64,000 nucleotides of DNA from a virus, in IMG/VR virus record IMGVR_UViG_3300029309_000010, positions 21,137-85,136 of that record; one strand, written 5' to 3'. The position numbers and the translations under genes are program-made. Below are positions 1 through 64,000 of the stretch, piece after piece. Within the stretch, counting starts at the first letter, position 1, and every line of letters begins with the position of its first letter. The notes below the pieces were generated by a model that was given only the letters and a program-made list of their open reading frames with translations, made no database searches and was not told where the DNA came from.

Positions 1-1005
1 AGAGATCTAGAAGTATCTTTATATCCTGTCGGAGATCAAGGTAACTTTGATGCATATGATAAGATTGGTGAAGAATTCAAGCAGTGGGTGGCTAATATAG
101 CTACAAATAGATTAAAAAATCTTAGTCCATCTTCAAAATCATTAAAGGTTTGGCACATCAATGGATCAGAAAAGGTTTTGCCAAATCAATATTTATACAC
201 CTTTTATGAAACAGACTCTCCGACAGAAGAGGAGGTGAATATTGTTAATCTTCAGAAACACACATTCTTTTCTTGTTCTGAAGCAGCAGAAATTTTTAAA
301 GATAAAGGGTGTGATAATGTATCATACGTCCCTTTAGGGTTTGATGAGGATTTTCACGTTACAGACAAAAAGTATCTAGAAGATACGATACACTTTGGTC
401 TAGTTGGAAAATTTGAAAGAAGGAAAAATACACAAGCTATCATTCAACTCTGGACAGATAAGTTTGGGAACAACCCCAAGTATCAGCTTTCTTGTTTAGT
501 TCATAATCCATTTCTTAATGAAGATCAGATGAATCAAGCAATACAGTCTTCTCTTAGGGGTCAAAATTGGTCAAATGTTAATTTTTTGCCTCATTTGAAG
601 ACAAATTCTGAAATGAATGACTTCATAAACTCTATAGATATTGATCTCTCTGGTCTTTCTAATGGAGAGGGATGGAATCTACCTTCTTTTAACGCTACAG
701 CTTTAGGAAAATGGTCAATAGTTAGTAACTGTTCTGCCCATAAAGATTGGGCCACAGAACAAAACTCTATCCTTGTTGACCCAGTAGGCAAGCAACCATG
801 TTATGATAATTTCTTTTTCAAAGAGGGTAATACATTTAATCAAGGTCAGTATTATAAATTGAATGGAGATTCTATACTAGAATCCTTTGATAAAGCTATT
901 GATAAAGTGGGTCAAATCAACACAGAAGGGACAAAACTTCGTGACAGTTTTACATACTCAAAGACTATGGATGCGATTTTTTCACACATGTATAGCGATT
1001 CTTGA
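1..1005 (+). CDS. Glycosyltransferase, GT4/GT-B-like (5' truncated by window edge)
   Basis: Frame is open from base 1. Motifs include VPLGFD, FGLVGKFERRKN and the GT4-type 'GEGWNLPSFNATALGKWSIVSN'. Confidence 0.8.
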   Translation, partial: RDLEVSLYPVGDQGNFDAYDKIGEEFKQWVANIATNRLKNLSPSSKSLKVWHINGSEKVLPNQYLYTFYETDSPTEEEVNIVNLQKHTFFSCSEAAEIFKDKGCDNVSYVPLGFDEDFHVTDKKYLEDTIHFGLVGKFERRKNTQAIIQLWTDKFGNNPKYQLSCLVHNPFLNEDQMNQAIQSSLRGQNWSNVNFLPHLKTNSEMNDFINSIDIDLSGLSNGEGWNLPSFNATALGKWSIVSNCSAHKDWATEQNSILVDPVGKQPCYDNFFFKEGNTFNQGQYYKLNGDSILESFDKAIDKVGQINTEGTKLRDSFTYSKTMDAIFSHMYSDS

Positions 1006-1033
1006 TTGGTATAAAAATTGATAATAGATTATT

Positions 1034-1357
1034 ATGTATTATAAACTTAATAAAAAATTCATGGACTACTTTGATCAATTTGAAACTACTAAACACGCTA
1101 AAGTTAAAGATAGCGGTGATGTTTACGTTGGTGAATTTGAACTAGCTGGCTTCTCAAAAGATGATATTGAAATTTTAGCTACTGATGAAGAACTAAAAAT
1201 TCATGCAAAGAATGAAAAAAGAGAAAAAAGATTTAATTTAACATTGTATAGCGCTGTATCTATCTCTGATATCTCCTCCGAGACAAAAGATGGATTACTT
1301 ACAGTTACCATGCCTAAAAAATGTGTTAGTGAGCGAATAAAAATTAAAGTAAAATAA
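1034..1357 (+). CDS. Small heat-shock protein (Hsp20/alpha-crystallin)
   Basis: ELAGFSKDDIEI...L.I...F...DGLLTVTMPK signature, ending in an IxI/V-type tail (IKIKVK). Confidence 0.85.
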   Translation: MYYKLNKKFMDYFDQFETTKHAKVKDSGDVYVGEFELAGFSKDDIEILATDEELKIHAKNEKREKRFNLTLYSAVSISDISSETKDGLLTVTMPKKCVSERIKIKVK

Positions 1358-1737
1358 TGCCAATTTACGTCTACAAACACCCAACTGAGGAGAGATATGA
1401 GGAAATCATTCAGACTATGAGTGAGCCTCATGTCTTCTCCAAAGACGGGGTAGAGTGGAAAAGAGTATTTTTACCAACTCGTTGTTCAATATCAGCAAAT
1501 GCTGATCCATTTAATTCAAACTCTTTTGTAGAAAAAACTGCAAACATGAAAGGCACGTTTGGAGATATGATGGATTATTCAAAAGAACTTAGCGAAAAGA
1601 GGGCTGAGAAAGCTGGGGGAGAAGATCCTATTAAGAGACAACACTTCAATAGGTATGAGAAAGAAGTTGGCAAAAAACACATTGCCGATAAAAAGACTTC
1701 TTACGAAAATAAATCAGTTAAGATTGATTTTGATTGA
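1357..1737 (+). CDS. FmdB-family-like small protein (zinc-ribbon cysteines absent)
   Basis: N-terminus MPIYVYK...YEEIIQTMSE resembles FmdB MPxYxY, but there is no CxxC. Confidence 0.5.
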   Translation: MPIYVYKHPTEERYEEIIQTMSEPHVFSKDGVEWKRVFLPTRCSISANADPFNSNSFVEKTANMKGTFGDMMDYSKELSEKRAEKAGGEDPIKRQHFNRYEKEVGKKHIADKKTSYENKSVKIDFD

Positions 1738-2526
1738 TTATGCTGGAGAGGTTCCTATTCCAATATAACCCCATAGATGAGTTCCAGTTTGAACTACTAA
1801 ATTTTTTCCAGATATAGCTAAGGCTCCTATAGCAAAATTTTGTGCTGTATTAGATTCAGGAGCTAATCCTGTCCATATTGGAAGTGCGAAGCCTGTTTTA
1901 AAGGTGACTGTATCAGTGAAAATTGATGATCCTATAACATCTAAATTACCACTAAAAATACCAGAGCTATTAAAACTGGTATTGTCGCCAAAATAACTTT
2001 CGCCACCATTAAAAAAGTGACCGTTTGAAAAACTTGTTATTAAAGAATCTTGTAAACTGACCGATAAAGCAGATGAATCATTAAAATCTTTAATTACAGT
2101 GTTCCCAGTCGCAGTTTTTGTAAAAGTAACAGTGTCTCCAGCTACTAATGTATTATTTTGACCACTTCTTGATACTTCTACTGAACCAGCATTGAACAGC
2201 GCGTTTCCAATACCACTTATGTTACTATCATTAGCTCTAATCGCTATATTATCTCCATCAATTGGACCAGAGGCCAAAGTTGTATTATTGCCTAAAAATA
2301 GAAAATTTCCATCATTAGGGTCAAAACTATTATTACCACTATCAGCTAAACCAAAAACAGTTCTACCCCCTATTTTTAGGCTACCAGTAAATGCAAAATC
2401 TCCTGTTAATCCTCTGGATAAATTTAATTTAACACCAGTATCAGTTTGAGTAACAGATATGTCTCCAGAATCACTAAAAAAAGTAGCTAACTGTATCTGT
2501 TCAGGTTGAATTTTGTTAAATGACAT
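1738..2526 (-). CDS. Probable virion structural protein (S/T/G-rich, beta-rich)
   Basis: Composition matches the tail proteins, and an upstream GTGTAA late motif lies at 2552-2557. Confidence 0.5.
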   Translation of the reverse strand: MSFNKIQPEQIQLATFFSDSGDISVTQTDTGVKLNLSRGLTGDFAFTGSLKIGGRTVFGLADSGNNSFDPNDGNFLFLGNNTTLASGPIDGDNIAIRANDSNISGIGNALFNAGSVEVSRSGQNNTLVAGDTVTFTKTATGNTVIKDFNDSSALSVSLQDSLITSFSNGHFFNGGESYFGDNTSFNSSGIFSGNLDVIGSSIFTDTVTFKTGFALPIWTGLAPESNTAQNFAIGALAISGKNLVVQTGTHLWGYIGIGTSPA

Positions 2527-2564
2527 AATACAATAGATTATCTTTTATAAATTACACGAATTCA

Positions 2565-3125
2565 ATGAAATTTACTCTTTATAAGCCAAACTCTAAAAAT
2601 ACAGGGGCTGCTTTCAGTTTTGATCTAGCTAAGGACAAGAAGGGGAATGCAGTTATGTATGTCTCTATGATTCAGCAACACAGCTGGAACGATAAGACAA
2701 AAAGTGGCTCTTTTAAGGAAAATGCTAAGAATCCTGAAAAATCTGGCACAATCAAACTATCAGCAAATGAAGCTGGAGAAGTCCTTTCGTCATTTAAGAC
2801 TAGAATCCCTTTTGTCGCTTTTCACAGAAGGAATGACGATACAACTATAATAAAATTCACCCCTTGGGATAAGAAAAGAAAAATCATGGGCAAGGATGGA
2901 GATACTTGGCATGAAACTCCTGCATTTGGAGTCAGCGTTACACGAAATTCATCTATGACATTTAAGCTTCCTTTGGAAGCTGGAGAAACGGAGGTCTTAT
3001 CAGAGTTACTAAAAAAATATATTTTAGAATCCTTTATTGTGGCAGACGCATATAAACCTCAAGCTCCCAAAGAAGAAACTCAAGAAGATACCTTAGATAC
3101 TGAAGATTCAGATGTCCCATTCTAA
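2565..3125 (+). CDS. Single-stranded DNA-binding protein, Whirly/PC4-like fold
   Basis: Whirly-like pattern (LYK..AAFSF; LS.NEAG; AFH; KFTP; GVSV; LPLEAGETEVL) plus an acidic SSB-type C-terminal tip, EDSDVPF. Confidence 0.65.
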   Translation: MKFTLYKPNSKNTGAAFSFDLAKDKKGNAVMYVSMIQQHSWNDKTKSGSFKENAKNPEKSGTIKLSANEAGEVLSSFKTRIPFVAFHRRNDDTTIIKFTPWDKKRKIMGKDGDTWHETPAFGVSVTRNSSMTFKLPLEAGETEVLSELLKKYILESFIVADAYKPQAPKEETQEDTLDTEDSDVPF

Positions 3126-4824
3126 AAAAATAAAGGTATTATTCCACTCTAACCATAGTAGATTGGTTACTGGATTTGGTAAAAATACTAGAAATATTAT
3201 GATGGGTCTTCATAATGACCCAGATATAGAGGTTATTGAGGCTGCTAATGGAGCTAAGTTTGGAGCAGATCTTTTGACACCTTGGAAATCTTATGGAACT
3301 CACCCTAGCGATGCAGCCACCCTTCAAGCTATACAGGGAGATGGCCCAAAAGAAAGAATGGCTCAGTATGGATTTTATACAATAGATAAAATAATAGAAG
3401 AATGTAAACCCGACATATATCTTGGAGTCGAAGATATATGGGCTTTTACAGAATATGAAAATAAACCTTGGTGGAATAAGATAAATAAAATTCTTTGGAC
3501 TACATTAGATAGCTTGCCAATCTTAGATCAGGCCATCAAAATGGAACCTCTTTGTGATAAGATGCTTGTGTGGGCTTCTTTTGCAGAGAAAGAAATGAAT
3601 AGACTTGGGCACAATAACATAGAGACTATACACGGAGCTGTTGATTACACAAATTTTCGTCCTCTTGAAAATAGGATTCAAATAAGAAAGAAATTTGGAA
3701 TAAATGACGATTTTGTAATCGGTTTTGTATTTAAAAACCAGCTCAGAAAATCTGTCCCAAATCTGCTACAGGGATTTAAAATATTCAAAGAGCAAAATCC
3801 AGATGTAAAAACCAAGCTATTGCTACACACCGATTGGGGTGAAGTGGGACAAGGGTGGGATATCCCTAGATATATCAATGAAATGGGGATTGCCCCTGAA
3901 GATGTATTGTCCACATATGTTTGTCATGCTTGTGATTTTTACTTTGTATCTCACTATCAAGGAGAAGAAAAAAACTGTCCCAAATGTAAGGCTGAAAAAA
4001 CATTTAAAACAAAAAACAGCAACAAGGGTATTGGTGAAGTTGAGTTAAATGAGCTTTATAATTGCATGGATGTATACTGCCATCCTTTTACTAGTGGTGG
4101 TCAAGAGCTTCCTATTCAAGAGGCTAAATCAGCTGGTTTAGTAACTTTAGTTACAGAGTATTCCTGCGGGACTGACTCTTGTTATGAACACCAAGGCGGT
4201 ATCCCATTAAAATGGAATGAGTATAGAGAACCTCACACTCAATTCATTAAGGCGTCTACATGCCCAGAAGATATAGCAGATAAACTTAAAAAAGTTTACA
4301 GGATGGATGACATAGAAAAACTTTCTATAATTTCATCTGGAATTAAATATGTAAAAGATTCTTACTCTATTAGTAGCATTTGCAAAAAACTTAAAAAGGT
4401 CTTCTTTAGTTTAGATAAACCAAAATTTGAAGAAAAAGAAGAAGATAAAAATACACAGAATCTAATTAGTCTAGATGATGTTTTAGATGATGAAGGGCCT
4501 ACAAATAGAATAGCAGTAGTGTTGCCAGAATCTGCTGGAGATATTCTCATATTGAATTCTTTAATGGAAAACTTGAAATCTTTGTATCCAGAAAAAAATA
4601 TCTATATCTTCACTAAACCAGAATACTATCAAATGATTGAGGATAATCCCGCAATACACAAACTTCTTCCATATAACCCTCAAGTAGAAAATCTTTTATT
4701 CTTAGAGGGTAGAGGTGATCACGAAGGATATTTTGAAATGGCCTTTCTACCTAACATTGGAACACAAAGACATTTGAATTATCTTCACAACGGAAAAGAT
4801 AAAACACAATTTGAATTAAGATGA
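3112..4824 (+). CDS. Glycosyltransferase GT4-like with zinc-ribbon insert and C-terminal GT9-like domain
   Basis: TGFGKNT, KNQLRKSVP and 'YNCMDVYCHPFTSGGQELPIQEAKSAG'. Also a CHAC...CPKC insert and a C-terminal 'SAGDILILNSLMENLKSLYPE...IEDNPAI' (GT9 N-terminal pattern). Confidence 0.8.
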   Translation: MSHSKKIKVLFHSNHSRLVTGFGKNTRNIMMGLHNDPDIEVIEAANGAKFGADLLTPWKSYGTHPSDAATLQAIQGDGPKERMAQYGFYTIDKIIEECKPDIYLGVEDIWAFTEYENKPWWNKINKILWTTLDSLPILDQAIKMEPLCDKMLVWASFAEKEMNRLGHNNIETIHGAVDYTNFRPLENRIQIRKKFGINDDFVIGFVFKNQLRKSVPNLLQGFKIFKEQNPDVKTKLLLHTDWGEVGQGWDIPRYINEMGIAPEDVLSTYVCHACDFYFVSHYQGEEKNCPKCKAEKTFKTKNSNKGIGEVELNELYNCMDVYCHPFTSGGQELPIQEAKSAGLVTLVTEYSCGTDSCYEHQGGIPLKWNEYREPHTQFIKASTCPEDIADKLKKVYRMDDIEKLSIISSGIKYVKDSYSISSICKKLKKVFFSLDKPKFEEKEEDKNTQNLISLDDVLDDEGPTNRIAVVLPESAGDILILNSLMENLKSLYPEKNIYIFTKPEYYQMIEDNPAIHKLLPYNPQVENLLFLEGRGDHEGYFEMAFLPNIGTQRHLNYLHNGKDKTQFELR

Positions 4825-5945
4825 GTCACCTAGCAGAAGAATATGCAAAATCATGTGGTGTCAAAATAGGAAATCCTGTTTTAAAACCCCACTACTTTCC
4901 GATTATGTATGACAAATACATAACTATCCATAATGACAAAAAAGTTCAATCTAAAGAATATAACATGTGGCCCGATGTTATAGAGTTACTTAAATCTAAA
5001 TTAAATGACATAAAGATTATACAGATTGGATCTCACGGAGAAGAAAGAATACAGGGTGTAGATGATCATGTCCCAACAAACTCATTAAAACAATGCTCTT
5101 ACATTATAAATAATTCTTTAGGTCATGTAGGTATTGATAGCGTCCCCGTGCATATAGCATCTGCACTAGATAAACCTGTTGTTAGTATATATGCTCATAC
5201 CTATGCTGATACCTGCAATCCCTTGTGGAATAAAAATTCTAAATTCATAACCATTGAATCTGATCGAGGCGGTAAAAAGCCATCCTTTTCATTGGAAGAG
5301 CATCCTAAAACAATTAATTTTATTAAACCAGAAACTATAGCTCAAGCTGTGCTTGATGTATTAGACATAAATAAAACAATAAAACACAAAACGATATACA
5401 TCGGAGATAGATATACGAGTAATTTTGTAGAAGTGATACCCACAATTCAAACAAACGTAATAGCTCCCTTGATAGATGTTAGAATGGATTACGCTCATAA
5501 CGAAAGCGTATTAGAAGGAATCCTACAGAAAAATGAAGTCGAGGTTACTACCAAAAAACCTATAAACGAAAATATTATAAGGTCTGGTAGAATTAAAAAA
5601 ATTGTTTATCAGGCAGATTCTTTTGATCAAGATTTTTTAAAATTAATAAAGTCTTCTGGAATATCTCACGTTATAATCTGCACATCTCAAAAAAATCTTG
5701 CAGAAGAAAGATCTAAAAATTTTGATACTTTGATAAACCATCTTGATCTGAAACATTTAATCAACACTAATAAAAGTAAAGTAAATCATAAAGATCCAAG
5801 CTCTCTTAAAATAAAAAGCAATAAAAAAGTTGTTTGCGGAAACAAGATTTACGACAGTTTCTTTGATTTAAACAGCAGGAAAAACTTAGATCATTTTTTC
5901 ATTGACCTAGAGTTCTTTAGGGTTTATACTGATTCAAATGAGTAA
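4821..5945 (+). CDS. Glycosyltransferase family 9 (heptosyltransferase-like)
   Basis: 'KEYNMWPDVI', 'IIQIG' and 'HVGIDSVPVHIASALDKPVVSIY' match the GT9 C-terminal motif. Confidence 0.8.
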   Translation: MSHLAEEYAKSCGVKIGNPVLKPHYFPIMYDKYITIHNDKKVQSKEYNMWPDVIELLKSKLNDIKIIQIGSHGEERIQGVDDHVPTNSLKQCSYIINNSLGHVGIDSVPVHIASALDKPVVSIYAHTYADTCNPLWNKNSKFITIESDRGGKKPSFSLEEHPKTINFIKPETIAQAVLDVLDINKTIKHKTIYIGDRYTSNFVEVIPTIQTNVIAPLIDVRMDYAHNESVLEGILQKNEVEVTTKKPINENIIRSGRIKKIVYQADSFDQDFLKLIKSSGISHVIICTSQKNLAEERSKNFDTLINHLDLKHLINTNKSKVNHKDPSSLKIKSNKKVVCGNKIYDSFFDLNSRKNLDHFFIDLEFFRVYTDSNE

Positions 5946-6708
5946 GAAAAAGATCTACGGACCAGATATCTACAAGCGTAACGAGCACGGATTGCTTGAG
6001 AATGTAGACTACGAATTTAATGAAGATGGCTCTGTAAACTGGAGAGCTATGATCAAGGAGGAGTTCTTATATCCAAACAAAGACTGGTTTGTCTCAAGAA
6101 AAAAAGATGTTCCTAATTCTGTAGAGGGCCTTTCTGATAAACAGCTTCTTATCATGCTTGGAGGCATCAAAGAGTTAGCTAAAATGAGAGGATACTCCAC
6201 GGTAGCTTTTGATGTGACTCAGCCTTCAGATGGATATGTAACTGCTAAATGCACGATAAATTGGTATAAGAATTATGAGACACAAGATGAAGTCGCATAC
6301 CAAGACTATGCTAATGCTACTCTTGCAAATACAGACAACTTCTGCGCTAAGTTCTTAGAAACAATAGCTTGTAACCGAGCTTTTGTGCGTTGTGTTCGTA
6401 ATTATCTAAATATCCACATTGTGGGTGCAGATGAGATTGATAAGTCAAAAGGCGCTAATAATTCAAACACCGTAGAACATGACTCTTCTAGTGATGCAGT
6501 AATGCTCCCTCTGACTCCTTCAGGGGCGCTACAGAAGGCTTTGGGAGATAAGTTGGGTGACAGCTCATTTGATAGCTTCAAGACGTTTCTGAGGCAACTG
6601 TGGAAGGATGATTCCTACAGGAATGAAGACGCAAAGGATTGGTCTTCTTATGAGGATCTACCCGCAAAAGAATGTAGAAAAATAATTTCTATAATAAAGA
6701 AATTATAA
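5938..6708 (+). CDS. Probable ssDNA-annealing protein (Rad52/Sak/RecT-like)
   Basis: 'GGIKELAK' and 'ETIACNRAFVRCVRNYLNI..VGADEI' resemble the A.xRA..RA.R...I....EE motif of phage annealing proteins. Confidence 0.5.
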   Translation: MSKKKIYGPDIYKRNEHGLLENVDYEFNEDGSVNWRAMIKEEFLYPNKDWFVSRKKDVPNSVEGLSDKQLLIMLGGIKELAKMRGYSTVAFDVTQPSDGYVTAKCTINWYKNYETQDEVAYQDYANATLANTDNFCAKFLETIACNRAFVRCVRNYLNIHIVGADEIDKSKGANNSNTVEHDSSSDAVMLPLTPSGALQKALGDKLGDSSFDSFKTFLRQLWKDDSYRNEDAKDWSSYEDLPAKECRKIISIIKKL

Positions 6709-9306
6709 TCCCAGTCTATTTCTCTGAGAGGCTGACAATAGAGTTGGTATACTAGATTTTGGAGTAAGTGCCTCCATACCCTGAACCAATAAGAAATTTT
6801 GGTCTGGTGGTATAATCTTTATTGTAGACTCATCTATAGTTGTTCTAACCCCATTAGAGGTAATAGATATGGATATTCCATTTATAGTCGGTTTAAATTT
6901 AGGAATTTGAAGACCGTAAACTGTCCTGCTTGATGATTTTGGAATATCTAAAACATCATTAAATTTTCCTCTAATAGATTGCAACACTTTCATCTCTGCG
7001 GTTGAACCAGACAAACTAGATAGTGTTAATTTATTTAAAATACTGTGAGGTGGTGATTCTACAGATTTAAATATTAAATCAAACCTGTCACTAAGGTCGA
7101 TATTTTGTTGTGCTCCAGTTGAAGATGCTGCTATATCATCATCTTCTTTTTCTTCTCCTTCTTCATCATCTTTAACAACTCTTGTTTTGCTTCTTCTAAA
7201 ATTTAACTTTATTGTATTTTTTGTCTCAGTGGCTTTTTTGTAGTAACCGTTAGATTTTAATACCAGAGCCATTATAGCATCCACCATATCTTTTTCTTTT
7301 TCAAATCCCAATTCTCCACCAGTTGCAATAGGGCCTCCTAAAAATAAATCATTATGGTGTTCAAAAAATTCAAAACTTTGAGTTATGAATGTATTGTAAT
7401 CAACCTTATCTTGAACTTTAGCTCTATCATTGACTGGATTTGCTTTTTTAAGCTTAGGCAATGCTCTTATACCTATAAAATAATTATTATGGACACTCAC
7501 AGCTGGAGTAACTCCCTTTTTTCCTTGTGTTAATTCAGCGAGCTTGTTAATTTTTGGATCTAAATCTTTATCTAAAAGCTTAAACATACTGGATATAGGT
7601 TCCAATTCATCATGGTTTGATATTTTATCATCTCCATTAAAAGGCCCTAAAACATCAATACCATTTTTGTTATCAAAGCTCATTCTATCAGCTTTGTATT
7701 TAGAGTAACCATTTGATATATAAATACCACCAGCTATTGAAAAGTAAGTTTCTAGAAAAGGATGTAGTGCTGTTTCCTTTGCTTTAGGCATGGGTTTGGT
7801 GGCTCTATTTTTTAAATGGAAATATTTAAACTTATTGGTTATTCTGTTAGCTGGCACTTTTTTATTTTCATCATTTTCGTCAATTACTTTTAGCTTTGTT
7901 TTTAACGCTTGGTCTTTTGCAGCTTGTTTAGTAGGGTCATCATATATAGTTAATAGTCTCGCAAAATCCTCTAGATCAAGTCTTGCATATGGCCTCAACT
8001 CAACTATGTCTTCTGCGCCTTTGCGGACTAGTGCTATTAGTCCTTTGTCATCTTCAAATTCTTCAAGATATAAATTATTTACATTAAATGGGCCATTTTC
8101 CTCTAAATCATTTTCTTCGAAATAATCTTCGAACTTCGCCTCTGGGTAATCACCTGATGCAAAAATAGACATCAAATATGTAAATTTGTTAAAGACTTCT
8201 TCGCTTTCATTTTGATCAAAAATGCTGAAGTAAGCACCCATAACAATTCTACTGCACTTTTGTTGTAATAAAGGTTTAGCATTATCATCATCCTCTTCTC
8301 CCTCTTTTTTAAGTCTTTCAAATCTAACTCTTTTTAAAAATACTGATTTTAAACGATCATCCCCATCAGATGATTCTGAACCCCGATCTTTTTCAGAGGT
8401 TCCACTGTAGCTATTTACAATCTTGTTAGATAATTTGCTTTCTGAGAAAGAAGCGTTAAGAATATTAGGGTCATTGGTTTCTGTGAAATTTTCTATTTCA
8501 AGCTGGCTAGCTATACTGGTATTTATAAATTTTATAATTCCAGTGTCAGGGTCAGTAAACCAAAAGTAACCTAGATAACTAGCTATTGTTGAAACTACAC
8601 TATTTAAAGTCCCGCTTGCTTCAAATAACACATCCTTTTCATTTTCATCTGGCAAACCCTCTATTCCAAGACCAGCCAAATTAATTATTTTTTTAAAGTC
8701 TCCTAAATTATATCCGAACTTTAAATCATACTGTGATAAATCAGGCTGGCTTTTGTATTGCGCTGAAACAAAATCTGTATTCAAAGATAGTTTTTCTATC
8801 AGCTCTTTGTTATTATAAACTAAATTCATTTTAACGCCTTTTTCAGTCGATGCTGACTCTGCATTAAATATTCTACCAGCTTCTATTATTGATCCATTTC
8901 TTTTTGGTTCCAAAACTTGAAACGAATCTAAGGGACTATTTGAAACTTCTGAATAAAAAGGCATCCCTCCTTCGAAATTCAGACCTCCCTCTGGTCCTAA
9001 ATGCATTCCCCTTAAAAGAACTATATAAGAATTTAAAATTAAAGATGTCCTATCTACATACTTTCTAGATATTGTTTTTTTAGTTGGATCAGAAGATTTT
9101 GTGATTTGAGTGCATATGAATCTACTCATCATTTTTGAAATATTTTCATTAGAAAAATCATTTACCTCTCCTAGATCTCCAATGACTATTCCTAAATCTT
9201 CTCCAGTTTGAATTTTTTTAGGATTTAAAACTGACCTAATTGATGCTGAATGACCACCTCCAGAATTAGTAAAATTTAATTCTATATTTGTTATAGACTC
9301 ACTCAT
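6703..9306 (-). CDS. Tail tip/baseplate hub-like protein
   Basis: 867-aa ORF at the distal end of the tail operon. 'VVSTIASYLGYFWFTD' resembles hub-protein patterns. Confidence 0.45.
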   Translation of the reverse strand: MSESITNIELNFTNSGGGHSASIRSVLNPKKIQTGEDLGIVIGDLGEVNDFSNENISKMMSRFICTQITKSSDPTKKTISRKYVDRTSLILNSYIVLLRGMHLGPEGGLNFEGGMPFYSEVSNSPLDSFQVLEPKRNGSIIEAGRIFNAESASTEKGVKMNLVYNNKELIEKLSLNTDFVSAQYKSQPDLSQYDLKFGYNLGDFKKIINLAGLGIEGLPDENEKDVLFEASGTLNSVVSTIASYLGYFWFTDPDTGIIKFINTSIASQLEIENFTETNDPNILNASFSESKLSNKIVNSYSGTSEKDRGSESSDGDDRLKSVFLKRVRFERLKKEGEEDDDNAKPLLQQKCSRIVMGAYFSIFDQNESEEVFNKFTYLMSIFASGDYPEAKFEDYFEENDLEENGPFNVNNLYLEEFEDDKGLIALVRKGAEDIVELRPYARLDLEDFARLLTIYDDPTKQAAKDQALKTKLKVIDENDENKKVPANRITNKFKYFHLKNRATKPMPKAKETALHPFLETYFSIAGGIYISNGYSKYKADRMSFDNKNGIDVLGPFNGDDKISNHDELEPISSMFKLLDKDLDPKINKLAELTQGKKGVTPAVSVHNNYFIGIRALPKLKKANPVNDRAKVQDKVDYNTFITQSFEFFEHHNDLFLGGPIATGGELGFEKEKDMVDAIMALVLKSNGYYKKATETKNTIKLNFRRSKTRVVKDDEEGEEKEDDDIAASSTGAQQNIDLSDRFDLIFKSVESPPHSILNKLTLSSLSGSTAEMKVLQSIRGKFNDVLDIPKSSSRTVYGLQIPKFKPTINGISISITSNGVRTTIDESTIKIIPPDQNFLLVQGMEALTPKSSIPTLLSASQRNRLGL

Positions 9307-10148
9307 AATATTAGATTTTCTACTTTTGATGTAACTTCAAAGTTTGGTCCAGCTATTCCTCCACTAATTAAACATGGTTTTCCTTCTTGTATAATATTTA
9401 CACCTGTATACAGCTCTAGATAACTAGATGGAAGTTCAACCATTCCATTTATATAGAAATTAGTTCTACCCTCTATAAAACCTGATCCAGTTAGATCAGG
9501 CGATGAACCTGTTATTGAGTTAGATCTAAATCGTTTCTTGTAAGCTGTGTAAACAAAATTTGATTTGTTATCTGCTGTGACAATACCATTAGCCGTAGCA
9601 GAATTATTAAACAAGGGAGTTTTAACAGTGGCGGCTTCAACCCCAACACCATCACCAGAGTAAACTTTTTGACCATTTAAAAAATAGTCCATGTCTTCAA
9701 ATATATAGTCACTGCCTATGGCAGAGTTAATGCTAGCTACTAAAGTTTGTCCAAAATCACCACGCGCAGCTATCATCGCAGATCCTGAAATTATATTATA
9801 TAAAATATTTGAAGTAGATTTCGCAGGGACAGTGTTGTGAAAAAATACTCTATTAATATCAATTATGTCTGCTTCTGTTCCTTTCACAAAATAATCACCA
9901 GTATTAATTTGATAGGATATTTCATTTGCAGCTTGTCCAGTTATAGGGACTTCTTGTAAAAGAGTTTGTGAGTTCAGGCTTAATTGCAATCTTTTGTCAC
10001 CCGTAGAATTTGCCCTATCATAATAAAATAAACCAGCGCTACCAACAGCTTCTCTGTTTAGCTCTAAAAAATTATCTGTGTGGAAAAAATCAGAGGAACA
10101 TCCTGATAAACTACTCTCTCCAGTAAAAATTACAGAATCATATATCAT
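9303..10148 (-). CDS. Virion structural protein (tail module)
   Basis: Operon context, repeated (F/Y)(L/I)NG motifs, S/T-G rich. Confidence 0.5.
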   Translation of the reverse strand: MIYDSVIFTGESSLSGCSSDFFHTDNFLELNREAVGSAGLFYYDRANSTGDKRLQLSLNSQTLLQEVPITGQAANEISYQINTGDYFVKGTEADIIDINRVFFHNTVPAKSTSNILYNIISGSAMIAARGDFGQTLVASINSAIGSDYIFEDMDYFLNGQKVYSGDGVGVEAATVKTPLFNNSATANGIVTADNKSNFVYTAYKKRFRSNSITGSSPDLTGSGFIEGRTNFYINGMVELPSSYLELYTGVNIIQEGKPCLISGGIAGPNFEVTSKVENLIL

Positions 10149-11569
10149 GGCCTACCTCCTAAGTAATAAATATAGTCTTTTTTAAACTTTTCAGAATTTA
10201 CACCGAGAACTATTCCAGAGCTACTAATCGCAGGTGTATTTACTATGGTTTCATACAAAGGTTCTTGCAAAACCCCGCTAACCCTACTTAAAGCACCCAC
10301 CTGCATTTTTGAACCAAATAGCTTTACAGCTATGCTCTCCGACCCAGATATTCCTCTATGCTCTGAAAATTCTTGAACTGCTCCATCTACATCTCTTAAT
10401 CCTAAAGTTGCAAATGCATCGTCTCCAGTAGGTAGATATTGAAGTGTTCCATCTGGTTTCAAATATCCCACCTCTTCTTTTACAAATGTCTTAATACCAC
10501 TAGCTGATAAATTGTTATCAAAAGATCTATATATAAAATACCTATCTCCTTCTCCAGTGTTTACACTGCTGGAGTTAAAGAAGTTTCCTGTTAACATATC
10601 TCTACCCGTAGCAAAATCAATGTCTCCTGTTATTTCATATCTATATCCTGTTATGCCAGTTTGATATACTGTTGTTTGGCTATATCCAGTTATTCTCTTT
10701 TCTGTCTGCTCAGATGTAGATGACTCAGAGTAATCTCCTATCATTCCACTACCCAAAGCAAACATTGCTGATGGTGACGCATATCCAGAAACTAAAGCAA
10801 AAGAATTCAAACTAACATTTGATGCTCCAGATTTAAAATATTGCGCCTGATCAACTTCAAGTGTGCCATTATTAGATGGCCTTTCTATAGGCGACCCACC
10901 TAGATAAAATCCTGTATTACTTGAGATAGCGGAGGTGTCTACAAAGAACTCATCTTTTTGTATTTTGTTATTTAAGTAATCATACCTACACATTGAAAGC
11001 TGATTTGATCCAATAGAAAAAGATACCAAGTTTCTCTTAGATAACTCTAAAGAACTAGATGTATATATAAAATCACCCTGCTGATTAAATCCTTGATAAA
11101 AAAGCTTGCCTCTATCTGTTACTCCAAAATTATAACCTTTTGCTCCAGTTATAACATTTCCATTTATGGAAGTTGATGTTTTTTCTAATGATCCAAATAA
11201 AACACAGTTTTCTACGTTTGTATTAAAATCAAAATCAATAATAACAGATTGATTTGAATACGGCAAATTACTTGTTCCTGTTACTTTTATATTAGAACCA
11301 GTTAAATTTGCGCTATCTTCTTTTAATATAGTTCCAGTTGCAAATTTTTTAGATGAAGCTGGCGTTGATCCAAAAGCAATAAATATACCACTATATAATC
11401 CAGTATCTTTTGATGGCTCAGAATTTTCTATAACACTAAAATTTAATGTGCTTATCTGCCTGTTTCCCAAGTGTCTTCCACTCATTCCAGAAAATTCATA
11501 ATGAATCAAGAGTCTTTCACTGCCTCCGAAAGACTCCTGCATTGCATATTGTATACCTGACTGACTCAT
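10145..11569 (-). CDS. Virion structural protein, possible LamG/ConA-like domain
   Basis: Operon context and a beta-sandwich-like pattern (YNFGVTDRGKLFY...FYLGG). Start is placed at MSQSG, just after the upstream stop. Confidence 0.5.
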   Translation of the reverse strand: MSQSGIQYAMQESFGGSERLLIHYEFSGMSGRHLGNRQISTLNFSVIENSEPSKDTGLYSGIFIAFGSTPASSKKFATGTILKEDSANLTGSNIKVTGTSNLPYSNQSVIIDFDFNTNVENCVLFGSLEKTSTSINGNVITGAKGYNFGVTDRGKLFYQGFNQQGDFIYTSSSLELSKRNLVSFSIGSNQLSMCRYDYLNNKIQKDEFFVDTSAISSNTGFYLGGSPIERPSNNGTLEVDQAQYFKSGASNVSLNSFALVSGYASPSAMFALGSGMIGDYSESSTSEQTEKRITGYSQTTVYQTGITGYRYEITGDIDFATGRDMLTGNFFNSSSVNTGEGDRYFIYRSFDNNLSASGIKTFVKEEVGYLKPDGTLQYLPTGDDAFATLGLRDVDGAVQEFSEHRGISGSESIAVKLFGSKMQVGALSRVSGVLQEPLYETIVNTPAISSSGIVLGVNSEKFKKDYIYYLGGRP

Positions 11570-11570
11570 A

Positions 11571-13160
11571 TTAATAATATCTACTTGTGTTAAATGATAT
11601 AGTATCATCATTTAGAGTGCTGCTTTCACTAAAGGTAAATATCCCCGTCAGATGACCGCTTATTACTTCTTTCAACTTATCTAAATTGCCAGTATCACCT
11701 TCACAATTTGCGGATACTTGAAATTCACCAGCTGTCCTATTGTTTATTTTTTGTTTAGCGAAACCACCTAAACTTGGAACAATCCCGCTTAACTCAAGTG
11801 GTTTTTTGTCAGTTATAGAAACTTTAAGTCCAGATAATGTTCCAGAAGACAAATCAACTCTATTGTCAAACTGAACTTCATATGTTATAGAGCTTTGGCT
11901 AGGTTTTTTATTTATACTTCTAGATAAAGGCTCTGGATTAATATAGTCTCCACTAATGTGATATCCAGTAGCATCTCCAGTAAAGTCTTGTAAAGCCTCT
12001 ACTGCTAAATTTAAAAATCCAGAACCCACAGATAACCCACTAAATTGTTCGTCTACTTGTAAAAATCTACTACCAGTAGCTGGATCACCAGTTCCTAATA
12101 CATCAAAAGGAGAATTGTATATAAATTCACCATTTACTGTTACATTTACTTTTGAGCTATCTTTGCTCGCTGAAACAGAAGAAGATCTCTTATGTAATAC
12201 GTTCCCAACTTGATCAATATTTTCTGGATCAGAAAAAACATAATTAAAATCAACTTTATTCGCTCCGCTGTCTATTGTAAAAGATGCTGTTTTAGGTCCT
12301 CTCTCTATAAAGGTATAAGCACCACTTTCATAATTTGATAAAGATGAAGCTACAGAATTTATCGCTAATTCTGTTGCTTGAGTTGCTGTGAAAGCCCCTG
12401 TATCTATTAACCCATCGTTTTTGACAGCTCCCATGTTCCCCTGAACACTCGCTGTAACATTAACAGTTATACCATTTTCTTTCTCAAATGCTATTTGAGT
12501 ATTTGAAGTTAAAATACCCTCTGCACCACTTCTAGTGTTGTATTTATATACTTCTGATATCTCATATGAGCTTTGAGCCTTATCTATATTCTCTGATCTA
12601 GAAGTTAAATAACCTGTTTGCCCAGTCAAAAATAAAGATAAATTTTGATATCCTCCAATTCTTGAGTTTACAAAATTTCTAGCATTCAAAAGGGCATCAT
12701 TTCCATCTACCTTCAATCCTTTTGCTGACACCCTATGAGAAGCTTCAACTACATTTCCATCAGACTCACTGAATGACCAAGTATCAATTGGGTCTGATAT
12801 TCCAAAAAACTCAGAAAATGTTCCAGAACTATATGATTGAAAATTAACAGAATAAGGTAATACGGTTGTTAAGTCTGAATCTGAAAAAGAAATTGATTGA
12901 GGTTTTGATTTTAAAAAAACTTTATCTTCTACTGAGTTTGATATTGTTAATGTTTCAAAAGTTGATAAAAGACCACTAATCATTTGCATTTTTTGCAAAT
13001 CTAATGCTTTTAAATCTTCACCAGTTAAATTTCCAACTAATTCTATCGAGTCAACAAAGTTGTCTACTTTTCCTTTGGCATAGACAGGCTCTACTCCCTG
13101 ACCAACAAATGGAATTGGCTTTGGGAAACTATAAGATCCATATGTAATTGATTCAGACAT
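11571..13160 (-). CDS. Tail tip structural protein
   Basis: 529-aa ORF, second gene downstream of the tape measure. Confidence 0.5.
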   Translation of the reverse strand: MSESITYGSYSFPKPIPFVGQGVEPVYAKGKVDNFVDSIELVGNLTGEDLKALDLQKMQMISGLLSTFETLTISNSVEDKVFLKSKPQSISFSDSDLTTVLPYSVNFQSYSSGTFSEFFGISDPIDTWSFSESDGNVVEASHRVSAKGLKVDGNDALLNARNFVNSRIGGYQNLSLFLTGQTGYLTSRSENIDKAQSSYEISEVYKYNTRSGAEGILTSNTQIAFEKENGITVNVTASVQGNMGAVKNDGLIDTGAFTATQATELAINSVASSLSNYESGAYTFIERGPKTASFTIDSGANKVDFNYVFSDPENIDQVGNVLHKRSSSVSASKDSSKVNVTVNGEFIYNSPFDVLGTGDPATGSRFLQVDEQFSGLSVGSGFLNLAVEALQDFTGDATGYHISGDYINPEPLSRSINKKPSQSSITYEVQFDNRVDLSSGTLSGLKVSITDKKPLELSGIVPSLGGFAKQKINNRTAGEFQVSANCEGDTGNLDKLKEVISGHLTGIFTFSESSTLNDDTISFNTSRYY

Positions 13161-14707
13161 TATGCATCTAAAAATAAATAATTTATAGTTCTAGTAGCAG
13201 AACCCTCTCCTAAATTAACCGAAAAAACATCTGAAGTTATATGAATAATGTTTTCATCTACTAATTCATTTAAAGATGATGTTTTTGATTCTAATATTTC
13301 TTTCGCTCTATTTATTCCAGCAGTTTGACTAACAACTGCATCTGCCCTAACGGTCGCTTTTCCTACAGTTTTTAAATTACTCTGGACTATTTGATCTTCA
13401 AGAGTTTCCAAAGCAAGGAATTTATCTATTCTTTTTATTTGGTGATTTTTAGTTAAAGTCTTTTTTAATTTCAGCAAGCCATCATCTGTAGAATTATATG
13501 AATCATCAGTAGTAAATACAACTGACTCATTTATTTTCCCATCTGATTTTAAAAAACTAGTTTGTCTGCTTTTTTCAAAATATGGAACTGTAGGGTGGAA
13601 TAGTCTTTGTATCTTATCTATGTAGGTAGTATTTTCATTTATCCAAGACTGCCTAGAGTTTTTAAATTTTTCCAAAATATTTTTTCCATTAGAATTATAT
13701 TCTACACTTAAAGTAAACTCATTAAATTTTCCTTTCTTTACTTTTTGACCAGAATAATCAATAATATCTGATTGAGATTTTCTTGGGTCAGTAGAAAATG
13801 AAATGCTTAAATTAGCTTTGGTGTTATCTCTAGAGATACCTTTTGTTATAGAAAACGGAGTTCCAAATTCAGCTTCTTCTTCTGATATTTTTAGATCAAT
13901 GATTGCAGATATGGCTTTAGATAAAATATTTTCAGAATCTAATCTAAGAGCTGTTAAATCTATATTAAATATTTTTGTTAAAAATCCTTTATCATCAATT
14001 TGCAAATTTACAGTTTCTTTTTTTCCTACATTTAGAGTCTGATTAATAAAGGAAGTGTCTATTTTCTCAGATAAAGAAACACTTAAATTAATAAGATCAT
14101 AAGTTTCTGTAATTATTCCTCTAAAGTCTTTATCTATTGTTGCATTTTCTGATATACCATCTTGCTGAAATCCAAAGTTTGGTCTATTAGCAAAATAATA
14201 ATTAGTTAAAAATGTTTTAGCATTATTTAAAAATTGATCTCCAGCCTCTTGTTTATATTGTATACTAATATTTCTATTGGAGCTGTAATCTGGCCCACTC
14301 CTAGAAAAATCATACGATTCAGAAAAGTTTTCTAAAGCATGTGGGTTTGGTATGAATTTAGCGAATTGAGTCCCTGCATATCCATCTAACCTTCTAGATT
14401 CTTCTATAGAAATATTAACATTCTCTGATCCGACTAAAGATCCTGCCTCAAAATTGTAAGATGTTATTCTCCCATTTAAATATTCATCTGCTCCTATTCT
14501 GGCTGTTATGTTTTGTCTGTTGTAAACACTTGAAATAGCGTCTCTTCCTTTTAATAATGTCGTATCATTTTTTACTACATTAATGTCAGATATATTAATT
14601 ACATAATTACCTACTACATTATAAGAAAACAATTCCTCTGTATTTAAATAATTGTAACTTATCTCAACAGATGAGGATAATACATTTGTTACTATTAGTG
14701 AGGACAT
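13160..14707 (-). CDS. Tail tip/distal tail structural protein
   Basis: 515-aa ORF immediately downstream of the tape measure. Confidence 0.5.
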   Translation of the reverse strand: MSSLIVTNVLSSSVEISYNYLNTEELFSYNVVGNYVINISDINVVKNDTTLLKGRDAISSVYNRQNITARIGADEYLNGRITSYNFEAGSLVGSENVNISIEESRRLDGYAGTQFAKFIPNPHALENFSESYDFSRSGPDYSSNRNISIQYKQEAGDQFLNNAKTFLTNYYFANRPNFGFQQDGISENATIDKDFRGIITETYDLINLSVSLSEKIDTSFINQTLNVGKKETVNLQIDDKGFLTKIFNIDLTALRLDSENILSKAISAIIDLKISEEEAEFGTPFSITKGISRDNTKANLSISFSTDPRKSQSDIIDYSGQKVKKGKFNEFTLSVEYNSNGKNILEKFKNSRQSWINENTTYIDKIQRLFHPTVPYFEKSRQTSFLKSDGKINESVVFTTDDSYNSTDDGLLKLKKTLTKNHQIKRIDKFLALETLEDQIVQSNLKTVGKATVRADAVVSQTAGINRAKEILESKTSSLNELVDENIIHITSDVFSVNLGEGSATRTINYLFLDA

Positions 14708-14721
14708 TTTTATTTATGATA

Positions 14722-17700
14722 TTATTCTTTCTCAACTAAAGCCATTCTAGCTTCAAGGTCAGATATTTTACCTTCTATGTTATTTATCATAGTCTCTTGT
14801 CTACCTACAAATTGTTGCTGTGTATCAATTAATGTATTAGTATCTTTTATAGTATCTGTGATATTTGTGCTAAAGTTTTTAAATGTAGCTAAACCTTTTG
14901 ATGCAGTTTGTAATTCTTTTGTTAATTCTAATACAATTGTAGTAACATTACCTGCGTCTTCATCTCCCTTGAACATTTTATTTAGATTTGCAAAATTGCT
15001 TTTCGCCTCTCTCATCTCTGCACCCAAATTCTTCTGTGCTTCTTCTAACTGATCTATAGACTCTGTATCTCTTCCCGATTGAAGATTTTGCAATTCAGTA
15101 ATAGCGCCTCCACCAGCTTGACTTCCAATTATATCTCTTGAAGATTGTGTCCCTATTAACGACCTCTCTATAGTTTGGTCTATTCCCTGTAAAACTTCTG
15201 CCAACCCTTCATCTAGAACCCTTAAACCATCTAATACGTTTACTTTATCAAAACCTCCTTCAGCTAGTGCAGCTTTAACTTTTTCTAGTTCTCTAGCTAT
15301 GCCAAGCGCCTCTTCTTCTGTGAAATCTTCTGAACCTCTCGCCTTTCTTTTGTTTTCTGCGCCACCAATAGCTGAACGTAGTGCTTCAACAGATGGCATT
15401 ATGTTAGATATGTTTGTCCCTCTTTCTCCTTTCGCAATAGCACTGATTTCAGATAGTGTTCCCTTAGTATTACCAGTTCTTATTTCGGCGATTCTTTTTC
15501 TATTCTTCTCCATTTCATCACTGGCCTTAACAACTCTGTTAGCGAAGTTCACCGCCGCATTTTCAACTTTTGCTTTTAAGTTGTCACCAGCTTTATTTAT
15601 ATCTTGTTGAAGTTTTTCTAATTCACCCTCATCTGCGCCCCTCCTTTCTGCTCTATCGAATTCAAGTTGAGCATCAGCTCTGGCTTGTTTAGCCACGTTT
15701 ACGTCTGCTAACATTGCCTTTTGCTCAGAAGCTGCTCTAACAGCATCTCCCATAGGCCCAGTTGCAAAATCTCCCAACTGGGACCTCATTGTTGCTTTAG
15801 ACAATTGATCTGCTGTAATTTGAACCATATCTTTTCTACCATTAGCCAAATCACTTGTTGCCCTTTGTAATTCTAAATTTGCTCTAAATATTTGTTCCTT
15901 AAGAGGGTTTACTCTTGCATTATACTTTCTTTCAGCTTCTGCACTGCTAAACATTTCTCCTGATGCAGCCTTAGCTGCGTCTATTAAAGCTTTTTGTGCA
16001 TCTTTTATTTTTTTAAGACCTACTGTTTCTCCTTTAGCCTGTGCATCAATTTGATCTGCCCTATTTTGCAAAGCTTTATTATATCTATCTAATAAACCTT
16101 GAGCTTGCTCATTTCCTTCGGCAGCAGCTACTTTATTTAAATTCTCTACAACTGATCTATTGAAATCACCCACCGACATCCCAAGGCTTCCTTCTTCTCT
16201 AGCTTTTGTCTTACTTTCTATTTTTCTATTATCGACTTCTATGTCTGCCATGTCAGCAGAACCTTGAAAGACTTTATCTCCAGCAAAGGCACCAATAGCT
16301 CCACCTATCAAAGCTCCAACAATAGGTATAGGAATAGCAGCCTGACCTATAAGTGCGCCAGCTGCTGCCCCGCCCATAGTCGTTGCTGATTCCTTAATTC
16401 TACCGCTCTTTTGTTTGCCCTCTAAATCTTTGTCAAGCAATGTGCTCCCTATTTGAAAAGCTCCAACACCTAGAGTTCCAGCAACTCCCAGTCTTCCAGC
16501 TAGCTTGCCTCCTCCTTGCATTAAAAGTTTGTTCCGTGCGGCTTTCCCCCCGATGCCCTTTTTGCCACTCATAGCACCCGCTCTCTTGGCAGCGCTTAAT
16601 TTTTTTAGATTTCCTTTACCAGCAATCAAATTCCCTGCAAAACCTCCCACTTTTCCTCCAGTAAGCATATTTAAAGTAGCAAATGCTGATAAAGCAATAA
16701 ATGCCTTATTAGCACCATCAGCTAATTTAACTATAGCGTCTGCTCCCCTTTTTTCTTGCTCTGTTTTACGCTCTATTGATTTTATATTATTTTGCAATGC
16801 ACTAAAGCTAGTCTTGTCAATCGCAGCTCTTTCTTTTAGTGATTGTATTCTTGATTCAGATTCGTCCTGAATCACATTGTCACTTTGCTCAACACTCGAA
16901 GTAAAAGTATTTAACGCTCCCTGTAATAAACCAATCCCCATAAAAAGTCCAATTCCAGCTCCACCTCCACTTCCAGACCCACTCCCGCTTTTACTTGTAG
17001 CGCCTTTAGCAAACTTCGGCATAAATCCTCCAGCAAAACCTTTTTTACCTGCTGTAAGTCTCCTCCTTGGTTGTATAGTAAATTTTTTATCATTAGCTAA
17101 TTTTTTAGCAAAGCTAGCTACACTATTAGCTCCAGCGTTTTCTTTATAATCAAATATGTTTGCCGATTTAGGCGTGACCCCAAAAAGTTTTACTGTATCT
17201 GCTCTTTTTTCAGCAGAAACTCTTTTTATATCAAAATCTCCACCATCTACTTTTCTTGCTGGACTTATGCCAAGACCAACATTAACAGCAGCTTCAAAAG
17301 CAGCACCAACAGCCCCTCTTAACGCGCCCTTCCCCCCTCCTTGCCTTTGCAGCATTCTTCTTATTTCAGAAGGTTTTGGCTTGCCCAAAAGAGGACGCAA
17401 TAATCCTGCATAATTTGCTGCACTTTTACTTATGCTATCTGTTACGTTTTTTCTTAATCTTTCATCTTGAGGATCAGCTGCTTGATCAACAGCTTTAGGA
17501 ACTTTTGGCCCAAATACACCTAATTTTTTACCATACTCAAAGCCCATTGGCTTCCCCCTAAATTTAAATCTTCCGCGAGTTCCAGCAGGTATGCTTCCAC
17601 TAAATCCAATGCTTGGCACAAGCATCGCAGAGTTTTGTGGGTTAACTACAGCCACATCTTCCATGTCTTGTCCTTTAAGAGATCTTTGTCTTCTTAAAGC

Positions 17701-19620
17701 AGCAGCTTTCGCATCTCTATCCGACTGTGCAGAACCTCTTCCTATGCCAGCGAATTTTTTAGTGCCCATAAAACCCTTCAAGGCAGAGCCGCTCATTTGA
17801 CTAATTTGAGCAGGATTTTTTCCTAACATTCCCCCTATAGCATATCTAGGCAAATTTCCTCCTGCATACATAGGTATAACGGCAGAGTTCCCACCAGCAA
17901 AGTTGGGTATCTCCATCTCTGCGTTATTCATAACGAATCTTTGCCCGTTTATTCTGCCTTTTCCAAAATGAGCCTGAACATTAGGTGGCGCTCCAAGCAT
18001 CCTAGCCGTTGCTTCTTCTTCTAAAAATCCTGTTGCAAAAGCCCTGCCTCTTCTACCTCTAGTAAAAACACCTGAAGCAGATACTCCACTAACCCCTCTT
18101 GAAGCAGCAGCTGCGGCCAAAGATCGCATTAAAGTAGCTTGAGTTTGCAGAAGAGCATTTTCTCTCTGTATAGCTTGTATAACAGCTTGTTCTTTTTGAG
18201 CTTGACTGGCTGTCGTGCTTGCGATCTGCTTCCTTAAGTTTCCATCTCTTTGCAAAAGCCCAACTATTCCAGTTTCAATATTTTTTATTCTTTCGCTTTG
18301 TGTTCCTATAGTGAACAAAGATTTAAGGCCATCTCCAGCAAACTTAGCTACTAATTTAAATATTTTAATAAAAGCTCCAGTAAATATAACAATAGCAGGA
18401 CCACTTAAAAATGATCCTATAGTTTTAAATAAACCTTTTACAAATACATTTCCCTTCTCTGGATCTAGAGCAGAGTCTAAGGCTTCTGTGATCTTGCTGG
18501 CTATGCCGACTAAACCCTCAACAACAGGACCGAATGTTATGCTACCTATTTTTTCAGATAAGCTAGTAAGCCCTTGAACTAATGAATTTATTTGAGCCGA
18601 AATTGTTTTGTTTAGTGCCGCATTTTTTTCAAAAGCTTCATTCGTTGCATTTGCAGCAGTTTGAGCCGCACCTTTAAATATAGAGGTCTCACTACTTAAA
18701 TCTTTTAAGGCAGCACTGACTACGTTAATTTGAAAAACCCCACCAGCTAGCTCTTTTATTTTAGATACAACAGTTGGATCTGATATTCCCTCTATGGCTT
18801 TTGAAAGAGCATTTAGCTTTTGAATTCCTGTCTGACTAGCATCAATCGCAACTCCTAATTCTTTTAATTCTTCAATTGTTGTTCCGCGCTGTAATCTTGT
18901 AAAAATTGATTTAAATGCGTTACCAATAACAGCACCACCTCTGGCCGTCTTCTGTTCAACAGCTGTAACAAGACCAAGCAATTGGTCAAAACTTACTCCC
19001 GCATCCTCTGCCGTAGATCCAGCCCGACTAAATGCCTCTGCCAAATCTTGAGCAGAGACAGCAAATGCTGTATCAACAGCAACTAATTTATTTACAATTT
19101 GATTAGCACTCAGTCCAGCGGAAGCAAATCCATTGATGGCAGCAGTTAAAGCTTTAACAGATTTTTCTGCATCTAATCCAGATATTCTTGTTAATACCAA
19201 AGACGCTTTTAATCTTTTAGCTGTTTCCTCTGCACTTAAACCCTGCCTAGCTAATTCAGCAGCACCATCAGCTACAGTCCCAAAAGCTTGACCAGTTTCC
19301 TTGGCTACTGCAAAAATAGAGTTTCTAAATTTGTTAAACTGAACATCAGTTGCTTGGAATATAGAGTTTATCTCTACCAGCTTTTTTTCTACCTCAATAG
19401 TGGTCGAAACTAATTTTTTAAATGATTGGGTGACACTGTTCAGAACAGCGGTTGTTGCTCCGAAAGCAAAAACACGCGCAGTAGAGGCGTCTAGAGATTT
19501 TTGAAACTCAGAAGCCTGTCCTGTAATTCTTCCTAGAGCTTGCTGAACCTGCTTTGTAGAGGCGTTTAAACTCTGTGGATTAAGACTTACATTTAAAGAA
19601 GCATTTAAACTAGTGGGCAT
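14722..19620 (-). CDS. Tail tape measure protein (TP901-like core)
   Basis: 1632 aa, Ala/Gly-rich and helical. Contains 'ELARQGLS', 'VDTAFAVSAQDLAEAFSRAG' and 'GAVIGNAFKSIFTRL'. Confidence 0.9.
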   Translation of the reverse strand: MPTSLNASLNVSLNPQSLNASTKQVQQALGRITGQASEFQKSLDASTARVFAFGATTAVLNSVTQSFKKLVSTTIEVEKKLVEINSIFQATDVQFNKFRNSIFAVAKETGQAFGTVADGAAELARQGLSAEETAKRLKASLVLTRISGLDAEKSVKALTAAINGFASAGLSANQIVNKLVAVDTAFAVSAQDLAEAFSRAGSTAEDAGVSFDQLLGLVTAVEQKTARGGAVIGNAFKSIFTRLQRGTTIEELKELGVAIDASQTGIQKLNALSKAIEGISDPTVVSKIKELAGGVFQINVVSAALKDLSSETSIFKGAAQTAANATNEAFEKNAALNKTISAQINSLVQGLTSLSEKIGSITFGPVVEGLVGIASKITEALDSALDPEKGNVFVKGLFKTIGSFLSGPAIVIFTGAFIKIFKLVAKFAGDGLKSLFTIGTQSERIKNIETGIVGLLQRDGNLRKQIASTTASQAQKEQAVIQAIQRENALLQTQATLMRSLAAAAASRGVSGVSASGVFTRGRRGRAFATGFLEEEATARMLGAPPNVQAHFGKGRINGQRFVMNNAEMEIPNFAGGNSAVIPMYAGGNLPRYAIGGMLGKNPAQISQMSGSALKGFMGTKKFAGIGRGSAQSDRDAKAAALRRQRSLKGQDMEDVAVVNPQNSAMLVPSIGFSGSIPAGTRGRFKFRGKPMGFEYGKKLGVFGPKVPKAVDQAADPQDERLRKNVTDSISKSAANYAGLLRPLLGKPKPSEIRRMLQRQGGGKGALRGAVGAAFEAAVNVGLGISPARKVDGGDFDIKRVSAEKRADTVKLFGVTPKSANIFDYKENAGANSVASFAKKLANDKKFTIQPRRRLTAGKKGFAGGFMPKFAKGATSKSGSGSGSGGGAGIGLFMGIGLLQGALNTFTSSVEQSDNVIQDESESRIQSLKERAAIDKTSFSALQNNIKSIERKTEQEKRGADAIVKLADGANKAFIALSAFATLNMLTGGKVGGFAGNLIAGKGNLKKLSAAKRAGAMSGKKGIGGKAARNKLLMQGGGKLAGRLGVAGTLGVGAFQIGSTLLDKDLEGKQKSGRIKESATTMGGAAAGALIGQAAIPIPIVGALIGGAIGAFAGDKVFQGSADMADIEVDNRKIESKTKAREEGSLGMSVGDFNRSVVENLNKVAAAEGNEQAQGLLDRYNKALQNRADQIDAQAKGETVGLKKIKDAQKALIDAAKAASGEMFSSAEAERKYNARVNPLKEQIFRANLELQRATSDLANGRKDMVQITADQLSKATMRSQLGDFATGPMGDAVRAASEQKAMLADVNVAKQARADAQLEFDRAERRGADEGELEKLQQDINKAGDNLKAKVENAAVNFANRVVKASDEMEKNRKRIAEIRTGNTKGTLSEISAIAKGERGTNISNIMPSVEALRSAIGGAENKRKARGSEDFTEEEALGIARELEKVKAALAEGGFDKVNVLDGLRVLDEGLAEVLQGIDQTIERSLIGTQSSRDIIGSQAGGGAITELQNLQSGRDTESIDQLEEAQKNLGAEMREAKSNFANLNKMFKGDEDAGNVTTIVLELTKELQTASKGLATFKNFSTNITDTIKDTNTLIDTQQQFVGRQETMINNIEGKISDLEARMALVEKE

Positions 19621-19639
19621 ATAGTGTATTTTACACCTA

Positions 19640-20512
19640 TCAGCTTAAAAAGTCCTCTGCTTTCAGTTCGCCACCCCTAGCTTTTGCTTTTGCTTTTAAA
19701 TCACTTACTCCATGACTAACTTTTGCATCATTATGCTCTTTTTCCTCATAATCAATCATTTTTACAGGGTCTCCATATATTTCATCTGGAATCCTAGTAT
19801 TTTTCATCTTTTGAAATAATGCGTTGCTCAATATTAATAAATTTTTTTGAAAAGATGTAATTGTTGAAAAATTCTTACCTATCATTTTCATGCCCCCACT
19901 TTTTTCAGCAACAAATAAATCAAAAAACCCCCCGTGATAAGATGCATTTAGTATGCATTCTTTACTATTGAGTTCGTTGTATTTTTTAAACAATTGTATT
20001 GTAATCAAAACCTCATGATCTTCATCATATTCTTTTTTAGTCAAAGACTCGTTAGAATAAACAGAAGAATCAACCATTCTTTTTATTTTTTTTACTTCTG
20101 CTGCATGTTCCGCACTATATGAAGTTATTTTAGACCTATCTTCTTTTATGCTCTTGAGTTCATCTTCTTGATTTTTAATCTGCTGCAAAAAGAACTTTTT
20201 CTGATTTACATCTTGTATTTTAGATAAAGCACTATTGGATTTTTTTAAAGTCCAACTCAAAGACTTTAATTTCTCTTCTTTGTTTATTGACCAAAATCCT
20301 TTTTTTATAGCATGGTCAATTAATTCTTTCTCTGATTTAATTCCAGAATTAATAGATTTTTTTATATCTATCTCAGAAAGATACTCTAATTCAAGCATCC
20401 TAACAACTGTAAAATGCTCAAAATAATAGTTTTTATCTTTACATTCTAGGATGCTTTTTCCTTCTATTATTTCAAATAGATTTCTTGAGTGACTAAGATC
20501 ATTGGCCTTCAT
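19640..20512 (-). CDS. Probable tail assembly chaperone
   Basis: Charged helical protein immediately upstream of the tape measure. Confidence 0.4.
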   Translation of the reverse strand: MKANDLSHSRNLFEIIEGKSILECKDKNYYFEHFTVVRMLELEYLSEIDIKKSINSGIKSEKELIDHAIKKGFWSINKEEKLKSLSWTLKKSNSALSKIQDVNQKKFFLQQIKNQEDELKSIKEDRSKITSYSAEHAAEVKKIKRMVDSSVYSNESLTKKEYDEDHEVLITIQLFKKYNELNSKECILNASYHGGFFDLFVAEKSGGMKMIGKNFSTITSFQKNLLILSNALFQKMKNTRIPDEIYGDPVKMIDYEEKEHNDAKVSHGVSDLKAKAKARGGELKAEDFLS

Positions 20513-21308
20513 CTAAAGACTTTTCGTTATCTACATCAAATAAATCTTTCATAGCTTTATCAATAGATTCCTGATCAGTCCCTAGTTTATTATAGTATAT
20601 GCTAGCGACCTTAATTAATGTATCAAAACAGTCTTCATACAATTTTTGAGACCTAACAAAAATTGCATCTTCAAGCTGATCGTCAGAAGGGTCTTGCAGA
20701 CTTATCATATACCTTCTTTTTTGCTCGTAGGAGTCTCCTTCAAATATAGGGAATAATTCTTTTTTTTCATTCAAGGTTTGCTCAAAAAAAGAAAAGTTAA
20801 GAACAATCCACTCTATTACTTTAACTTCTGCTTTTGCATCTGCTGTTTGACTAAACTGTGCCCTCATGTTAGTCTCATAATCATGTATAGCAGTCTTTGT
20901 AGCAGCGAATATTGCTTTTGCCTCTTTTAGTTGCTCTTCTTGTGCTTCGGTTAAATCTTTAGCTCCTGCAAAAAACTCTATGGTTCTAGAAGCCTCGATA
21001 TTATCCATAACAGTTTGTTCCATGCCCTCTTGTGTTGTTTTTGAAGTGATACCTCCTATATCACCCATTTTTTTAGACAACATTGCTTTTGTTAAAAAAC
21101 CAGCATTTATAAATTCATTGAATTTTTGACCGTAGAAAAATTCAGCATCTTCTAAATCCATGATGGAAGGCTTTAAAAAAACAATCTTGTTTTTAAGGGT
21201 TTCCTTAACTATTTTGGTTGTTTCTACTGAACCTTTTTTAGTTTTTTTTATATGAGGAACCTCTTTTTCTATAGTCCTTTCGGAGTCGAATGAATACAAT
21301 TCTTTCAT
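20499..21308 (-). CDS. Probable tail assembly chaperone
   Basis: Lies between the tube genes and the tape measure; helical and acidic. Confidence 0.4.
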   Translation of the reverse strand: MKELYSFDSERTIEKEVPHIKKTKKGSVETTKIVKETLKNKIVFLKPSIMDLEDAEFFYGQKFNEFINAGFLTKAMLSKKMGDIGGITSKTTQEGMEQTVMDNIEASRTIEFFAGAKDLTEAQEEQLKEAKAIFAATKTAIHDYETNMRAQFSQTADAKAEVKVIEWIVLNFSFFEQTLNEKKELFPIFEGDSYEQKRRYMISLQDPSDDQLEDAIFVRSQKLYEDCFDTLIKVASIYYNKLGTDQESIDKAMKDLFDVDNEKSLDEGQ

Positions 21309-21338
21309 TTATATATTATATAAATAAAAGCATAAATG

Positions 21339-21743
21339 TCAACTTATAGAGCCACTAGCGTTTAGAGATAAAATTGAGTTCCCATGCTTTGTAAAAGAAA
21401 TGTGGCTTATCTTATTATGATCTAAGTCTATACCAGTGGTATCGAGACTATTTGCGATGAGTATTTTATCTGAATAGTAAGAGAATGTTTTATTTGTAAA
21501 ATCATGATGGATCTCTAAATTGAATGGTTCTCCACTTCTATAGCCACCAAAAAAATTTCCACTTTGATCAAATAAATAACCCTCTTTACCAGAAAAAGAT
21601 ATTAAATTAGATGTTTTTAAAGTAGAGCTGTCCAGACCAGTGCTCAATATACTAAATTCAAAACCACTCTCAGGTGAATCCACAGTCAAATCAATATTGT
21701 AGATACAGTTTTCATATTCTGGCAGATTTCCAGTTGTAATCAT
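21339..21743 (-). CDS. Small virion structural protein
   Basis: Operon context; strongly [S/T]G-rich. Confidence 0.45.
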   Translation of the reverse strand: MITTGNLPEYENCIYNIDLTVDSPESGFEFSILSTGLDSSTLKTSNLISFSGKEGYLFDQSGNFFGGYRSGEPFNLEIHHDFTNKTFSYYSDKILIANSLDTTGIDLDHNKISHISFTKHGNSILSLNASGSIS

Positions 21744-22591
21744 GTTATTATCGGGAAATAGTAAGAAAAACTAACTACTGTATTATCGTCTAAAGATGTT
21801 GATTCATCAACTGATTCTAAACAGCAGCCGCTTGTAACGAAGTCTATGACAGATTCATCATCTGTATTTTTCAAATCAATTGTGATTACCCCGCTTTCAC
21901 AAATTAAACTAGAGATATCCACACCTGTAACTTTATTCTTTACCACATCAAAATTTAAACTTCCTTGAGCTGGCATAATAGGATATCTAAATCTAGGAGT
22001 TCTTGTTCCCATTCTTGTGACAGGTTCTCTTTCTATAGAGGTCGAAATGCTAAAGCTCTGTATATTTAAACTAGATGAAGAAATTCCTTCTTTTCCATTT
22101 GTAGATGTCGTTATTTCTATATCTTCAGGTCTAAAAAAACCATCAAAGTCATCTGTCGATTGATCATCTTGTGTTAAAGCGCCAGCGTCTGTAAAGGATG
22201 CTGCATCACCCTCATATGTAGTTGAACCTCTAACTAAATCTCCAACTGATCCATTTATTTCATAAGAAGTTAATGAAGCTTTAGGTATTGTTGTTACTCC
22301 AACATTATCTTTTATTTTAAATTCAAAAAAACCTGTAGATAAAAAACCTGAATCTTGATTTTGATAGGAATATGTTGGGTCAATACCAGTAGCTCCAGTT
22401 GATACAATTAAATCATAACTTAATGTAGTTGATTGATTAGAAGTAAGAACTCTATCTACAATATGAGCAGCTCCCAGTCTAGGTATATCAACTAAAGATT
22501 TATTAGTAGAAATATTAGCTGATGAAATTGCGGGTATTCGCTGATCATTTACGAAAAGCTGAATATCACTGGAATGAACCCTATCTGCCAT
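21740..22591 (-). CDS. Tail tube-like protein (paralog of 22659..24032)
   Basis: Shares RPED(I/V), QS.SI....R.P...G and LDDN motifs with the adjacent major tail protein. Confidence 0.6.
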   Translation of the reverse strand: MADRVHSSDIQLFVNDQRIPAISSANISTNKSLVDIPRLGAAHIVDRVLTSNQSTTLSYDLIVSTGATGIDPTYSYQNQDSGFLSTGFFEFKIKDNVGVTTIPKASLTSYEINGSVGDLVRGSTTYEGDAASFTDAGALTQDDQSTDDFDGFFRPEDIEITTSTNGKEGISSSSLNIQSFSISTSIEREPVTRMGTRTPRFRYPIMPAQGSLNFDVVKNKVTGVDISSLICESGVITIDLKNTDDESVIDFVTSGCCLESVDESTSLDDNTVVSFSYYFPIIT

Positions 22592-22605
22592 ACTTTACTT
22601 TACAC

Positions 22606-22636
22606 AAAAAAGCCCCGCATTTCTGCGAGGCTTTTT
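22606..22636. terminator. Rho-independent terminator after the major tail gene
   Basis: aaaaaAGCC-CCGCA ttt(c) TGCG-A-GGCT tttt hairpin flanked by A and T runs. Confidence 0.7.
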
Positions 22637-22658
22637 GTGAGATACATTAGATTCAATA

Positions 22659-24032
22659 CTAGCTGCCATCGGCAGAAGAGTATTGACCCTTGCTAGGATC
22701 ATCAGCAGCTTGATTTTTGACATAGTAATATCCTCTTTCGAAGTTCTTACCTCCAAAGCTACCTCCTGCTGTTGTGCCATAATGATCAGGAAGAGTAGTA
22801 GCTCCCCCATTGGTGCAAGCACCTGAATAAAAGAATCCTTGATCAGTTTGGTTATCTCCACCAATTTGAGTAGAGAAGGTAAGTTCAATAGTTTCATTAT
22901 CATCAAGACCTTGAGCGAATCCTTGTGAATCCATAACAGCTTTTTGCATAATATACCTATGCTTATCAGCTCCATCTTCGCCTTTGACATTTAATGTAAT
23001 ATTGGTTGTCTCGTTTCCAGCAGCACCTGTCAAAATTTTATCAACTTGTCCTTCACTGAAATTTTTCAGTAATGCGCTAACTGACATTGTAACATTGATT
23101 GGAAAGTCCAGAGGCTTGGCTACAGCTTTAGCAGAACCAAGAGCTTCAATTGGAGTCCTTGAAAGAGGGACTTCGATAGAAGCACTTTGAACATGCATGT
23201 CGCCTAAATCAGTTCCACCAAAAGTAAACTCTTCATCACTGAAGCTAAGAGTCACATCTTCTGGACGAAGAACTAAAACATTCATATTACCAGTGCTGGG
23301 GACACCAAGCAAAAGCTGACCAGTATCAGCCCTACCACCACCTTTATTTAAGGATGGGTTGTAAATTCCAGAGTTTCCAGTTTGAAAGGCGATGTTTTCA
23401 GCTGTTCCTTCAATATCAACTCTTGGGATTTCTCCAACAGCAAAATTGACCGTATAACTCTCAAAGTTGCAGTTTCCTAAAGCAACAACGTCTTGAGAAC
23501 GCATTTCCGCAGTTGTGAATACTCCAGTAGGATCATTAATAAAAGATCCATTACAAACACCTTCATTACCCAGAGGCCCACTCTGGGTGGTTCCTGCTGT
23601 CGCAAAGGCGTCTTTTCCTTCTGCGTTTGTCAGAACAAACAAATTCTTTTCTCTTTTGTCTGGATCTTCCGCAAGAATACCAGAAATAAACTGATCTGCT
23701 AAGACATTCGCTCCTGCAATTCCCTCTGTATTGAACCCTAAATTGAATTCATTTTCCCCATCACCTAAGAAATAGCCAAGTGAAAAAGAAGGATTTAAAT
23801 CACCAAGCGTGATTGTTCCGATTCGTGCTAACTGACCAAATTCTCTTATATCTTGCCGTCCACCAGCAATATCAATATCAAAAGAAAAATTGTCTACACG
23901 ATGAAGTTGAGGCGGTTTAACTCCCGATTGAGCTTGGAGGCCCGCAGGTAAGTCACCAATTAGGCCAGTGTTTGAGACATATACCGCTTTGCTTTGAGAG
24001 ATTACTCTCGTTCTAGATTGATTAGAAGCCAT
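22659..24032 (-). CDS. Major tail tube protein
   Basis: Position after the neck genes, 'RQDIREFGQL' and 'LSRTPIEALGS' tube-type motifs, a doubled GTGTAA motif upstream and its own terminator. Confidence 0.7.
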   Translation of the reverse strand: MASNQSRTRVISQSKAVYVSNTGLIGDLPAGLQAQSGVKPPQLHRVDNFSFDIDIAGGRQDIREFGQLARIGTITLGDLNPSFSLGYFLGDGENEFNLGFNTEGIAGANVLADQFISGILAEDPDKREKNLFVLTNAEGKDAFATAGTTQSGPLGNEGVCNGSFINDPTGVFTTAEMRSQDVVALGNCNFESYTVNFAVGEIPRVDIEGTAENIAFQTGNSGIYNPSLNKGGGRADTGQLLLGVPSTGNMNVLVLRPEDVTLSFSDEEFTFGGTDLGDMHVQSASIEVPLSRTPIEALGSAKAVAKPLDFPINVTMSVSALLKNFSEGQVDKILTGAAGNETTNITLNVKGEDGADKHRYIMQKAVMDSQGFAQGLDDNETIELTFSTQIGGDNQTDQGFFYSGACTNGGATTLPDHYGTTAGGSFGGKNFERGYYYVKNQAADDPSKGQYSSADGS

Positions 24033-24078
24033 ATTAATTTATGTTTAAAGTGAAATGTTTACACTTTCTTACACAAAT

Positions 24079-24963
24079 TTAAAGTCTAGGGAAACGATAA
24101 GTGCATAATTCAAAGTCTAAATATCCTATTGAAATGTTCTTATTTAGATTTTCTCTAATTCTTTCTGATACTATTTTTGAAGCATCAACTCTTTTAATAT
24201 GAGATTTTGTTGGGCTTGCCTGATTTGAAACCAAAGTGTCATAACTGTAAGGATAGTCTTTTATAGAAAAAGAAAATCCATATGGAAAACTCTCATAGGG
24301 GATATGGGTCATATCTTCCCTAACCGTATCTCTAAATAATGACAAAACTGAATCTAGAGTATAATTATCGAAAGATAAAACCATTACTCTAACCATTGTT
24401 CTAGTATCTTCCTCTCCTCCAAAAGAAAATTCAGTATTATCTGAAGATGCTAAAGATATAAAACAAGCAGGTAAAAAATACGTTGTTTCATCATATTCAC
24501 TTGTTTTACCATATTGATATGGCAAAGCTGTAGCACTATCTTTAAAATCAGAGTGAATTATGATTTGTGCATCAGTGTCATTTGTTATGTAAGTATTAAC
24601 TTCTTTTACAGTAGAATTAGCTGTTAAAGGATTGCTTGCAATATCAACACCTGATTCTTGTGGGAATATTAATCTTCCGTTTTCATAATCCGTCAAGACT
24701 CCTCCATTAGAATCAGAGTCTCCTGTAATAAAATGGTCGCCTAGAAAAAATCCAGAATTTGGGTTATCGACATTATATTCACCAACTAAAGATCTATATT
24801 TACCCTGAAACGCAATATGACTTGATGGTATGTCAGGAAACGAACCAGAAGTAAAAGCATTATCTAAATTAATCTCATAGGCTTTTGACCTATCATTTAG
24901 TAGTTTGTTTTCAAACCATAGATAAAAGCTTGATAAAATATTTTGATCAAATTGTGATTTCAT
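24079..24963 (-). CDS. Probable tail terminator/neck protein
   Basis: Synteny (directly upstream of the tube gene) and the 'LPACFI' motif. Confidence 0.45.
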   Translation of the reverse strand: MKSQFDQNILSSFYLWFENKLLNDRSKAYEINLDNAFTSGSFPDIPSSHIAFQGKYRSLVGEYNVDNPNSGFFLGDHFITGDSDSNGGVLTDYENGRLIFPQESGVDIASNPLTANSTVKEVNTYITNDTDAQIIIHSDFKDSATALPYQYGKTSEYDETTYFLPACFISLASSDNTEFSFGGEEDTRTMVRVMVLSFDNYTLDSVLSLFRDTVREDMTHIPYESFPYGFSFSIKDYPYSYDTLVSNQASPTKSHIKRVDASKIVSERIRENLNKNISIGYLDFELCTYRFPRL

Positions 24964-25601
24964 CTATCCAACTTTAGCAATTTAGTTTTAAACTCTTTTA
25001 ATAATTTATTAATATATGGAGTTCTAGTAAAAGTTACACCAGAAGACCTACTTTTGACTTGTATACCTGTTCCAGCTCTTGATTGACCGAAACCAGTAGA
25101 ACTAAATAAGTATTGTCCTAAGTTTGTCAATCCCCCATCCTCAACACTTTTAACCCAACTTTTTCCTGTCATCCAAGGAATTGGAGTTAATCCATATATC
25201 TCTTCAATACTCGGAATAAAAAAAGTTACCACATATAGACCAGCATTGTTTCTCCTTCTGACTTTAAATCTTATTTTTTGATTAAATATTTCAGATATAA
25301 CATTAGTTGGATCATCACTTGAGGAAAACCCTATGAAAGAAAAAAGGTTTCCATACCCACCCAAAGTTCCACTAGTATTGCTTGCTCTTGGCCCAGCGTT
25401 TAGCTCTACTGTTATAGGATGGGCTTTAAATTGCTGAACTAATTCTTTTTGTCTTTGTTCTATTTTAGGCTCTATGACTCCTCTAATAGCCATAGCCATG
25501 CTTCTACTATTCGGTGAATCAACAGTTAATTCTCTGAGAAGCTCTTTGGCATTAATTGTTACTACTGGTCTTGATACAGATATAAAATTTTTTTTAGCCA
25601 T
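24960..25601 (-). CDS. Probable neck/tail completion protein
   Basis: Synteny; basic C-terminus 'FTRTPYINKLL'. Confidence 0.4.
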   Translation of the reverse strand: MAKKNFISVSRPVVTINAKELLRELTVDSPNSRSMAMAIRGVIEPKIEQRQKELVQQFKAHPITVELNAGPRASNTSGTLGGYGNLFSFIGFSSSDDPTNVISEIFNQKIRFKVRRRNNAGLYVVTFFIPSIEEIYGLTPIPWMTGKSWVKSVEDGGLTNLGQYLFSSTGFGQSRAGTGIQVKSRSSGVTFTRTPYINKLLKEFKTKLLKLDR

Positions 25602-26047
25602 TAGTTCTCACGTTTTAAAAATATAGAATAAAACTGAGCATCAAATGGGCCTATAACTTTAGCATCTCCATCAACAATAAATAATTCTTCATCAACCTCT
25701 ATTCTAGAACAAATTTTTATCTTTTCGTATGCGTCAGATTTTACTTTGATCCTTATTTGACCTTCTGACCCAATAAGATTCATTTGACCATTTCCATCAA
25801 TAATATCCTCTTTTTGCTCATTTTTATAAAAAATACGAGCACTAAAAGAATGTCTTGTTAATGTTTCCTCTGAGGAAATCTTAGATACATTTTTATTTCT
25901 TCCGTAAAGTGGATTGAAATTTAACTCAGCTGGAACGCTACTAGCCTCCTTTACATAAACATATATTGTTCTTGCAAAAGTATCATGAACATCATTCAAT
26001 GCTGCATTTATAGCTGTCTTTTCAGCATCTGTTAATAATGAAGCCAT
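25601..26047 (-). CDS. Probable head-closure (stopper) protein
   Basis: Synteny and a beta-rich pattern; start placed at MASLL. Confidence 0.45.
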   Translation of the reverse strand: MASLLTDAEKTAINAALNDVHDTFARTIYVYVKEASSVPAELNFNPLYGRNKNVSKISSEETLTRHSFSARIFYKNEQKEDIIDGNGQMNLIGSEGQIRIKVKSDAYEKIKICSRIEVDEELFIVDGDAKVIGPFDAQFYSIFLKREN

Positions 26048-26048
26048 T

Positions 26049-26543
26049 TTATGTGAGCTTTCCTGACAAGGTAAATGTTCCGTCAATACCTGCTACTTGA
26101 ACGGGGGAAGATTTTTGATAGTTATATTGAAATACAAGGCTATCTAATCTTTTCGAGGTTTCCTCAGATAACTCTCTATATGTCTTAGCAACAGAATTTT
26201 TATTTTGCCTTTGGATTGTAGTATCACCTTCTTTCAAGGTAACCCAGTCCACAGAATCAGAGTAAGTAAAAGATCTTAAAGATTCTCTAGCTGATTTTTG
26301 ATAATACCACAGCTCATAAAGGGTAGTAAAAATATTCTTCTCTATAGGAGCCATGCCTGAATCTGTTCCCTCTAGAACTATAGCTCCAGTGCTATTTACC
26401 TGAAAATGTTCATGAGTTAATCCATTTAGCTCACCAATATTTGTTTCCAACCATCCTGATACAAAACCTATATTATAGTTTCCAGTATCATTAGGAAAAT
26501 CAAATGTTACTATTTCATCAGCTAAACTACCCAAGTCATTCAT
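26049..26543 (-). CDS. Probable head-tail adaptor
   Basis: Synteny; 'TLKEGDTTI' resembles the adaptor S/T.k.GD.s motif. Confidence 0.45.
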   Translation of the reverse strand: MNDLGSLADEIVTFDFPNDTGNYNIGFVSGWLETNIGELNGLTHEHFQVNSTGAIVLEGTDSGMAPIEKNIFTTLYELWYYQKSARESLRSFTYSDSVDWVTLKEGDTTIQRQNKNSVAKTYRELSEETSKRLDSLVFQYNYQKSSPVQVAGIDGTFTLSGKLT

Positions 26544-26546
26544 TAT

Positions 26547-26984
26547 TTAAAAACCTTCTTTAAATAACTTTACAGTAGATTCGTAATCTGGGGAACTTGG
26601 ATCTAAAATTGGTTTAGCAGAACCCTGAACAGTGACGTTGTGTTTTTGCACATAAAAGTCAAAAGATTTCATTAAAGACTTCCTAAGTAGGTGCATATTC
26701 CTTTCTCTTGGAATACCTACTCTTGCAGCCAAATCTGTGAGATCTGAAGCCGCCATGCTCTCAAGCTTTGTCTTAAATATATCTCTATGTAATGTTCCAT
26801 ATGGGTTCATTCTAGGCATCCCCAAAAGATCTTCCAGCTCTTTAACTTTCTCAATTTCTTTCTCTTTTTTACTGCGATCCTTGCCATCAGTAACATCAAA
26901 TTCTTCTAAATGCTTTTTTTCAACACCCTTTGATACTGGCATTTCAGGAGTTGCTTTTTTCTTTGATGGTTTCTTCTTACTCAT
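26547..26984 (-). CDS. Hypothetical protein downstream of major capsid
   Basis: 145-aa ORF in the operon. Confidence 0.6.
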   Translation of the reverse strand: MSKKKPSKKKATPEMPVSKGVEKKHLEEFDVTDGKDRSKKEKEIEKVKELEDLLGMPRMNPYGTLHRDIFKTKLESMAASDLTDLAARVGIPRERNMHLLRKSLMKSFDFYVQKHNVTVQGSAKPILDPSSPDYESTVKLFKEGF

Positions 26985-27018
26985 ATTAGATAATATGTAA
27001 AAGTGTTAAAATATCAAT

Positions 27019-27053
27019 AAAAAAGAGCCGCCCCTTTCGAGGCGGCTCTCTTT
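27019..27053 (-). terminator. Rho-independent terminator after major capsid gene
   Basis: AGAGCCGCC...GGCGGCTCT stem with a U-run on the minus strand. Confidence 0.8.
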
Positions 27054-27071
27054 ATGAGTAGCGTAAGCTGA

Positions 27072-28208
27072 TTACACAGCCAAGCCAACCAGAGCCTTAT
27101 TGTTGATACAAATACGACCCTCTTCGACTTTACCGTAGTAACCAATCTTGTTCTGACGAACAGAGAACTGATCATCGACAAGAACTTGCAGCTCAGAAGG
27201 CGATCCCTCGCCAACAACCACAGGACGGATAAGAGCTTCCTTAGCGCGATCAACACCGATGAGAATCTCATCAGCTGCTTGCGAGAAGGTTCCGCCGCCA
27301 CCACCAGCGACTGTAGCTCCCTCAGAAGTAACAACTGCTGCGAACAGCTTGTTGAACCTCTGGTTAACTCCCATTTCATTAACCTCAGTGATGTTAATTC
27401 CATAGAAGCTTGGAAGACCAGCTGCGCTGAAAAGCTCTTGACGAAGAGCCTCTGGTGCCATCTGCCCATCAGCAGGAGTTCCACCCGCAGGGGCAGCAGC
27501 CGTGTTGATTGGGTTGTAAGCCATTGCACGAAGCTCCTCAGTCATTTCTGGAGAGACCAGAAGGTCAGTAATTCCAGACTTGATGCCACCAACAGGGGTG
27601 CCACCGCTGAACGAGCTATTCATGCGCTTACTAAGCGTGATTAAGTTATTGAAGTCTGCAAGGACAAAACGATTCTCCGTGTCAGAAGCGATAATGCTTC
27701 CACCAGCGGTAGATCCAGTTCCAGTTCCCTTGACCAGAGCGGTCGCAAGGACGTTGAAAGCGGTAGTCGTTTGCTTAAGTAAAACTTCTTGAGCCATCCG
27801 AGTAAAGGTCTTGCTAACAACGTCAAGACGCGCCTTACGGACATACTTGCGATCAAACGCAAGAGCACTGTCCAAGTTGTAAGTCGTGAACTTAAGCTCG
27901 TTGTGAGCAGGAAACACTTGACTGTAAGGAAGGCCACCAGCAACCTGCTGAGAATACACCTCGATGTAGTCCTCATCAGTAATGTCGTGGAAAAGATCCA
28001 AAGGCAAGGATGGGTTATCATCTTCACCATAAGAAATCGTGGTATACAGATTTCCAATGGTAGGAGCGTTATTGATAACTTCAGACACTACAGGTCCAAG
28101 CAGTTCTGCAACTGCCGCCTGTGCCTCATAAGCCTCTTCACGATTATTAGATCCCATAGCTCTGATAAGAGCCAACTGATCTTCAGTTCTTTTAATTGTG
28201 ATTTTCAT
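27072..28208 (-). CDS. Major capsid protein (HK97 fold)
   Basis: 378 aa following the scaffold and decoration genes. Contains 'LLVSPE', 'YGINI' and 'IGYYGKVEEGRICINNKALVGL'. Codon use is GC-richer and there is a strong terminator. Confidence 0.85.
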   Translation of the reverse strand: MKITIKRTEDQLALIRAMGSNNREEAYEAQAAVAELLGPVVSEVINNAPTIGNLYTTISYGEDDNPSLPLDLFHDITDEDYIEVYSQQVAGGLPYSQVFPAHNELKFTTYNLDSALAFDRKYVRKARLDVVSKTFTRMAQEVLLKQTTTAFNVLATALVKGTGTGSTAGGSIIASDTENRFVLADFNNLITLSKRMNSSFSGGTPVGGIKSGITDLLVSPEMTEELRAMAYNPINTAAAPAGGTPADGQMAPEALRQELFSAAGLPSFYGINITEVNEMGVNQRFNKLFAAVVTSEGATVAGGGGGTFSQAADEILIGVDRAKEALIRPVVVGEGSPSELQVLVDDQFSVRQNKIGYYGKVEEGRICINNKALVGLAV

Positions 28209-28220
28209 GATCGTAAAATA

Positions 28221-28850
28221 TTAGCAGCGTAGTTTAAGAATTGCGTAAGCACCAGCGAATGCATCAGTAGTGCCTCCTTGTGATTCCCTCAAGCCAGTGG
28301 CAATGAAGGTTCCAATAGAATGTGCGTGATGAACATGATGGTTTGCTGCTGTATCAGCAAGACCAGTGATAGTTCCGTCAACTGCTGGCATAGCATGAGA
28401 GTTGATCGCAGGAGCAACTCCGTTTGAAAGACCTTTTACGTTAATCGTAAACAGACCCCGAGTTGCCACGGGGACGGCCTCTCCAGATACAACAGCCTGA
28501 AGCTCTTCTTTTTTCTGAGGATAATACAAAAGATTCTCCCCATTTTCATCTTTGTTGCGAACATCGCGCAACATGATTCCCAACGCCTTGACGCCAGCAC
28601 CTGTATCATCACATTTGGTAACCTTATAGGGAACCTCTGGATACAGCGAAAGCGCTTTAGCTTGCACGTTAAGGAAGGAATCAGAATCCCCCCGCTCAAC
28701 ATACTTGACAGGATCATCAGTAAGATTAGCAGCACTAATCTTAACGACAGTTCCCGCCGCGCCCGTTTCATCATCGAGAGAATAGAAGTTGATAACATCA
28801 TTCTCGTCGTATTGACGAAACGGCAGTAAACGTGTAATTTCGTTAGCCAT
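28221..28850 (-). CDS. Probable capsid decoration/cement protein
   Basis: Lies between scaffold and MCP; 'ALGIML' and 'GEAVPVATRGLF' fit a beta-tulip decoration pattern. Confidence 0.55.
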   Translation of the reverse strand: MANEITRLLPFRQYDENDVINFYSLDDETGAAGTVVKISAANLTDDPVKYVERGDSDSFLNVQAKALSLYPEVPYKVTKCDDTGAGVKALGIMLRDVRNKDENGENLLYYPQKKEELQAVVSGEAVPVATRGLFTINVKGLSNGVAPAINSHAMPAVDGTITGLADTAANHHVHHAHSIGTFIATGLRESQGGTTDAFAGAYAILKLRC

Positions 28851-28866
28851 AATTTGTTTTAGTTAG

Positions 28867-30369
28867 TTAGTTAGTAACTTCTACAGAGAAGTTCTTCTTG
28901 AGTCTCTCGACAAAAGAAATCTGTTCGCTTGCGTCAGCATTGTTGTTGGGAATAGAGGCTTCTGCCTCCTCTGCCTCAACTTCAAGCTCTTCTTCACAAC
29001 ACTCTTCTTCTTCAGCTGCCTCTTCTTCGCCACCCTCTTCAGGATCACGGCTAGCTACAGCTTCATCAATGCGAGCTTTAATCTCAGCCTCTTGAGCTTC
29101 GATATTGCTTTTAAGCTTATGTGCAAAAATGACCTCAAGCTTTTCCTTATAGGAATTAAAATCTTCTTCAGAAGAACCGAGTCCTTTCACTTCAGCAGTA
29201 ACCAGAGCGAGTTCTTTCTCGTTCAGGTCGTAGTCGCTGTCGATGAAGTTCATGCGATCATTAAAGAGATCAACCGCAGCTTTAGCTTCGACTTCATTCT
29301 TAAGAGCATCTAGTTCTTCTTTTGTTTCCTTAAAAGAGCTTTTAAGCTCCTCAAGCTCTGCCTCGGCATTAGCCTTGGCTTCCTGCTCAACTTTAATCTT
29401 GGAGGTCCAAGACTCGTTGTGCTGGACGAGAGTATCACGAATGCTCTCGCCCACCGATTTAGCCTCAGAGTCCTCCTTCACAGCGGAAGCAACACTCTTA
29501 GTTAACTTAGTAATAAGTTCTTCGAATTGTTCGTTATCCATATTAAAAATGTTTTTTAATTTGTCTGACTTTACATTAATATTAGCGTTTCGGGAAATTT
29601 TTTCTAATTTTTTATTATTAGATTCATCTTCCTCAACATATATACCCTTCACAGCAGCAGCAGGGTTTCTAGTTAACGCTGCTCCTAGAGGGAATGTTTT
29701 GCCTACAATTAATCTGTTAACAGGGTTACCTTTAGGGTCTACGCCCTTACCACCTAAACCCCTGATATATTGTTTTAGGTCTTCTTTTTCGGCACCCGTT
29801 GCAATGGTTGAATCTTCTAAAAACTTTGATCCAACGGCGACCTCAAATTCTTTGAATGCCAACTCCCAACTTGTCGATATGCTTTGATATGATTGATCGT
29901 CTTCTTCTGAAGCTGCAACAATCGCATCAGCAAGTTTTGGGTAAACAGATTTATAAATTAAACCTGCTGCATTCATAAAGAATGGCTCCTTCTTGTCGGC
30001 AAAGGATTCAATATCGTTATTTTTAAAGTCAAACTCTCGTTCTGAGAAGGACGCATTAATCATGTGGCCGACGATCTTATCTTTTTTATGCTCAATATTA
30101 ATTGGCTTATTGATAAATCTTTTTATAGCAGCTATAGCAGTCTTTGCATCAATGCCATCGCCATTTTTGTTGAACTCATTAACTTTTGCTAAGTTAAAAA
30201 CAACTGGCAATACATCAATATTCTGATCTGGATCGAAATCATCTGGAAGCAAGTTAGCTGCCGTCTCTTGAATATTACCTTGAGACAGGCCAAATGATTC
30301 AAACTCCTCGTCTTTTATCTTTCTTACCGAGGCTTCAAATTGGCAAATTTTAAAATCATCCAATGACAT
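28867..30369 (-). CDS. Prohead protease fused to coiled-coil scaffold
   Basis: 'NKNGDG', 'KPINIEH..IVGH', 'SWEL' and 'GAALTRNPAA', followed by an acidic coiled-coil C-terminus. Confidence 0.8.
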   Translation of the reverse strand: MSLDDFKICQFEASVRKIKDEEFESFGLSQGNIQETAANLLPDDFDPDQNIDVLPVVFNLAKVNEFNKNGDGIDAKTAIAAIKRFINKPINIEHKKDKIVGHMINASFSEREFDFKNNDIESFADKKEPFFMNAAGLIYKSVYPKLADAIVAASEEDDQSYQSISTSWELAFKEFEVAVGSKFLEDSTIATGAEKEDLKQYIRGLGGKGVDPKGNPVNRLIVGKTFPLGAALTRNPAAAVKGIYVEEDESNNKKLEKISRNANINVKSDKLKNIFNMDNEQFEELITKLTKSVASAVKEDSEAKSVGESIRDTLVQHNESWTSKIKVEQEAKANAEAELEELKSSFKETKEELDALKNEVEAKAAVDLFNDRMNFIDSDYDLNEKELALVTAEVKGLGSSEEDFNSYKEKLEVIFAHKLKSNIEAQEAEIKARIDEAVASRDPEEGGEEEAAEEEECCEEELEVEAEEAEASIPNNNADASEQISFVERLKKNFSVEVTN

Positions 30370-30377
30370 ACTTTTTC

Positions 30378-32333
30378 TTACACAGAAATTTGAGTTGAAT
30401 GATATAAAATTGCAGAAGATAGATCATCTAGTTGATGTTGACACCCTAGCTCAAGAACTTTGGAGTGAACTCCAAGCTCAGTAATTTTATCTAAATCACC
30501 TACAATCTCAGCTAAAGCTGGCTCCCATTCATCTTTTTCTTTTGCTATAACAATTGATTCACAAACTTTTGTAACCATCTCTTTTTTCTGCTTGGACATT
30601 CTTTTAAGTCCAAACTTAGAAGCAAATTCTCTAAATGCTAAAAGCTCGAATTCACCTAGCATCTTGGTAGCCTCTACAATATTTTTCTTAGAGTAGGATG
30701 AGTTAGAGACTCCTATTGGCCTACCACCAGATGGCGATACAGGCTGATCTTGTTTTGGCTCTGGCGCATCATCATTTGCTTCGTTATAAAGGTTGATAGT
30801 ATTAACTAAGGGCATGTAATGACCTTTTTCTCTATCATCTACAAATTTTGTTTGTGCTGCATCCATGTCCTTAGACTCTGGGAACACGCCTGTATGAACG
30901 ACCTGCATACCTTGCTCTGGAGTCAACACACCAAGCTCCATGAGCCTTGTGGCGAGCTTAGAAAGGTTGTTGTCATCCATTGTGTCAGTTTTAGCAAACC
31001 TAGCTTCAGGAAAGTTTCTAAGGCCAGCAGCCTTACAAACTCTTCTTATCTCTGGATTGATAAAATCATTTAAGAACGCTCTACGAGATTCTTCTAAACG
31101 CTGAAAGAAAACTTTCATTTTAATTTGCGTATCAGAATATTTAGAGTCTCCAATAAGAACATTCTGCAAGCCCTCTTCGATATCTTTGTTAATTACAGCA
31201 TACTTTTCAGGTCCAACAACCTTACGGATATCTGGAATGATAAAATCAGCTTTTGTTGTATAGTCAGATACAAGAACTCGACCCACACTTTGATTTTTAA
31301 ATATTTGCTGCATTGCTGCCAAGTTCCTGTGGTTTACCCCACCCTTGTCTGGTTCGTTGCCCATAGTCACAAGCAACACAACATTTTCAATGGATCTGCT
31401 AATAGCCTGATCAATATTTTTAAGCTCTATCTTTCTGTTAAGGTCATCAAGGACAGAGTATCCAACTGGTATTGCTAAAGGCTCATAGTCTTGTTTCTTA
31501 GAGAATATTACATGAAGTAACTGTGGATCTAATTTTATTTGAATCCTAGTCATAGAATAGGAGTTCTTACCTGATTGTAGGGCCACTTGAATGTCTGGAG
31601 GCAATGACTCAAACATTTCTTGTTCATGCTCTGTCTCTGGCTTCTGTAGCCTAGAAATCTCAAATGGAGTTAAGACCTTGAAATACTCATAACCACTAAA
31701 CGATACAGACCCTTTTGTAGCAATGTCGGTGGGATTAATCAGTAGGTATCTGATTGGTATTTCTTTTCTGACACTAGCCCCGTAAGCCTCTAACATTTTT
31801 TGTGAGTTCTTCAGTGGGATCTTCCCGTCCATCCTGTAAAAGAAAACATTGCCAGACCTGTAATACTCTCTAAAGTATTGTTCTTTTAAGTTGTGTATTC
31901 TGATTCTTTTGAACCAAGCATCAATAAACCTTCTTGATTTGTCATTACCGCCCTCAAGATAAATTTCAGAATCTGCGAACTCAGAGAGAAGATCTACAGT
32001 CCCTCTAAAAGATGAAATATTAAAGTAAGCTTTCTGACAAAGTTCTACCGCTTCTTTAGCATCGGCAGAATCTTTTTCATAATTAAACGGCAGGATTCCA
32101 TTTTTAATATTTTCAAACTTATTCCCTAACCCATTAACTGCTACAGAGTTTGTTCTTGCTTGAGTCCTAGATGTAGGCCCATCTAATCTTGAAGCTTTGC
32201 TAGAGCTAAATATAGGCTCACCTATGAGTTCTGGGATGAATTCATCCTCTTGATTTAAAAGTCCTTCAATTGGAGATTCTTTCTTGTTGAACTTTTCCCA
32301 GTATTCTGATCTTTTGGTATATTTGCGAGCCAT
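30378..32333 (-). CDS. Portal protein
   Basis: Lies between terminase and protease; 'FREYYRSGNVFFY' and a C-terminal GGRP. Start MARKY follows GTGTAA-N8. Confidence 0.8.
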   Translation of the reverse strand: MARKYTKRSEYWEKFNKKESPIEGLLNQEDEFIPELIGEPIFSSSKASRLDGPTSRTQARTNSVAVNGLGNKFENIKNGILPFNYEKDSADAKEAVELCQKAYFNISSFRGTVDLLSEFADSEIYLEGGNDKSRRFIDAWFKRIRIHNLKEQYFREYYRSGNVFFYRMDGKIPLKNSQKMLEAYGASVRKEIPIRYLLINPTDIATKGSVSFSGYEYFKVLTPFEISRLQKPETEHEQEMFESLPPDIQVALQSGKNSYSMTRIQIKLDPQLLHVIFSKKQDYEPLAIPVGYSVLDDLNRKIELKNIDQAISRSIENVVLLVTMGNEPDKGGVNHRNLAAMQQIFKNQSVGRVLVSDYTTKADFIIPDIRKVVGPEKYAVINKDIEEGLQNVLIGDSKYSDTQIKMKVFFQRLEESRRAFLNDFINPEIRRVCKAAGLRNFPEARFAKTDTMDDNNLSKLATRLMELGVLTPEQGMQVVHTGVFPESKDMDAAQTKFVDDREKGHYMPLVNTINLYNEANDDAPEPKQDQPVSPSGGRPIGVSNSSYSKKNIVEATKMLGEFELLAFREFASKFGLKRMSKQKKEMVTKVCESIVIAKEKDEWEPALAEIVGDLDKITELGVHSKVLELGCQHQLDDLSSAILYHSTQISV

Positions 32334-32376
32334 ATCAAAGTTTACACTAAAGTTATAAAAGTAACTTTTAAACTTT

Positions 32377-34269
32377 TCAAATCGCAAATGGAATAAATGT
32401 TCCTTGAGGTTTTTCTTCTACCGAGGCGTTTTCTGAATCAAAAAATACTTTCGCATACCAATTGCCTAAAACCAAAGCAGAATAAGAGTCTTTTCTAGCT
32501 CTATTAGGCCCTTTCTGTCTTCTGAGATTTTGAGGCAAGTTAAATGACTGAGACCCCTGTGGGTTAGCTATGACTTCAATGTTGGCACATTCTGACTTTG
32601 TAAGTTCAACAACATACTTTTGATGGTCAAGCAGGTCTATCATCATTGCACCTTTAGAAGCTTTGGGCGCTTTTATGTCCCATTTTAATTTATCAATAGG
32701 TATATTCTTTTTTCTCTGCTCATCAAAGTGAGAGTCTATCGCTCTAGAGGCAAATAATATTCTTCTATGGTCTATCGCTGCTTGTAACATCTCATTAGCG
32801 TTTCTAATCCAGTTGGATGTAGGTTTTCTGAGTATGCAGTAATTTTTTTCTCTTACGTTATATTGATTCTTAAATGAGATAACATCTGAGTTCCAGTTTT
32901 CTGGTTTTTCTAAATCAGCCTCTATAACCCCTATCTTAACACTTTTGGATTTAAATAGTGCGCTTTCGTTACAGGAGTTTATAAACTGGACTCCTCCATT
33001 ATAGTCACCGCATATACCAACAATATTAAAATGTTCTATTAGATATAGGAAATACTCCATGTGGTGCTTTAGAGAAACACCAGCTATAGCATAGCTGTGA
33101 ACTAAGCAGATCTTTTGAGTGTCTCTGTCTAACTTGAAAACGTGCATCGCAAAATGATCAGCACTTGTGTTACCCGCCCAGTTGGGGTCAAACGATAACA
33201 AATATTCATCACTAGGATTACCCACCACCTCCACTGCTGGAAGTTCCCCATCAGGTATCGTGCAAGCCGCCATCTTTGATAATCTAAAGTAGCCATCACT
33301 TTCATCAATAAATTGTGCTCCAAACTCACGCTTGAACTGCATCTCGCTCATTGTAGCCTTCGCCTGTTTAAGCAGGTTTTGATCATACAATCTTGGCGGG
33401 GCGCAGTCGTAACTAAGCTGCATTATTAGTCTATAAGCATCATCTTTAAATGAGTCCTCCTCTTCACCTTCTTTTACAGATAATCCATGAATTAAGTCCT
33501 CATATTTTTTATATAACTTATACATATACTCAAACTTAAATGATGGAGATGAAAGAATTATTAACTTGTTGTTAGGCCAAATATACCGATCATCTTCTGT
33601 CATCTCGCCTTTGTCGATTAATTTGGATTCTAAATTATACAACTCTTCCCTTTCGATAGGATTCTCTACCACACCAAGGAAAGGTATGATAACTTCATTG
33701 AAAATCTTTTCAGGGATTGTCAAAAACTCATCCAAGACAATTCTGTTGAATCGAAATCCACGCAACCTCTCACCGTTAGCTAACGGCAGAGCTATCGCTC
33801 TAGCTTTGCCTAAAGTTAATGTCCATTGGTCAGTTCCCTTCTGTATTTTAAATCCACACTCTTTAATTAGGCTGGCTTCGGGTTTGCTAACAATATCCTC
33901 CATCTTTTGGAAGATTTGCTTTGATTGCCTAAAGCTACCTGCAATAACACCTATATTTGAATTAGGATTGAGTAGACACTCCAGTAGGACATAGATCGCG
34001 GTAGAGAACGTCTTAGACATACCACGCGAGAAAACGAACATGGAATAGTCTGACACCATCATGCCCTTGATAGCCATCGCTTGAAATGGGAATAGCTTAA
34101 CTCCTAAGAATAGCTCAGAAGTAAATGCTATGTTGTTGCGTAAGAATTTGTATAGCAAATACTTCGCTTCTTCTTCTTTGATACCGCCATCAATCTCTTT
34201 TAGAAAATTGTTAAGCTCTTGAGAAGAATGCTCAAGACGATATCCTTGTTTTCCTTTTGTCCAAGACAT
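32377..34269 (-). CDS. terL: Terminase large subunit
   Basis: 'LFPFQ', Walker A SRGMSKT, 'LRGFRFNRIVLDEF' Walker B, 'FKREFGAQF' and C-terminal RKDSYSAL. Confidence 0.9.
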   Translation of the reverse strand: MSWTKGKQGYRLEHSSQELNNFLKEIDGGIKEEEAKYLLYKFLRNNIAFTSELFLGVKLFPFQAMAIKGMMVSDYSMFVFSRGMSKTFSTAIYVLLECLLNPNSNIGVIAGSFRQSKQIFQKMEDIVSKPEASLIKECGFKIQKGTDQWTLTLGKARAIALPLANGERLRGFRFNRIVLDEFLTIPEKIFNEVIIPFLGVVENPIEREELYNLESKLIDKGEMTEDDRYIWPNNKLIILSSPSFKFEYMYKLYKKYEDLIHGLSVKEGEEEDSFKDDAYRLIMQLSYDCAPPRLYDQNLLKQAKATMSEMQFKREFGAQFIDESDGYFRLSKMAACTIPDGELPAVEVVGNPSDEYLLSFDPNWAGNTSADHFAMHVFKLDRDTQKICLVHSYAIAGVSLKHHMEYFLYLIEHFNIVGICGDYNGGVQFINSCNESALFKSKSVKIGVIEADLEKPENWNSDVISFKNQYNVREKNYCILRKPTSNWIRNANEMLQAAIDHRRILFASRAIDSHFDEQRKKNIPIDKLKWDIKAPKASKGAMMIDLLDHQKYVVELTKSECANIEVIANPQGSQSFNLPQNLRRQKGPNRARKDSYSALVLGNWYAKVFFDSENASVEEKPQGTFIPFAI

Positions 34270-35182
34270 TTATTCTATCGTTTATAAAAAATTGTAAATC
34301 AACATCCCATAGCTTATCGCCATGATATAAGATTCGCGGTATAATCTTCTTCGCGCCCGATCTATTGTGCGCAAATATGATTTGTATGTTTTTGGGGTAG
34401 TCTATAATTAAGCTTCTTATGTTGTGCCATAGATAACCAAGATTAGACTTAAACTTGGAAGTCTTATTGTCTGTTTCTAGTTTGTCTATGGTTGTTTCTG
34501 CTACAACAAACATATATGACCCAAATTGAACACAACGATCCATCTCTCTCCTAAACCTCTCGATGTCCTTGCCAAAGGTTTGCCTAAAGTCATCCTGTGA
34601 CTTGCGGTCAACAAATGTTTTTGTATATAGGTCACCTCTGGCTGTATAATCGCCAAAGTCTAACTTATTGGTAACAGAGTCCTTAAACTTGAGGGGAGCC
34701 TTCTCTCTAGTGTCTGTAAACAGAGGAATGGTAGAATAATCATACTTCCAGAAATCTTTTGGTAGATTTGACTTAAAGTAATTCTCTACTCCAATGTCAT
34801 CCAAGAAACTAGAATAAGAACCCCAAATCTTCTTGTAGTCTGCTATGTTAGCCATATTGCACAAATCATAATAAAGGTTCGGGGGCGATACCTTTATTTC
34901 TTTTAGCTCAAACTTTTCTTGCGCTTTCGCTTGTATGTATGTTTTGACATCCTCTCTTGGAGACTCGTCAATCCAGAGCTTAAAATTACGGTGACTATTA
35001 AAGTCATCCCTAAAATACCTATCATAAGATTTGAAAGCAAGTTTTTCACCAGTGTATAAATCCTCCTTGTTATAATGCTTAACATAGTAATCACCTATGG
35101 TAAGCGTGTGAGCTTTTAGGTGCGCGTGGAAACTACGCTTGTTATCAAACTGTTTACCACATTCTAAACAAGTAAACTCCAT
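34232..35182 (-). CDS. C2H2 zinc-finger + ERCC4/XPF-like nuclease
   Basis: N-terminal CLECGKQF...HLKAH; 'DTREK', 'LDFGDY' and 'VDRKS.DDF' form an ERCC4 motif. Confidence 0.75.
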   Translation of the reverse strand: MEFTCLECGKQFDNKRSFHAHLKAHTLTIGDYYVKHYNKEDLYTGEKLAFKSYDRYFRDDFNSHRNFKLWIDESPREDVKTYIQAKAQEKFELKEIKVSPPNLYYDLCNMANIADYKKIWGSYSSFLDDIGVENYFKSNLPKDFWKYDYSTIPLFTDTREKAPLKFKDSVTNKLDFGDYTARGDLYTKTFVDRKSQDDFRQTFGKDIERFRREMDRCVQFGSYMFVVAETTIDKLETDNKTSKFKSNLGYLWHNIRSLIIDYPKNIQIIFAHNRSGAKKIIPRILYHGDKLWDVDLQFFINDRINVLDKRKTRISS

Positions 35183-36243
35183 TACAGCATCTCCTTTTTA
35201 GATATTCCCAAAATACGAGCTTTGTATTCGTCCATAGACTCAAGACGGTCAGCTTCTTCCTCGATCAGCTTGTTCTGCATCTCTGCCATCATAATCATGC
35301 GATCACGCTCTTCCTTCTCTTGGAATGCTTCAACTAACGCAGCGATACTCCCGTTCTGCTCTCCTCTTGCCTTTAAACGCGCCTGACGGCTTCCGTTGAG
35401 GTCTTTAGTCAAAGATTCGATTCTCTTCTCACATTGGTTCAGCTCCTCACTGGTGACCTTTATAAGCTCAGTAAGACGCAATGTCATATCACGCTCATTA
35501 TCAGTGTCGTTGAGCATTGTGTTCAGTCTGTCTATTCTTTGTTGAATATGTTTCTGTCTAACATAGTTTGTGCAGACAGTAATATACAAATTTAACTCAT
35601 CATTAGTCAAATCAGGCTTATCCCAGATTGTTCTGACAAATTCACTCTCAAATAAGTCTCTGTCAGCTATTATTGAGTATTGATTTATAAAATGCACGAA
35701 CCTCGGACTCTTCAGGTAGAAGAGCAACTTCTCACACATCTTTTTTTGTTTTGTTTGTATTGTTATTTCATCGAAGGTTTGACCAGCCCAGTCATTTACC
35801 TTCTTAATAGCTCTAGAAAGCGATTTGGGAGGCGACCACTTGTCGTTGGTTATCATCTCATTGTCATCGACTATCTCGGGTCTGTATCGACGTAGGAACT
35901 CCATTACGGTCCTATGCTGTTGAGTAAGAGGTTGTATATCTCTGTCTTTAAATGTTAGCCTCGTAATCTCTAGAGCATTCATGCCTCGCTCTACGTTGTT
36001 ACCCATCAAAAATTGTTTCTGTTCGGGTGTTAGATCAATTTCTTCGACTCTAGCTACTAAAGTAGTAGTAAAATCTAAATTATTTTTAATTAAAAACGCT
36101 CTAACAGCTCTTCCTTCTTTAGATCTGCCGTCTAACGACGAATTTTTAAACACAGTTTGCGTAATGTGCTTCAAATCTGGATTTTTATCGAACTCATCGG
36201 CGATTTGCTCCTTCTGATCCTCTGTTAACTCAAAATCACTCAT
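35182..36243 (-). CDS. Hypothetical coiled-coil protein (possible small terminase)
   Basis: 353 aa, two genes upstream of terL; function inferred from position only. Confidence 0.4.
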   Translation of the reverse strand: MSDFELTEDQKEQIADEFDKNPDLKHITQTVFKNSSLDGRSKEGRAVRAFLIKNNLDFTTTLVARVEEIDLTPEQKQFLMGNNVERGMNALEITRLTFKDRDIQPLTQQHRTVMEFLRRYRPEIVDDNEMITNDKWSPPKSLSRAIKKVNDWAGQTFDEITIQTKQKKMCEKLLFYLKSPRFVHFINQYSIIADRDLFESEFVRTIWDKPDLTNDELNLYITVCTNYVRQKHIQQRIDRLNTMLNDTDNERDMTLRLTELIKVTSEELNQCEKRIESLTKDLNGSRQARLKARGEQNGSIAALVEAFQEKEERDRMIMMAEMQNKLIEEEADRLESMDEYKARILGISKKEML

Positions 36244-36920
36244 AATATATCGTTATCCTTCATTATCTTAAGGGCGATTATATAAAATTTCTTTTTTAAA
36301 TTCGCCATTTGTTTATATCTTGGTTTTTTTCTCTTGGAAGAGTCGGCTTTGAACCCAAATTTCTTTGCAACATCATTCTCATCAATGTTTTCGATGTATA
36401 ACATAAAATATATCTTCTTGTGCTTTTCACTTAACTGATCCATAACAAGATTATGCAACTTCATCGAAGAACCCTTATAATCTACAAAATCCTTTATTGT
36501 AGCAGTCCCCGTCGATACTCCTTCCTCTAAAGCAAGTGGTAACTTCAAATTGTAAGCTTTTTCTTTTTTCTTCTTCCACTTAGCGAATTCTGCACAAGTT
36601 TCATCTTGTTCCTCACTTTTTGTATAATCACAAAATGTTGCCCCCATATTATGAGGACATCTCAAACAAGGCTTGGCGAAACTAGAATAATTATTACGAA
36701 TCAGATTCTTTATCTGATTTGATATAATCATCGAAGCCCAAGGCTTGAATGGTCGAGACTGATCCCAAAGGTGCCACTTCTTAAATATATGTAAGCGTAT
36801 TATTTGACAGACATCATCATAGTCCATCCACGCCAAGGCGCTTAATTGCCACTTAGGTCTATATTTTTTTAGAAGTTCTTCTAGATCATCACGTTGACTG
36901 TCAAAATTATGACTCATCAA
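36240..36920 (-). CDS. ECF-like RNA polymerase sigma factor
   Basis: Region 2-like 'DYDDVCQIIRLHIFKKWHLWDQSRPFKPWASMIISNQIKNLIR' and region 4-like 'LSEKHKKIY...DVAKKFG', with a Cys-rich insert. Confidence 0.7.
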   Translation of the reverse strand: MMSHNFDSQRDDLEELLKKYRPKWQLSALAWMDYDDVCQIIRLHIFKKWHLWDQSRPFKPWASMIISNQIKNLIRNNYSSFAKPCLRCPHNMGATFCDYTKSEEQDETCAEFAKWKKKKEKAYNLKLPLALEEGVSTGTATIKDFVDYKGSSMKLHNLVMDQLSEKHKKIYFMLYIENIDENDVAKKFGFKADSSKRKKPRYKQMANLKKKFYIIALKIMKDNDIL

Positions 36921-37272
36921 TATCTCTCATACGAGATGAGGCACAATCCTGAATAGTTTTGTCTAACAGAGCTTGACCATCTGGATCTTTAGATGCTGGT
37001 CGCTTATAATCACCTCTAGGCATATTTGCCTCTGAAGAAGTAACGGAACTCCAAAGTTGTCCTAAATTAGTTTTCTGAGTGGACACTTCTGCCACAATCC
37101 CCCTCTTCAACTTATTTAAATCTAAATCCAACTCATTTTCCTCTTCAGGCTCTTGTTTTTTGGAAGAGGTCGATAATGAAGCTATGCCTTGCCCACAACT
37201 TGAGCAAAATTTTGGCTTCGTGACCTCATACAAGATTTTAAATCCACATGATACACAAAAAAGTTTGTTCAT
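36907..37272 (-). CDS. Zinc-ribbon protein
   Basis: FCVSCG...KFCSSCG. Confidence 0.7.
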   Translation of the reverse strand: MNKLFCVSCGFKILYEVTKPKFCSSCGQGIASLSTSSKKQEPEEENELDLDLNKLKRGIVAEVSTQKTNLGQLWSSVTSSEANMPRGDYKRPASKDPDGQALLDKTIQDCASSRMRDIDES

Positions 37273-37283
37273 GGCTAATTTTA

Positions 37284-37961
37284 TTAATATATATCGCTTT
37301 TTTCAATTTTATCTACTAAGTAGCTTATGATCTTATCTCTCATAACGTCATCCTTAGTAAACTTAAGATGATGAATGCCATATGAACGGCTTTCCTCATC
37401 ATCGAACACCTTGCAGAATTTACTGAACCCAGTAGAGTATATATCACTCTGCATTGTATCCCCGCATACAAACAACGTAGTATTCGTGCTGATTCGCGTT
37501 AATACTGTTGTTAGTTCTTTTACTGTCATATTTTGCGCCTCATCAACTATAACAACCTTGTTCTTCCAAGTCGCACCCCTTAGAAAGTTAATCGGGGCCG
37601 CATCTACCGCATCCCGCTGGTCTAATTGATGTCTCTCATGGTCACTTAAAAGTTCACTCAACTTATCTTCCAACGGACCAATATAAGGATTAAATTTATC
37701 ATCCATGCTTCCTTTCAGAAAACCCATCCCCTTCTCCGCACTCTCAGCCAAACTCCTTAAATATAGGATCTTAAGCAGAGTGTCCTGATTGTGTTTATAT
37801 ATTGCTGTATACACTGACAAAAATGTCTTAGCCGTCCCAGCTGGTCCACTAATAAATACTACCCGCGTATCGGGGTTCCTCATGATCTTATGGAATTGAC
37901 TCTGTTTTTCTGTAAGTTCTATATGACCTAACAAAAAAGAGTTTTTATATTTATATGACAT
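37284..37961 (-). CDS. phoH: PhoH-family ATPase
   Basis: GPAGTAKT, MGFLKG, PINFLRGAT, IVDEAQN and GDTMQSD. Confidence 0.92.
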   Translation of the reverse strand: MSYKYKNSFLLGHIELTEKQSQFHKIMRNPDTRVVFISGPAGTAKTFLSVYTAIYKHNQDTLLKILYLRSLAESAEKGMGFLKGSMDDKFNPYIGPLEDKLSELLSDHERHQLDQRDAVDAAPINFLRGATWKNKVVIVDEAQNMTVKELTTVLTRISTNTTLFVCGDTMQSDIYSTGFSKFCKVFDDEESRSYGIHHLKFTKDDVMRDKIISYLVDKIEKSDIY

Positions 37962-38120
37962 ATATGTTCTTTTTTACACGAATAACTGAATGGGTGCCTA
38001 CTTGTTTATAGAATTCGCCACCCCCCTGCGCGTTGCGCGTCAAGTCAAAAAGTCAATATTCTAAAAAAACCCTACCCTGCCTGCCCTGCAAAAAAAAATC
38101 ACTTTTTATGCGATTAGGGC

Positions 38121-38154
38121 TTGCGCTCAACAGGATCTGTAGTATAATGCTCAC
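38121..38154 (+). promoter_or_regulatory. Early sigma70-type leaderless promoter
   Basis: A-tract, then TTGCGC-16-TATAAT-6-ATG. Confidence 0.8.
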
Positions 38155-38421
38155 ATGACTAAGACAAAGACCACCTACAGAACCACCATCGACTTCCTCA
38201 ACGACTGCGACACAGTGATCTTCGAACACGAAGGTGTCGAGCACGAGGGAGAAGTCACCTTGCACGATCCTGAGATCCACGAAGATGACTGCCCAGAGGG
38301 GCACGTTTACATTCTGTTTCCTGCCATCGCAGGACAAGAAGAGTATCCCTTCGGGATGCCAGTCCACGAGGACGACATAGTCGCTAAGATCGACGAGGAC
38401 GGCGAGAGGATCGAGCTGTAG
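38155..38421 (+). CDS. Small very acidic early protein
   Basis: 88 aa, D/E-rich, with its own promoter. Confidence 0.75.
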   Translation: MTKTKTTYRTTIDFLNDCDTVIFEHEGVEHEGEVTLHDPEIHEDDCPEGHVYILFPAIAGQEEYPFGMPVHEDDIVAKIDEDGERIEL

Positions 38422-38456
38422 GCGCTAAAAAAAAAGAAAAAAAAGCGCGATTCCCC

Positions 38457-38490
38457 TTGCGCCCACGCTAAAATCAGCTATAATATCCCC
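38457..38490 (+). promoter_or_regulatory. Early leaderless promoter
   Basis: A-tract, then TTGCGC-16-TATAAT-6-ATG. Confidence 0.8.
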
Positions 38491-38739
38491 ATGACTCAGG
38501 AAGACATCATGACCCGCCCGACTGACAACTACTACGTGGTGACCGCTGCCTCACGCGCCGACTCTATGAGTCGCGTGCTGGTGGGTGGCACCGTGAACAA
38601 GCCGCTTGCCCTCGCTATCGGAGAGCAGCAGATCGCTGGGATGGTGAGCGGTTTCGCCTCCCGCGCCGAGGCACTTGAGACATACCCCGAGATGCGCGGC
38701 GACCTCATCCCTCGCCCTCTCCCTCTTCCTACCCTGTAA
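38491..38739 (+). CDS. Small early protein (FASRAEA family, paralog of 39303..39503)
   Basis: Own promoter; shared FASRAEA.E.YP motif. Confidence 0.75.
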   Translation: MTQEDIMTRPTDNYYVVTAASRADSMSRVLVGGTVNKPLALAIGEQQIAGMVSGFASRAEALETYPEMRGDLIPRPLPLPTL

Positions 38740-38757
38740 TCACTAACAAGTAATCAA

Positions 38758-39051
38758 ATGAAACTCACATTCCAATACCTCAAACAGTTCACCATCACCG
38801 CCATCGTGTTCACTCAAGCCATCTCCCTCATCATACTTGGGTTGATCTGGTGGTTCAGTGGTTCAGCAGCAGCAGTCAACTACATCAAGACGCAATACGT
38901 GGGCGACTACATGAATCAGGAGGGCCTAGTTCTCTGGCTTACAGTGTTCGCGCTTCTTGGGTCGCTCTTCTGCGCCCCCATCGCTGCCTTTTTTCACTGG
39001 CGCTCTGATCTAGCCCCAATCCCTACCCACAAAAAAAAAGTGCGTGGCTAG
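38758..39051 (+). CDS. Small membrane protein, 2 predicted TM helices
   Basis: Two hydrophobic segments and a basic tail. Confidence 0.65.
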   Translation: MKLTFQYLKQFTITAIVFTQAISLIILGLIWWFSGSAAAVNYIKTQYVGDYMNQEGLVLWLTVFALLGSLFCAPIAAFFHWRSDLAPIPTHKKKVRG

Positions 39052-39155
39052 GTAAAAAAAATCTTGACATCCGTCTGTAGGGTGTCGCTGTCATGGGAGG
39101 CCCCGTTCCCCGCTTGGGGGGCGGGGCTAACCCGTTGCCTCAAGATCACAAGTCA

Positions 39156-39230
39156 TAACTCGTTGACACTCAAGGACTTACGAGGGCGCGGCCCCCGCAA
39201 ACTCGTAACTCGTTGACGCTCAGTCAGTTA
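39156..39230. repeat. 75-bp double-palindrome element, copy 1
   Basis: TAACTCGTTGACACTCAAGGACTTA + 25-bp GC spacer + TAACTCGTTGACGCTCAGTCAGTTA. Confidence 0.95.
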
Positions 39231-39268
39231 CGAGGGTAAAAAAAAGAAATAAAAAACGCATTTAGGGC

Positions 39269-39302
39269 TTGCGGTTAGGCGCAGCTGTGCTAGTATTCCC
39301 CC
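39269..39302 (+). promoter_or_regulatory. Early leaderless promoter
   Basis: A-tract, then TTGCGG-16-TAGTAT-6-ATG with an extended TGn. Confidence 0.8.
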
Positions 39303-39503
39303 ATGACAGTAACTGAAACTACCCCTCGCCCCCGCCCGTTTTTCATGGTGATCCGCCCGAGCCGCGTTCACGCGGGCTTTTGCCTCCTCTGGTGTGGCGA
39401 GGACCGCCATGATGCCCCCTACGGCCACCCGATGGCTTTCGCTTCCCGCGCCGAGGCGGTCGAGGCGTATCCCGATTGGGAAGAGGAGATCATGACCTCC
39501 TAA
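39303..39503 (+). CDS. Small early protein (FASRAEA family)
   Basis: Own promoter; its TAA stop is the first 3 nt of element copy 2. Confidence 0.75.
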   Translation: MTVTETTPRPRPFFMVIRPSRVHAGFCLLWCGEDRHDAPYGHPMAFASRAEAVEAYPDWEEEIMTS

Positions 39504-39575
39504 GTCACTAAGCCTCAATGAGTTATGAGGCGCGGCCCCCCGCCGCCTCGTAACTCGTTGATACTCAAAGAGTTA
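39501..39575. repeat. 75-bp double-palindrome element, copy 2
   Basis: TAAGTCACTAAGCCTCAATGAGTTA + 25 bp + TAACTCGTTGATACTCAAAGAGTTA. Confidence 0.95.
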
Positions 39576-39730
39576 TGACTTAAGTTCTAAAACCGCATCT
39601 TTTACTATAGGCTGTCAAGTCAAATATTTGGCTATTTGCTATTTGTTGTTCTAACCTGCAACCTGAATTAAAAATGATTTTTTAATGAAAAAAATGTTGC
39701 GTAGTCTGCGGTTCTGGCTATACTGTGGAC

Positions 39731-39940
39731 ATGACAGTTGATCAGGCACTAGCCAAACTAATGAAAGCAGAAGCTGCACTTGAGGTTGAGCGCAATAAGC
39801 ACAACGCCCTTCGGATGGACATATCGGGAGTGCAAGGCCAGCTCAGTGTTGTTACTATGTTCTGCAAGGACGAGTCTGCTAAGTCAGACCTAAATGACTC
39901 CATCAAGAAAATCCAAACTGCATTAAACAATGATCAATAG
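39731..39940 (+). CDS. Small coiled-coil early protein
   Basis: Promoter TTGCGT(39697)-16-TATACT-6-ATG fixes the start at 39731. Confidence 0.7.
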   Translation: MTVDQALAKLMKAEAALEVERNKHNALRMDISGVQGQLSVVTMFCKDESAKSDLNDSIKKIQTALNNDQ

Positions 39941-40121
39941 AATAGACCAGATTCTCTCGAATCTCCAGTGCGCCGCCGTCGATGGTGGCTTTAGCCTGTC
40001 CGTCAAAGACGGGGAAATCGTTGCCAAGGATCTGATCTCTGAGCAGCCTCTTGAGTTTATCGTCCGCTTCACTGGGGACGACATCTCTGATGTATCAGTA
40101 AAACCACTAACAAAAAAGTAA
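39930..40121 (+). CDS. Hypothetical protein
   Basis: ORF overlapping the upstream stop. Confidence 0.6.
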   Translation: MINRIDQILSNLQCAAVDGGFSLSVKDGEIVAKDLISEQPLEFIVRFTGDDISDVSVKPLTKK

Positions 40122-40122
40122 C

Positions 40123-40515
40123 ATGGGACTCGACCAATACGCCTACAAAGTAAAGCGCAAGTATGCGCCTACCACTAAGACTTCAACCGTAAGAACTACA
40201 GAGTTCTTTTACTGGCGCAAGCACAACGCCTTGCACGGTTGGATGGAGAATCTATACAACGGAAAAAAACTAGAGGATGGCATCAACATAGACAGCGATG
40301 ACTTCAATGGTGTCGCTGTTAAGCTGGAGGAGAAAGACTTGGATAAGCTGGAGCAGGATGTCATGACCTTCAACTTGCCTCAGACCGCAGGTTTCTTTTT
40401 CGGTCGTGACAGTGTGGGTGATGAATACCAGAAAGAGCAGACTCTTGAGTTTCTCAAGAAAGCTAGGAAAGCACTTGCCGAGGGTTTCGAGGTTGAGTAT
40501 AACAGTTGGTGGTAA
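40123..40515 (+). CDS. Conserved phage protein (MGLDQY...YWRKHN...GFFFG...SWW family)
   Basis: Motif pattern recognisable from many large phages; function unknown. Confidence 0.75.
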   Translation: MGLDQYAYKVKRKYAPTTKTSTVRTTEFFYWRKHNALHGWMENLYNGKKLEDGINIDSDDFNGVAVKLEEKDLDKLEQDVMTFNLPQTAGFFFGRDSVGDEYQKEQTLEFLKKARKALAEGFEVEYNSWW

Positions 40516-40691
40516 TGGAATCATTCAAAGTATACTTAAAAGAAGTCCACTGGCAGGAGGTGCATGTTCACGCTACCAGTAGACAAGATGCAGTAAAACG
40601 TGCGCGTGATGGGGAGGGTGACTATGTTGGTGCTACAACATACGACCACACAATCGAAACAATAAGTGAACACAGGGTAGAAGAACTGTAG
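40515..40691 (+). CDS. Hypothetical protein
   Basis: TAATG overlap; 'V.A.S..DA...A' small-protein pattern. Confidence 0.6.
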   Translation: MESFKVYLKEVHWQEVHVHATSRQDAVKRARDGEGDYVGATTYDHTIETISEHRVEEL

Positions 40692-40718
40692 AAACTCTCA
40701 ACATCACTTTGACAAAAG

Positions 40719-40973
40719 ATGGAAAACCAATACAGTAGTATAACAAAGCAGGTAATCAGGTTCGGCCCAACCGACGAATTCCCCTTCCTCTTAAACTTAA
40801 CTATAACTTCTAATGACAAGCGCACTTGTTCTTTTACTGTTCATACTTTGCAGTCCGATGATACGTGGTCTGCTGCACTTCCCCAATGGCTCTTCACTGA
40901 GGCAAAGCAGAAAGAAATCAGGCTTCTGCTTAATCAGCTATGTCAGAAACATGCTCTGAAAAAGTTCTCGTAA
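40719..40973 (+). CDS. Hypothetical protein
   Basis: Its TAA stop is the start of element copy 3. Confidence 0.55.
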   Translation: MENQYSSITKQVIRFGPTDEFPFLLNLTITSNDKRTCSFTVHTLQSDDTWSAALPQWLFTEAKQKEIRLLLNQLCQKHALKKFS

Positions 40974-41045
40974 CTCACTGATACTTAGTGGGTTACGAGG
41001 CGGGGGCGGCGCCGCCCTCCTAACTCGCTGATACTCAACGAGTTA
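40971..41045. repeat. 75-bp double-palindrome element, copy 3
   Basis: TAACTCACTGATACTTAGTGGGTTA + 25 bp + TAACTCGCTGATACTCAACGAGTTA. Confidence 0.95.
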
Positions 41046-41108
41046 TGAAAGTGAAAAAAAAAGAAAGAAAACGCTTGCACGGTTAGCTGACTGTGTTACT
41101 TTCCCCAC

Positions 41109-41333
41109 ATGACAGATCTACATGACTTCATCACCGTCCGCCCCGAAGAACTCATCGACTCCCTCGCGGACGGCCCCCGCGAAGGGCAGTTCAACCCGTC
41201 ACCCGAGGAGGTGCAGGAGTTGTTCGCGCAGATTCACGCGGAGGAGCACCCCACCCAGTTCTCGACTGACGATGACGAGCGCGACGAGATACCGATGCTC
41301 AACACGGAACTTGCAAAAAGATTCGTTCCGTAA
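41109..41333 (+). CDS. Small acidic early protein
   Basis: Promoter TTGCAC(41075)-16-TACTTT-6-ATG; its stop is the start of element copy 4. Confidence 0.75.
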   Translation: MTDLHDFITVRPEELIDSLADGPREGQFNPSPEEVQELFAQIHAEEHPTQFSTDDDERDEIPMLNTELAKRFVP

Positions 41334-41405
41334 GTGATTAATACTCAAGGGGTTACGAGCCGCGCCCCGCCGCCCCCTCGTAACTCCTTGATACTCAAGG
41401 GGTTA
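41331..41405. repeat. 75-bp double-palindrome element, copy 4
   Basis: TAAGTGATTAATACTCAAGGGGTTA + 25 bp + TAACTCCTTGATACTCAAGGGGTTA. Confidence 0.95.
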
Positions 41406-41579
41406 CGACTGAATAAAAAATAATAAAAAAGGTTTGCAGATCAGGCGTCTTGTGATAGTCTATTTGCAAGTTAGCTATTTGCTATTAGACCATATATCCT
41501 GTAACCTATGATCAAAAAAATGTTCAGATTCAGCAGAAAACCTCTTGCACTCACTGCAAAACCTGTTAAAATCACACCC

Positions 41580-41873
41580 ATGCAACCAACCAATCTTACT
41601 AACGTAATCGTGGATGCTAACCAGCAGTTACCAAGCAATCCAGTTCACCTTGCCTCTGAGCTTACAGGCAAGACCGTTTCCTACACTAACAAAGAGAAAT
41701 CTTCTGTTGTGTCTGGCAAAACCAGAGTCTTCAAGATCAAAGCAGTTGAGGACATCACCGTCTCCAAAACCACGGGCAACGAGTATGTAACCGTGCAGGT
41801 CCAAGACTTGGACGATGGAGGCACCGTCAAGCATCGGAATCTCCTTGTGCAAGGAATCGACGTTGTTGTATAA
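41580..41873 (+). CDS. Hypothetical early protein
   Basis: Promoter TTGCAC(41545)-16-TAAAAT-7-ATG fixes the start at MQPTN. Confidence 0.7.
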   Translation: MQPTNLTNVIVDANQQLPSNPVHLASELTGKTVSYTNKEKSSVVSGKTRVFKIKAVEDITVSKTTGNEYVTVQVQDLDDGGTVKHRNLLVQGIDVVV

Positions 41874-41890
41874 TTCTACCAAACAAAACT

Positions 41891-42115
41891 ATGGCATCTA
41901 AAACCAAAACAGAAACCGTTAGGATCGAAGTGAGAAACTCCGATCAAGCCGCCCTTGTAAGCTATGGCCTCGGCCTAGTCCATCAGGAACTCTCTACCAA
42001 GCTAGTGGATGTGGCAGATGATAAGCTCGACACCTTTGTTGGGAACATCAAGTATCTTCGCAAGAATGCTAATCACTTAAACGAAAAGTTTTCTCTCCCC
42101 GTGAACGATCAATAA
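41891..42115 (+). CDS. Hypothetical protein
   Basis: 74-aa ORF, co-oriented with its neighbours. Confidence 0.65.
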   Translation: MASKTKTETVRIEVRNSDQAALVSYGLGLVHQELSTKLVDVADDKLDTFVGNIKYLRKNANHLNEKFSLPVNDQ

Positions 42116-42282
42116 TTTCTAGAAACCTCCCCTCCTGTTCTCTCTGATGGGTAGGTGGTTGTAAAACACAGTGAGGCTTTTAGCGGTGGGCGTATAACCG
42201 TAGGCTTAACGTAAGAGTAGCCGCCCCTCTCCCACTTTTCTAGACAGTGGGTGAGGGAACCACTTTCTGCATGGTGCTAACT

Positions 42283-42325
42283 GCCCCGTCCCCTATGTTT
42301 GCTCATGTTAGGGGGCGGGGTTTTT
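42283..42325 (+). terminator. Terminator hairpin (GCCCCGTCCCC family)
   Basis: GCCCCGTCCCCT...AGGGGGCGGGG followed by TTTTT; similar hairpins at ~39100-39127 and 43324-43366. Confidence 0.7.
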
Positions 42326-42398
42326 GGGAGTGTAGCTCAATGGTTAGAGCACACGACTCATAATCGTTAGGTTGCGGGTTCGAGTCCCGCCGCTCCCA
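42326..42398 (+). tRNA. tRNA with CAT anticodon, most likely tRNA-Ile2 (lysidine, reads AUA); CCA not encoded
   Basis: Cloverleaf GGGAGTG/CGCTCCC, D arm GCTC/GAGC, anticodon arm CACGA-CTCATAA-TCGTT (CGACTCATAATCG as in Ile2 tRNAs), T arm GCGGG-TTCGAGT-CCCGC. Confidence 0.9.
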
Positions 42399-42473
42399 TA
42401 ACTCACTAAGCCTCAAGGAGTTACGAGTCGCGCCCCGCCCCGCCCTCGTAACTCGTTGATACTCAACGACTTA
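42399..42473. repeat. 75-bp double-palindrome element, copy 5
   Basis: TAACTCACTAAGCCTCAAGGAGTTA + 25 bp + TAACTCGTTGATACTCAACGACTTA; begins right after the tRNA discriminator base. Confidence 0.95.
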
Positions 42474-42544
42474 CGACTGAAAAAAAAAGAAAGAAAAAGG
42501 CAAAATAGGGTTGCATCAAATCTCTCATGTGATACTCTCCTCCC

Positions 42545-43303
42545 ATGCTGATACTAGCTAAGAACAAAGTTGATACCGAGCAGCTCGCAGAAGTTACCAC
42601 CCCGTCTGCAACGGACACTCACACTCCAATCCCTCACGCGCTCCTCGCGGATCGCACTCGCACCGTCATTGATGCGGCTGGTTTGGAGATCGTCGAAGAG
42701 GAACACGCGATTGCGCGTGGTGGTCTTCGCTACTTTGGTGGCTTCGCCCTCAAGGGTGAGGCCATCGACGGAGATGACCGCAAGCTGGTGCTTGGTCTCC
42801 GCAACGCGCACGACAAGTCTTTTGCGGCTTCCGTGTGCATCGGCAACCAGATGATGGTCTGCGAAAATCTTTGCTTCTCTTCAGATGTGAAGCTCGCTCG
42901 CCGTCACACCGTCAACATCCTTCGGGATCTGAACACGGTGCTTTCGTCTGCCGTTAGTCGCGTGACTTCGCACTGGGTTGACATGGGCAATCGGATTGCT
43001 TCCTACAAGGAGAGTGAAATCTCCAAGGAGGCAGCTTCCGACTTGGTTGTCGATCTCGCTGAGATGGGCGCGTTTCCTGCGCGTTCCGTCTACAAGGCGG
43101 TGCAGGAGTTCCGCAACCCTCGCCATGAGGAGTTCAAGGGCGGCACTCTCTGGACTCTCTACAACGGGGTCACCGAGCACCTCAAGGGCGGGGACTTGAC
43201 CAAGCTCCCCCAACGCACGATGACAACGCAAGCTGTCTTTGACAGGCTCGCGGGTCACAGGCCCAAGATCGTCGAGGCCGAACAGGTCGCCATGCCGAGC
43301 TAA
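42545..43303 (+). CDS. DUF932-family protein
   Basis: 'LGLRNAHDKS', 'VCENL', 'RRHT' and 'TLWTLYNGVTE'. Promoter TTGCAT(42511)-16-TACTCT-6-ATG. Confidence 0.8.
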   Translation: MLILAKNKVDTEQLAEVTTPSATDTHTPIPHALLADRTRTVIDAAGLEIVEEEHAIARGGLRYFGGFALKGEAIDGDDRKLVLGLRNAHDKSFAASVCIGNQMMVCENLCFSSDVKLARRHTVNILRDLNTVLSSAVSRVTSHWVDMGNRIASYKESEISKEAASDLVVDLAEMGAFPARSVYKAVQEFRNPRHEEFKGGTLWTLYNGVTEHLKGGDLTKLPQRTMTTQAVFDRLAGHRPKIVEAEQVAMPS

Positions 43304-43323
43304 TTTGTGTGTGGTAACGCAAA

Positions 43324-43366
43324 GCCCCGTCCCCCCTTTCTTGTTTCGGGGGGGCGGGGTTTTTTA
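43324..43366 (+). terminator. Rho-independent terminator
   Basis: GCCCCGTCCCCC...GGGGGGCGGGG followed by a T-run. Confidence 0.8.
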
Positions 43367-43387
43367 ATGGTTTAAATACGCAAGTCA

Positions 43388-43462
43388 TAACTCCTTGAGT
43401 ATCAAGGAGTTACGAGGGCGCGGCCCCCGCCGCCTCGTAACCCATTGAGAATCAATAGGTTA
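43388..43462. repeat. 75-bp double-palindrome element, copy 6
   Basis: TAACTCCTTGAGTATCAAGGAGTTA (perfect 11-bp arms) + 25 bp + TAACCCATTGAGAATCAATAGGTTA. Confidence 0.95.
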
Positions 43463-43522
43463 TGAATGAATTTTTAATAATAAAAAAGTTGACCAGAGAG
43501 CGTCTTGTGATATTGTCGCGCC

Positions 43523-43828
43523 ATGTTAGGAACCATAACAACCAAATCGTTTACGATTAACTATTACCTCTATAAAGGGGAAGGACAGGACAGCGAATGG
43601 CTTTCCACTATTCTAGTCCAAAACAATTCAGGCCAGCCCATGCACACTAGCGATAGAGCAAAACTCTATGCAAAACAATATAATAGTCTTGATGGCTTGG
43701 TCCTTTGGGATATAGAGCCAGCTATGGAAGAGAACGGTGTTGATGTTATCACCATTAATAGTGGATCTGGGGTAATAAAAAAGGTTGCCAACGAGCGCGA
43801 AGCTAGACAAACTTTCGGTAGTAAGTAA
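43523..43828 (+). CDS. Hypothetical early protein
   Basis: Promoter TTGACC(43489)-16-TATTGT-6-ATG. Confidence 0.7.
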   Translation: MLGTITTKSFTINYYLYKGEGQDSEWLSTILVQNNSGQPMHTSDRAKLYAKQYNSLDGLVLWDIEPAMEENGVDVITINSGSGVIKKVANEREARQTFGSK

Positions 43829-44511
43829 TGAAACTACTTAACGGAGGTAACTATAAAACATCAAAGGGAGAATCGTTTGGTTGGAAAACCTACGGCCTCC
43901 ACCTTTCACCATTCAACATATCAGGAAACAATGTTTGCCCTAATGCTTCTACTGGTTGCGCTGCTGCTTGTCTTAATACTGCTGGCAGGGGAATCATGCG
44001 AAACGTCCAAGAAGCCCGAATCAGAAAAACACAGTTCTTTTTTGATGATAGGGAGGGATTCTTACGCCAGCTATTCAAAGAAATCAAAAGCTCGATTAAA
44101 AGCGCGACGAGAAAACAACTAAACTCTTGCTTTAGGTTAAACCTGACAAGTGACATTGCGTGGGAGAGATATATCATCCCTGCTTTCAAGGATCATCAAT
44201 TCTATGACTACACGAAAAGCAAAACAAGAATGCGTAGGTTTCTCCAAGGAAAGCTACCAGAAAACTACCACCTCACCTTCTCTCGATCCGAGGATACCAA
44301 GGACTCAGAAGTTAAAGAGTTTTGCAGCGCGGGTGGCAATGTTGCGGTCGTTTTTAGAGGACACCTTCCCAGTGAATGGAAAGGGATCAAAGTGATAGAC
44401 GGAGACGTTTCAGACTTGCGCTTTCAAGACGAACAAGGTGTAATAGTCGGGCTGGTCGCCAAGGGTCTCGGTAAAAAAGATGAAACAGGATTTGTAGTAG
44501 AACCAAAGTAA
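43828..44511 (+). CDS. GP88-like protein (Cys-cluster, radical-SAM-like)
   Basis: 'VCPNASTGCAAACLNTAGRG', 'RLNLTSDI', 'FYDYTK', 'NYHLTFS' and 'DGDVSDLRF'. Confidence 0.75.
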   Translation: MKLLNGGNYKTSKGESFGWKTYGLHLSPFNISGNNVCPNASTGCAAACLNTAGRGIMRNVQEARIRKTQFFFDDREGFLRQLFKEIKSSIKSATRKQLNSCFRLNLTSDIAWERYIIPAFKDHQFYDYTKSKTRMRRFLQGKLPENYHLTFSRSEDTKDSEVKEFCSAGGNVAVVFRGHLPSEWKGIKVIDGDVSDLRFQDEQGVIVGLVAKGLGKKDETGFVVEPK

Positions 44512-44717
44512 TGAGTAAAAACACACAAAAACAAATAGTTAGCTTTGAGAGTCTTATGGTCTCGCTTCTAGCGGAGTATACTGAAGAGCTTTCCAAAGAT
44601 ACCCCAAGCCTTACGGCTTCAATGGAAATAGGTCACAAGATGATTGAAATAGGAAAGATGCTAGACACCTCAGAAAAAGGCGTTAAGAAAATCTATAAGA
44701 TGCTGTCAAATGGATGA
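44511..44717 (+). CDS. Hypothetical protein
   Basis: TAATG-coupled ORF. Confidence 0.55.
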   Translation: MSKNTQKQIVSFESLMVSLLAEYTEELSKDTPSLTASMEIGHKMIEIGKMLDTSEKGVKKIYKMLSNG

Positions 44718-44786
44718 ATGGAGCAGAACTGTGGATTGCAATTCTAGTTTTACTAACAACAATAATTCTTTTAATAGGCTGTAGCA

Positions 44787-45035
44787 ATGGAAGAAACAAA
44801 GAAAGGCAGACCCGTTGGAACGGGAGGAATCTACAAACAGAGAGGCGCTTACGCGACAAGGCACAAAGGTCAAGAATCTATACAAGAGAAACATATAAAT
44901 TACATGCGTGGCCTGTCAACAGTGGTGGGCGAGGCTTGCGACAGATACTTTGAGAGAAAAGGAATGCCGAAAGTCCTAAGCTGGTCAGCGAAAGCAAAAC
45001 AAGAAAGAGAAGAAAGAAAAAAGAAATCAGCATGA
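44787..45035 (+). CDS. Hypothetical basic protein
   Basis: ORF with KGRP motif, coupled to the next gene. Confidence 0.5.
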   Translation: MEETKKGRPVGTGGIYKQRGAYATRHKGQESIQEKHINYMRGLSTVVGEACDRYFERKGMPKVLSWSAKAKQEREERKKKSA

Positions 45036-45331
45036 GCAAAACAAAATTCTTTAAGGCTTCTCGTTCTGGCAGGAAGATGATTCCTTGCACAGAAGCAGAG
45101 AACGAAGAGCATCGTGCGCGTTGTGCGGTGCGAGGGCACTTCTATAAAACGATTGAAATCCTCTGTGACATGGGATACAAAGAAATCGCTTTTGAGGTTA
45201 GGGCAGCAGCAGATACAAAAACTAGATACTGGTCTAGTGAGCGTAAGAGCAAACCCAAACCACCGAAAGCGGAGCTGTCCGAGAGCGGCTCTTGGGTTGA
45301 ATACTGCAAGATAAGAGGCTTGAAATTTTAA
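45032..45331 (+). CDS. Hypothetical basic protein
   Basis: ATGA-coupled ORF. Confidence 0.55.
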   Translation: MSKTKFFKASRSGRKMIPCTEAENEEHRARCAVRGHFYKTIEILCDMGYKEIAFEVRAAADTKTRYWSSERKSKPKPPKAELSESGSWVEYCKIRGLKF

Positions 45332-45412
45332 AGACAAATCGAGCGGCATGGTGTGCGGGGAGATCCCGCAACACGGGTTTCTACGTCTTTGCCTGTCATG
45401 AAACACCGCTCG

Positions 45413-45487
45413 TAAGTCCCTCGTAACCAATGGGTTACGAGGGGCCGCCCCCTCCAAACTCGTAACTCCTTAAGTATCAGTGAGTTA
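45413..45487. repeat. 75-bp double-palindrome element, copy 7 (closes the module)
   Basis: TAAGTCCCTCGTAACCAATGGGTTA + 25 bp + TAACTCCTTAAGTATCAGTGAGTTA. Confidence 0.9.
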
Positions 45488-45507
45488 CGATTTATAGATG
45501 GAAGTCT

Positions 45508-45534
45508 AAAAAAAAGCCGCACGATGTGCGGCTT
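45508..45534 (-). terminator. Terminator for minus-strand transcripts
   Basis: A8 followed by AAGCCGCAC/TGCGGCTT hairpin. Confidence 0.6.
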
Positions 45535-45644
45535 GGGTTAATTGTTTATTTGCTTATTAAGTGTTTATCCTGTAACCTAGACTATACTGTTAATATAATA
45601 GTTATTACTATAAGGAATACTAGCCACCACTGAAAAGCAGACAT

Positions 45645-45923
45645 TTATTGTTTTATTAAGTGGGCTATATGCTCCTCAATATAATCACTAAACTCTTTTA
45701 TTGCTTTAGTATGCTTGTATCTCTCATTCACTGCCGCAGCATAGTGATGATCGCCACCCAGAGGGTAGTAGTCTCTAGCATGAAACTCACACTGTTTAAC
45801 TGTGTCTTGTAAGACATGTATTGCATTGAGTATATCTGTATAGCCATGCAGTAACATCTTTTTGCCTGTGCCATTCATATGGACTACGGGCAGTGGGTAT
45901 GAAGTTTGTTCTTGAACACTCAT
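45645..45923 (-). CDS. Hypothetical phage protein
   Basis: 92-aa ORF ('VHMNGTG', 'FHARDYYP') with an upstream TTGACT. Confidence 0.65.
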   Translation of the reverse strand: MSVQEQTSYPLPVVHMNGTGKKMLLHGYTDILNAIHVLQDTVKQCEFHARDYYPLGGDHHYAAAVNERYKHTKAIKEFSDYIEEHIAHLIKQ

Positions 45924-46504
45924 TACCGCTACACACTACTACCACCTACGGTGGTAGTCAAGAGAAAAAATGAATTAAAATACCACGGAAACTAACGTGC
46001 AAAAAAGTGTGGCTGCAATAAACACTAGAGATATAATAGCTTCTACTCTGCTCATATAATTATTAAGGGTTTCTGCGGTAAACTGAGGTTACTTATTTGT
46101 CGATTATTTTGTTATTCTTCGACAGGTTTTATATATATGTATACTATATACACATATACTTATTAAGCCGATCTGCCATAAACTGGGCACTATAATTTAA
46201 ATTAATTAATAATAGTCTGCTTAAATAGCGCAAAAGCCCTTTTTATTTGGTCGAATTAGGTTAAATTGGGCCTCTCTCTCGTATCGCAAGAATATATTTA
46301 TTTATTTAGGGCGAAGGAGACTATCCTAATTATTTGGGTTTTTTATTAAGAAACTAAGAAAGAGACTTGTTTTATTGTATTTACTATTATATATTACCCT
46401 ATGTATTCTTATATAGCTCTATAGTATACTCTATTCTTTTTAATTATATTTTATTATTATTTAATAGTTTATATTAATTTAAATGTATTTTATTACAAAT
46501 TATA

Positions 46505-47038
46505 TTAATCTTTCCTCCTGAACCTACCGTGATATTTCTTTTCTCCTTCTTCGCGAGCTTTTATAGCATCTTCTTTATTAGTGAATTCTCCTAATTGTTT
46601 TTGAACACCATCACGACAAATAAAAGAGACCCACTTTTTTCTATCTTTACGCCAATGCACTCCTATTACACCACTAGTATTATCACTACGTAACTTAATA
46701 TGATTCATGCCATTTTGAGATACGGTCGCTAATCTTAAATCCTTAATCTTGTTATTCTTCCTATCCCCGTATTCATGGTCTACAAAGTTTTCCAGTGGGT
46801 CTACACCATGATACATATAATAAGCTATTCTATGAGCAAGATAACTTTCACCTTTAAATTTAATTCTAATATAACCCGCCGAACCATTTGACCCTCCTGC
46901 TTCTTGACCGACTTTAATACAATGACTTGGTTTTTTTATCCAAGTGAATATACCCGTATCTGGATTGTAATCTAAATATTCTTTTAGTTCTTCTAGCGGT
47001 GGTAGTGGTTTATACTTCTTCCTTTTACGTTTCTTCAT
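46505..47038 (-). CDS. HNH homing endonuclease with AP2-like domain
   Basis: 'YNPDTGIFTW', 'YLAHRIAY', 'VDH..GDRKNNKIKDLRLATVSQN', 'NTSGVIGVHW' and 'LGEF'. Confidence 0.9.
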   Translation of the reverse strand: MKKRKRKKYKPLPPLEELKEYLDYNPDTGIFTWIKKPSHCIKVGQEAGGSNGSAGYIRIKFKGESYLAHRIAYYMYHGVDPLENFVDHEYGDRKNNKIKDLRLATVSQNGMNHIKLRSDNTSGVIGVHWRKDRKKWVSFICRDGVQKQLGEFTNKEDAIKAREEGEKKYHGRFRRKD

Positions 47039-47053
47039 ATTATTATTACTGTT

Positions 47054-47129
47054 TGGTAGCGGGAGTGGGACTCGAACCCACACTTTAGCGATTTTAAGTC
47101 GCTTGCCTCTGCCATTGGGCTACCCCGCC
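47054..47129 (-). tRNA. tRNA-Leu(TAA) with short variable loop, CCA encoded
   Basis: GGCGGGG/TCCCGCT acceptor, AGCGA-CTTAAAA-TCGCT anticodon arm, GTGGG-TTCGAGT-CCCAC T arm, ACCA end. Confidence 0.88.
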
Positions 47130-47473
47130 ATCTTAAGCCAGTGCTTATCAAAACTTAATTTAAATGACCCCAAATGTTTATAGTCCCATTCATTAGGTTC
47201 TATTAAAGAAAGAACATTTCTATTCCTTATCTTATATAGGTGATATATACGCCCTACTATTGGTTCAAAGTTCATCTCTGCTGAATAAACAATCTGATTC
47301 CACTCATAATGTTTTATAAGAGCATCATATTCTTCTTTTAGCCTTTGGAACTCTTCTTCAGTATCTCTATCAACCCTTGAGATACCATCAGCCTTAAAAG
47401 GCGTTAAGTCAGTCTTAGATATTGGGGGAGATAAAGTAGAAGTAGGATAACTTAAATATGACCCAGAACTCAT
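47120..47473 (-). CDS. DUF2452-like protein
   Basis: 'YSAEMNFEPIVGRIYHLY' and 'LSLIEPNEW'. Confidence 0.7.
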   Translation of the reverse strand: MSSGSYLSYPTSTLSPPISKTDLTPFKADGISRVDRDTEEEFQRLKEEYDALIKHYEWNQIVYSAEMNFEPIVGRIYHLYKIRNRNVLSLIEPNEWDYKHLGSFKLSFDKHWLKMAG

Positions 47474-47802
47474 TTACTATTTTTAGACAGCTGAGTAGAT
47501 GATATCTGATACTCTCCTGTTGATCCTTTAGCCATAGCCTTGAATGTATATACATCCTGATCTAAAGCTGGTGAGACTTCACCATTAAGCAGTGTAAGCT
47601 GATTCTCGCTTTCTAAGATTGACAGCATCTTTTTTAACTGGAATTTAGTTAGAGTGACCCTTACTGGTATCTGCTTAACTTTCTGTTCATCTCTTGGAAA
47701 AGATACTTTTATCTCTTCCACTTGCACGTTTTCTCTCTCTAGGTATGCTACTCCGCTGATGATTGCACAACAAAACAGCAAAACAATTATTGTTATTTTC
47801 AT
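47470..47802 (-). CDS. Hypothetical protein with N-terminal signal/TM
   Basis: Hydrophobic N-terminus. Confidence 0.6.
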   Translation of the reverse strand: MKITIIVLLFCCAIISGVAYLERENVQVEEIKVSFPRDEQKVKQIPVRVTLTKFQLKKMLSILESENQLTLLNGEVSPALDQDVYTFKAMAKGSTGEYQISSTQLSKNSK

Positions 47803-48146
47803 TGCATTAATAAATAAACTATTTCTTCGTCACTAAATAGACTGGGTTCTTGGGCTGCTAAATTTAACATTTGTTCTATTCTGTAATCTACATCAGGCAC
47901 CATAGGCATGTTATTAAGTTTTTTCTTTGCTCTAGGTAGCTCATAGAATGGTCTCATAGGGGAATCAGCTCTTTCATAGTCCCTTAGAGGTCTCTGTATA
48001 CTAGGGAATCTGATAGATGGTTCATCAAGTAACCTCTCTGCTTCATCTAATTTAATGTCTAAGCGTATAACAGCACAAACAAGAACAATGATTGTGCCAC
48101 ACAATACTCCTAAGATAATATTTTTCATCAATTCTATCTTCTTCAT
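47799..48146 (-). CDS. Hypothetical membrane-anchored protein
   Basis: N-terminal TM segment. Confidence 0.6.
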   Translation of the reverse strand: MKKIELMKNIILGVLCGTIIVLVCAVIRLDIKLDEAERLLDEPSIRFPSIQRPLRDYERADSPMRPFYELPRAKKKLNNMPMVPDVDYRIEQMLNLAAQEPSLFSDEEIVYLLMQ

Positions 48147-48163
48147 TTTTTATTAATTTAAAT

Positions 48164-48631
48164 TCAGCTTACCCTGAACCATTCTGGGGTGTCTCTTTTA
48201 GTCCACTTGGCAAAATAAGACTTCTCCCCGTTGTAGTAGGCCCGATAAGCTGTGACAGCACACTCATTCTTATACTCATCTGGCATGGCCTGAGCAAATG
48301 GTGTAAGACCTTTACTTGGTAGATTTAATTTATTATAGTTGCAGGAACACCAATGTATCGTATCTAGTGACTTATGCACCTTACCATAGCGCCTAGTATA
48401 TTCCTGACACATAGTGTGAGCATGATCTAGTAACCACTCATAGTTTTCTTTTGATTCTCTAGCCCAGATAGTGCATGGGTGATTGTAAAAAGCTCTTTTG
48501 TATGGTGCGGTTCCGTTGTCATAGACTGCACAAAGCATTTGAGCTGATTCTAGGATCATCTTGACAACGTGCTTATCACACAATTGTTGAGCAGAGATCT
48601 TTGGATCTTGATCTACTACAAATATATTCAT
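48164..48631 (-). CDS. Pyrimidine-dimer DNA glycosylase/endonuclease V-like protein
   Basis: 'MNIF', 'DKHVVKMILESAQML', 'NHPCTIW', 'EYTRRYGKVH' and 'AYRAYY'. Confidence 0.8.
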   Translation of the reverse strand: MNIFVVDQDPKISAQQLCDKHVVKMILESAQMLCAVYDNGTAPYKRAFYNHPCTIWARESKENYEWLLDHAHTMCQEYTRRYGKVHKSLDTIHWCSCNYNKLNLPSKGLTPFAQAMPDEYKNECAVTAYRAYYNGEKSYFAKWTKRDTPEWFRVS

Positions 48632-50114
48632 GTCAGTTTCTTAATGTCTTTTTTAATCTGTGCTATTCTCTTCTGAACTTCTTTCTGGTCACATTGACTG
48701 TTATTAAATATGTCATACTCCAGATTATCTAACTGATCATAAACAAGTTTGTGACTACAGACTTTCCTTATGAATCTCATGTATGGCGCGACATTGATAA
48801 GACCAGACTTTGGTTTCTTTGGTCTGCCACCTTTCTTTGCTCCCTTACTACTTTTTAATGCTTTCATTAGGAATAGCGTGAACGTAGTCTACACTGAGGA
48901 CGCTGGTATGCAACATCTCTTTGACCTTTTTTGCAGCTTCTTCTTTAGAAGATGCTTCAATTAAAAATCTATTTATAACCTTGACTCCCACCTCATACTG
49001 CTGTTTAGGAGTCTCTTGTCTTGGTATTGATGATGCACCCCAACCACTCATTTGAAAACCTCCCCAGAGTCCATTAACTTTTCAAGGGTTTCTATTCTCT
49101 CATCAGCAGAAGCAATCATTTTCAAAGCTTCATTTGCATCCTTGTAGAAATCCTCTGTAGAGTGATCTCCTATGCCAACTGGAAGCTCCGATAAAAGCTT
49201 TAAAGAAAGAATACCTTTTTGTCTATCTGCATCAGCCTGTTTATGTAACAGGTCATAAAGCTCTTGTTTTAAGTCCATCATACTAATTATTGTTTAAACT
49301 ACCTGTGACAGAATAAACTTCAATAGTCTGACCATCACTGTATACTTCATATACGCTACCAAGAGATTGATCTGCATTCATGATAGCCATTTCTTTAGCA
49401 GAGGTTGGGTGATTCAAAGGAGCGTTAGAAAGCTCAGTTGAGTAACCACCCATCCAGCGATGCTTTTTATCGAATACCTCGTATCTAATTACTTTTTTCA
49501 TTCTTTACAAGAAATGTTTGCTTTAGTTCGTCGCCTTCTGTTTTAGTCAGGATCTGACCCCAGTGAGACCTACCATTCTCATTACTAACAAGGACTGTCA
49601 AGTCTCCTGTTTCTTCATTGACTTCTGCTTTGAGTCTCCAGCCATTTAGGAGAACAAAGTTAATCCATCTATCTTCTATCATTATTCTGTTATTTTGAAT
49701 TGAATTGGTTCTGGATCTGTTGTCGGCTTGACAGAAGCATTGATTTCATTAGCTTCCTGCTCGATAATCAGGATGTTCATTTTCTCTAGCCATACCCTGC
49801 TGACAGGGATGTGCTGCTTTGAGCCAAAGTATTCGTTCAATGTCTGCATGTCAACATTAACAAATGACTTTGCTCCTTTCGGTCTTCCTCTTGTCCTTCT
49901 CATTTTTATATTAGTAACCTGCTCTTTCCAGTAGGATTGATTCATCTGGCCCAATGTATTCTAATCTATGATCATCAACTGCAAGTCCTGATGACTTGAG
50001 AACATTCTCAAATAACTCCACTGCGATTATGGTCGAGAAATCCTCCATGTAGATCTCATGTTCAGCTGTATGCTGATTACCATCGCGCTCTATTGTTACC
50101 TTGATCTTACTCAT
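48628..50114 (-). other. Run of seven small hypothetical ORFs (48628-48867, 48848-49051, 49048-49281, 49283-49501, 49485-49682, 49682-49903, 49911-50114)
   Basis: Tightly packed and co-oriented, downstream of the promoter TTGACG-16-TATACT-7-ATG at ~50115-50149. Confidence 0.6.
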
Positions 50115-50169
50115 TGCCTGTAGTATATATGTAAACTGGGTTGCGTCAACATTTTTTATGAATAAAAAT

Positions 50170-50475
50170 TCATTTTTTATAGAAATCTTTGTAGAGTTCT
50201 TTTACTAATGGTGTTAATATATGGTCGTATGCTCTCACTAGGGCCTCCTCAAGCTCTGGCTGCACATCTTCTAAGATATAACCAAGACCTGAAATATCAA
50301 GCATAGCGTGGAAAGCTTCATGCACAAGGGTATCTAAAAGAACTTCGCCTTTAATTTTTTTAGATATGGAAATTTTTTTGGCATCAGAGTCTAACTCGCC
50401 AAACTCTTTCATATCTTTATAAACTATATCATATTGGATACCCGCGATTACAATATGTGTGGGCTTGTAACTCAT
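50170..50475 (-). CDS. Small HExxH metallopeptidase-like protein
   Basis: 'DTLVHEAFHAML...EEALV'. Confidence 0.65.
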   Translation of the reverse strand: MSYKPTHIVIAGIQYDIVYKDMKEFGELDSDAKKISISKKIKGEVLLDTLVHEAFHAMLDISGLGYILEDVQPELEEALVRAYDHILTPLVKELYKDFYKK

Positions 50476-50483
50476 ACTAAATC

Positions 50484-51422
50484 TTATGCGATTTCCCTCG
50501 CAAGATCCAGACCTTTTTTGGTAAGTTCTCTTTTTGAATCAATCTTTATCAGACGTTTCTTTACAAGCATCTTTTCATAATCTCTCTGAATAGCAGCTCT
50601 CTGGAATCCAGTGACTGATGAAAGTCCGTTAAGTGTCATAGCTCCACGCTCACCTAGCGCCTTGACAATGATTAGCTCAGATGCCGTTAGGCCATAACGC
50701 TTGACTCCCATAGCATCAGAAAACTCTTTCCAAATTTCTTTGCTTACCTTCTTAACATCTCTTGCTGCAATATAAGTTTTAAGATCTTCCGCTTTGACAA
50801 CAGCATCTCTTGGGTTACCCCTAAAGGAAGAAATAATATCTTCTTTTGCACGATTGTCAATATCAGCAGCATACTCAAGATTATCGTGGAATATATCGTA
50901 AAGTTCTTGACTTTTATATTCCTCAAAGGCAATGTCACGTAGACGATCTCTAAGTGGTTCTGCCAACTTCTGCTGGTCAGTAGTAGCCATGCAAAAGGTC
51001 AGCTCATTAAAATCAAAGCTGTAGGGAACTCCCTCATGCTCCACTGTCCTAACAGGATTCTTGTCCACGTTCAGAACAGACAAAAAGATTTGTTGCAGAT
51101 CCTTGGGAAGATTGTGGCCCTCATCAATAAACAAAAATGCTTTGTGTTGCACCCAGACTGGATATACCTGCTCAAAGAAGCTGGCAGCATTCCTGATTGT
51201 CTTGCCATTGACCTCCAGCATAGGTGGCTTGCTACCATCACTACGACGAAGGGCCTCCCGAAACAGGCGAGCAAAATATGTCTTGCCTCCTCCCTTTCCA
51301 GTAGTAAGATTAATAAATGGCATTCTGTCAGTCTTCTTGTATGCATCAATATAGATGCTCAAGGTCCGCTTGACTGACTCTTGCCCGATGGCTTCGTCAA
51401 ATATGCTATTGATCTTAGGCAT
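50484..51422 (-). CDS. ruvB: RuvB-like Holliday junction branch-migration AAA+ ATPase
   Basis: 'IGQESVK', GGGKT, FIDEGH, 'ATTD...LAEPLRDR', 'RGNPRDA' and a C-terminal winged helix. Start set by promoter TTGCAC-16-TATTCT-6-ATG. Confidence 0.8.
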   Translation of the reverse strand: MPKINSIFDEAIGQESVKRTLSIYIDAYKKTDRMPFINLTTGKGGGKTYFARLFREALRRSDGSKPPMLEVNGKTIRNAASFFEQVYPVWVQHKAFLFIDEGHNLPKDLQQIFLSVLNVDKNPVRTVEHEGVPYSFDFNELTFCMATTDQQKLAEPLRDRLRDIAFEEYKSQELYDIFHDNLEYAADIDNRAKEDIISSFRGNPRDAVVKAEDLKTYIAARDVKKVSKEIWKEFSDAMGVKRYGLTASELIIVKALGERGAMTLNGLSSVTGFQRAAIQRDYEKMLVKKRLIKIDSKRELTKKGLDLAREIA

Positions 51423-51517
51423 GACGCTAGAATACAGCACTTTAATGGTAGTGCAAGCACTTTTTAAGAAAAAAAATACCTCTTGACTCGCGGTGTTTTT
51501 TGGCTATAATAAAGAAG

Positions 51518-51772
51518 ATGAAGAGATCTACACACATCTTCAGTAAATTAATCATAGGCACGTTTGCCATAATTATTGGGATACCTCTTGGAATAATCAC
51601 AGGTGTCACCTGCATGATTAGAATAATTGTATCTTATCCATTTGACATATACAGAATAGCCGTTACAAAAATCGAGCAGCGAGCAGCATTGGAAGAACTT
51701 CTTGATAACCAAGATCAAGACATTTGGGATAAGCATATCGCTAGAACACAACAAAATCAAAAACAAAACTAA
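51518..51772 (+). CDS. Small membrane protein
   Basis: Promoter TTGACT(51483)-16-TATAAT-7-ATG; one hydrophobic segment. Confidence 0.6.
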   Translation: MKRSTHIFSKLIIGTFAIIIGIPLGIITGVTCMIRIIVSYPFDIYRIAVTKIEQRAALEELLDNQDQDIWDKHIARTQQNQKQN

Positions 51773-52146
51773 TGGACATACAGGAGTTGTTAAAAATACA
51801 TGATGAAACTTGCGATAAGTGCAAGGGAATAATGCAAAGAAAAAACAGTGATTATACTGGTGGCAAGAAAGCTACAGATGTTTTTGCTAATTTTAATTCA
51901 TCTATAATATTAAATATTAATCCAGTCCAAGGTCTACTTCTTAGGGTAATAGACAAAATTAAAAGAATCTATTCTTTCACTAATGATAAGCAATTACAAG
52001 TTTCAGATGAGTCGGTTGACGATGCATGTGAAGACATTGTAAATTATGCGATTCTAGCAAAGGCTATGCTAATCGAAGAAAGAAAAAGAATCAAACAAAA
52101 TCAAGAAAAACAAAAGAAAGAAAAAATTTTTCCATTGGCTGAATAG
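51772..52146 (+). CDS. DUF1599 / nucleotide-modification-associated domain protein
   Basis: 'KNSDY', 'FANF', 'LRVIDKIKR' and 'ESVDD.C.DIVNYAI'. Confidence 0.7.
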   Translation: MDIQELLKIHDETCDKCKGIMQRKNSDYTGGKKATDVFANFNSSIILNINPVQGLLLRVIDKIKRIYSFTNDKQLQVSDESVDDACEDIVNYAILAKAMLIEERKRIKQNQEKQKKEKIFPLAE

Positions 52147-52247
52147 CTATTATTTGGCCTTTTTTTGCACATCCTAGCCTCTCTCTATATTTGGCCCCTT
52201 TGCTCTCAACCTAGCCTCTTCCAAAAAACGGTGTAATTATATATACC

Positions 52248-52466
52248 GTGCTATTTAAAAAAGCTGCTACATTATTAGAAACATCTCTTGTAATCTTGTT
52301 TATATCAATATTATCAGTATGTTTATTCAAAGCTGGTCATGGTGTTTACAGGATATTTGTAAGAATGGCAGAGAGTGAATACGATAAAGCTTACTATGAA
52401 AATGATCCAAAGGGGCTGCTAAAGAGAGAAAGCGATAATATGATGTGGCATAGAGGTTTTAAATAG
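52248..52466 (+). CDS. Small membrane protein
   Basis: TM segment; GTGTAA motif upstream at 52231. Confidence 0.5.
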   Translation: MLFKKAATLLETSLVILFISILSVCLFKAGHGVYRIFVRMAESEYDKAYYENDPKGLLKRESDNMMWHRGFK

Positions 52467-52469
52467 TTT

Positions 52470-52715
52470 ATGAAAGTAAAAGAAATATTAGCTAATTGTT
52501 CTATATTACAGAACGGTTCTTATTATTTGGGTTGTGCTTACCCAAACTTTAAAGATCCTATAGTTGAAAAAGTTAGGGTTTTGGTAGATAATGGTTATGA
52601 ATTTAAGTTAAAAGAAGTAAGCATCTTTGGAGAAGAGACTTATTTCTGCAATAAATTAAACTTAAGTTATCAAACAGATTATAACGGAGATTCAACATTA
52701 CATTATTCAGGATAA
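52470..52715 (+). CDS. Hypothetical protein
   Basis: 81-aa ORF. Confidence 0.5.
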   Translation: MKVKEILANCSILQNGSYYLGCAYPNFKDPIVEKVRVLVDNGYEFKLKEVSIFGEETYFCNKLNLSYQTDYNGDSTLHYSG

Positions 52716-52718
52716 TTT

Positions 52719-52859
52719 ATGAAAAAGAAATCAGGAAGCTCCTATGAGGGGAGCAAAAAGAAAGGCTACAGAGGCTTTAATTCTAGAAAGAAAACTTCTT
52801 TCAATAAGAATAGTAAGCATTACAAGAAGAAGTATCGGGGTCAAGGCAAGATAAGGTGA
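52719..52859 (+). CDS. 46-aa very basic peptide (KKYRGQG motif), not in the ORF track
   Basis: MKKKSGSSYEGSKKKGYRGFNSRKKTSFNKNSKHYKKKYRGQGKIR; overlaps the ppa start (GTGA). Confidence 0.7.
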   Translation: MKKKSGSSYEGSKKKGYRGFNSRKKTSFNKNSKHYKKKYRGQGKIR

Positions 52860-53407
52860 ATCTGGTAGATGACATCCCCATAAGCAAAGATGGATTCCAT
52901 CACGTAAATTGTATTATCGAGATCCCCAAGGGGACTAATACTAAATACGAGTATGATGAGGATTTAAATATATTTAAATTAGATAGGTGCTTGGTATCTT
53001 CTTTGCAATATCCTATCAACTATGGTTTTATTCCACGCACCATAGCATTAGATGATGACCCCTTAGATGTCTTGGTATTTAACCATGATCCGATTGACAG
53101 AGGTGTCTTAGTATCTTGTAGAATTCTTGGTGTCTTAGGGTTTACAGATGGTGGTAAGATTGATAACAAACTTATTGCTGTTCCTCACTGGTCACCAGAA
53201 GAAAAATATAAAACAATTAAAGACATTGAGTCATCTCACTTGAAAATCTTTAGAGAGTTCTTTAAAATATATAAAATAGATAGAGCCTCTGAGACAGAAG
53301 TAGGACGTTGGACCAGTGTAGCAAAAGCTAAAGAAATATTACTAGACGCACACAAAAGATGGTTAAAAAAAGGTGGAGAACGAAAATTGTGGAATGACCC
53401 AAGATGA
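52856..53407 (+). CDS. ppa: Inorganic pyrophosphatase (family I)
   Basis: 'IEIPKG..KYE', 'LDR', 'YPINYGFIPRT' and 'DDDPLDVLV'. Confidence 0.93.
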   Translation: MNLVDDIPISKDGFHHVNCIIEIPKGTNTKYEYDEDLNIFKLDRCLVSSLQYPINYGFIPRTIALDDDPLDVLVFNHDPIDRGVLVSCRILGVLGFTDGGKIDNKLIAVPHWSPEEKYKTIKDIESSHLKIFREFFKIYKIDRASETEVGRWTSVAKAKEILLDAHKRWLKKGGERKLWNDPR

Positions 53408-53565
53408 ACCCAGACTTAATAACTAAATATGTTCCTTTGATTGCTGGCATCATGTATACAGCAGTAGGAGCAGCTTACATTATGAAAAAAGATGTGGGCT
53501 GGGCAATTATTTGGCTGTCTTACGCTACAGCTAACTTTGGATTAATGGTAGTGGGGAACCCATGA
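53404..53565 (+). CDS. 53-aa membrane peptide, not in the ORF track
   Basis: MNPDLITKYVPLIAGIMYTAVGAAYIMKKDVGWAIIWLSYATANFGLMVVGNP; ATGA overlaps at both ends. Confidence 0.65.
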   Translation: MNPDLITKYVPLIAGIMYTAVGAAYIMKKDVGWAIIWLSYATANFGLMVVGNP

Positions 53566-53891
53566 AGTTTAACATAAAAGATATCCAAGGAGAGATTATT
53601 AAAGATAACGATACTTATCTTTTGAGAGACAATCATACTTTAAATAATCTTATATTAAGCAGCACTAGATTAAAGCCCTACAAAGAAACAAGAGGTCATA
53701 GTCACAAGGGCAAAGAAGAAGTTTATTATTTTGTAGAAGGAGAAGGCGTTATGATTCTCCGCTACGATAAATTTGAAGTTAAGGCTGGAGATTTAGTATT
53801 GATTCCTGATGGTGCATTTCATCAGGTTCAAAATCCAACAGACAAAGACTTGTATTTCGTCTGTGTATTTGAAGGAAGTAGAGATCATTAA
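53562..53891 (+). CDS. Cupin domain protein
   Basis: 'GHSH...EEVYYFVEGEG' and 'GDLVLIPDGAFHQVQN'. Confidence 0.85.
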   Translation: MKFNIKDIQGEIIKDNDTYLLRDNHTLNNLILSSTRLKPYKETRGHSHKGKEEVYYFVEGEGVMILRYDKFEVKAGDLVLIPDGAFHQVQNPTDKDLYFVCVFEGSRDH

Positions 53892-53917
53892 TTACATTTA
53901 TTTGTGTAAAAATAAAT

Positions 53918-54250
53918 GTGAACCTAATTGTCGTATCTGACTTAACTCTTAAAGAAGGTTTATATTTTAGGCATCTGACGATGCTAATGAAATCTAATTT
54001 GAAAATAAATGTGCTTATAGAAGCACAAAGAGATCAAATAGATTATTACTACAACATACTAAAAAAGAAGGGTTACTACGATTTTGTAACGGATATGTTG
54101 TCTATTGATGAGAGAGAGGCTGGAGTCAGGTTAGATACAGAATACAATTATCCATCAACTGTAATAGCTGAAGAAATAACTTCACAAAATGTTATCTCCC
54201 TTTATTTGCAGATAAGAGCACTAGCTAGTATGGAAGCTAGATTAAAATAA
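53918..54250 (+). CDS. Hypothetical protein
   Basis: GTGTAA-N8-GTG start. Confidence 0.55.
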   Translation: MNLIVVSDLTLKEGLYFRHLTMLMKSNLKINVLIEAQRDQIDYYYNILKKKGYYDFVTDMLSIDEREAGVRLDTEYNYPSTVIAEEITSQNVISLYLQIRALASMEARLK

Positions 54251-54275
54251 AATAGCCCCCTAATTGGGGGCTATT
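54251..54275. terminator. Bidirectional terminator between convergent genes
   Basis: AATAGCCCCC-TAATT-GGGGGCTATT perfect 10-bp stem. Confidence 0.75.
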
Positions 54276-54278
54276 GAT

Positions 54279-54740
54279 TTAAATTTCGTCATCGTCTTCT
54301 TCGACTGGATCTGGCTCAGGCTCAGGCTCAGGTGTAGGTTCTGGCTCCACTGGTGGATCAGGATCTGGCTCTGGCTCTGGTGGAGCAGTGTTTGCCCACT
54401 CTCTAATCGCAGGGATTGCAGCGATGATTGCATCCATAGCTTCAGCAGCTTCTGGGACCTCATCCATCATCTGCCAAAATGGTTTCCTGCCATTCACACG
54501 ACTAGGGATGTTGATATACTCAACTCCTTCATTGTCAGCGGTGACAAGAACTTTTTCACTGTCTCCATCATAAGGAAGCATTTCAATGTTTACGCTACCT
54601 TGGCTTGGATCAGCTTCTGCTGTATTTGGCACAAAAATGTTAATACTACGCAGCCAGACAGAATCAAAAGTCTCTTCTGGCTTGGCTGGGACTACGAAAG
54701 GTTCGTCCCGTGGGATTGGATCTCCTAAGTTATCTGGCAT
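54279..54740 (-). CDS. Acidic protein with Pro-Glu repeat tail (possible tail-fibre accessory protein)
   Basis: PEPEPDPD repeats; downstream of the tail fibre and GT2. Confidence 0.55.
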   Translation of the reverse strand: MPDNLGDPIPRDEPFVVPAKPEETFDSVWLRSINIFVPNTAEADPSQGSVNIEMLPYDGDSEKVLVTADNEGVEYINIPSRVNGRKPFWQMMDEVPEAAEAMDAIIAAIPAIREWANTAPPEPEPDPDPPVEPEPTPEPEPEPDPVEEDDDEI

Positions 54741-54781
54741 GACTAATTATATTTGTTAGTGTTACTATTTACTACACTTTT

Positions 54782-55474
54782 TTACACAAAAAAGGATTTT
54801 AAATGTCCAACTCTCAGCTTTGGAACAACAAGAGGCTTTATTTGTAGTTTATCATAAACATTCCTACAAAAACTGACATCTTCAAAGCTCATGTCAATTA
54901 CATCAAATTTTTCTCCCTTCTTATGTGGATGGTCGCAATCTGGTATATTTGCATCTCTGAGCGGGTAGTAGGGATAGTCCATTTGCTCGTAGATTGACCT
55001 GTGAACCTTCGTAAAGCCAAATCCGCACCAATCTACCTGAACCAACTTATTTGGCTCCTCCTCGGCCATTTTTGTGAGCCATTCAACAGATGTAAATGGC
55101 ATGTGGAGATTCTTCCTAAAGAAGTCTTCGTTCCAATCACCAACCATAGCTTTATCAGAGTAATCTGATCTATACCACCCAGTAACAAACTTTTTATCTG
55201 GCGGTATACTAAGCATATGTTCTATCTGCTCAATATTGAATTGAACATCTGAGTCAATCCAAAATAACCATTCAGCGTCAGGAGGATTTGTGTCTGCAAA
55301 ACCACCACCACCTGATGCCAAGAAGTTACGGGCGAAGTTCAGGAACAATCCATTGCAGGTATAAATGGTAGAATTATTCTTATCACACCAAGACTGTAAT
55401 CTAAGATACTGCTCGAAACACTTGCCTTGAATGCCACGATGATCAATCGGGATTAAAAATATACAGTTAAGCAT
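54782..55474 (-). CDS. Glycosyltransferase, GT-A/GT2-like
   Basis: 'ARN', 'WLFWIDSD' (DxD), 'CGFGF', 'EDVSFC' and 'VGHLK'. Confidence 0.8.
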   Translation of the reverse strand: MLNCIFLIPIDHRGIQGKCFEQYLRLQSWCDKNNSTIYTCNGLFLNFARNFLASGGGGFADTNPPDAEWLFWIDSDVQFNIEQIEHMLSIPPDKKFVTGWYRSDYSDKAMVGDWNEDFFRKNLHMPFTSVEWLTKMAEEEPNKLVQVDWCGFGFTKVHRSIYEQMDYPYYPLRDANIPDCDHPHKKGEKFDVIDMSFEDVSFCRNVYDKLQIKPLVVPKLRVGHLKSFFV

Positions 55475-55515
55475 CTATTTATTATAGGTGCCTTGTGTAT
55501 TTAATCAAATTTTAA

Positions 55516-58500
55516 TTAGCCTATCCTCCAAATAGATCCGTCAGAGTAGACGGGTATAGCGTTGTAACCACCAGCGTAAGAAGTTACGCCAGCTCCTACT
55601 GTAGTAGAACCAACTCCTACTGTAGAGTTATTTACAAATGCTCTTTGTCCAGCAGGAGAAGCTGATGGTAGAGATCCTATTGCATAAACAGCGCTTTTAA
55701 TTGTGCCATTTACATCTAGTTTTGTTTGTGGACTAGCTGTTCCTATACCAACATTTTGATTAGCATCAATTCTAATAGCCTCTACAATAGATCCACCAGC
55801 TTGTCTAGTCTCAAAAGACATGCTTGAGTTTGGTTTACCATGATTAGAAATTTTGAAATTATTAGTGCTTGCTCCTTGGTATAATAAAGAAACACCATTA
55901 TCAATTGGCGCACTAGTGGGACCAGTTCCAATTTTAAATTGAACATCAGCATCATTAGTGGTAGAGTTAAGTATGACACTCATATTGCCAGCATCTTGCA
56001 TATGTAAGATGCCCTCTGGCGCAGTCGTTCCTATACCAACAGCTAACGACTTTACGAAAACCTCTGGAGTAGTGTTATTTGTAGAACCTGCCCATATCCC
56101 CATACCACCAACACTGCCATTTCCGTAACCACCTACGGCACCAAAGTAACCGTCAGAAGTTCCTTTAAATGATATTGCTTGAGAGCTTCCAGCAACAGTG
56201 TGATTTTGAGTGTGACCATCAATAATCAAAGGCTCATGAGCAGTGCCATTTACAGAGTCATTTAGTATATGAAGTTTCTCTTCTGGCGCAGTTGTTCCTA
56301 TACCTACTTTATTTCCAACCAAACTTAAAATATCAGACCCTCCTGCACGGAGATCCATTCTATCAACTGCATGATAATATCTTACATAGCCTTGGTTAGC
56401 TGAAGCTGTATCGCCAAAAGCTAAATATTGGAAACTGCTTGCTGGACTTGATAATTGAATACCGACATTGCCATTATTTTCTATTATTAAATCATCATGA
56501 CTTGCATTTGTGGCTATGGTTCCACCTGCATCTGCTGTGTAAATATGAGTAGTTCCAAGGGGATCAGTTGTTCCTATACCGACATCACCTGCATGTGTAA
56601 ATCGAGCTAAGTCTACTCCATTATTATTCTTAATGGTTATGTCACCATTAGCAGTAGCAGCGGTTACTTGATTCACAATAGCAGCGTTAGCTACCAAGCT
56701 TGTGGATGTCTTTATAATTCCCGCAACCTCTAATGGGACAGATGGATTAGTCGTTCCTATACCTACACTATTAGAGGCAACAATATTTTTTGCTTCAAAC
56801 TTTTGATTTTGATTGACAACTGTATGAATAACAGTTGAAGTAGAAGTTGATGTAGCTAAAGATGATGGTAAACTTACGGGATGGTCAGTGCTTCTAGCCG
56901 TGACTGAAACATCTACAATTGGTCCCGAACTAAATTCTAATTTTATTTCAACTGTTCCATCAGCTCTTACTCTTACAGCTGTTATATTCGCGTAGCCGCT
57001 ATTTGCGCTTACTATAGAACTAAGTAAAGTTATGTATCCAAATTCATGACCAGAAAAACCTTCGCTAACAATAAAGTCCATAGAACTATGTGCGTAAGTG
57101 TTGACACTGAAATGAACAGGACCAGTATGTTGATCGGTAATAGTTCCTATTGGGAAGAAATCTTCATCGCTTCCACTTAATGAAGTATATCTTTTTGTTC
57201 GAATTTGATCAGAGGATATTAGTCCATCAGCTTTAATATCTCCTCCTACATCAAGCTCACAAGTTGGAACTGTCTTTCTTATTCCAACATATGCAGTGGT
57301 GTGGGCTACGGAGATACCGACAAGATTTGCGTGGGGATCTTCTACTCCCCAATAACTAGAGGGGATATTTGAATTTGTCGAGCTACCGCCGCCTATACCA
57401 GCTCGAAATGAATAACTATCGCCTCTTCTGAAGCGAATAGTGCCGCCATAGCTGGCGTTACCCTTTAGGTCTAAAACTTCTCCGTTCTGATCACTATTAT
57501 CAAATACTGATAATTTTCTGACTGGATCAGTTGTCCCTATACCGATTTTACCATCACTTTCAATTCGTATAGCTTCTGTTTTCGCGCCATTAAATTCAGT
57601 TACTCCGATAGCACCATAAGGAACTGTTCCTGTTCTGCCGCCTTCAAAGTAGATGCCTCTGTCGTTTGAGGTTCCTATTCTTACAAGCGCACCAGCACCA
57701 TTAGCGTCACTTGTTCCTTCAAACCTCGCTACTTCACATACTGCACTACCAGCATGTCTTACATGAAATCTTGTTGGCGTTGTATCAAAAGCTAAAGGCA
57801 CTTGTGTCCCTACGCCTACATGGCCGTTTTCTGTTATGGCAATGAATCCATTTTCAATTAATGAGCTATTTAGATAATGACCAAACTTAGCGACATTATT
57901 ACTTCTATCGAATCTTAAACCAGCATACCTAAAGTTACTATCAGTCGCTTGGACCCCAGCAAGAGAGTATCTATCACTTCCATCTGTGCTAAATGACAGA
58001 ATGTTTCCTGTTACATGAAGAAATGCATTACTAGCAGGACTGTGTGTTCCTATACCTACTTTACCTGCTTGGGTAATAATAAATTCTGCACTAGTATCTA
58101 TACCATAATTAACATTACTAATACCAAAATACTCTCCATTAGAATTATCCATCCCTAAAGACCAAGCATTTCCTCCCGCTAATAATCTTAACCCCGCATC
58201 ACCAGCACCATCTTGTTGGATAGTTAGTTGCGGAAGAGTGTCTGTCCCATTAGAATATAAATTTAATTTAGTATCAGGACTGGTTGTTCCTATACCGACC
58301 TTGCCGTCTCCTTTGAACACTATTTTTTGAGACCCCCCATCGGCTGTCGTGAAGAAATTGAAATCCCCAGCCGCTTTAAAGTTCATTCCAAGTCCCTGAC
58401 CTTGAATGGTATTGTTTACACTCCCACCTAATGTTACTTTACCCTCTAATCTAGAGGTTCCTGCATTATGAAGTTTATAAGCTGGATTATTTGTTCCTAT

Positions 58501-61500
58501 GCCTACATTACCACCCGCTTCAATTACCATCTGAGTAGAATTATTTTCACGGAAAAATATACTTTTACTTGATGACCTATTAATATAAAGATTTTTATCA
58601 GCAGAGGAACTAATGAAGTTATAGTCATTTTGACTAGTGCTGCCATTCAATGTGATAGCATTATAACTTGGATATATCCCACTACCCATTAATATAGACC
58701 CCTTGCCTTCTGGGCCGTATACCTCTAGAGAAGCACTTGGGTCTGTTACCCCTATACCAACTCTAGGACACTCTGAACTATAACGAAGCATTAAGCTCGG
58801 TTTATAATCATATAAGCTAAATGCTACTGCATTAGCTGTGCTACCACCCTGACGGAAACGGAATGAGTTGGTTACACCATTATAAGTTCCGTATATAAGA
58901 GATAATGCTCTTGAACCTGCATTAGATGTAGCTCCATAAAATATGGTTGATCCATCAAGTTGAGTGTTGCCATGAACATGAAGTCTTTGACTTGGAACAG
59001 TCGTTCCTATACCTACGTTACCAGCAGAGCTTATAACCAAATGGTCAGTCATGGCCTCATGACCAACTTGATTCCTGCCTATCGCAAATTGAGTCGCATT
59101 ATTATCATGTATGCCAACACCCCAGTAATTACTGCTATCATTAGAACCATTAAATACGATTCTGGGGACAACATTTCCACCGACAGTAATACCCCCATAT
59201 GTTGTCGTGGGTTTTACGTCTAATATTGCTGATGGACTATCTGTTCCTATACCAACATTACCAGCAGAGTTGATTTGCATCCTCTCTGTGCCATTAGTAG
59301 TGGCATCATTGGCGGCAGTTTTAAATACAATTTGTGTAGCTGCATTACCCGCACTTGACCCACCGCCTATGTTAACTACATTGCTAGTGCCATTAGAATC
59401 ACCTACCATTAAGATAACAGGCTGCTCTGCATTATGGTAATGAGGCATCCCAATACGCGTAAATTTACGAGTATCATTAGTAAGTGATTGTGCGGTCACA
59501 TCAGCACCTGCGACTATAGTAAATCCACCATTGTCTTGGAGAACTTGTAATTTTCCATCATCTGGACTATTTGTTCCTATACCAAAGTTGCCAGCAGAAA
59601 TGTGGTTGTTTGTTCCATCACTATAGAAAGCTATTTTTTCAACATTACCATCATACATGTGGAATCTAGCTCCATCAGTTGCCTTTTCTGCTATTTTGAC
59701 AATAGGATTAGTATTGCTGTTTCCCTGTATTGTTAAAGCAGAGTCATTTGAGCTAATGCTGTTTGATTTTATAGTTAAAGGCGATGTCGGACCAGTCGTT
59801 CCTATACCTACATTTCCAGCAGCATTAACAACTAATTTTTCTTGAGATGCTGTGGTTTTACTAATCGCTGAACCACCGTTTAGAACAATTGAAAATCTAT
59901 TGGCATCTCCACCGAGATTATCCCCATCATACATTAAAGCACAATGAGAATTTGAATTGTCTGTTTCAGAGAATAAGATTGTAGGTTTGCCATCACCAGC
60001 TGTAGCTTGATCGCTAGTAATTCTTAAATCACCACCAAAAACATGTAATGGGTTCAATGGATTGTTTGTTCCTATACCTACATTACCATCTCCCCTCACC
60101 CTCATGAGGCTTGACCCAGCCTTACTGTTTACTTCCAATGCCACATCTGAGCTATTACTACCTGCTTCAATTTTTACTCCAAAATTATCACCAGCAGTAG
60201 CCTCATCATTTTCAAACAATGCAACGTAGGTGTCCGCGCTAACACCATCAGCGGCTTTCACATGTAGTAGGTTTTGTGGATCATTGTTCGATATACCAAC
60301 ACGACCAACCGAATCAATTCGCATTCTCTCTACACCCGCTGTCAAAAATCCAAGTTCATTATTGCCGAGCCTAGACATGCCCATATTGACATTATCATAG
60401 AAACCATAATCAGCCTCACTAGAAGATGCACTACTAACAACAATTCTACCTTTGTTAGTAGAATTTCCGACAACTAATGTTGTATCTGCTTCACCAGTAA
60501 TATGGAAAGAAGCTCCTCCACCTTGTGATTGAGAATCTGCGTGTCTGTAAGTTATGTTACCATTTTGAAGAGAGGAGGAATTGTCGTTAAATTGTATAGT
60601 TGCTCCCTTGCCATTATTAGTGTTGTGAATCCTTAATACAGGAGCATCATCTGTCGCAGAACCTCTTACGTCTAATGGTGCATTAGGACTAGCTGTGTTA
60701 ATACCTACTTTTTGAGCATTTCCATCTCCTCCAAAATAAATTCTATTACTAGATGAAATGAACTTCAGATCTAGCGCACCATTATCGCTAGATATTTTCA
60801 TAGCAGTCCTGCTATTCGCTGTCGCGGGACCAATACGGAAATTACCGTGTGTCGTAGTATTTATACCAAATAAATTACTACCTACAGATCCTTTAATTTC
60901 AAGGGGCACGTTAGGACTAGTTGTTCCTATACCGACGAAGCTGCCGTTGCCATCGCCTTGCCCTTTGATGTTTATTCCCACGCCTCCCGCTGTTCCTAAC
61001 GCCAAAAGACTGGTGAAAGCGCGAGTGTTCGTGATTCTAACATCATCAAAACTAATCCGTTCAAATTCCAAGGCACGGGAAGGTCCATGCATGAATCCCA
61101 CACTGTCTCCGTTCGCCGCCAAATTAACCGTCAGATTGTCAAGAGGGTTGGCTGTTCCTATGCCTACTTTACCTGCGGAGGTAATAATCGCCGCTTGATT
61201 GCCATTATTAGGTCTAAAATTTATGTCTTTACCAGCAGCTGCATCAAGAAACAAATGACTAGTTATATTTTTTATTACAAAATTACCGTCTAAGAAGAGG
61301 TCTTGTTTTGTTCTTATCCTGCCATTTACATCTAATGTAAAAGTTGGATTAGTCATGTTAATGCCGACTCTATCAGTCGAAGCATCAACATATAAGGTAT
61401 CCGTATCGAAATAGCTGTCACCATTTGGATCTATCTTTAAAGTCTTCGCTCCTCCGTCACCTGCAACGGTGCCATATTCATAACCACATATTTCATGATA

Positions 61501-64000
61501 TATATTACCGCCATTTGTGGTGACAAATGGTCCTTCTAGATTAGCCATTCTTTTACCCACATATGAGACCTGTGTGAAAGAGGTTGTATTATTAGGATTA
61601 TTTTTAAGAGTAAATTGAATTTCTGTTAAATAATTACCCGCTAAATTACAGAATACTTGATGTAAGCCGCCGTAACCTTTGGTTTTGTATGGTCCCTGAA
61701 CATGTGGAGAGCTAGTCCGTATGTTCCCATCTTTATCTTTCCACTTAACATCTGTAATCTGTCCCGTGTTGACATGATAAAAATCAAGCACTAAAACTCC
61801 ATCAACATAAGTATATCCATTAGTTGGCTGATACCCTTGAGAAGATTGAGGATTATTGCCAGTTACATTAATATTGAAAACTATATCGCCCCTATTTGCA
61901 GCAACTGCTACAGCAGTCTGTTCATTATTGCCATCTGTAAATTTTTCTGATTGAGAGGTGCCAACTGTAACTTGATTATTTATATCAACCCCAGATGTTA
62001 TAATAAACTGACGACCCCTACCAAAGAATCTATTATTGGCAAGCTGAGAGAGAATTTGTTTATTTCCAAATACGCCATATGGATTTAAAACATCATTATG
62101 TATAATTGCTGATGTATCAGTAGCATGCCCACTTATGTTAGGGCTGCTAATAATTTCATTTGCTTTATAAGGGGCGTTAGATACAAACCTACCAGTTCCT
62201 CTTACATCAAACCTAGCTTGAGCGACATTTGTTCCAACTGATATATCACCATCAGAGGCAATACGCATTGCTTCTGAGCCAGCTGTAAGAAATCGTTGGA
62301 AATTTAATGCACTAAAACTTATATCCCCTCCCGATTCCTCATTATTAATTTGAAAACTGTCACTGGTTCCAGCAAAGCCAACGAGAGCATGTCTATCGCC
62401 AGCTCTATCAAAAGCTATGTAGATAGGGCCACTATCAGTGGCATTAAGATGAAGCATATCATCTACAGAAGATTCAATTTTTAACTGACCATGAACCTCT
62501 AATTTAGACTGTGGATTAGTTGTTCCTATACCTACATTGCCACCATTAGGTGCTAAAAGAGTTTCTCCATCATCATCTATTTGGAATCTAAGATTCTGGG
62601 TGCCTCCTTCTGAAGCAGCTTCTTTTAATTGGAAGCGAGCAGAGGAATCAATAGATTGAGTCCAAACTTGACCATTTGATGCTCTGCTTATTCTGAATTC
62701 TGGTGCGTTAGATGCCGCATAAACATGTAGGTTGGACCTTGGTATGTTGGTTCCTATACCAACAAACCCATTATTTCTGATACGCATCCTCTCCGCAGAG
62801 TTAACTGAGAATTGTATACTACTAGGAGTGGAAAAAGACAAAGCCCCTGCTGCATCAGTATTGTTAATACTAAAAATAGCATTTGATGATGAATCAAACC
62901 CCATGAGAACCTTAGTAGTTCCAGCTCTATCAAAATTTATAAAGTTGGCACCAGCATCAGTAGAATTAAGAGTTAGTAATTCACCAGCAGTTTTGTTAAT
63001 AACAATTCTATTAGTTGTAGTAGCGCCACGATCTGTGACAGTCTGTAAGGTGTCAGTATCTAGATCACTAGCCCCTGTCATTACAGGGTTGCCATCAACG
63101 AACAGTCCTTGGCTAAATTTTCCACTTCCTAACACATCTAGTTGAGCAGTAGGACTATCTGTTCCTATGCCTACATTGCCGCTTCTTATATTAAGATCAG
63201 ATATTGAGTTGTTGCCGCCTAATCTTAAATAGTCTTGATCATTTGTGATCCCACCTCTAGCTCTAAGTCTGCCATTACCGTTACTACCAATATAAGCTCC
63301 TTGTGAAGAAGATGCCCAAAAGTAATTCTTGCTGACTTGGACGACTCCATCATTTCTTACATAAAGCATTGAAGAATTATTACTATCACAAACATTTAAG
63401 GATTGGGTTGTTGCATCTGCACCTACCCCTCTTATTTTAAGACTAGCATCTGGATTAGTTGTCCCGATACCAACTTTGCCATCTGATTTTATAATAACAG
63501 CATTACCCGCTGCATTTTTAAATTTAAGATCATCCACTCCAGCGTCTCCAAACTGAATGCTATCCGTAGAAGCGGGGGAAACAGCTCTTTGTAGAGTCCC
63601 ATCAGTTATTTTAACTCGTAACCCATCCTCTAAAGCACCCTCTCCATCTACATGTAACTTATAAGATGGACTCTCTGTTCCTATACCTACATTGTGAGTT
63701 AAACCATCTATAGCGAGAGCAGTGCTTGTAACTCCACCTTTATTAGTTTGGAACCTCATGTCGTGGTTTTGACCCAACTGTCTAATAAACATGGTGCCAC
63801 CACCACCTACATTTAGTTTGTCAAAGTTTCCAACAGTAGATATATTTCCAGATAAAAGAGTATCTCCTCTGACATCTAATTTTTCAGATGGATTATCTGT
63901 TTCTATACCTACATTGCCATTATCAAGGACGGTAATTCTTTCAGAGGAATTAGTTGATATACTGACCTTCCCAAGCGCATTTAAAAGTAAATTATTACTA
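55516..64000 (-). CDS. Giant repeat-built tail fibre protein (>2800 aa, 5' truncated)
   Basis: About 29 G(N/K)VGIGTxxP...L(H/D)V repeats separating variable modules. The frame stays open from 63999. Confidence 0.85.
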   Translation of the reverse strand, partial: SNNLLLNALGKVSISTNSSERITVLDNGNVGIETDNPSEKLDVRGDTLLSGNISTVGNFDKLNVGGGGTMFIRQLGQNHDMRFQTNKGGVTSTALAIDGLTHNVGIGTESPSYKLHVDGEGALEDGLRVKITDGTLQRAVSPASTDSIQFGDAGVDDLKFKNAAGNAVIIKSDGKVGIGTTNPDASLKIRGVGADATTQSLNVCDSNNSSMLYVRNDGVVQVSKNYFWASSSQGAYIGSNGNGRLRARGGITNDQDYLRLGGNNSISDLNIRSGNVGIGTDSPTAQLDVLGSGKFSQGLFVDGNPVMTGASDLDTDTLQTVTDRGATTTNRIVINKTAGELLTLNSTDAGANFINFDRAGTTKVLMGFDSSSNAIFSINNTDAAGALSFSTPSSIQFSVNSAERMRIRNNGFVGIGTNIPRSNLHVYAASNAPEFRISRASNGQVWTQSIDSSARFQLKEAASEGGTQNLRFQIDDDGETLLAPNGGNVGIGTTNPQSKLEVHGQLKIESSVDDMLHLNATDSGPIYIAFDRAGDRHALVGFAGTSDSFQINNEESGGDISFSALNFQRFLTAGSEAMRIASDGDISVGTNVAQARFDVRGTGRFVSNAPYKANEIISSPNISGHATDTSAIIHNDVLNPYGVFGNKQILSQLANNRFFGRGRQFIITSGVDINNQVTVGTSQSEKFTDGNNEQTAVAVAANRGDIVFNINVTGNNPQSSQGYQPTNGYTYVDGVLVLDFYHVNTGQITDVKWKDKDGNIRTSSPHVQGPYKTKGYGGLHQVFCNLAGNYLTEIQFTLKNNPNNTTSFTQVSYVGKRMANLEGPFVTTNGGNIYHEICGYEYGTVAGDGGAKTLKIDPNGDSYFDTDTLYVDASTDRVGINMTNPTFTLDVNGRIRTKQDLFLDGNFVIKNITSHLFLDAAAGKDINFRPNNGNQAAIITSAGKVGIGTANPLDNLTVNLAANGDSVGFMHGPSRALEFERISFDDVRITNTRAFTSLLALGTAGGVGINIKGQGDGNGSFVGIGTTSPNVPLEIKGSVGSNLFGINTTTHGNFRIGPATANSRTAMKISSDNGALDLKFISSSNRIYFGGDGNAQKVGINTASPNAPLDVRGSATDDAPVLRIHNTNNGKGATIQFNDNSSSLQNGNITYRHADSQSQGGGASFHITGEADTTLVVGNSTNKGRIVVSSASSSEADYGFYDNVNMGMSRLGNNELGFLTAGVERMRIDSVGRVGISNNDPQNLLHVKAADGVSADTYVALFENDEATAGDNFGVKIEAGSNSSDVALEVNSKAGSSLMRVRGDGNVGIGTNNPLNPLHVFGGDLRITSDQATAGDGKPTILFSETDNSNSHCALMYDGDNLGGDANRFSIVLNGGSAISKTTASQEKLVVNAAGNVGIGTTGPTSPLTIKSNSISSNDSALTIQGNSNTNPIVKIAEKATDGARFHMYDGNVEKIAFYSDGTNNHISAGNFGIGTNSPDDGKLQVLQDNGGFTIVAGADVTAQSLTNDTRKFTRIGMPHYHNAEQPVILMVGDSNGTSNVVNIGGGSSAGNAATQIVFKTAANDATTNGTERMQINSAGNVGIGTDSPSAILDVKPTTTYGGITVGGNVVPRIVFNGSNDSSNYWGVGIHDNNATQFAIGRNQVGHEAMTDHLVISSAGNVGIGTTVPSQRLHVHGNTQLDGSTIFYGATSNAGSRALSLIYGTYNGVTNSFRFRQGGSTANAVAFSLYDYKPSLMLRYSSECPRVGIGVTDPSASLEVYGPEGKGSILMGSGIYPSYNAITLNGSTSQNDYNFISSSADKNLYINRSSSKSIFFRENNSTQMVIEAGGNVGIGTNNPAYKLHNAGTSRLEGKVTLGGSVNNTIQGQGLGMNFKAAGDFNFFTTADGGSQKIVFKGDGKVGIGTTSPDTKLNLYSNGTDTLPQLTIQQDGAGDAGLRLLAGGNAWSLGMDNSNGEYFGISNVNYGIDTSAEFIITQAGKVGIGTHSPASNAFLHVTGNILSFSTDGSDRYSLAGVQATDSNFRYAGLRFDRSNNVAKFGHYLNSSLIENGFIAITENGHVGVGTQVPLAFDTTPTRFHVRHAGSAVCEVARFEGTSDANGAGALVRIGTSNDRGIYFEGGRTGTVPYGAIGVTEFNGAKTEAIRIESDGKIGIGTTDPVRKLSVFDNSDQNGEVLDLKGNASYGGTIRFRRGDSYSFRAGIGGGSSTNSNIPSSYWGVEDPHANLVGISVAHTTAYVGIRKTVPTCELDVGGDIKADGLISSDQIRTKRYTSLSGSDEDFFPIGTITDQHTGPVHFSVNTYAHSSMDFIVSEGFSGHEFGYITLLSSIVSANSGYANITAVRVRADGTVEIKLEFSSGPIVDVSVTARSTDHPVSLPSSLATSTSTSTVIHTVVNQNQKFEAKNIVASNSVGIGTTNPSVPLEVAGIIKTSTSLVANAAIVNQVTAATANGDITIKNNNGVDLARFTHAGDVGIGTTDPLGTTHIYTADAGGTIATNASHDDLIIENNGNVGIQLSSPASSFQYLAFGDTASANQGYVRYYHAVDRMDLRAGGSDILSLVGNKVGIGTTAPEEKLHILNDSVNGTAHEPLIIDGHTQNHTVAGSSQAISFKGTSDGYFGAVGGYGNGSVGGMGIWAGSTNNTTPEVFVKSLAVGIGTTAPEGILHMQDAGNMSVILNSTTNDADVQFKIGTGPTSAPIDNGVSLLYQGASTNNFKISNHGKPNSSMSFETRQAGGSIVEAIRIDANQNVGIGTASPQTKLDVNGTIKSAVYAIGSLPSASPAGQRAFVNNSTVGVGSTTVGAGVTSYAGGYNAIPVYSDGSIWRIG

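Follow-up and report, generated by a model that had tools for sequence, protein, structure and literature searches.

A nested double palindrome at cassette junctions in the early region of an uncultured marine tailed-phage lineage: a putative protein-binding boundary module

A repeated element in a hypervariable early island

What is a 75-bp double palindrome, repeated among the small early genes of a tailed phage, likely to do? The window analysed here, a stretch of 64,000 nucleotides from the virus record IMGVR_UViG_3300029309_000010, carries seven copies, all in one orientation and each laid out as a 25+25+25-bp nested palindrome (Table 1). The original prediction of this element was confirmed: all seven start coordinates were verified, the box-to-box distance is exactly 50 bp in 7/7 window copies, and the inverted centres of copies 6 and 7 were found, in box 1 of the former and box 2 of the latter. 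Only the word "exact" was an overstatement, since box 1 of copy 7 is degenerate, with a shorter palindrome in another register. A profile of the 75-mer scanned against the whole 85,136-bp record matched only the seven copies (E 1e-22 to 1e-25), and a box weight matrix (≥18 bits) retrieved 13 boxes, every one within the elements. The reversed pattern, used as a control, gave 0 matches versus 11 to 14 real matches per phage record.

Table 1. Elements, promoters and terminators of the early island (window coordinates)
Feature	Position	Strand	Remarks
Hypervariable early island	38000..46000	+	~50% GC vs 36% for the genome; mosaic of high- and low-GC cassettes
Element copy 1	39156..39230	+	Box 1, GC-rich spacer, box 2; promoter 39269-39305 lies 38 nt downstream
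Element copy 2	39501..39575	+	Box 1 TAA ends gene 39303-39503; one replacement breakpoint vs contig L017 is at the right edge (39578)
Element copy 3	40971..41045	+	Box 1 TAA ends gene 40719-40973; 29 nt to promoter 41075-41111; the second replacement breakpoint vs L017 is at the left edge (40971)
Element copy 4	41331..41405	+	Box 1 TAA ends gene 41109-41333; promoter-like TTTGCA at 41433
Element copy 5	42399..42473	+	Adjoins the 3' end of tRNA-Met (42325-42398); promoter 42511-42547 lies 37 nt downstream
Element copy 6	43388..43462	+	Box 1 centre inverted; ~20 nt past the canonical terminator starting at 43325; promoter 43489-43525 lies 26 nt downstream
Element copy 7	45413..45487	+	Box 1 degenerate, box 2 centre inverted; closes the island between converging genes; no promoter after it; followed by minus-strand terminator 45514-45534
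Early promoter, leaderless, sigma-70-type	39269..39305	+	TTGC-type -35, 16-17 nt, TAnnnT, 6-7 nt, ATG
Sibling leaderless early promoters	38121, 38457, 39697, 41075, 41545, 42511, 43489	+	Same architecture
Canonical intrinsic terminator	42284..42319	+	Upstream of the tRNA and copy 5
Canonical terminator	43325-43365	+	Upstream of copy 6

The island is flanked by minus-strand late modules, and relatives show a conserved PhoH/sigma arm followed by a hypervariable region of reshuffled, element-bounded cassettes. The family comprises at least 292 full copies, spaced about 1 kb apart, in more than 100 marine IMG/VR contigs that belong to a single phage lineage. This phage carries a tape-measure protein and a terminase only ~25% identical to those of Bacillus siphoviruses; no near relatives were found in GenBank, and no copy of the element was found in GenBank phages. 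A search of Rfam returned no covariance-model match to the element (best E 0.48), the tRNA alone passing. As had been noted, the TAA of box 1 serves as the stop codon of the upstream gene in copies 2, 3 and 4, and box 1 of copy 5 begins on the base after tRNA-Met. The coincidence with stop codons is incidental, since only ~10% of the ORFs facing an element stop on it and the box itself contains stop codons in two frames (TAA at positions 1-3, TGA at 9-11).

Half-site grammar, folding and promoter polarity

Half-sites across the family follow the grammar TAASTCVYTGA, with 16 element columns invariant and the variable ones confined to restricted alphabets (S at position 4, V at 7, Y at 8); inner half-sites are closer to the consensus than outer ones. 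The predicted invariance of spacing held for the most part, the boxes being 50 bp apart in 171 of ~230 scorable family copies but 49 to 52 bp apart in 37 more. A distance of 50 bp corresponds to a non-integral number of helical turns, a point against the reading favoured below.

The RNA fold of every window copy is strong (-27 to -44 kcal/mol, z -2.1 to -8.6). Pairing within the boxes was compared with that expected of independent half-sites. Family-wide, each box carries on average ~1.9 non-Watson-Crick positions per 11-bp arm pair, Watson-Crick pairing at the variable arm positions equals the independence expectation, and perfect boxes are no commoner than among shuffled half-sites (9 vs 13.4 and 33 vs 26.4). 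When G-U pairs are counted, 86.6% of cells are paired versus 85.7% after shuffling, a small formal excess, while positions 4/22 and 7/19 still have 30-50% of their cells unpaired. Mirror symmetry is seen in the transition mismatches (box 1, A.C 64 vs G.U 36; box 2, G.U 50 vs A.C 24), and on neither RNA strand do both boxes fold cleanly. Across the doublet, the outer and middle pairs of arms are depleted in Watson-Crick pairs, and dyad covariation in the spacer is modest (62.4% paired vs 56.8% shuffled). Together with the small excess in the boxes, the spacer covariation indicates that some hairpin or cruciform selection may act on the element.

As originally described, A-tracts and promoters follow copies 1, 3, 4, 5 and 6, the promoter lying 26-38 nt downstream in four of the seven window copies. 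The same leaderless architecture recurs at 149 junctions in relatives, and its placement is polar: an outward leaderless promoter lies within 125 nt on one side of 148/280 elements and on both sides of 0/280. Distances from the element edge to the -35 sequence peak at 26-28, 38, 48-49, 71-72, 82-83 and 92-93 nt, a quantisation of ~10.9 bp (Rayleigh nR2 17.8 over 95 non-redundant junctions) that could derive in part from integer ~11-bp A-tract units inherited by descent. The proposal that the element is a fixed part of each promoter unit did not survive, given that promoters 38121 and 38457 have no upstream element and copy 7 has no promoter. Transcription termination appears to be supplied apart from the element, as indicated by the two canonical terminators in the island (Table 1); among 96 elements, 28 (29%) have a separate canonical sense terminator 22-38 nt upstream. 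By its sequence, the element itself does not look like an intrinsic (Rho-independent) terminator, since the U-tract that should directly follow the GC-rich hairpin is absent (0/96), the tracts that follow being A-tracts and not T-tracts.

These observations bear on whether the element acts at the RNA level, its transcribed hairpins terminating, processing (through RNase III or RNase E) or protecting the 3' end of the upstream mRNA. The strong folding of each copy, the placement of all copies at the 3' ends of plus-strand units, the pairing excess, small in the boxes and clearer in the spacer, and the report that the promoter-early stem-loops (PeSLs) of T4-type phages serve as terminators (PMC4122927) are all consistent with such a role; in Fibrobacter, moreover, one orthologous solitary box is found after the stop codon of a gene and before its terminator. 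We nevertheless consider an RNA-level element unlikely, though tenable, and the element is probably not an RNA hairpin, because its half-sites are near-independent, its mismatches are mirror-symmetric instead of strand-consistent, and no T-tail follows. The unpaired cells, the separate terminators, a conservation of primary sequence far beyond what a hairpin would need, and the helical phasing to the promoter, which is a property of DNA, also argue against it.

Candidate binding proteins and solitary boxes in bacteria

The suggestion that the element forms a dedicated protein-bound architecture is plausible. Half-site independence, promoter polarity, helical phasing and the occurrence of solitary boxes in bacteria speak for it; the search for a binder, on the other hand, yielded none, with no HU/IHF gene in the phage records and no HTH or other DNA-binding domain in the island or arm proteins. 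Solitary boxes of the same half-site grammar are present in 16/61 Fibrobacterota genomes and 10/121 Verrucomicrobiota genomes, and in none of 120 further Pseudomonadota genomes, with the reversed-pattern control at 0 throughout. They are mostly intergenic, next to diverse genes and with unrelated flanks, and some fall within ORFs. Their distribution is patchy (16 in one Saprospiraceae MAG, none in 40 genomes of that order), which argues against a universal host factor, since such a factor would not predict patchiness.

Half-site and centre together fit the IHF consensus WATCARNNNNTTR (PMC9452768), whose 26 matches in the genome include eight within the 14 boxes, and a perfect match is found in 73% of promoter-proximal and 49% of distal boxes. 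Judged from these motifs, however, canonical IHF is a doubtful binder, because T5 and C6 are more than 90% conserved yet fall in the unconstrained NNNN of the consensus, and ~25% of box centres depart from it. Upstream activation of phage early promoters by IHF is known from lambda pL and Mu Pe, which share with the present junctions a consensus-matching site that precedes a strong early promoter by 70-100 bp, beside A/T-rich UP-like DNA. The sites described here differ in being dyad-symmetric and doubled and in conserving the additional T5 and C6, their binding is putative, and the phyla with solitary boxes are not those in which IHF has been characterised.

Alternatively, the boxes could be operators of a phage-encoded early or middle regulator that binds them cooperatively and shuts off or times early transcription. 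The same DNA-level evidence would apply, the copies are limited to the early island, and unannotated genes for a sigma factor, a zinc-ribbon protein and a 353-aa protein are conserved beside the island in this lineage. This regulator is nonetheless unlikely: no HTH or other DNA-binding domain was found among the island and arm proteins, the boxes lie 26 to more than 90 nt upstream of the -35 sequence and not over the promoter, and a phage-specific repressor would leave the solitary boxes on bacterial chromosomes unexplained. A host factor is retained below as the leading candidate.

Cassette exchange and comparison with known systems

The view of the elements as junctions of shuffled cassettes is supported, in that relatives differ in the genes carried between copies and the breakpoints fall at element edges. 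In contig L017, one cassette is replaced exactly between the edges 39578 and 40971, and a 429-bp insertion between relatives ends at 39155. Skips, an insertion and loose ends also occur at elements in metagenome contigs, whose joints are of skip, insertion, go-back and opposite-strand types; at copy 5, such contigs carry 1129 nt inserted at 42399-42413 and are joined at 42443 and 42476. Such joints are weak evidence, because repeats are places where Logan contigs can be broken or wrongly joined. Cassette orientation is nearly always the same.

The earlier statement that no recombinase is visible extends to the whole record and to a CheckV-complete 147.7-kb relative. Neither a tyrosine or serine recombinase nor a Y1 transposase was found in the three phage genomes G000, G001 (100% complete) and G002, from all of which PF00589 is absent, and PF01797 (RAYT/Y1 transposase) is absent from the phage records searched. 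Since no integrase, resolvase or Y1 transposase appears even in a complete relative, shuffling would most likely proceed by passive homologous recombination, as at the PeSLs of T4.

Improbably, the element could be a dedicated target of site-specific recombination, of a res-like or integron-like kind, at which an unrecognised enzyme actively excises and inserts promoter-gene cassettes. Breakpoints exactly at element edges and the several types of contig joint would suit it, as would the 50-bp two-subsite layout, which resembles the spacing of resolvase res sites; candidate enzymes would be the C2H2-zinc-finger/ERCC4 nuclease conserved beside the island (34232-35182) or a host recombinase. Exact-edge breakpoints, however, are predicted equally well by homologous crossovers within a shared element, the contig joints carry the weakness noted above, cassette orientation is almost constant, tyrosine-recombinase cores need more than the 3-bp centre, and the complete relative contains no tyrosine/serine recombinase or HUH transposase.

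The proposed analogy with integron attC arrays fails in every defining feature. Both are arrays of co-oriented small cassettes, bounded by imperfect palindromes and differing in content from one relative to another, but no IntI integrase is encoded here, each cassette has its own promoter where integron cassettes are promoterless, sequence is conserved without arm covariation where attC conserves structure, and there are two boxes per junction.

The elements could also be selfish, non-autonomous mobile repeats (REP/REPIN, Correia-like or MITE-like) spreading through intergenic DNA, being multi-copy, intergenic and palindromic and having patchily distributed bacterial relatives. We regard this as highly improbable. 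None of 18 indels of 55-130 nt between relatives is an element-only insertion, no Y1 or RAYT transposase is present, compensatory long-range pairing across the doublet is lacking, the copies occupy one region in one orientation, and each box in bacteria stands alone between unrelated flanks. The E. coli BIME/RIP (REP palindromes plus an IHF site) and REPINs resemble the element as paired extragenic palindromic units with a linker, placed between transcription units and tied to an IHF-type consensus. REPs, however, number hundreds per chromosome and are accompanied by RAYT transposases, and REPIN arms co-vary, whereas the present element is found in few copies, in the phage early region only, polar to promoters and without long-range covariation. 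Membership of REP/REPIN was rejected on the absence of PF01797 and the Watson-Crick depletion of outer and middle arm pairs, and membership of MITEs because 0/18 short indels between relatives contain an element. An N4-type hairpin promoter was likewise discarded for want of a virion RNA polymerase: the giant ORF at 55516-63792, which has no Pfam match, matches Bdellovibrio fibre proteins and not a polymerase.

The closest analogue is the PeSL of T4-like myoviruses (Arbiol 2010, PMC2839356; Comeau 2014, PMC4122927), which the original prediction had named. Both are small conserved intergenic modules combining a palindrome with a sigma-70-type early promoter, concentrated in hyperplastic regions rich in small ORFans, located at indels or replacements between close relatives (here the 39578-40971 replacement and the 429-bp insertion) and without a known dedicated recombinase. 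The present phage, however, bears a tape measure without the T4 core and is not a T4-like myovirus. PeSL stems are short, G/C and variable, whereas this element is a 75-bp two-box composite of invariant primary sequence with independent half-sites, which stands in helical register with its promoter and whose box also occurs alone in bacterial genomes; with no U-tract and a terminator often separate and ahead of it, the element does not appear to terminate transcription as PeSLs do.

We therefore favour, at roughly even confidence, a DNA-level protein-binding boundary module, a putative host-factor site, in the early region of this uncultured marine tailed-phage lineage. The element would work as double-stranded DNA, its two dyad-symmetric 25-bp boxes set 50 bp apart around a GC-rich spacer, past the end of a cassette and often just after that cassette's own terminator, with phased A-tracts and then a sigma-70-type leaderless early promoter downstream in helical register. 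The boxes would most likely be occupied by a sequence-specific DNA-binding or architectural protein, the leading candidate being a host factor, which would prepare the promoter downstream or insulate it. As the only sequence common to otherwise unrelated cassettes, the element would let copies in the same genome or in co-infecting relatives recombine by general homology and so insert, delete and replace cassettes.

The 75-bp element and its phage lineage

All seven copies of the double palindrome lie where they had been placed, and each has two 25-bp boxes on either side of a 25-bp GC-rich spacer, the second box starting exactly 50 bp after the first. A profile built from the seven matched these copies only, with E values of 1e-22 to 1e-25, when the remainder of the 85,136-bp record was scanned as well; within this record the window occupies bases 21137-85136. 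Using a box weight matrix, 13 boxes were detected in the genome, all within elements, box 1 of copy 7 being degenerate. A degenerate pattern gave 11–14 matches per related phage record, and the reversed pattern gave none. The details of stop codons, tRNA and A-tract/promoter in the original prediction were likewise correct. The overlap of a TAA stop with a box is incidental, since the box itself offers stop codons in two frames and only about 10% of the ORFs facing an element terminate on it family-wide. Boxes adjoin tRNA 3' ends in the window, where CCA is not encoded, and in contig L113 (8466–8496), after an encoded CCA.

The IMG/VR virus record, approximately 63% complete according to CheckV, encodes a tape-measure protein, a large terminase, PhoH, a sigma factor and a giant fibre-like ORF. 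Its GC content is about 36% genome-wide versus about 50% in the hypervariable plus-strand island (38–46 kb), which is a patchwork of high-GC and low-GC cassettes. No match to the island (megablast) or to one element (blastn) was found among GenBank phages, no Rfam family matched, a literature search on the motif returned only unrelated primers, and the paper on cyanosiphovirus P-SS2 contains no description of such repeats. The runs carrying this stretch are marine metagenomes. A scan of IMG/VR with one degenerate box pattern matched at least 116 stretches, in which the profile identified at least 306 copies about 1 kb apart; at least 292 copies, window included, have usable flanks. Among the matches listed, 171 of about 230 scorable copies have a spacing of exactly 50, and a further 37 one of 49–52. 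All 49 loci reaching the left border of the island share the same adjoining arm (family 19 nuclease, family 4, sigma factor, zinc-ribbon protein and PhoH), and represent one phage lineage. The copies form two short clusters in the CheckV-complete relative G001 (147.7 kb) and one cluster in G002.

The family 19 protein, a fusion of a C2H2 zinc finger and an ERCC4-type nuclease, is kept in the arm of many relatives. The giant ORF (2758 aa, without Pfam domain) partly resembles Bdellovibrio fibre adhesins (8ond, E 1.4e-9) and is probably a giant tail fibre; an N4-like hairpin promoter was ruled out on these grounds. Two small GC-rich early genes from different cassettes are paralogues whose 3' ends are 82% identical over 39 nt.

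Features of the window (element copies are given by their start)
Feature	Position	Strand	Remark
Element copy 1	39156
Element copy 2	39501
Element copy 3	40971
Element copy 4	41331
Element copy 5	42399
Element copy 6	43388
Element copy 7	45413
Predicted leaderless promoter	38121-38157		no element upstream
Predicted leaderless promoter	38457-38493		no element upstream
Predicted leaderless promoter	39269-39305
Predicted leaderless promoter	39697-39733
Predicted leaderless promoter	41075-41111
Predicted leaderless promoter	41545-41582
Predicted leaderless promoter	42511-42547
Predicted leaderless promoter	43489-43525
Second conserved motif	39633-39665		after copy 2
Second conserved motif	41476-41508		after copy 4
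Second conserved motif	45547-45579		after copy 7
TGTCAAG/TGTCAAC	39600-39612
tRNA 3' end adjoining box	42325-42399
Zinc-finger/ERCC4-type nuclease (family 19)	34232-35182	-
Small early gene, paralogue	38491-38739
Small early gene, paralogue	39303-39503
Gene family 10	45645-45923	-
Giant ORF	55516-63792	-

Promoter phasing and the nature of the palindromes

The eight island promoters are stereotyped and leaderless, consisting of a TTGC-type -35 sequence, 16–17 nt, TAnnnT, 6–7 nt and the ATG; the proximity of the -10 sequence to the start codon implies leaderless early mRNAs. The same layout occurs at 149 element flanks in relatives. An outward promoter is present on one side of 148 of 280 elements in the relatives and on both sides of none, indicating that the element is polar in its context; divergent contexts derived from crude ORF calls were overridden by this promoter-based test. 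The centre of the promoter-proximal box also has a preferred orientation (TAC or TAA in 56 cases, GTA in 5). The distance between the element edge and the -35 sequence is quantised (26–28, 38–39, 48–49, 71–72, 82–83 and 92–93 nt), with a period of about 10.9 bp (Rayleigh nR2 = 17.8; 95 non-redundant junctions), and the gap is filled by phased A-tracts. The arrangement of element and promoter is a DNA-level architecture, and its helical phasing suggests that leaderless early promoters have an architectural element upstream. Element and promoter are not obligatorily linked, however: two promoters lack an upstream element, and copy 7 lacks a downstream promoter.

Two further motifs accompany some elements. 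The first (TATTTGCT..CCTGYAACCT) could be a leader or small RNA, since its occurrence after copy 4 has a promoter-like site upstream. The second, TGTCAAG/TGTCAAC, lies about 35–45 nt downstream of some elements (also L113:8570-8620 and L102:3451-3500), belongs to a module of about 45 nt upstream of an A-tract promoter, and its reverse complement resembles a -35 hexamer.

Every copy folds well as RNA, but into competing structures with two outer hairpins or one central hairpin. Family-wide, 16 columns are invariant and the variable ones have restricted alphabets (S at 4, V at 7, Y at 8). At the pairs 4/22, 7/19 and 8/18, Watson-Crick pairing is as frequent as independent variation predicts, and perfect boxes are no more frequent than under random half-site pairing. 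When G-U is allowed, 86.6% of cells are paired versus 85.7 ± 0.3% after shuffling, a tiny excess that relatedness alone can produce. In promoter-oriented elements the mismatches are mainly A.C in box 1 and mainly G.U in box 2, and on neither RNA strand would the two boxes both fold cleanly. Variation is located in the two outer half-sites, mirror-symmetric around the element centre, and Watson-Crick pairs are depleted among long-range arm pairs. Together, these family-wide patterns are evidence against selection for pairing. Dyad covariation is confined to the non-conserved spacer, where it is modest (62.4% paired versus 56.8 ± 0.9% shuffled; 40–49% in slid registers); it may stem from weak selection for a cruciform or hairpin or, alternatively, from palindrome-homogenising recombination.

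None of 96 elements is followed by a T-rich tail. Upstream of box 1, 28 of 96 elements have a canonical terminator, usually at a distance of 22–38 nt; in the window, one lies upstream of copy 6 and another upstream of copy 5, with the tRNA gene between terminator and box, and a terminator-like hairpin precedes copy 7. No RNA run was among those listed for this stretch, and in the one metatranscriptome compared, coverage was limited to the tRNA region and a short part of the gene at 42545-43303. A protein-bound architecture, as originally proposed, remains the best, though unproven, reading, favoured by the DNA-level evidence. Searches of the island and arm proteins against Pfam and PHROGs revealed no candidate binder.

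Cassette exchange at the elements

That the elements are junctions of shuffled cassettes, also anticipated in the original prediction, is supported by varying gene content, by the ends of homology and by breakpoints against the phage relative L017. To the right of the arm, the sets and orders of small genes differ among relatives, and recurring families (2, 6 [DUF932], 7 [GP88], 8, 14, 15, 20, 27–29 and others) occur in new combinations, separated by elements. Ends of nucleotide homology cluster at the far element edge (14–20 per nt, against a background of about 1–5). L017 shares 39156-39578 and 40971-41288 with the window, in blocks 85–91% identical, and the intervening 1.39 kb is swapped for 643 unrelated bases; relative to L017, the window also carries a 429-bp insertion (38727-39155) that stops precisely where box 1 of copy 1 begins. 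Contigs of other marine runs skip from 41293 to 42443, carry a 1129-nt insertion at 42399-42413 or an opposite-strand joint 42476/43414, or show loose ends at 39240, 39575, 41048, 41413 and 42473-42476; since such contigs may break at repeats, their joints are treated as supportive only. Indels consisting of an element alone were not found between relatives. Gene family 10 lies on the strand opposite to GP88 in the window and L073 and on the same strand in L060, L061, L072 and L086, which suggests a rare inversion bounded by an element.

The absence of a tyrosine or serine recombinase, noted for the window, extends to G000, G001 and G002, which also lack a Y1 transposase. An integron-like active system is unlikely. 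The simplest mechanism would be homologous recombination between element copies, as proposed for the promoter-early stem-loops (PeSLs) of T4-like myoviruses (PMC4122927). PeSLs are the nearest known counterpart, but the element is structurally distinct, much more conserved and located in another phage lineage.

Candidate binders, solitary bacterial boxes and significance

Read together, half-site and centre give YAANNNNYTGATW, which in reverse complement is the IHF consensus WATCARNNNNTTR (PMC9452768, PMC5224486). This consensus has 26 perfect matches in the genome, 8 of them in the 14 boxes, and is matched by 73% of promoter-proximal boxes. However, the conserved T5 and C6 fall at its free positions, and a quarter of box centres break it. 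The phage records contain no HU/IHF gene.

In one scan of a genome collection, full elements occurred in one contig only, a mis-binned phage of this lineage in a Verrucomicrobiales MAG. Solitary boxes occurred mainly in Fibrobacter, Lentisphaeria and Bacteroidota MAGs, and some of the box hits are in MAGs labelled Fibrobacter succinogenes. Sampling confirms their restriction by phylum (16 of 61 Fibrobacterota genomes, 10 of 121 Verrucomicrobiota and none of 120 further Pseudomonadota; reversed-pattern control, 0 everywhere). Their distribution is patchy, one Saprospiraceae MAG having 16 sites, some within ORFs, and 40 genomes of its order none. The bacterial boxes (L146–L187, e.g. L162–L167 of the Verrucomicrobiota genome G112, L151, L152 and L171) keep the phage half-site grammar and are solitary and mostly intergenic; flanking sequence common to some Fibrobacter species suggests the same locus. 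The genes beside them are of many kinds, frequently for surface glycans, adhesins or restriction, and also include glycosyltransferase, argS, metK and purL, with no coherent regulon found among them. In L171 (1410–1525) a box lies 8 nt past a tRNA CCA, and in G112 (L163, L164, L166, L167) boxes lie 20–40 nt from another palindrome, TACAGCATT-N3/4-AATGCTGTA. Paired inverted phase-variation switches were rejected, as no second box occurs within ±1.5 kb. We read the boxes as a putative DNA-binding specificity of some Fibrobacterota, Bacteroidota and Verrucomicrobiota that the phage may have doubled and multiplied. In the search for the host, protein-atlas neighbours were weak (0.87), and a protein specific to the phage lineage was absent from 401 Verrucomicrobiota genomes.

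It is conceivable, albeit quite improbable, that an as yet unrecognised recombination or architectural machine recognises the double palindrome and actively mobilises promoter-plus-gene cassettes. The lineage's zinc-finger/ERCC4 nuclease is one candidate; another is a factor confined to Fibrobacterota, Bacteroidota and Verrucomicrobiota, which would also mark the solitary bacterial sites beside variable surface and defence genes. If true, lytic marine phages would possess a cassette system that resembles integrons but has no integrase.

The element delimits hundreds of cassettes, mostly of ORFans (519 ORF families in about 100 loci), and offers a searchable sequence marker for the accessory early genes of an abundant, uncultured marine phage lineage, genes that probably serve in host takeover and anti-defence. 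With it, the PeSL idea of modular shuffling driven by conserved regulatory junctions reaches past T4-like phages, to a junction much more elaborate than PeSLs and operator-like in appearance. The solitary bacterial boxes suggest that phage and bacteria share a DNA-binding specificity not yet characterised, which could also reveal the host.
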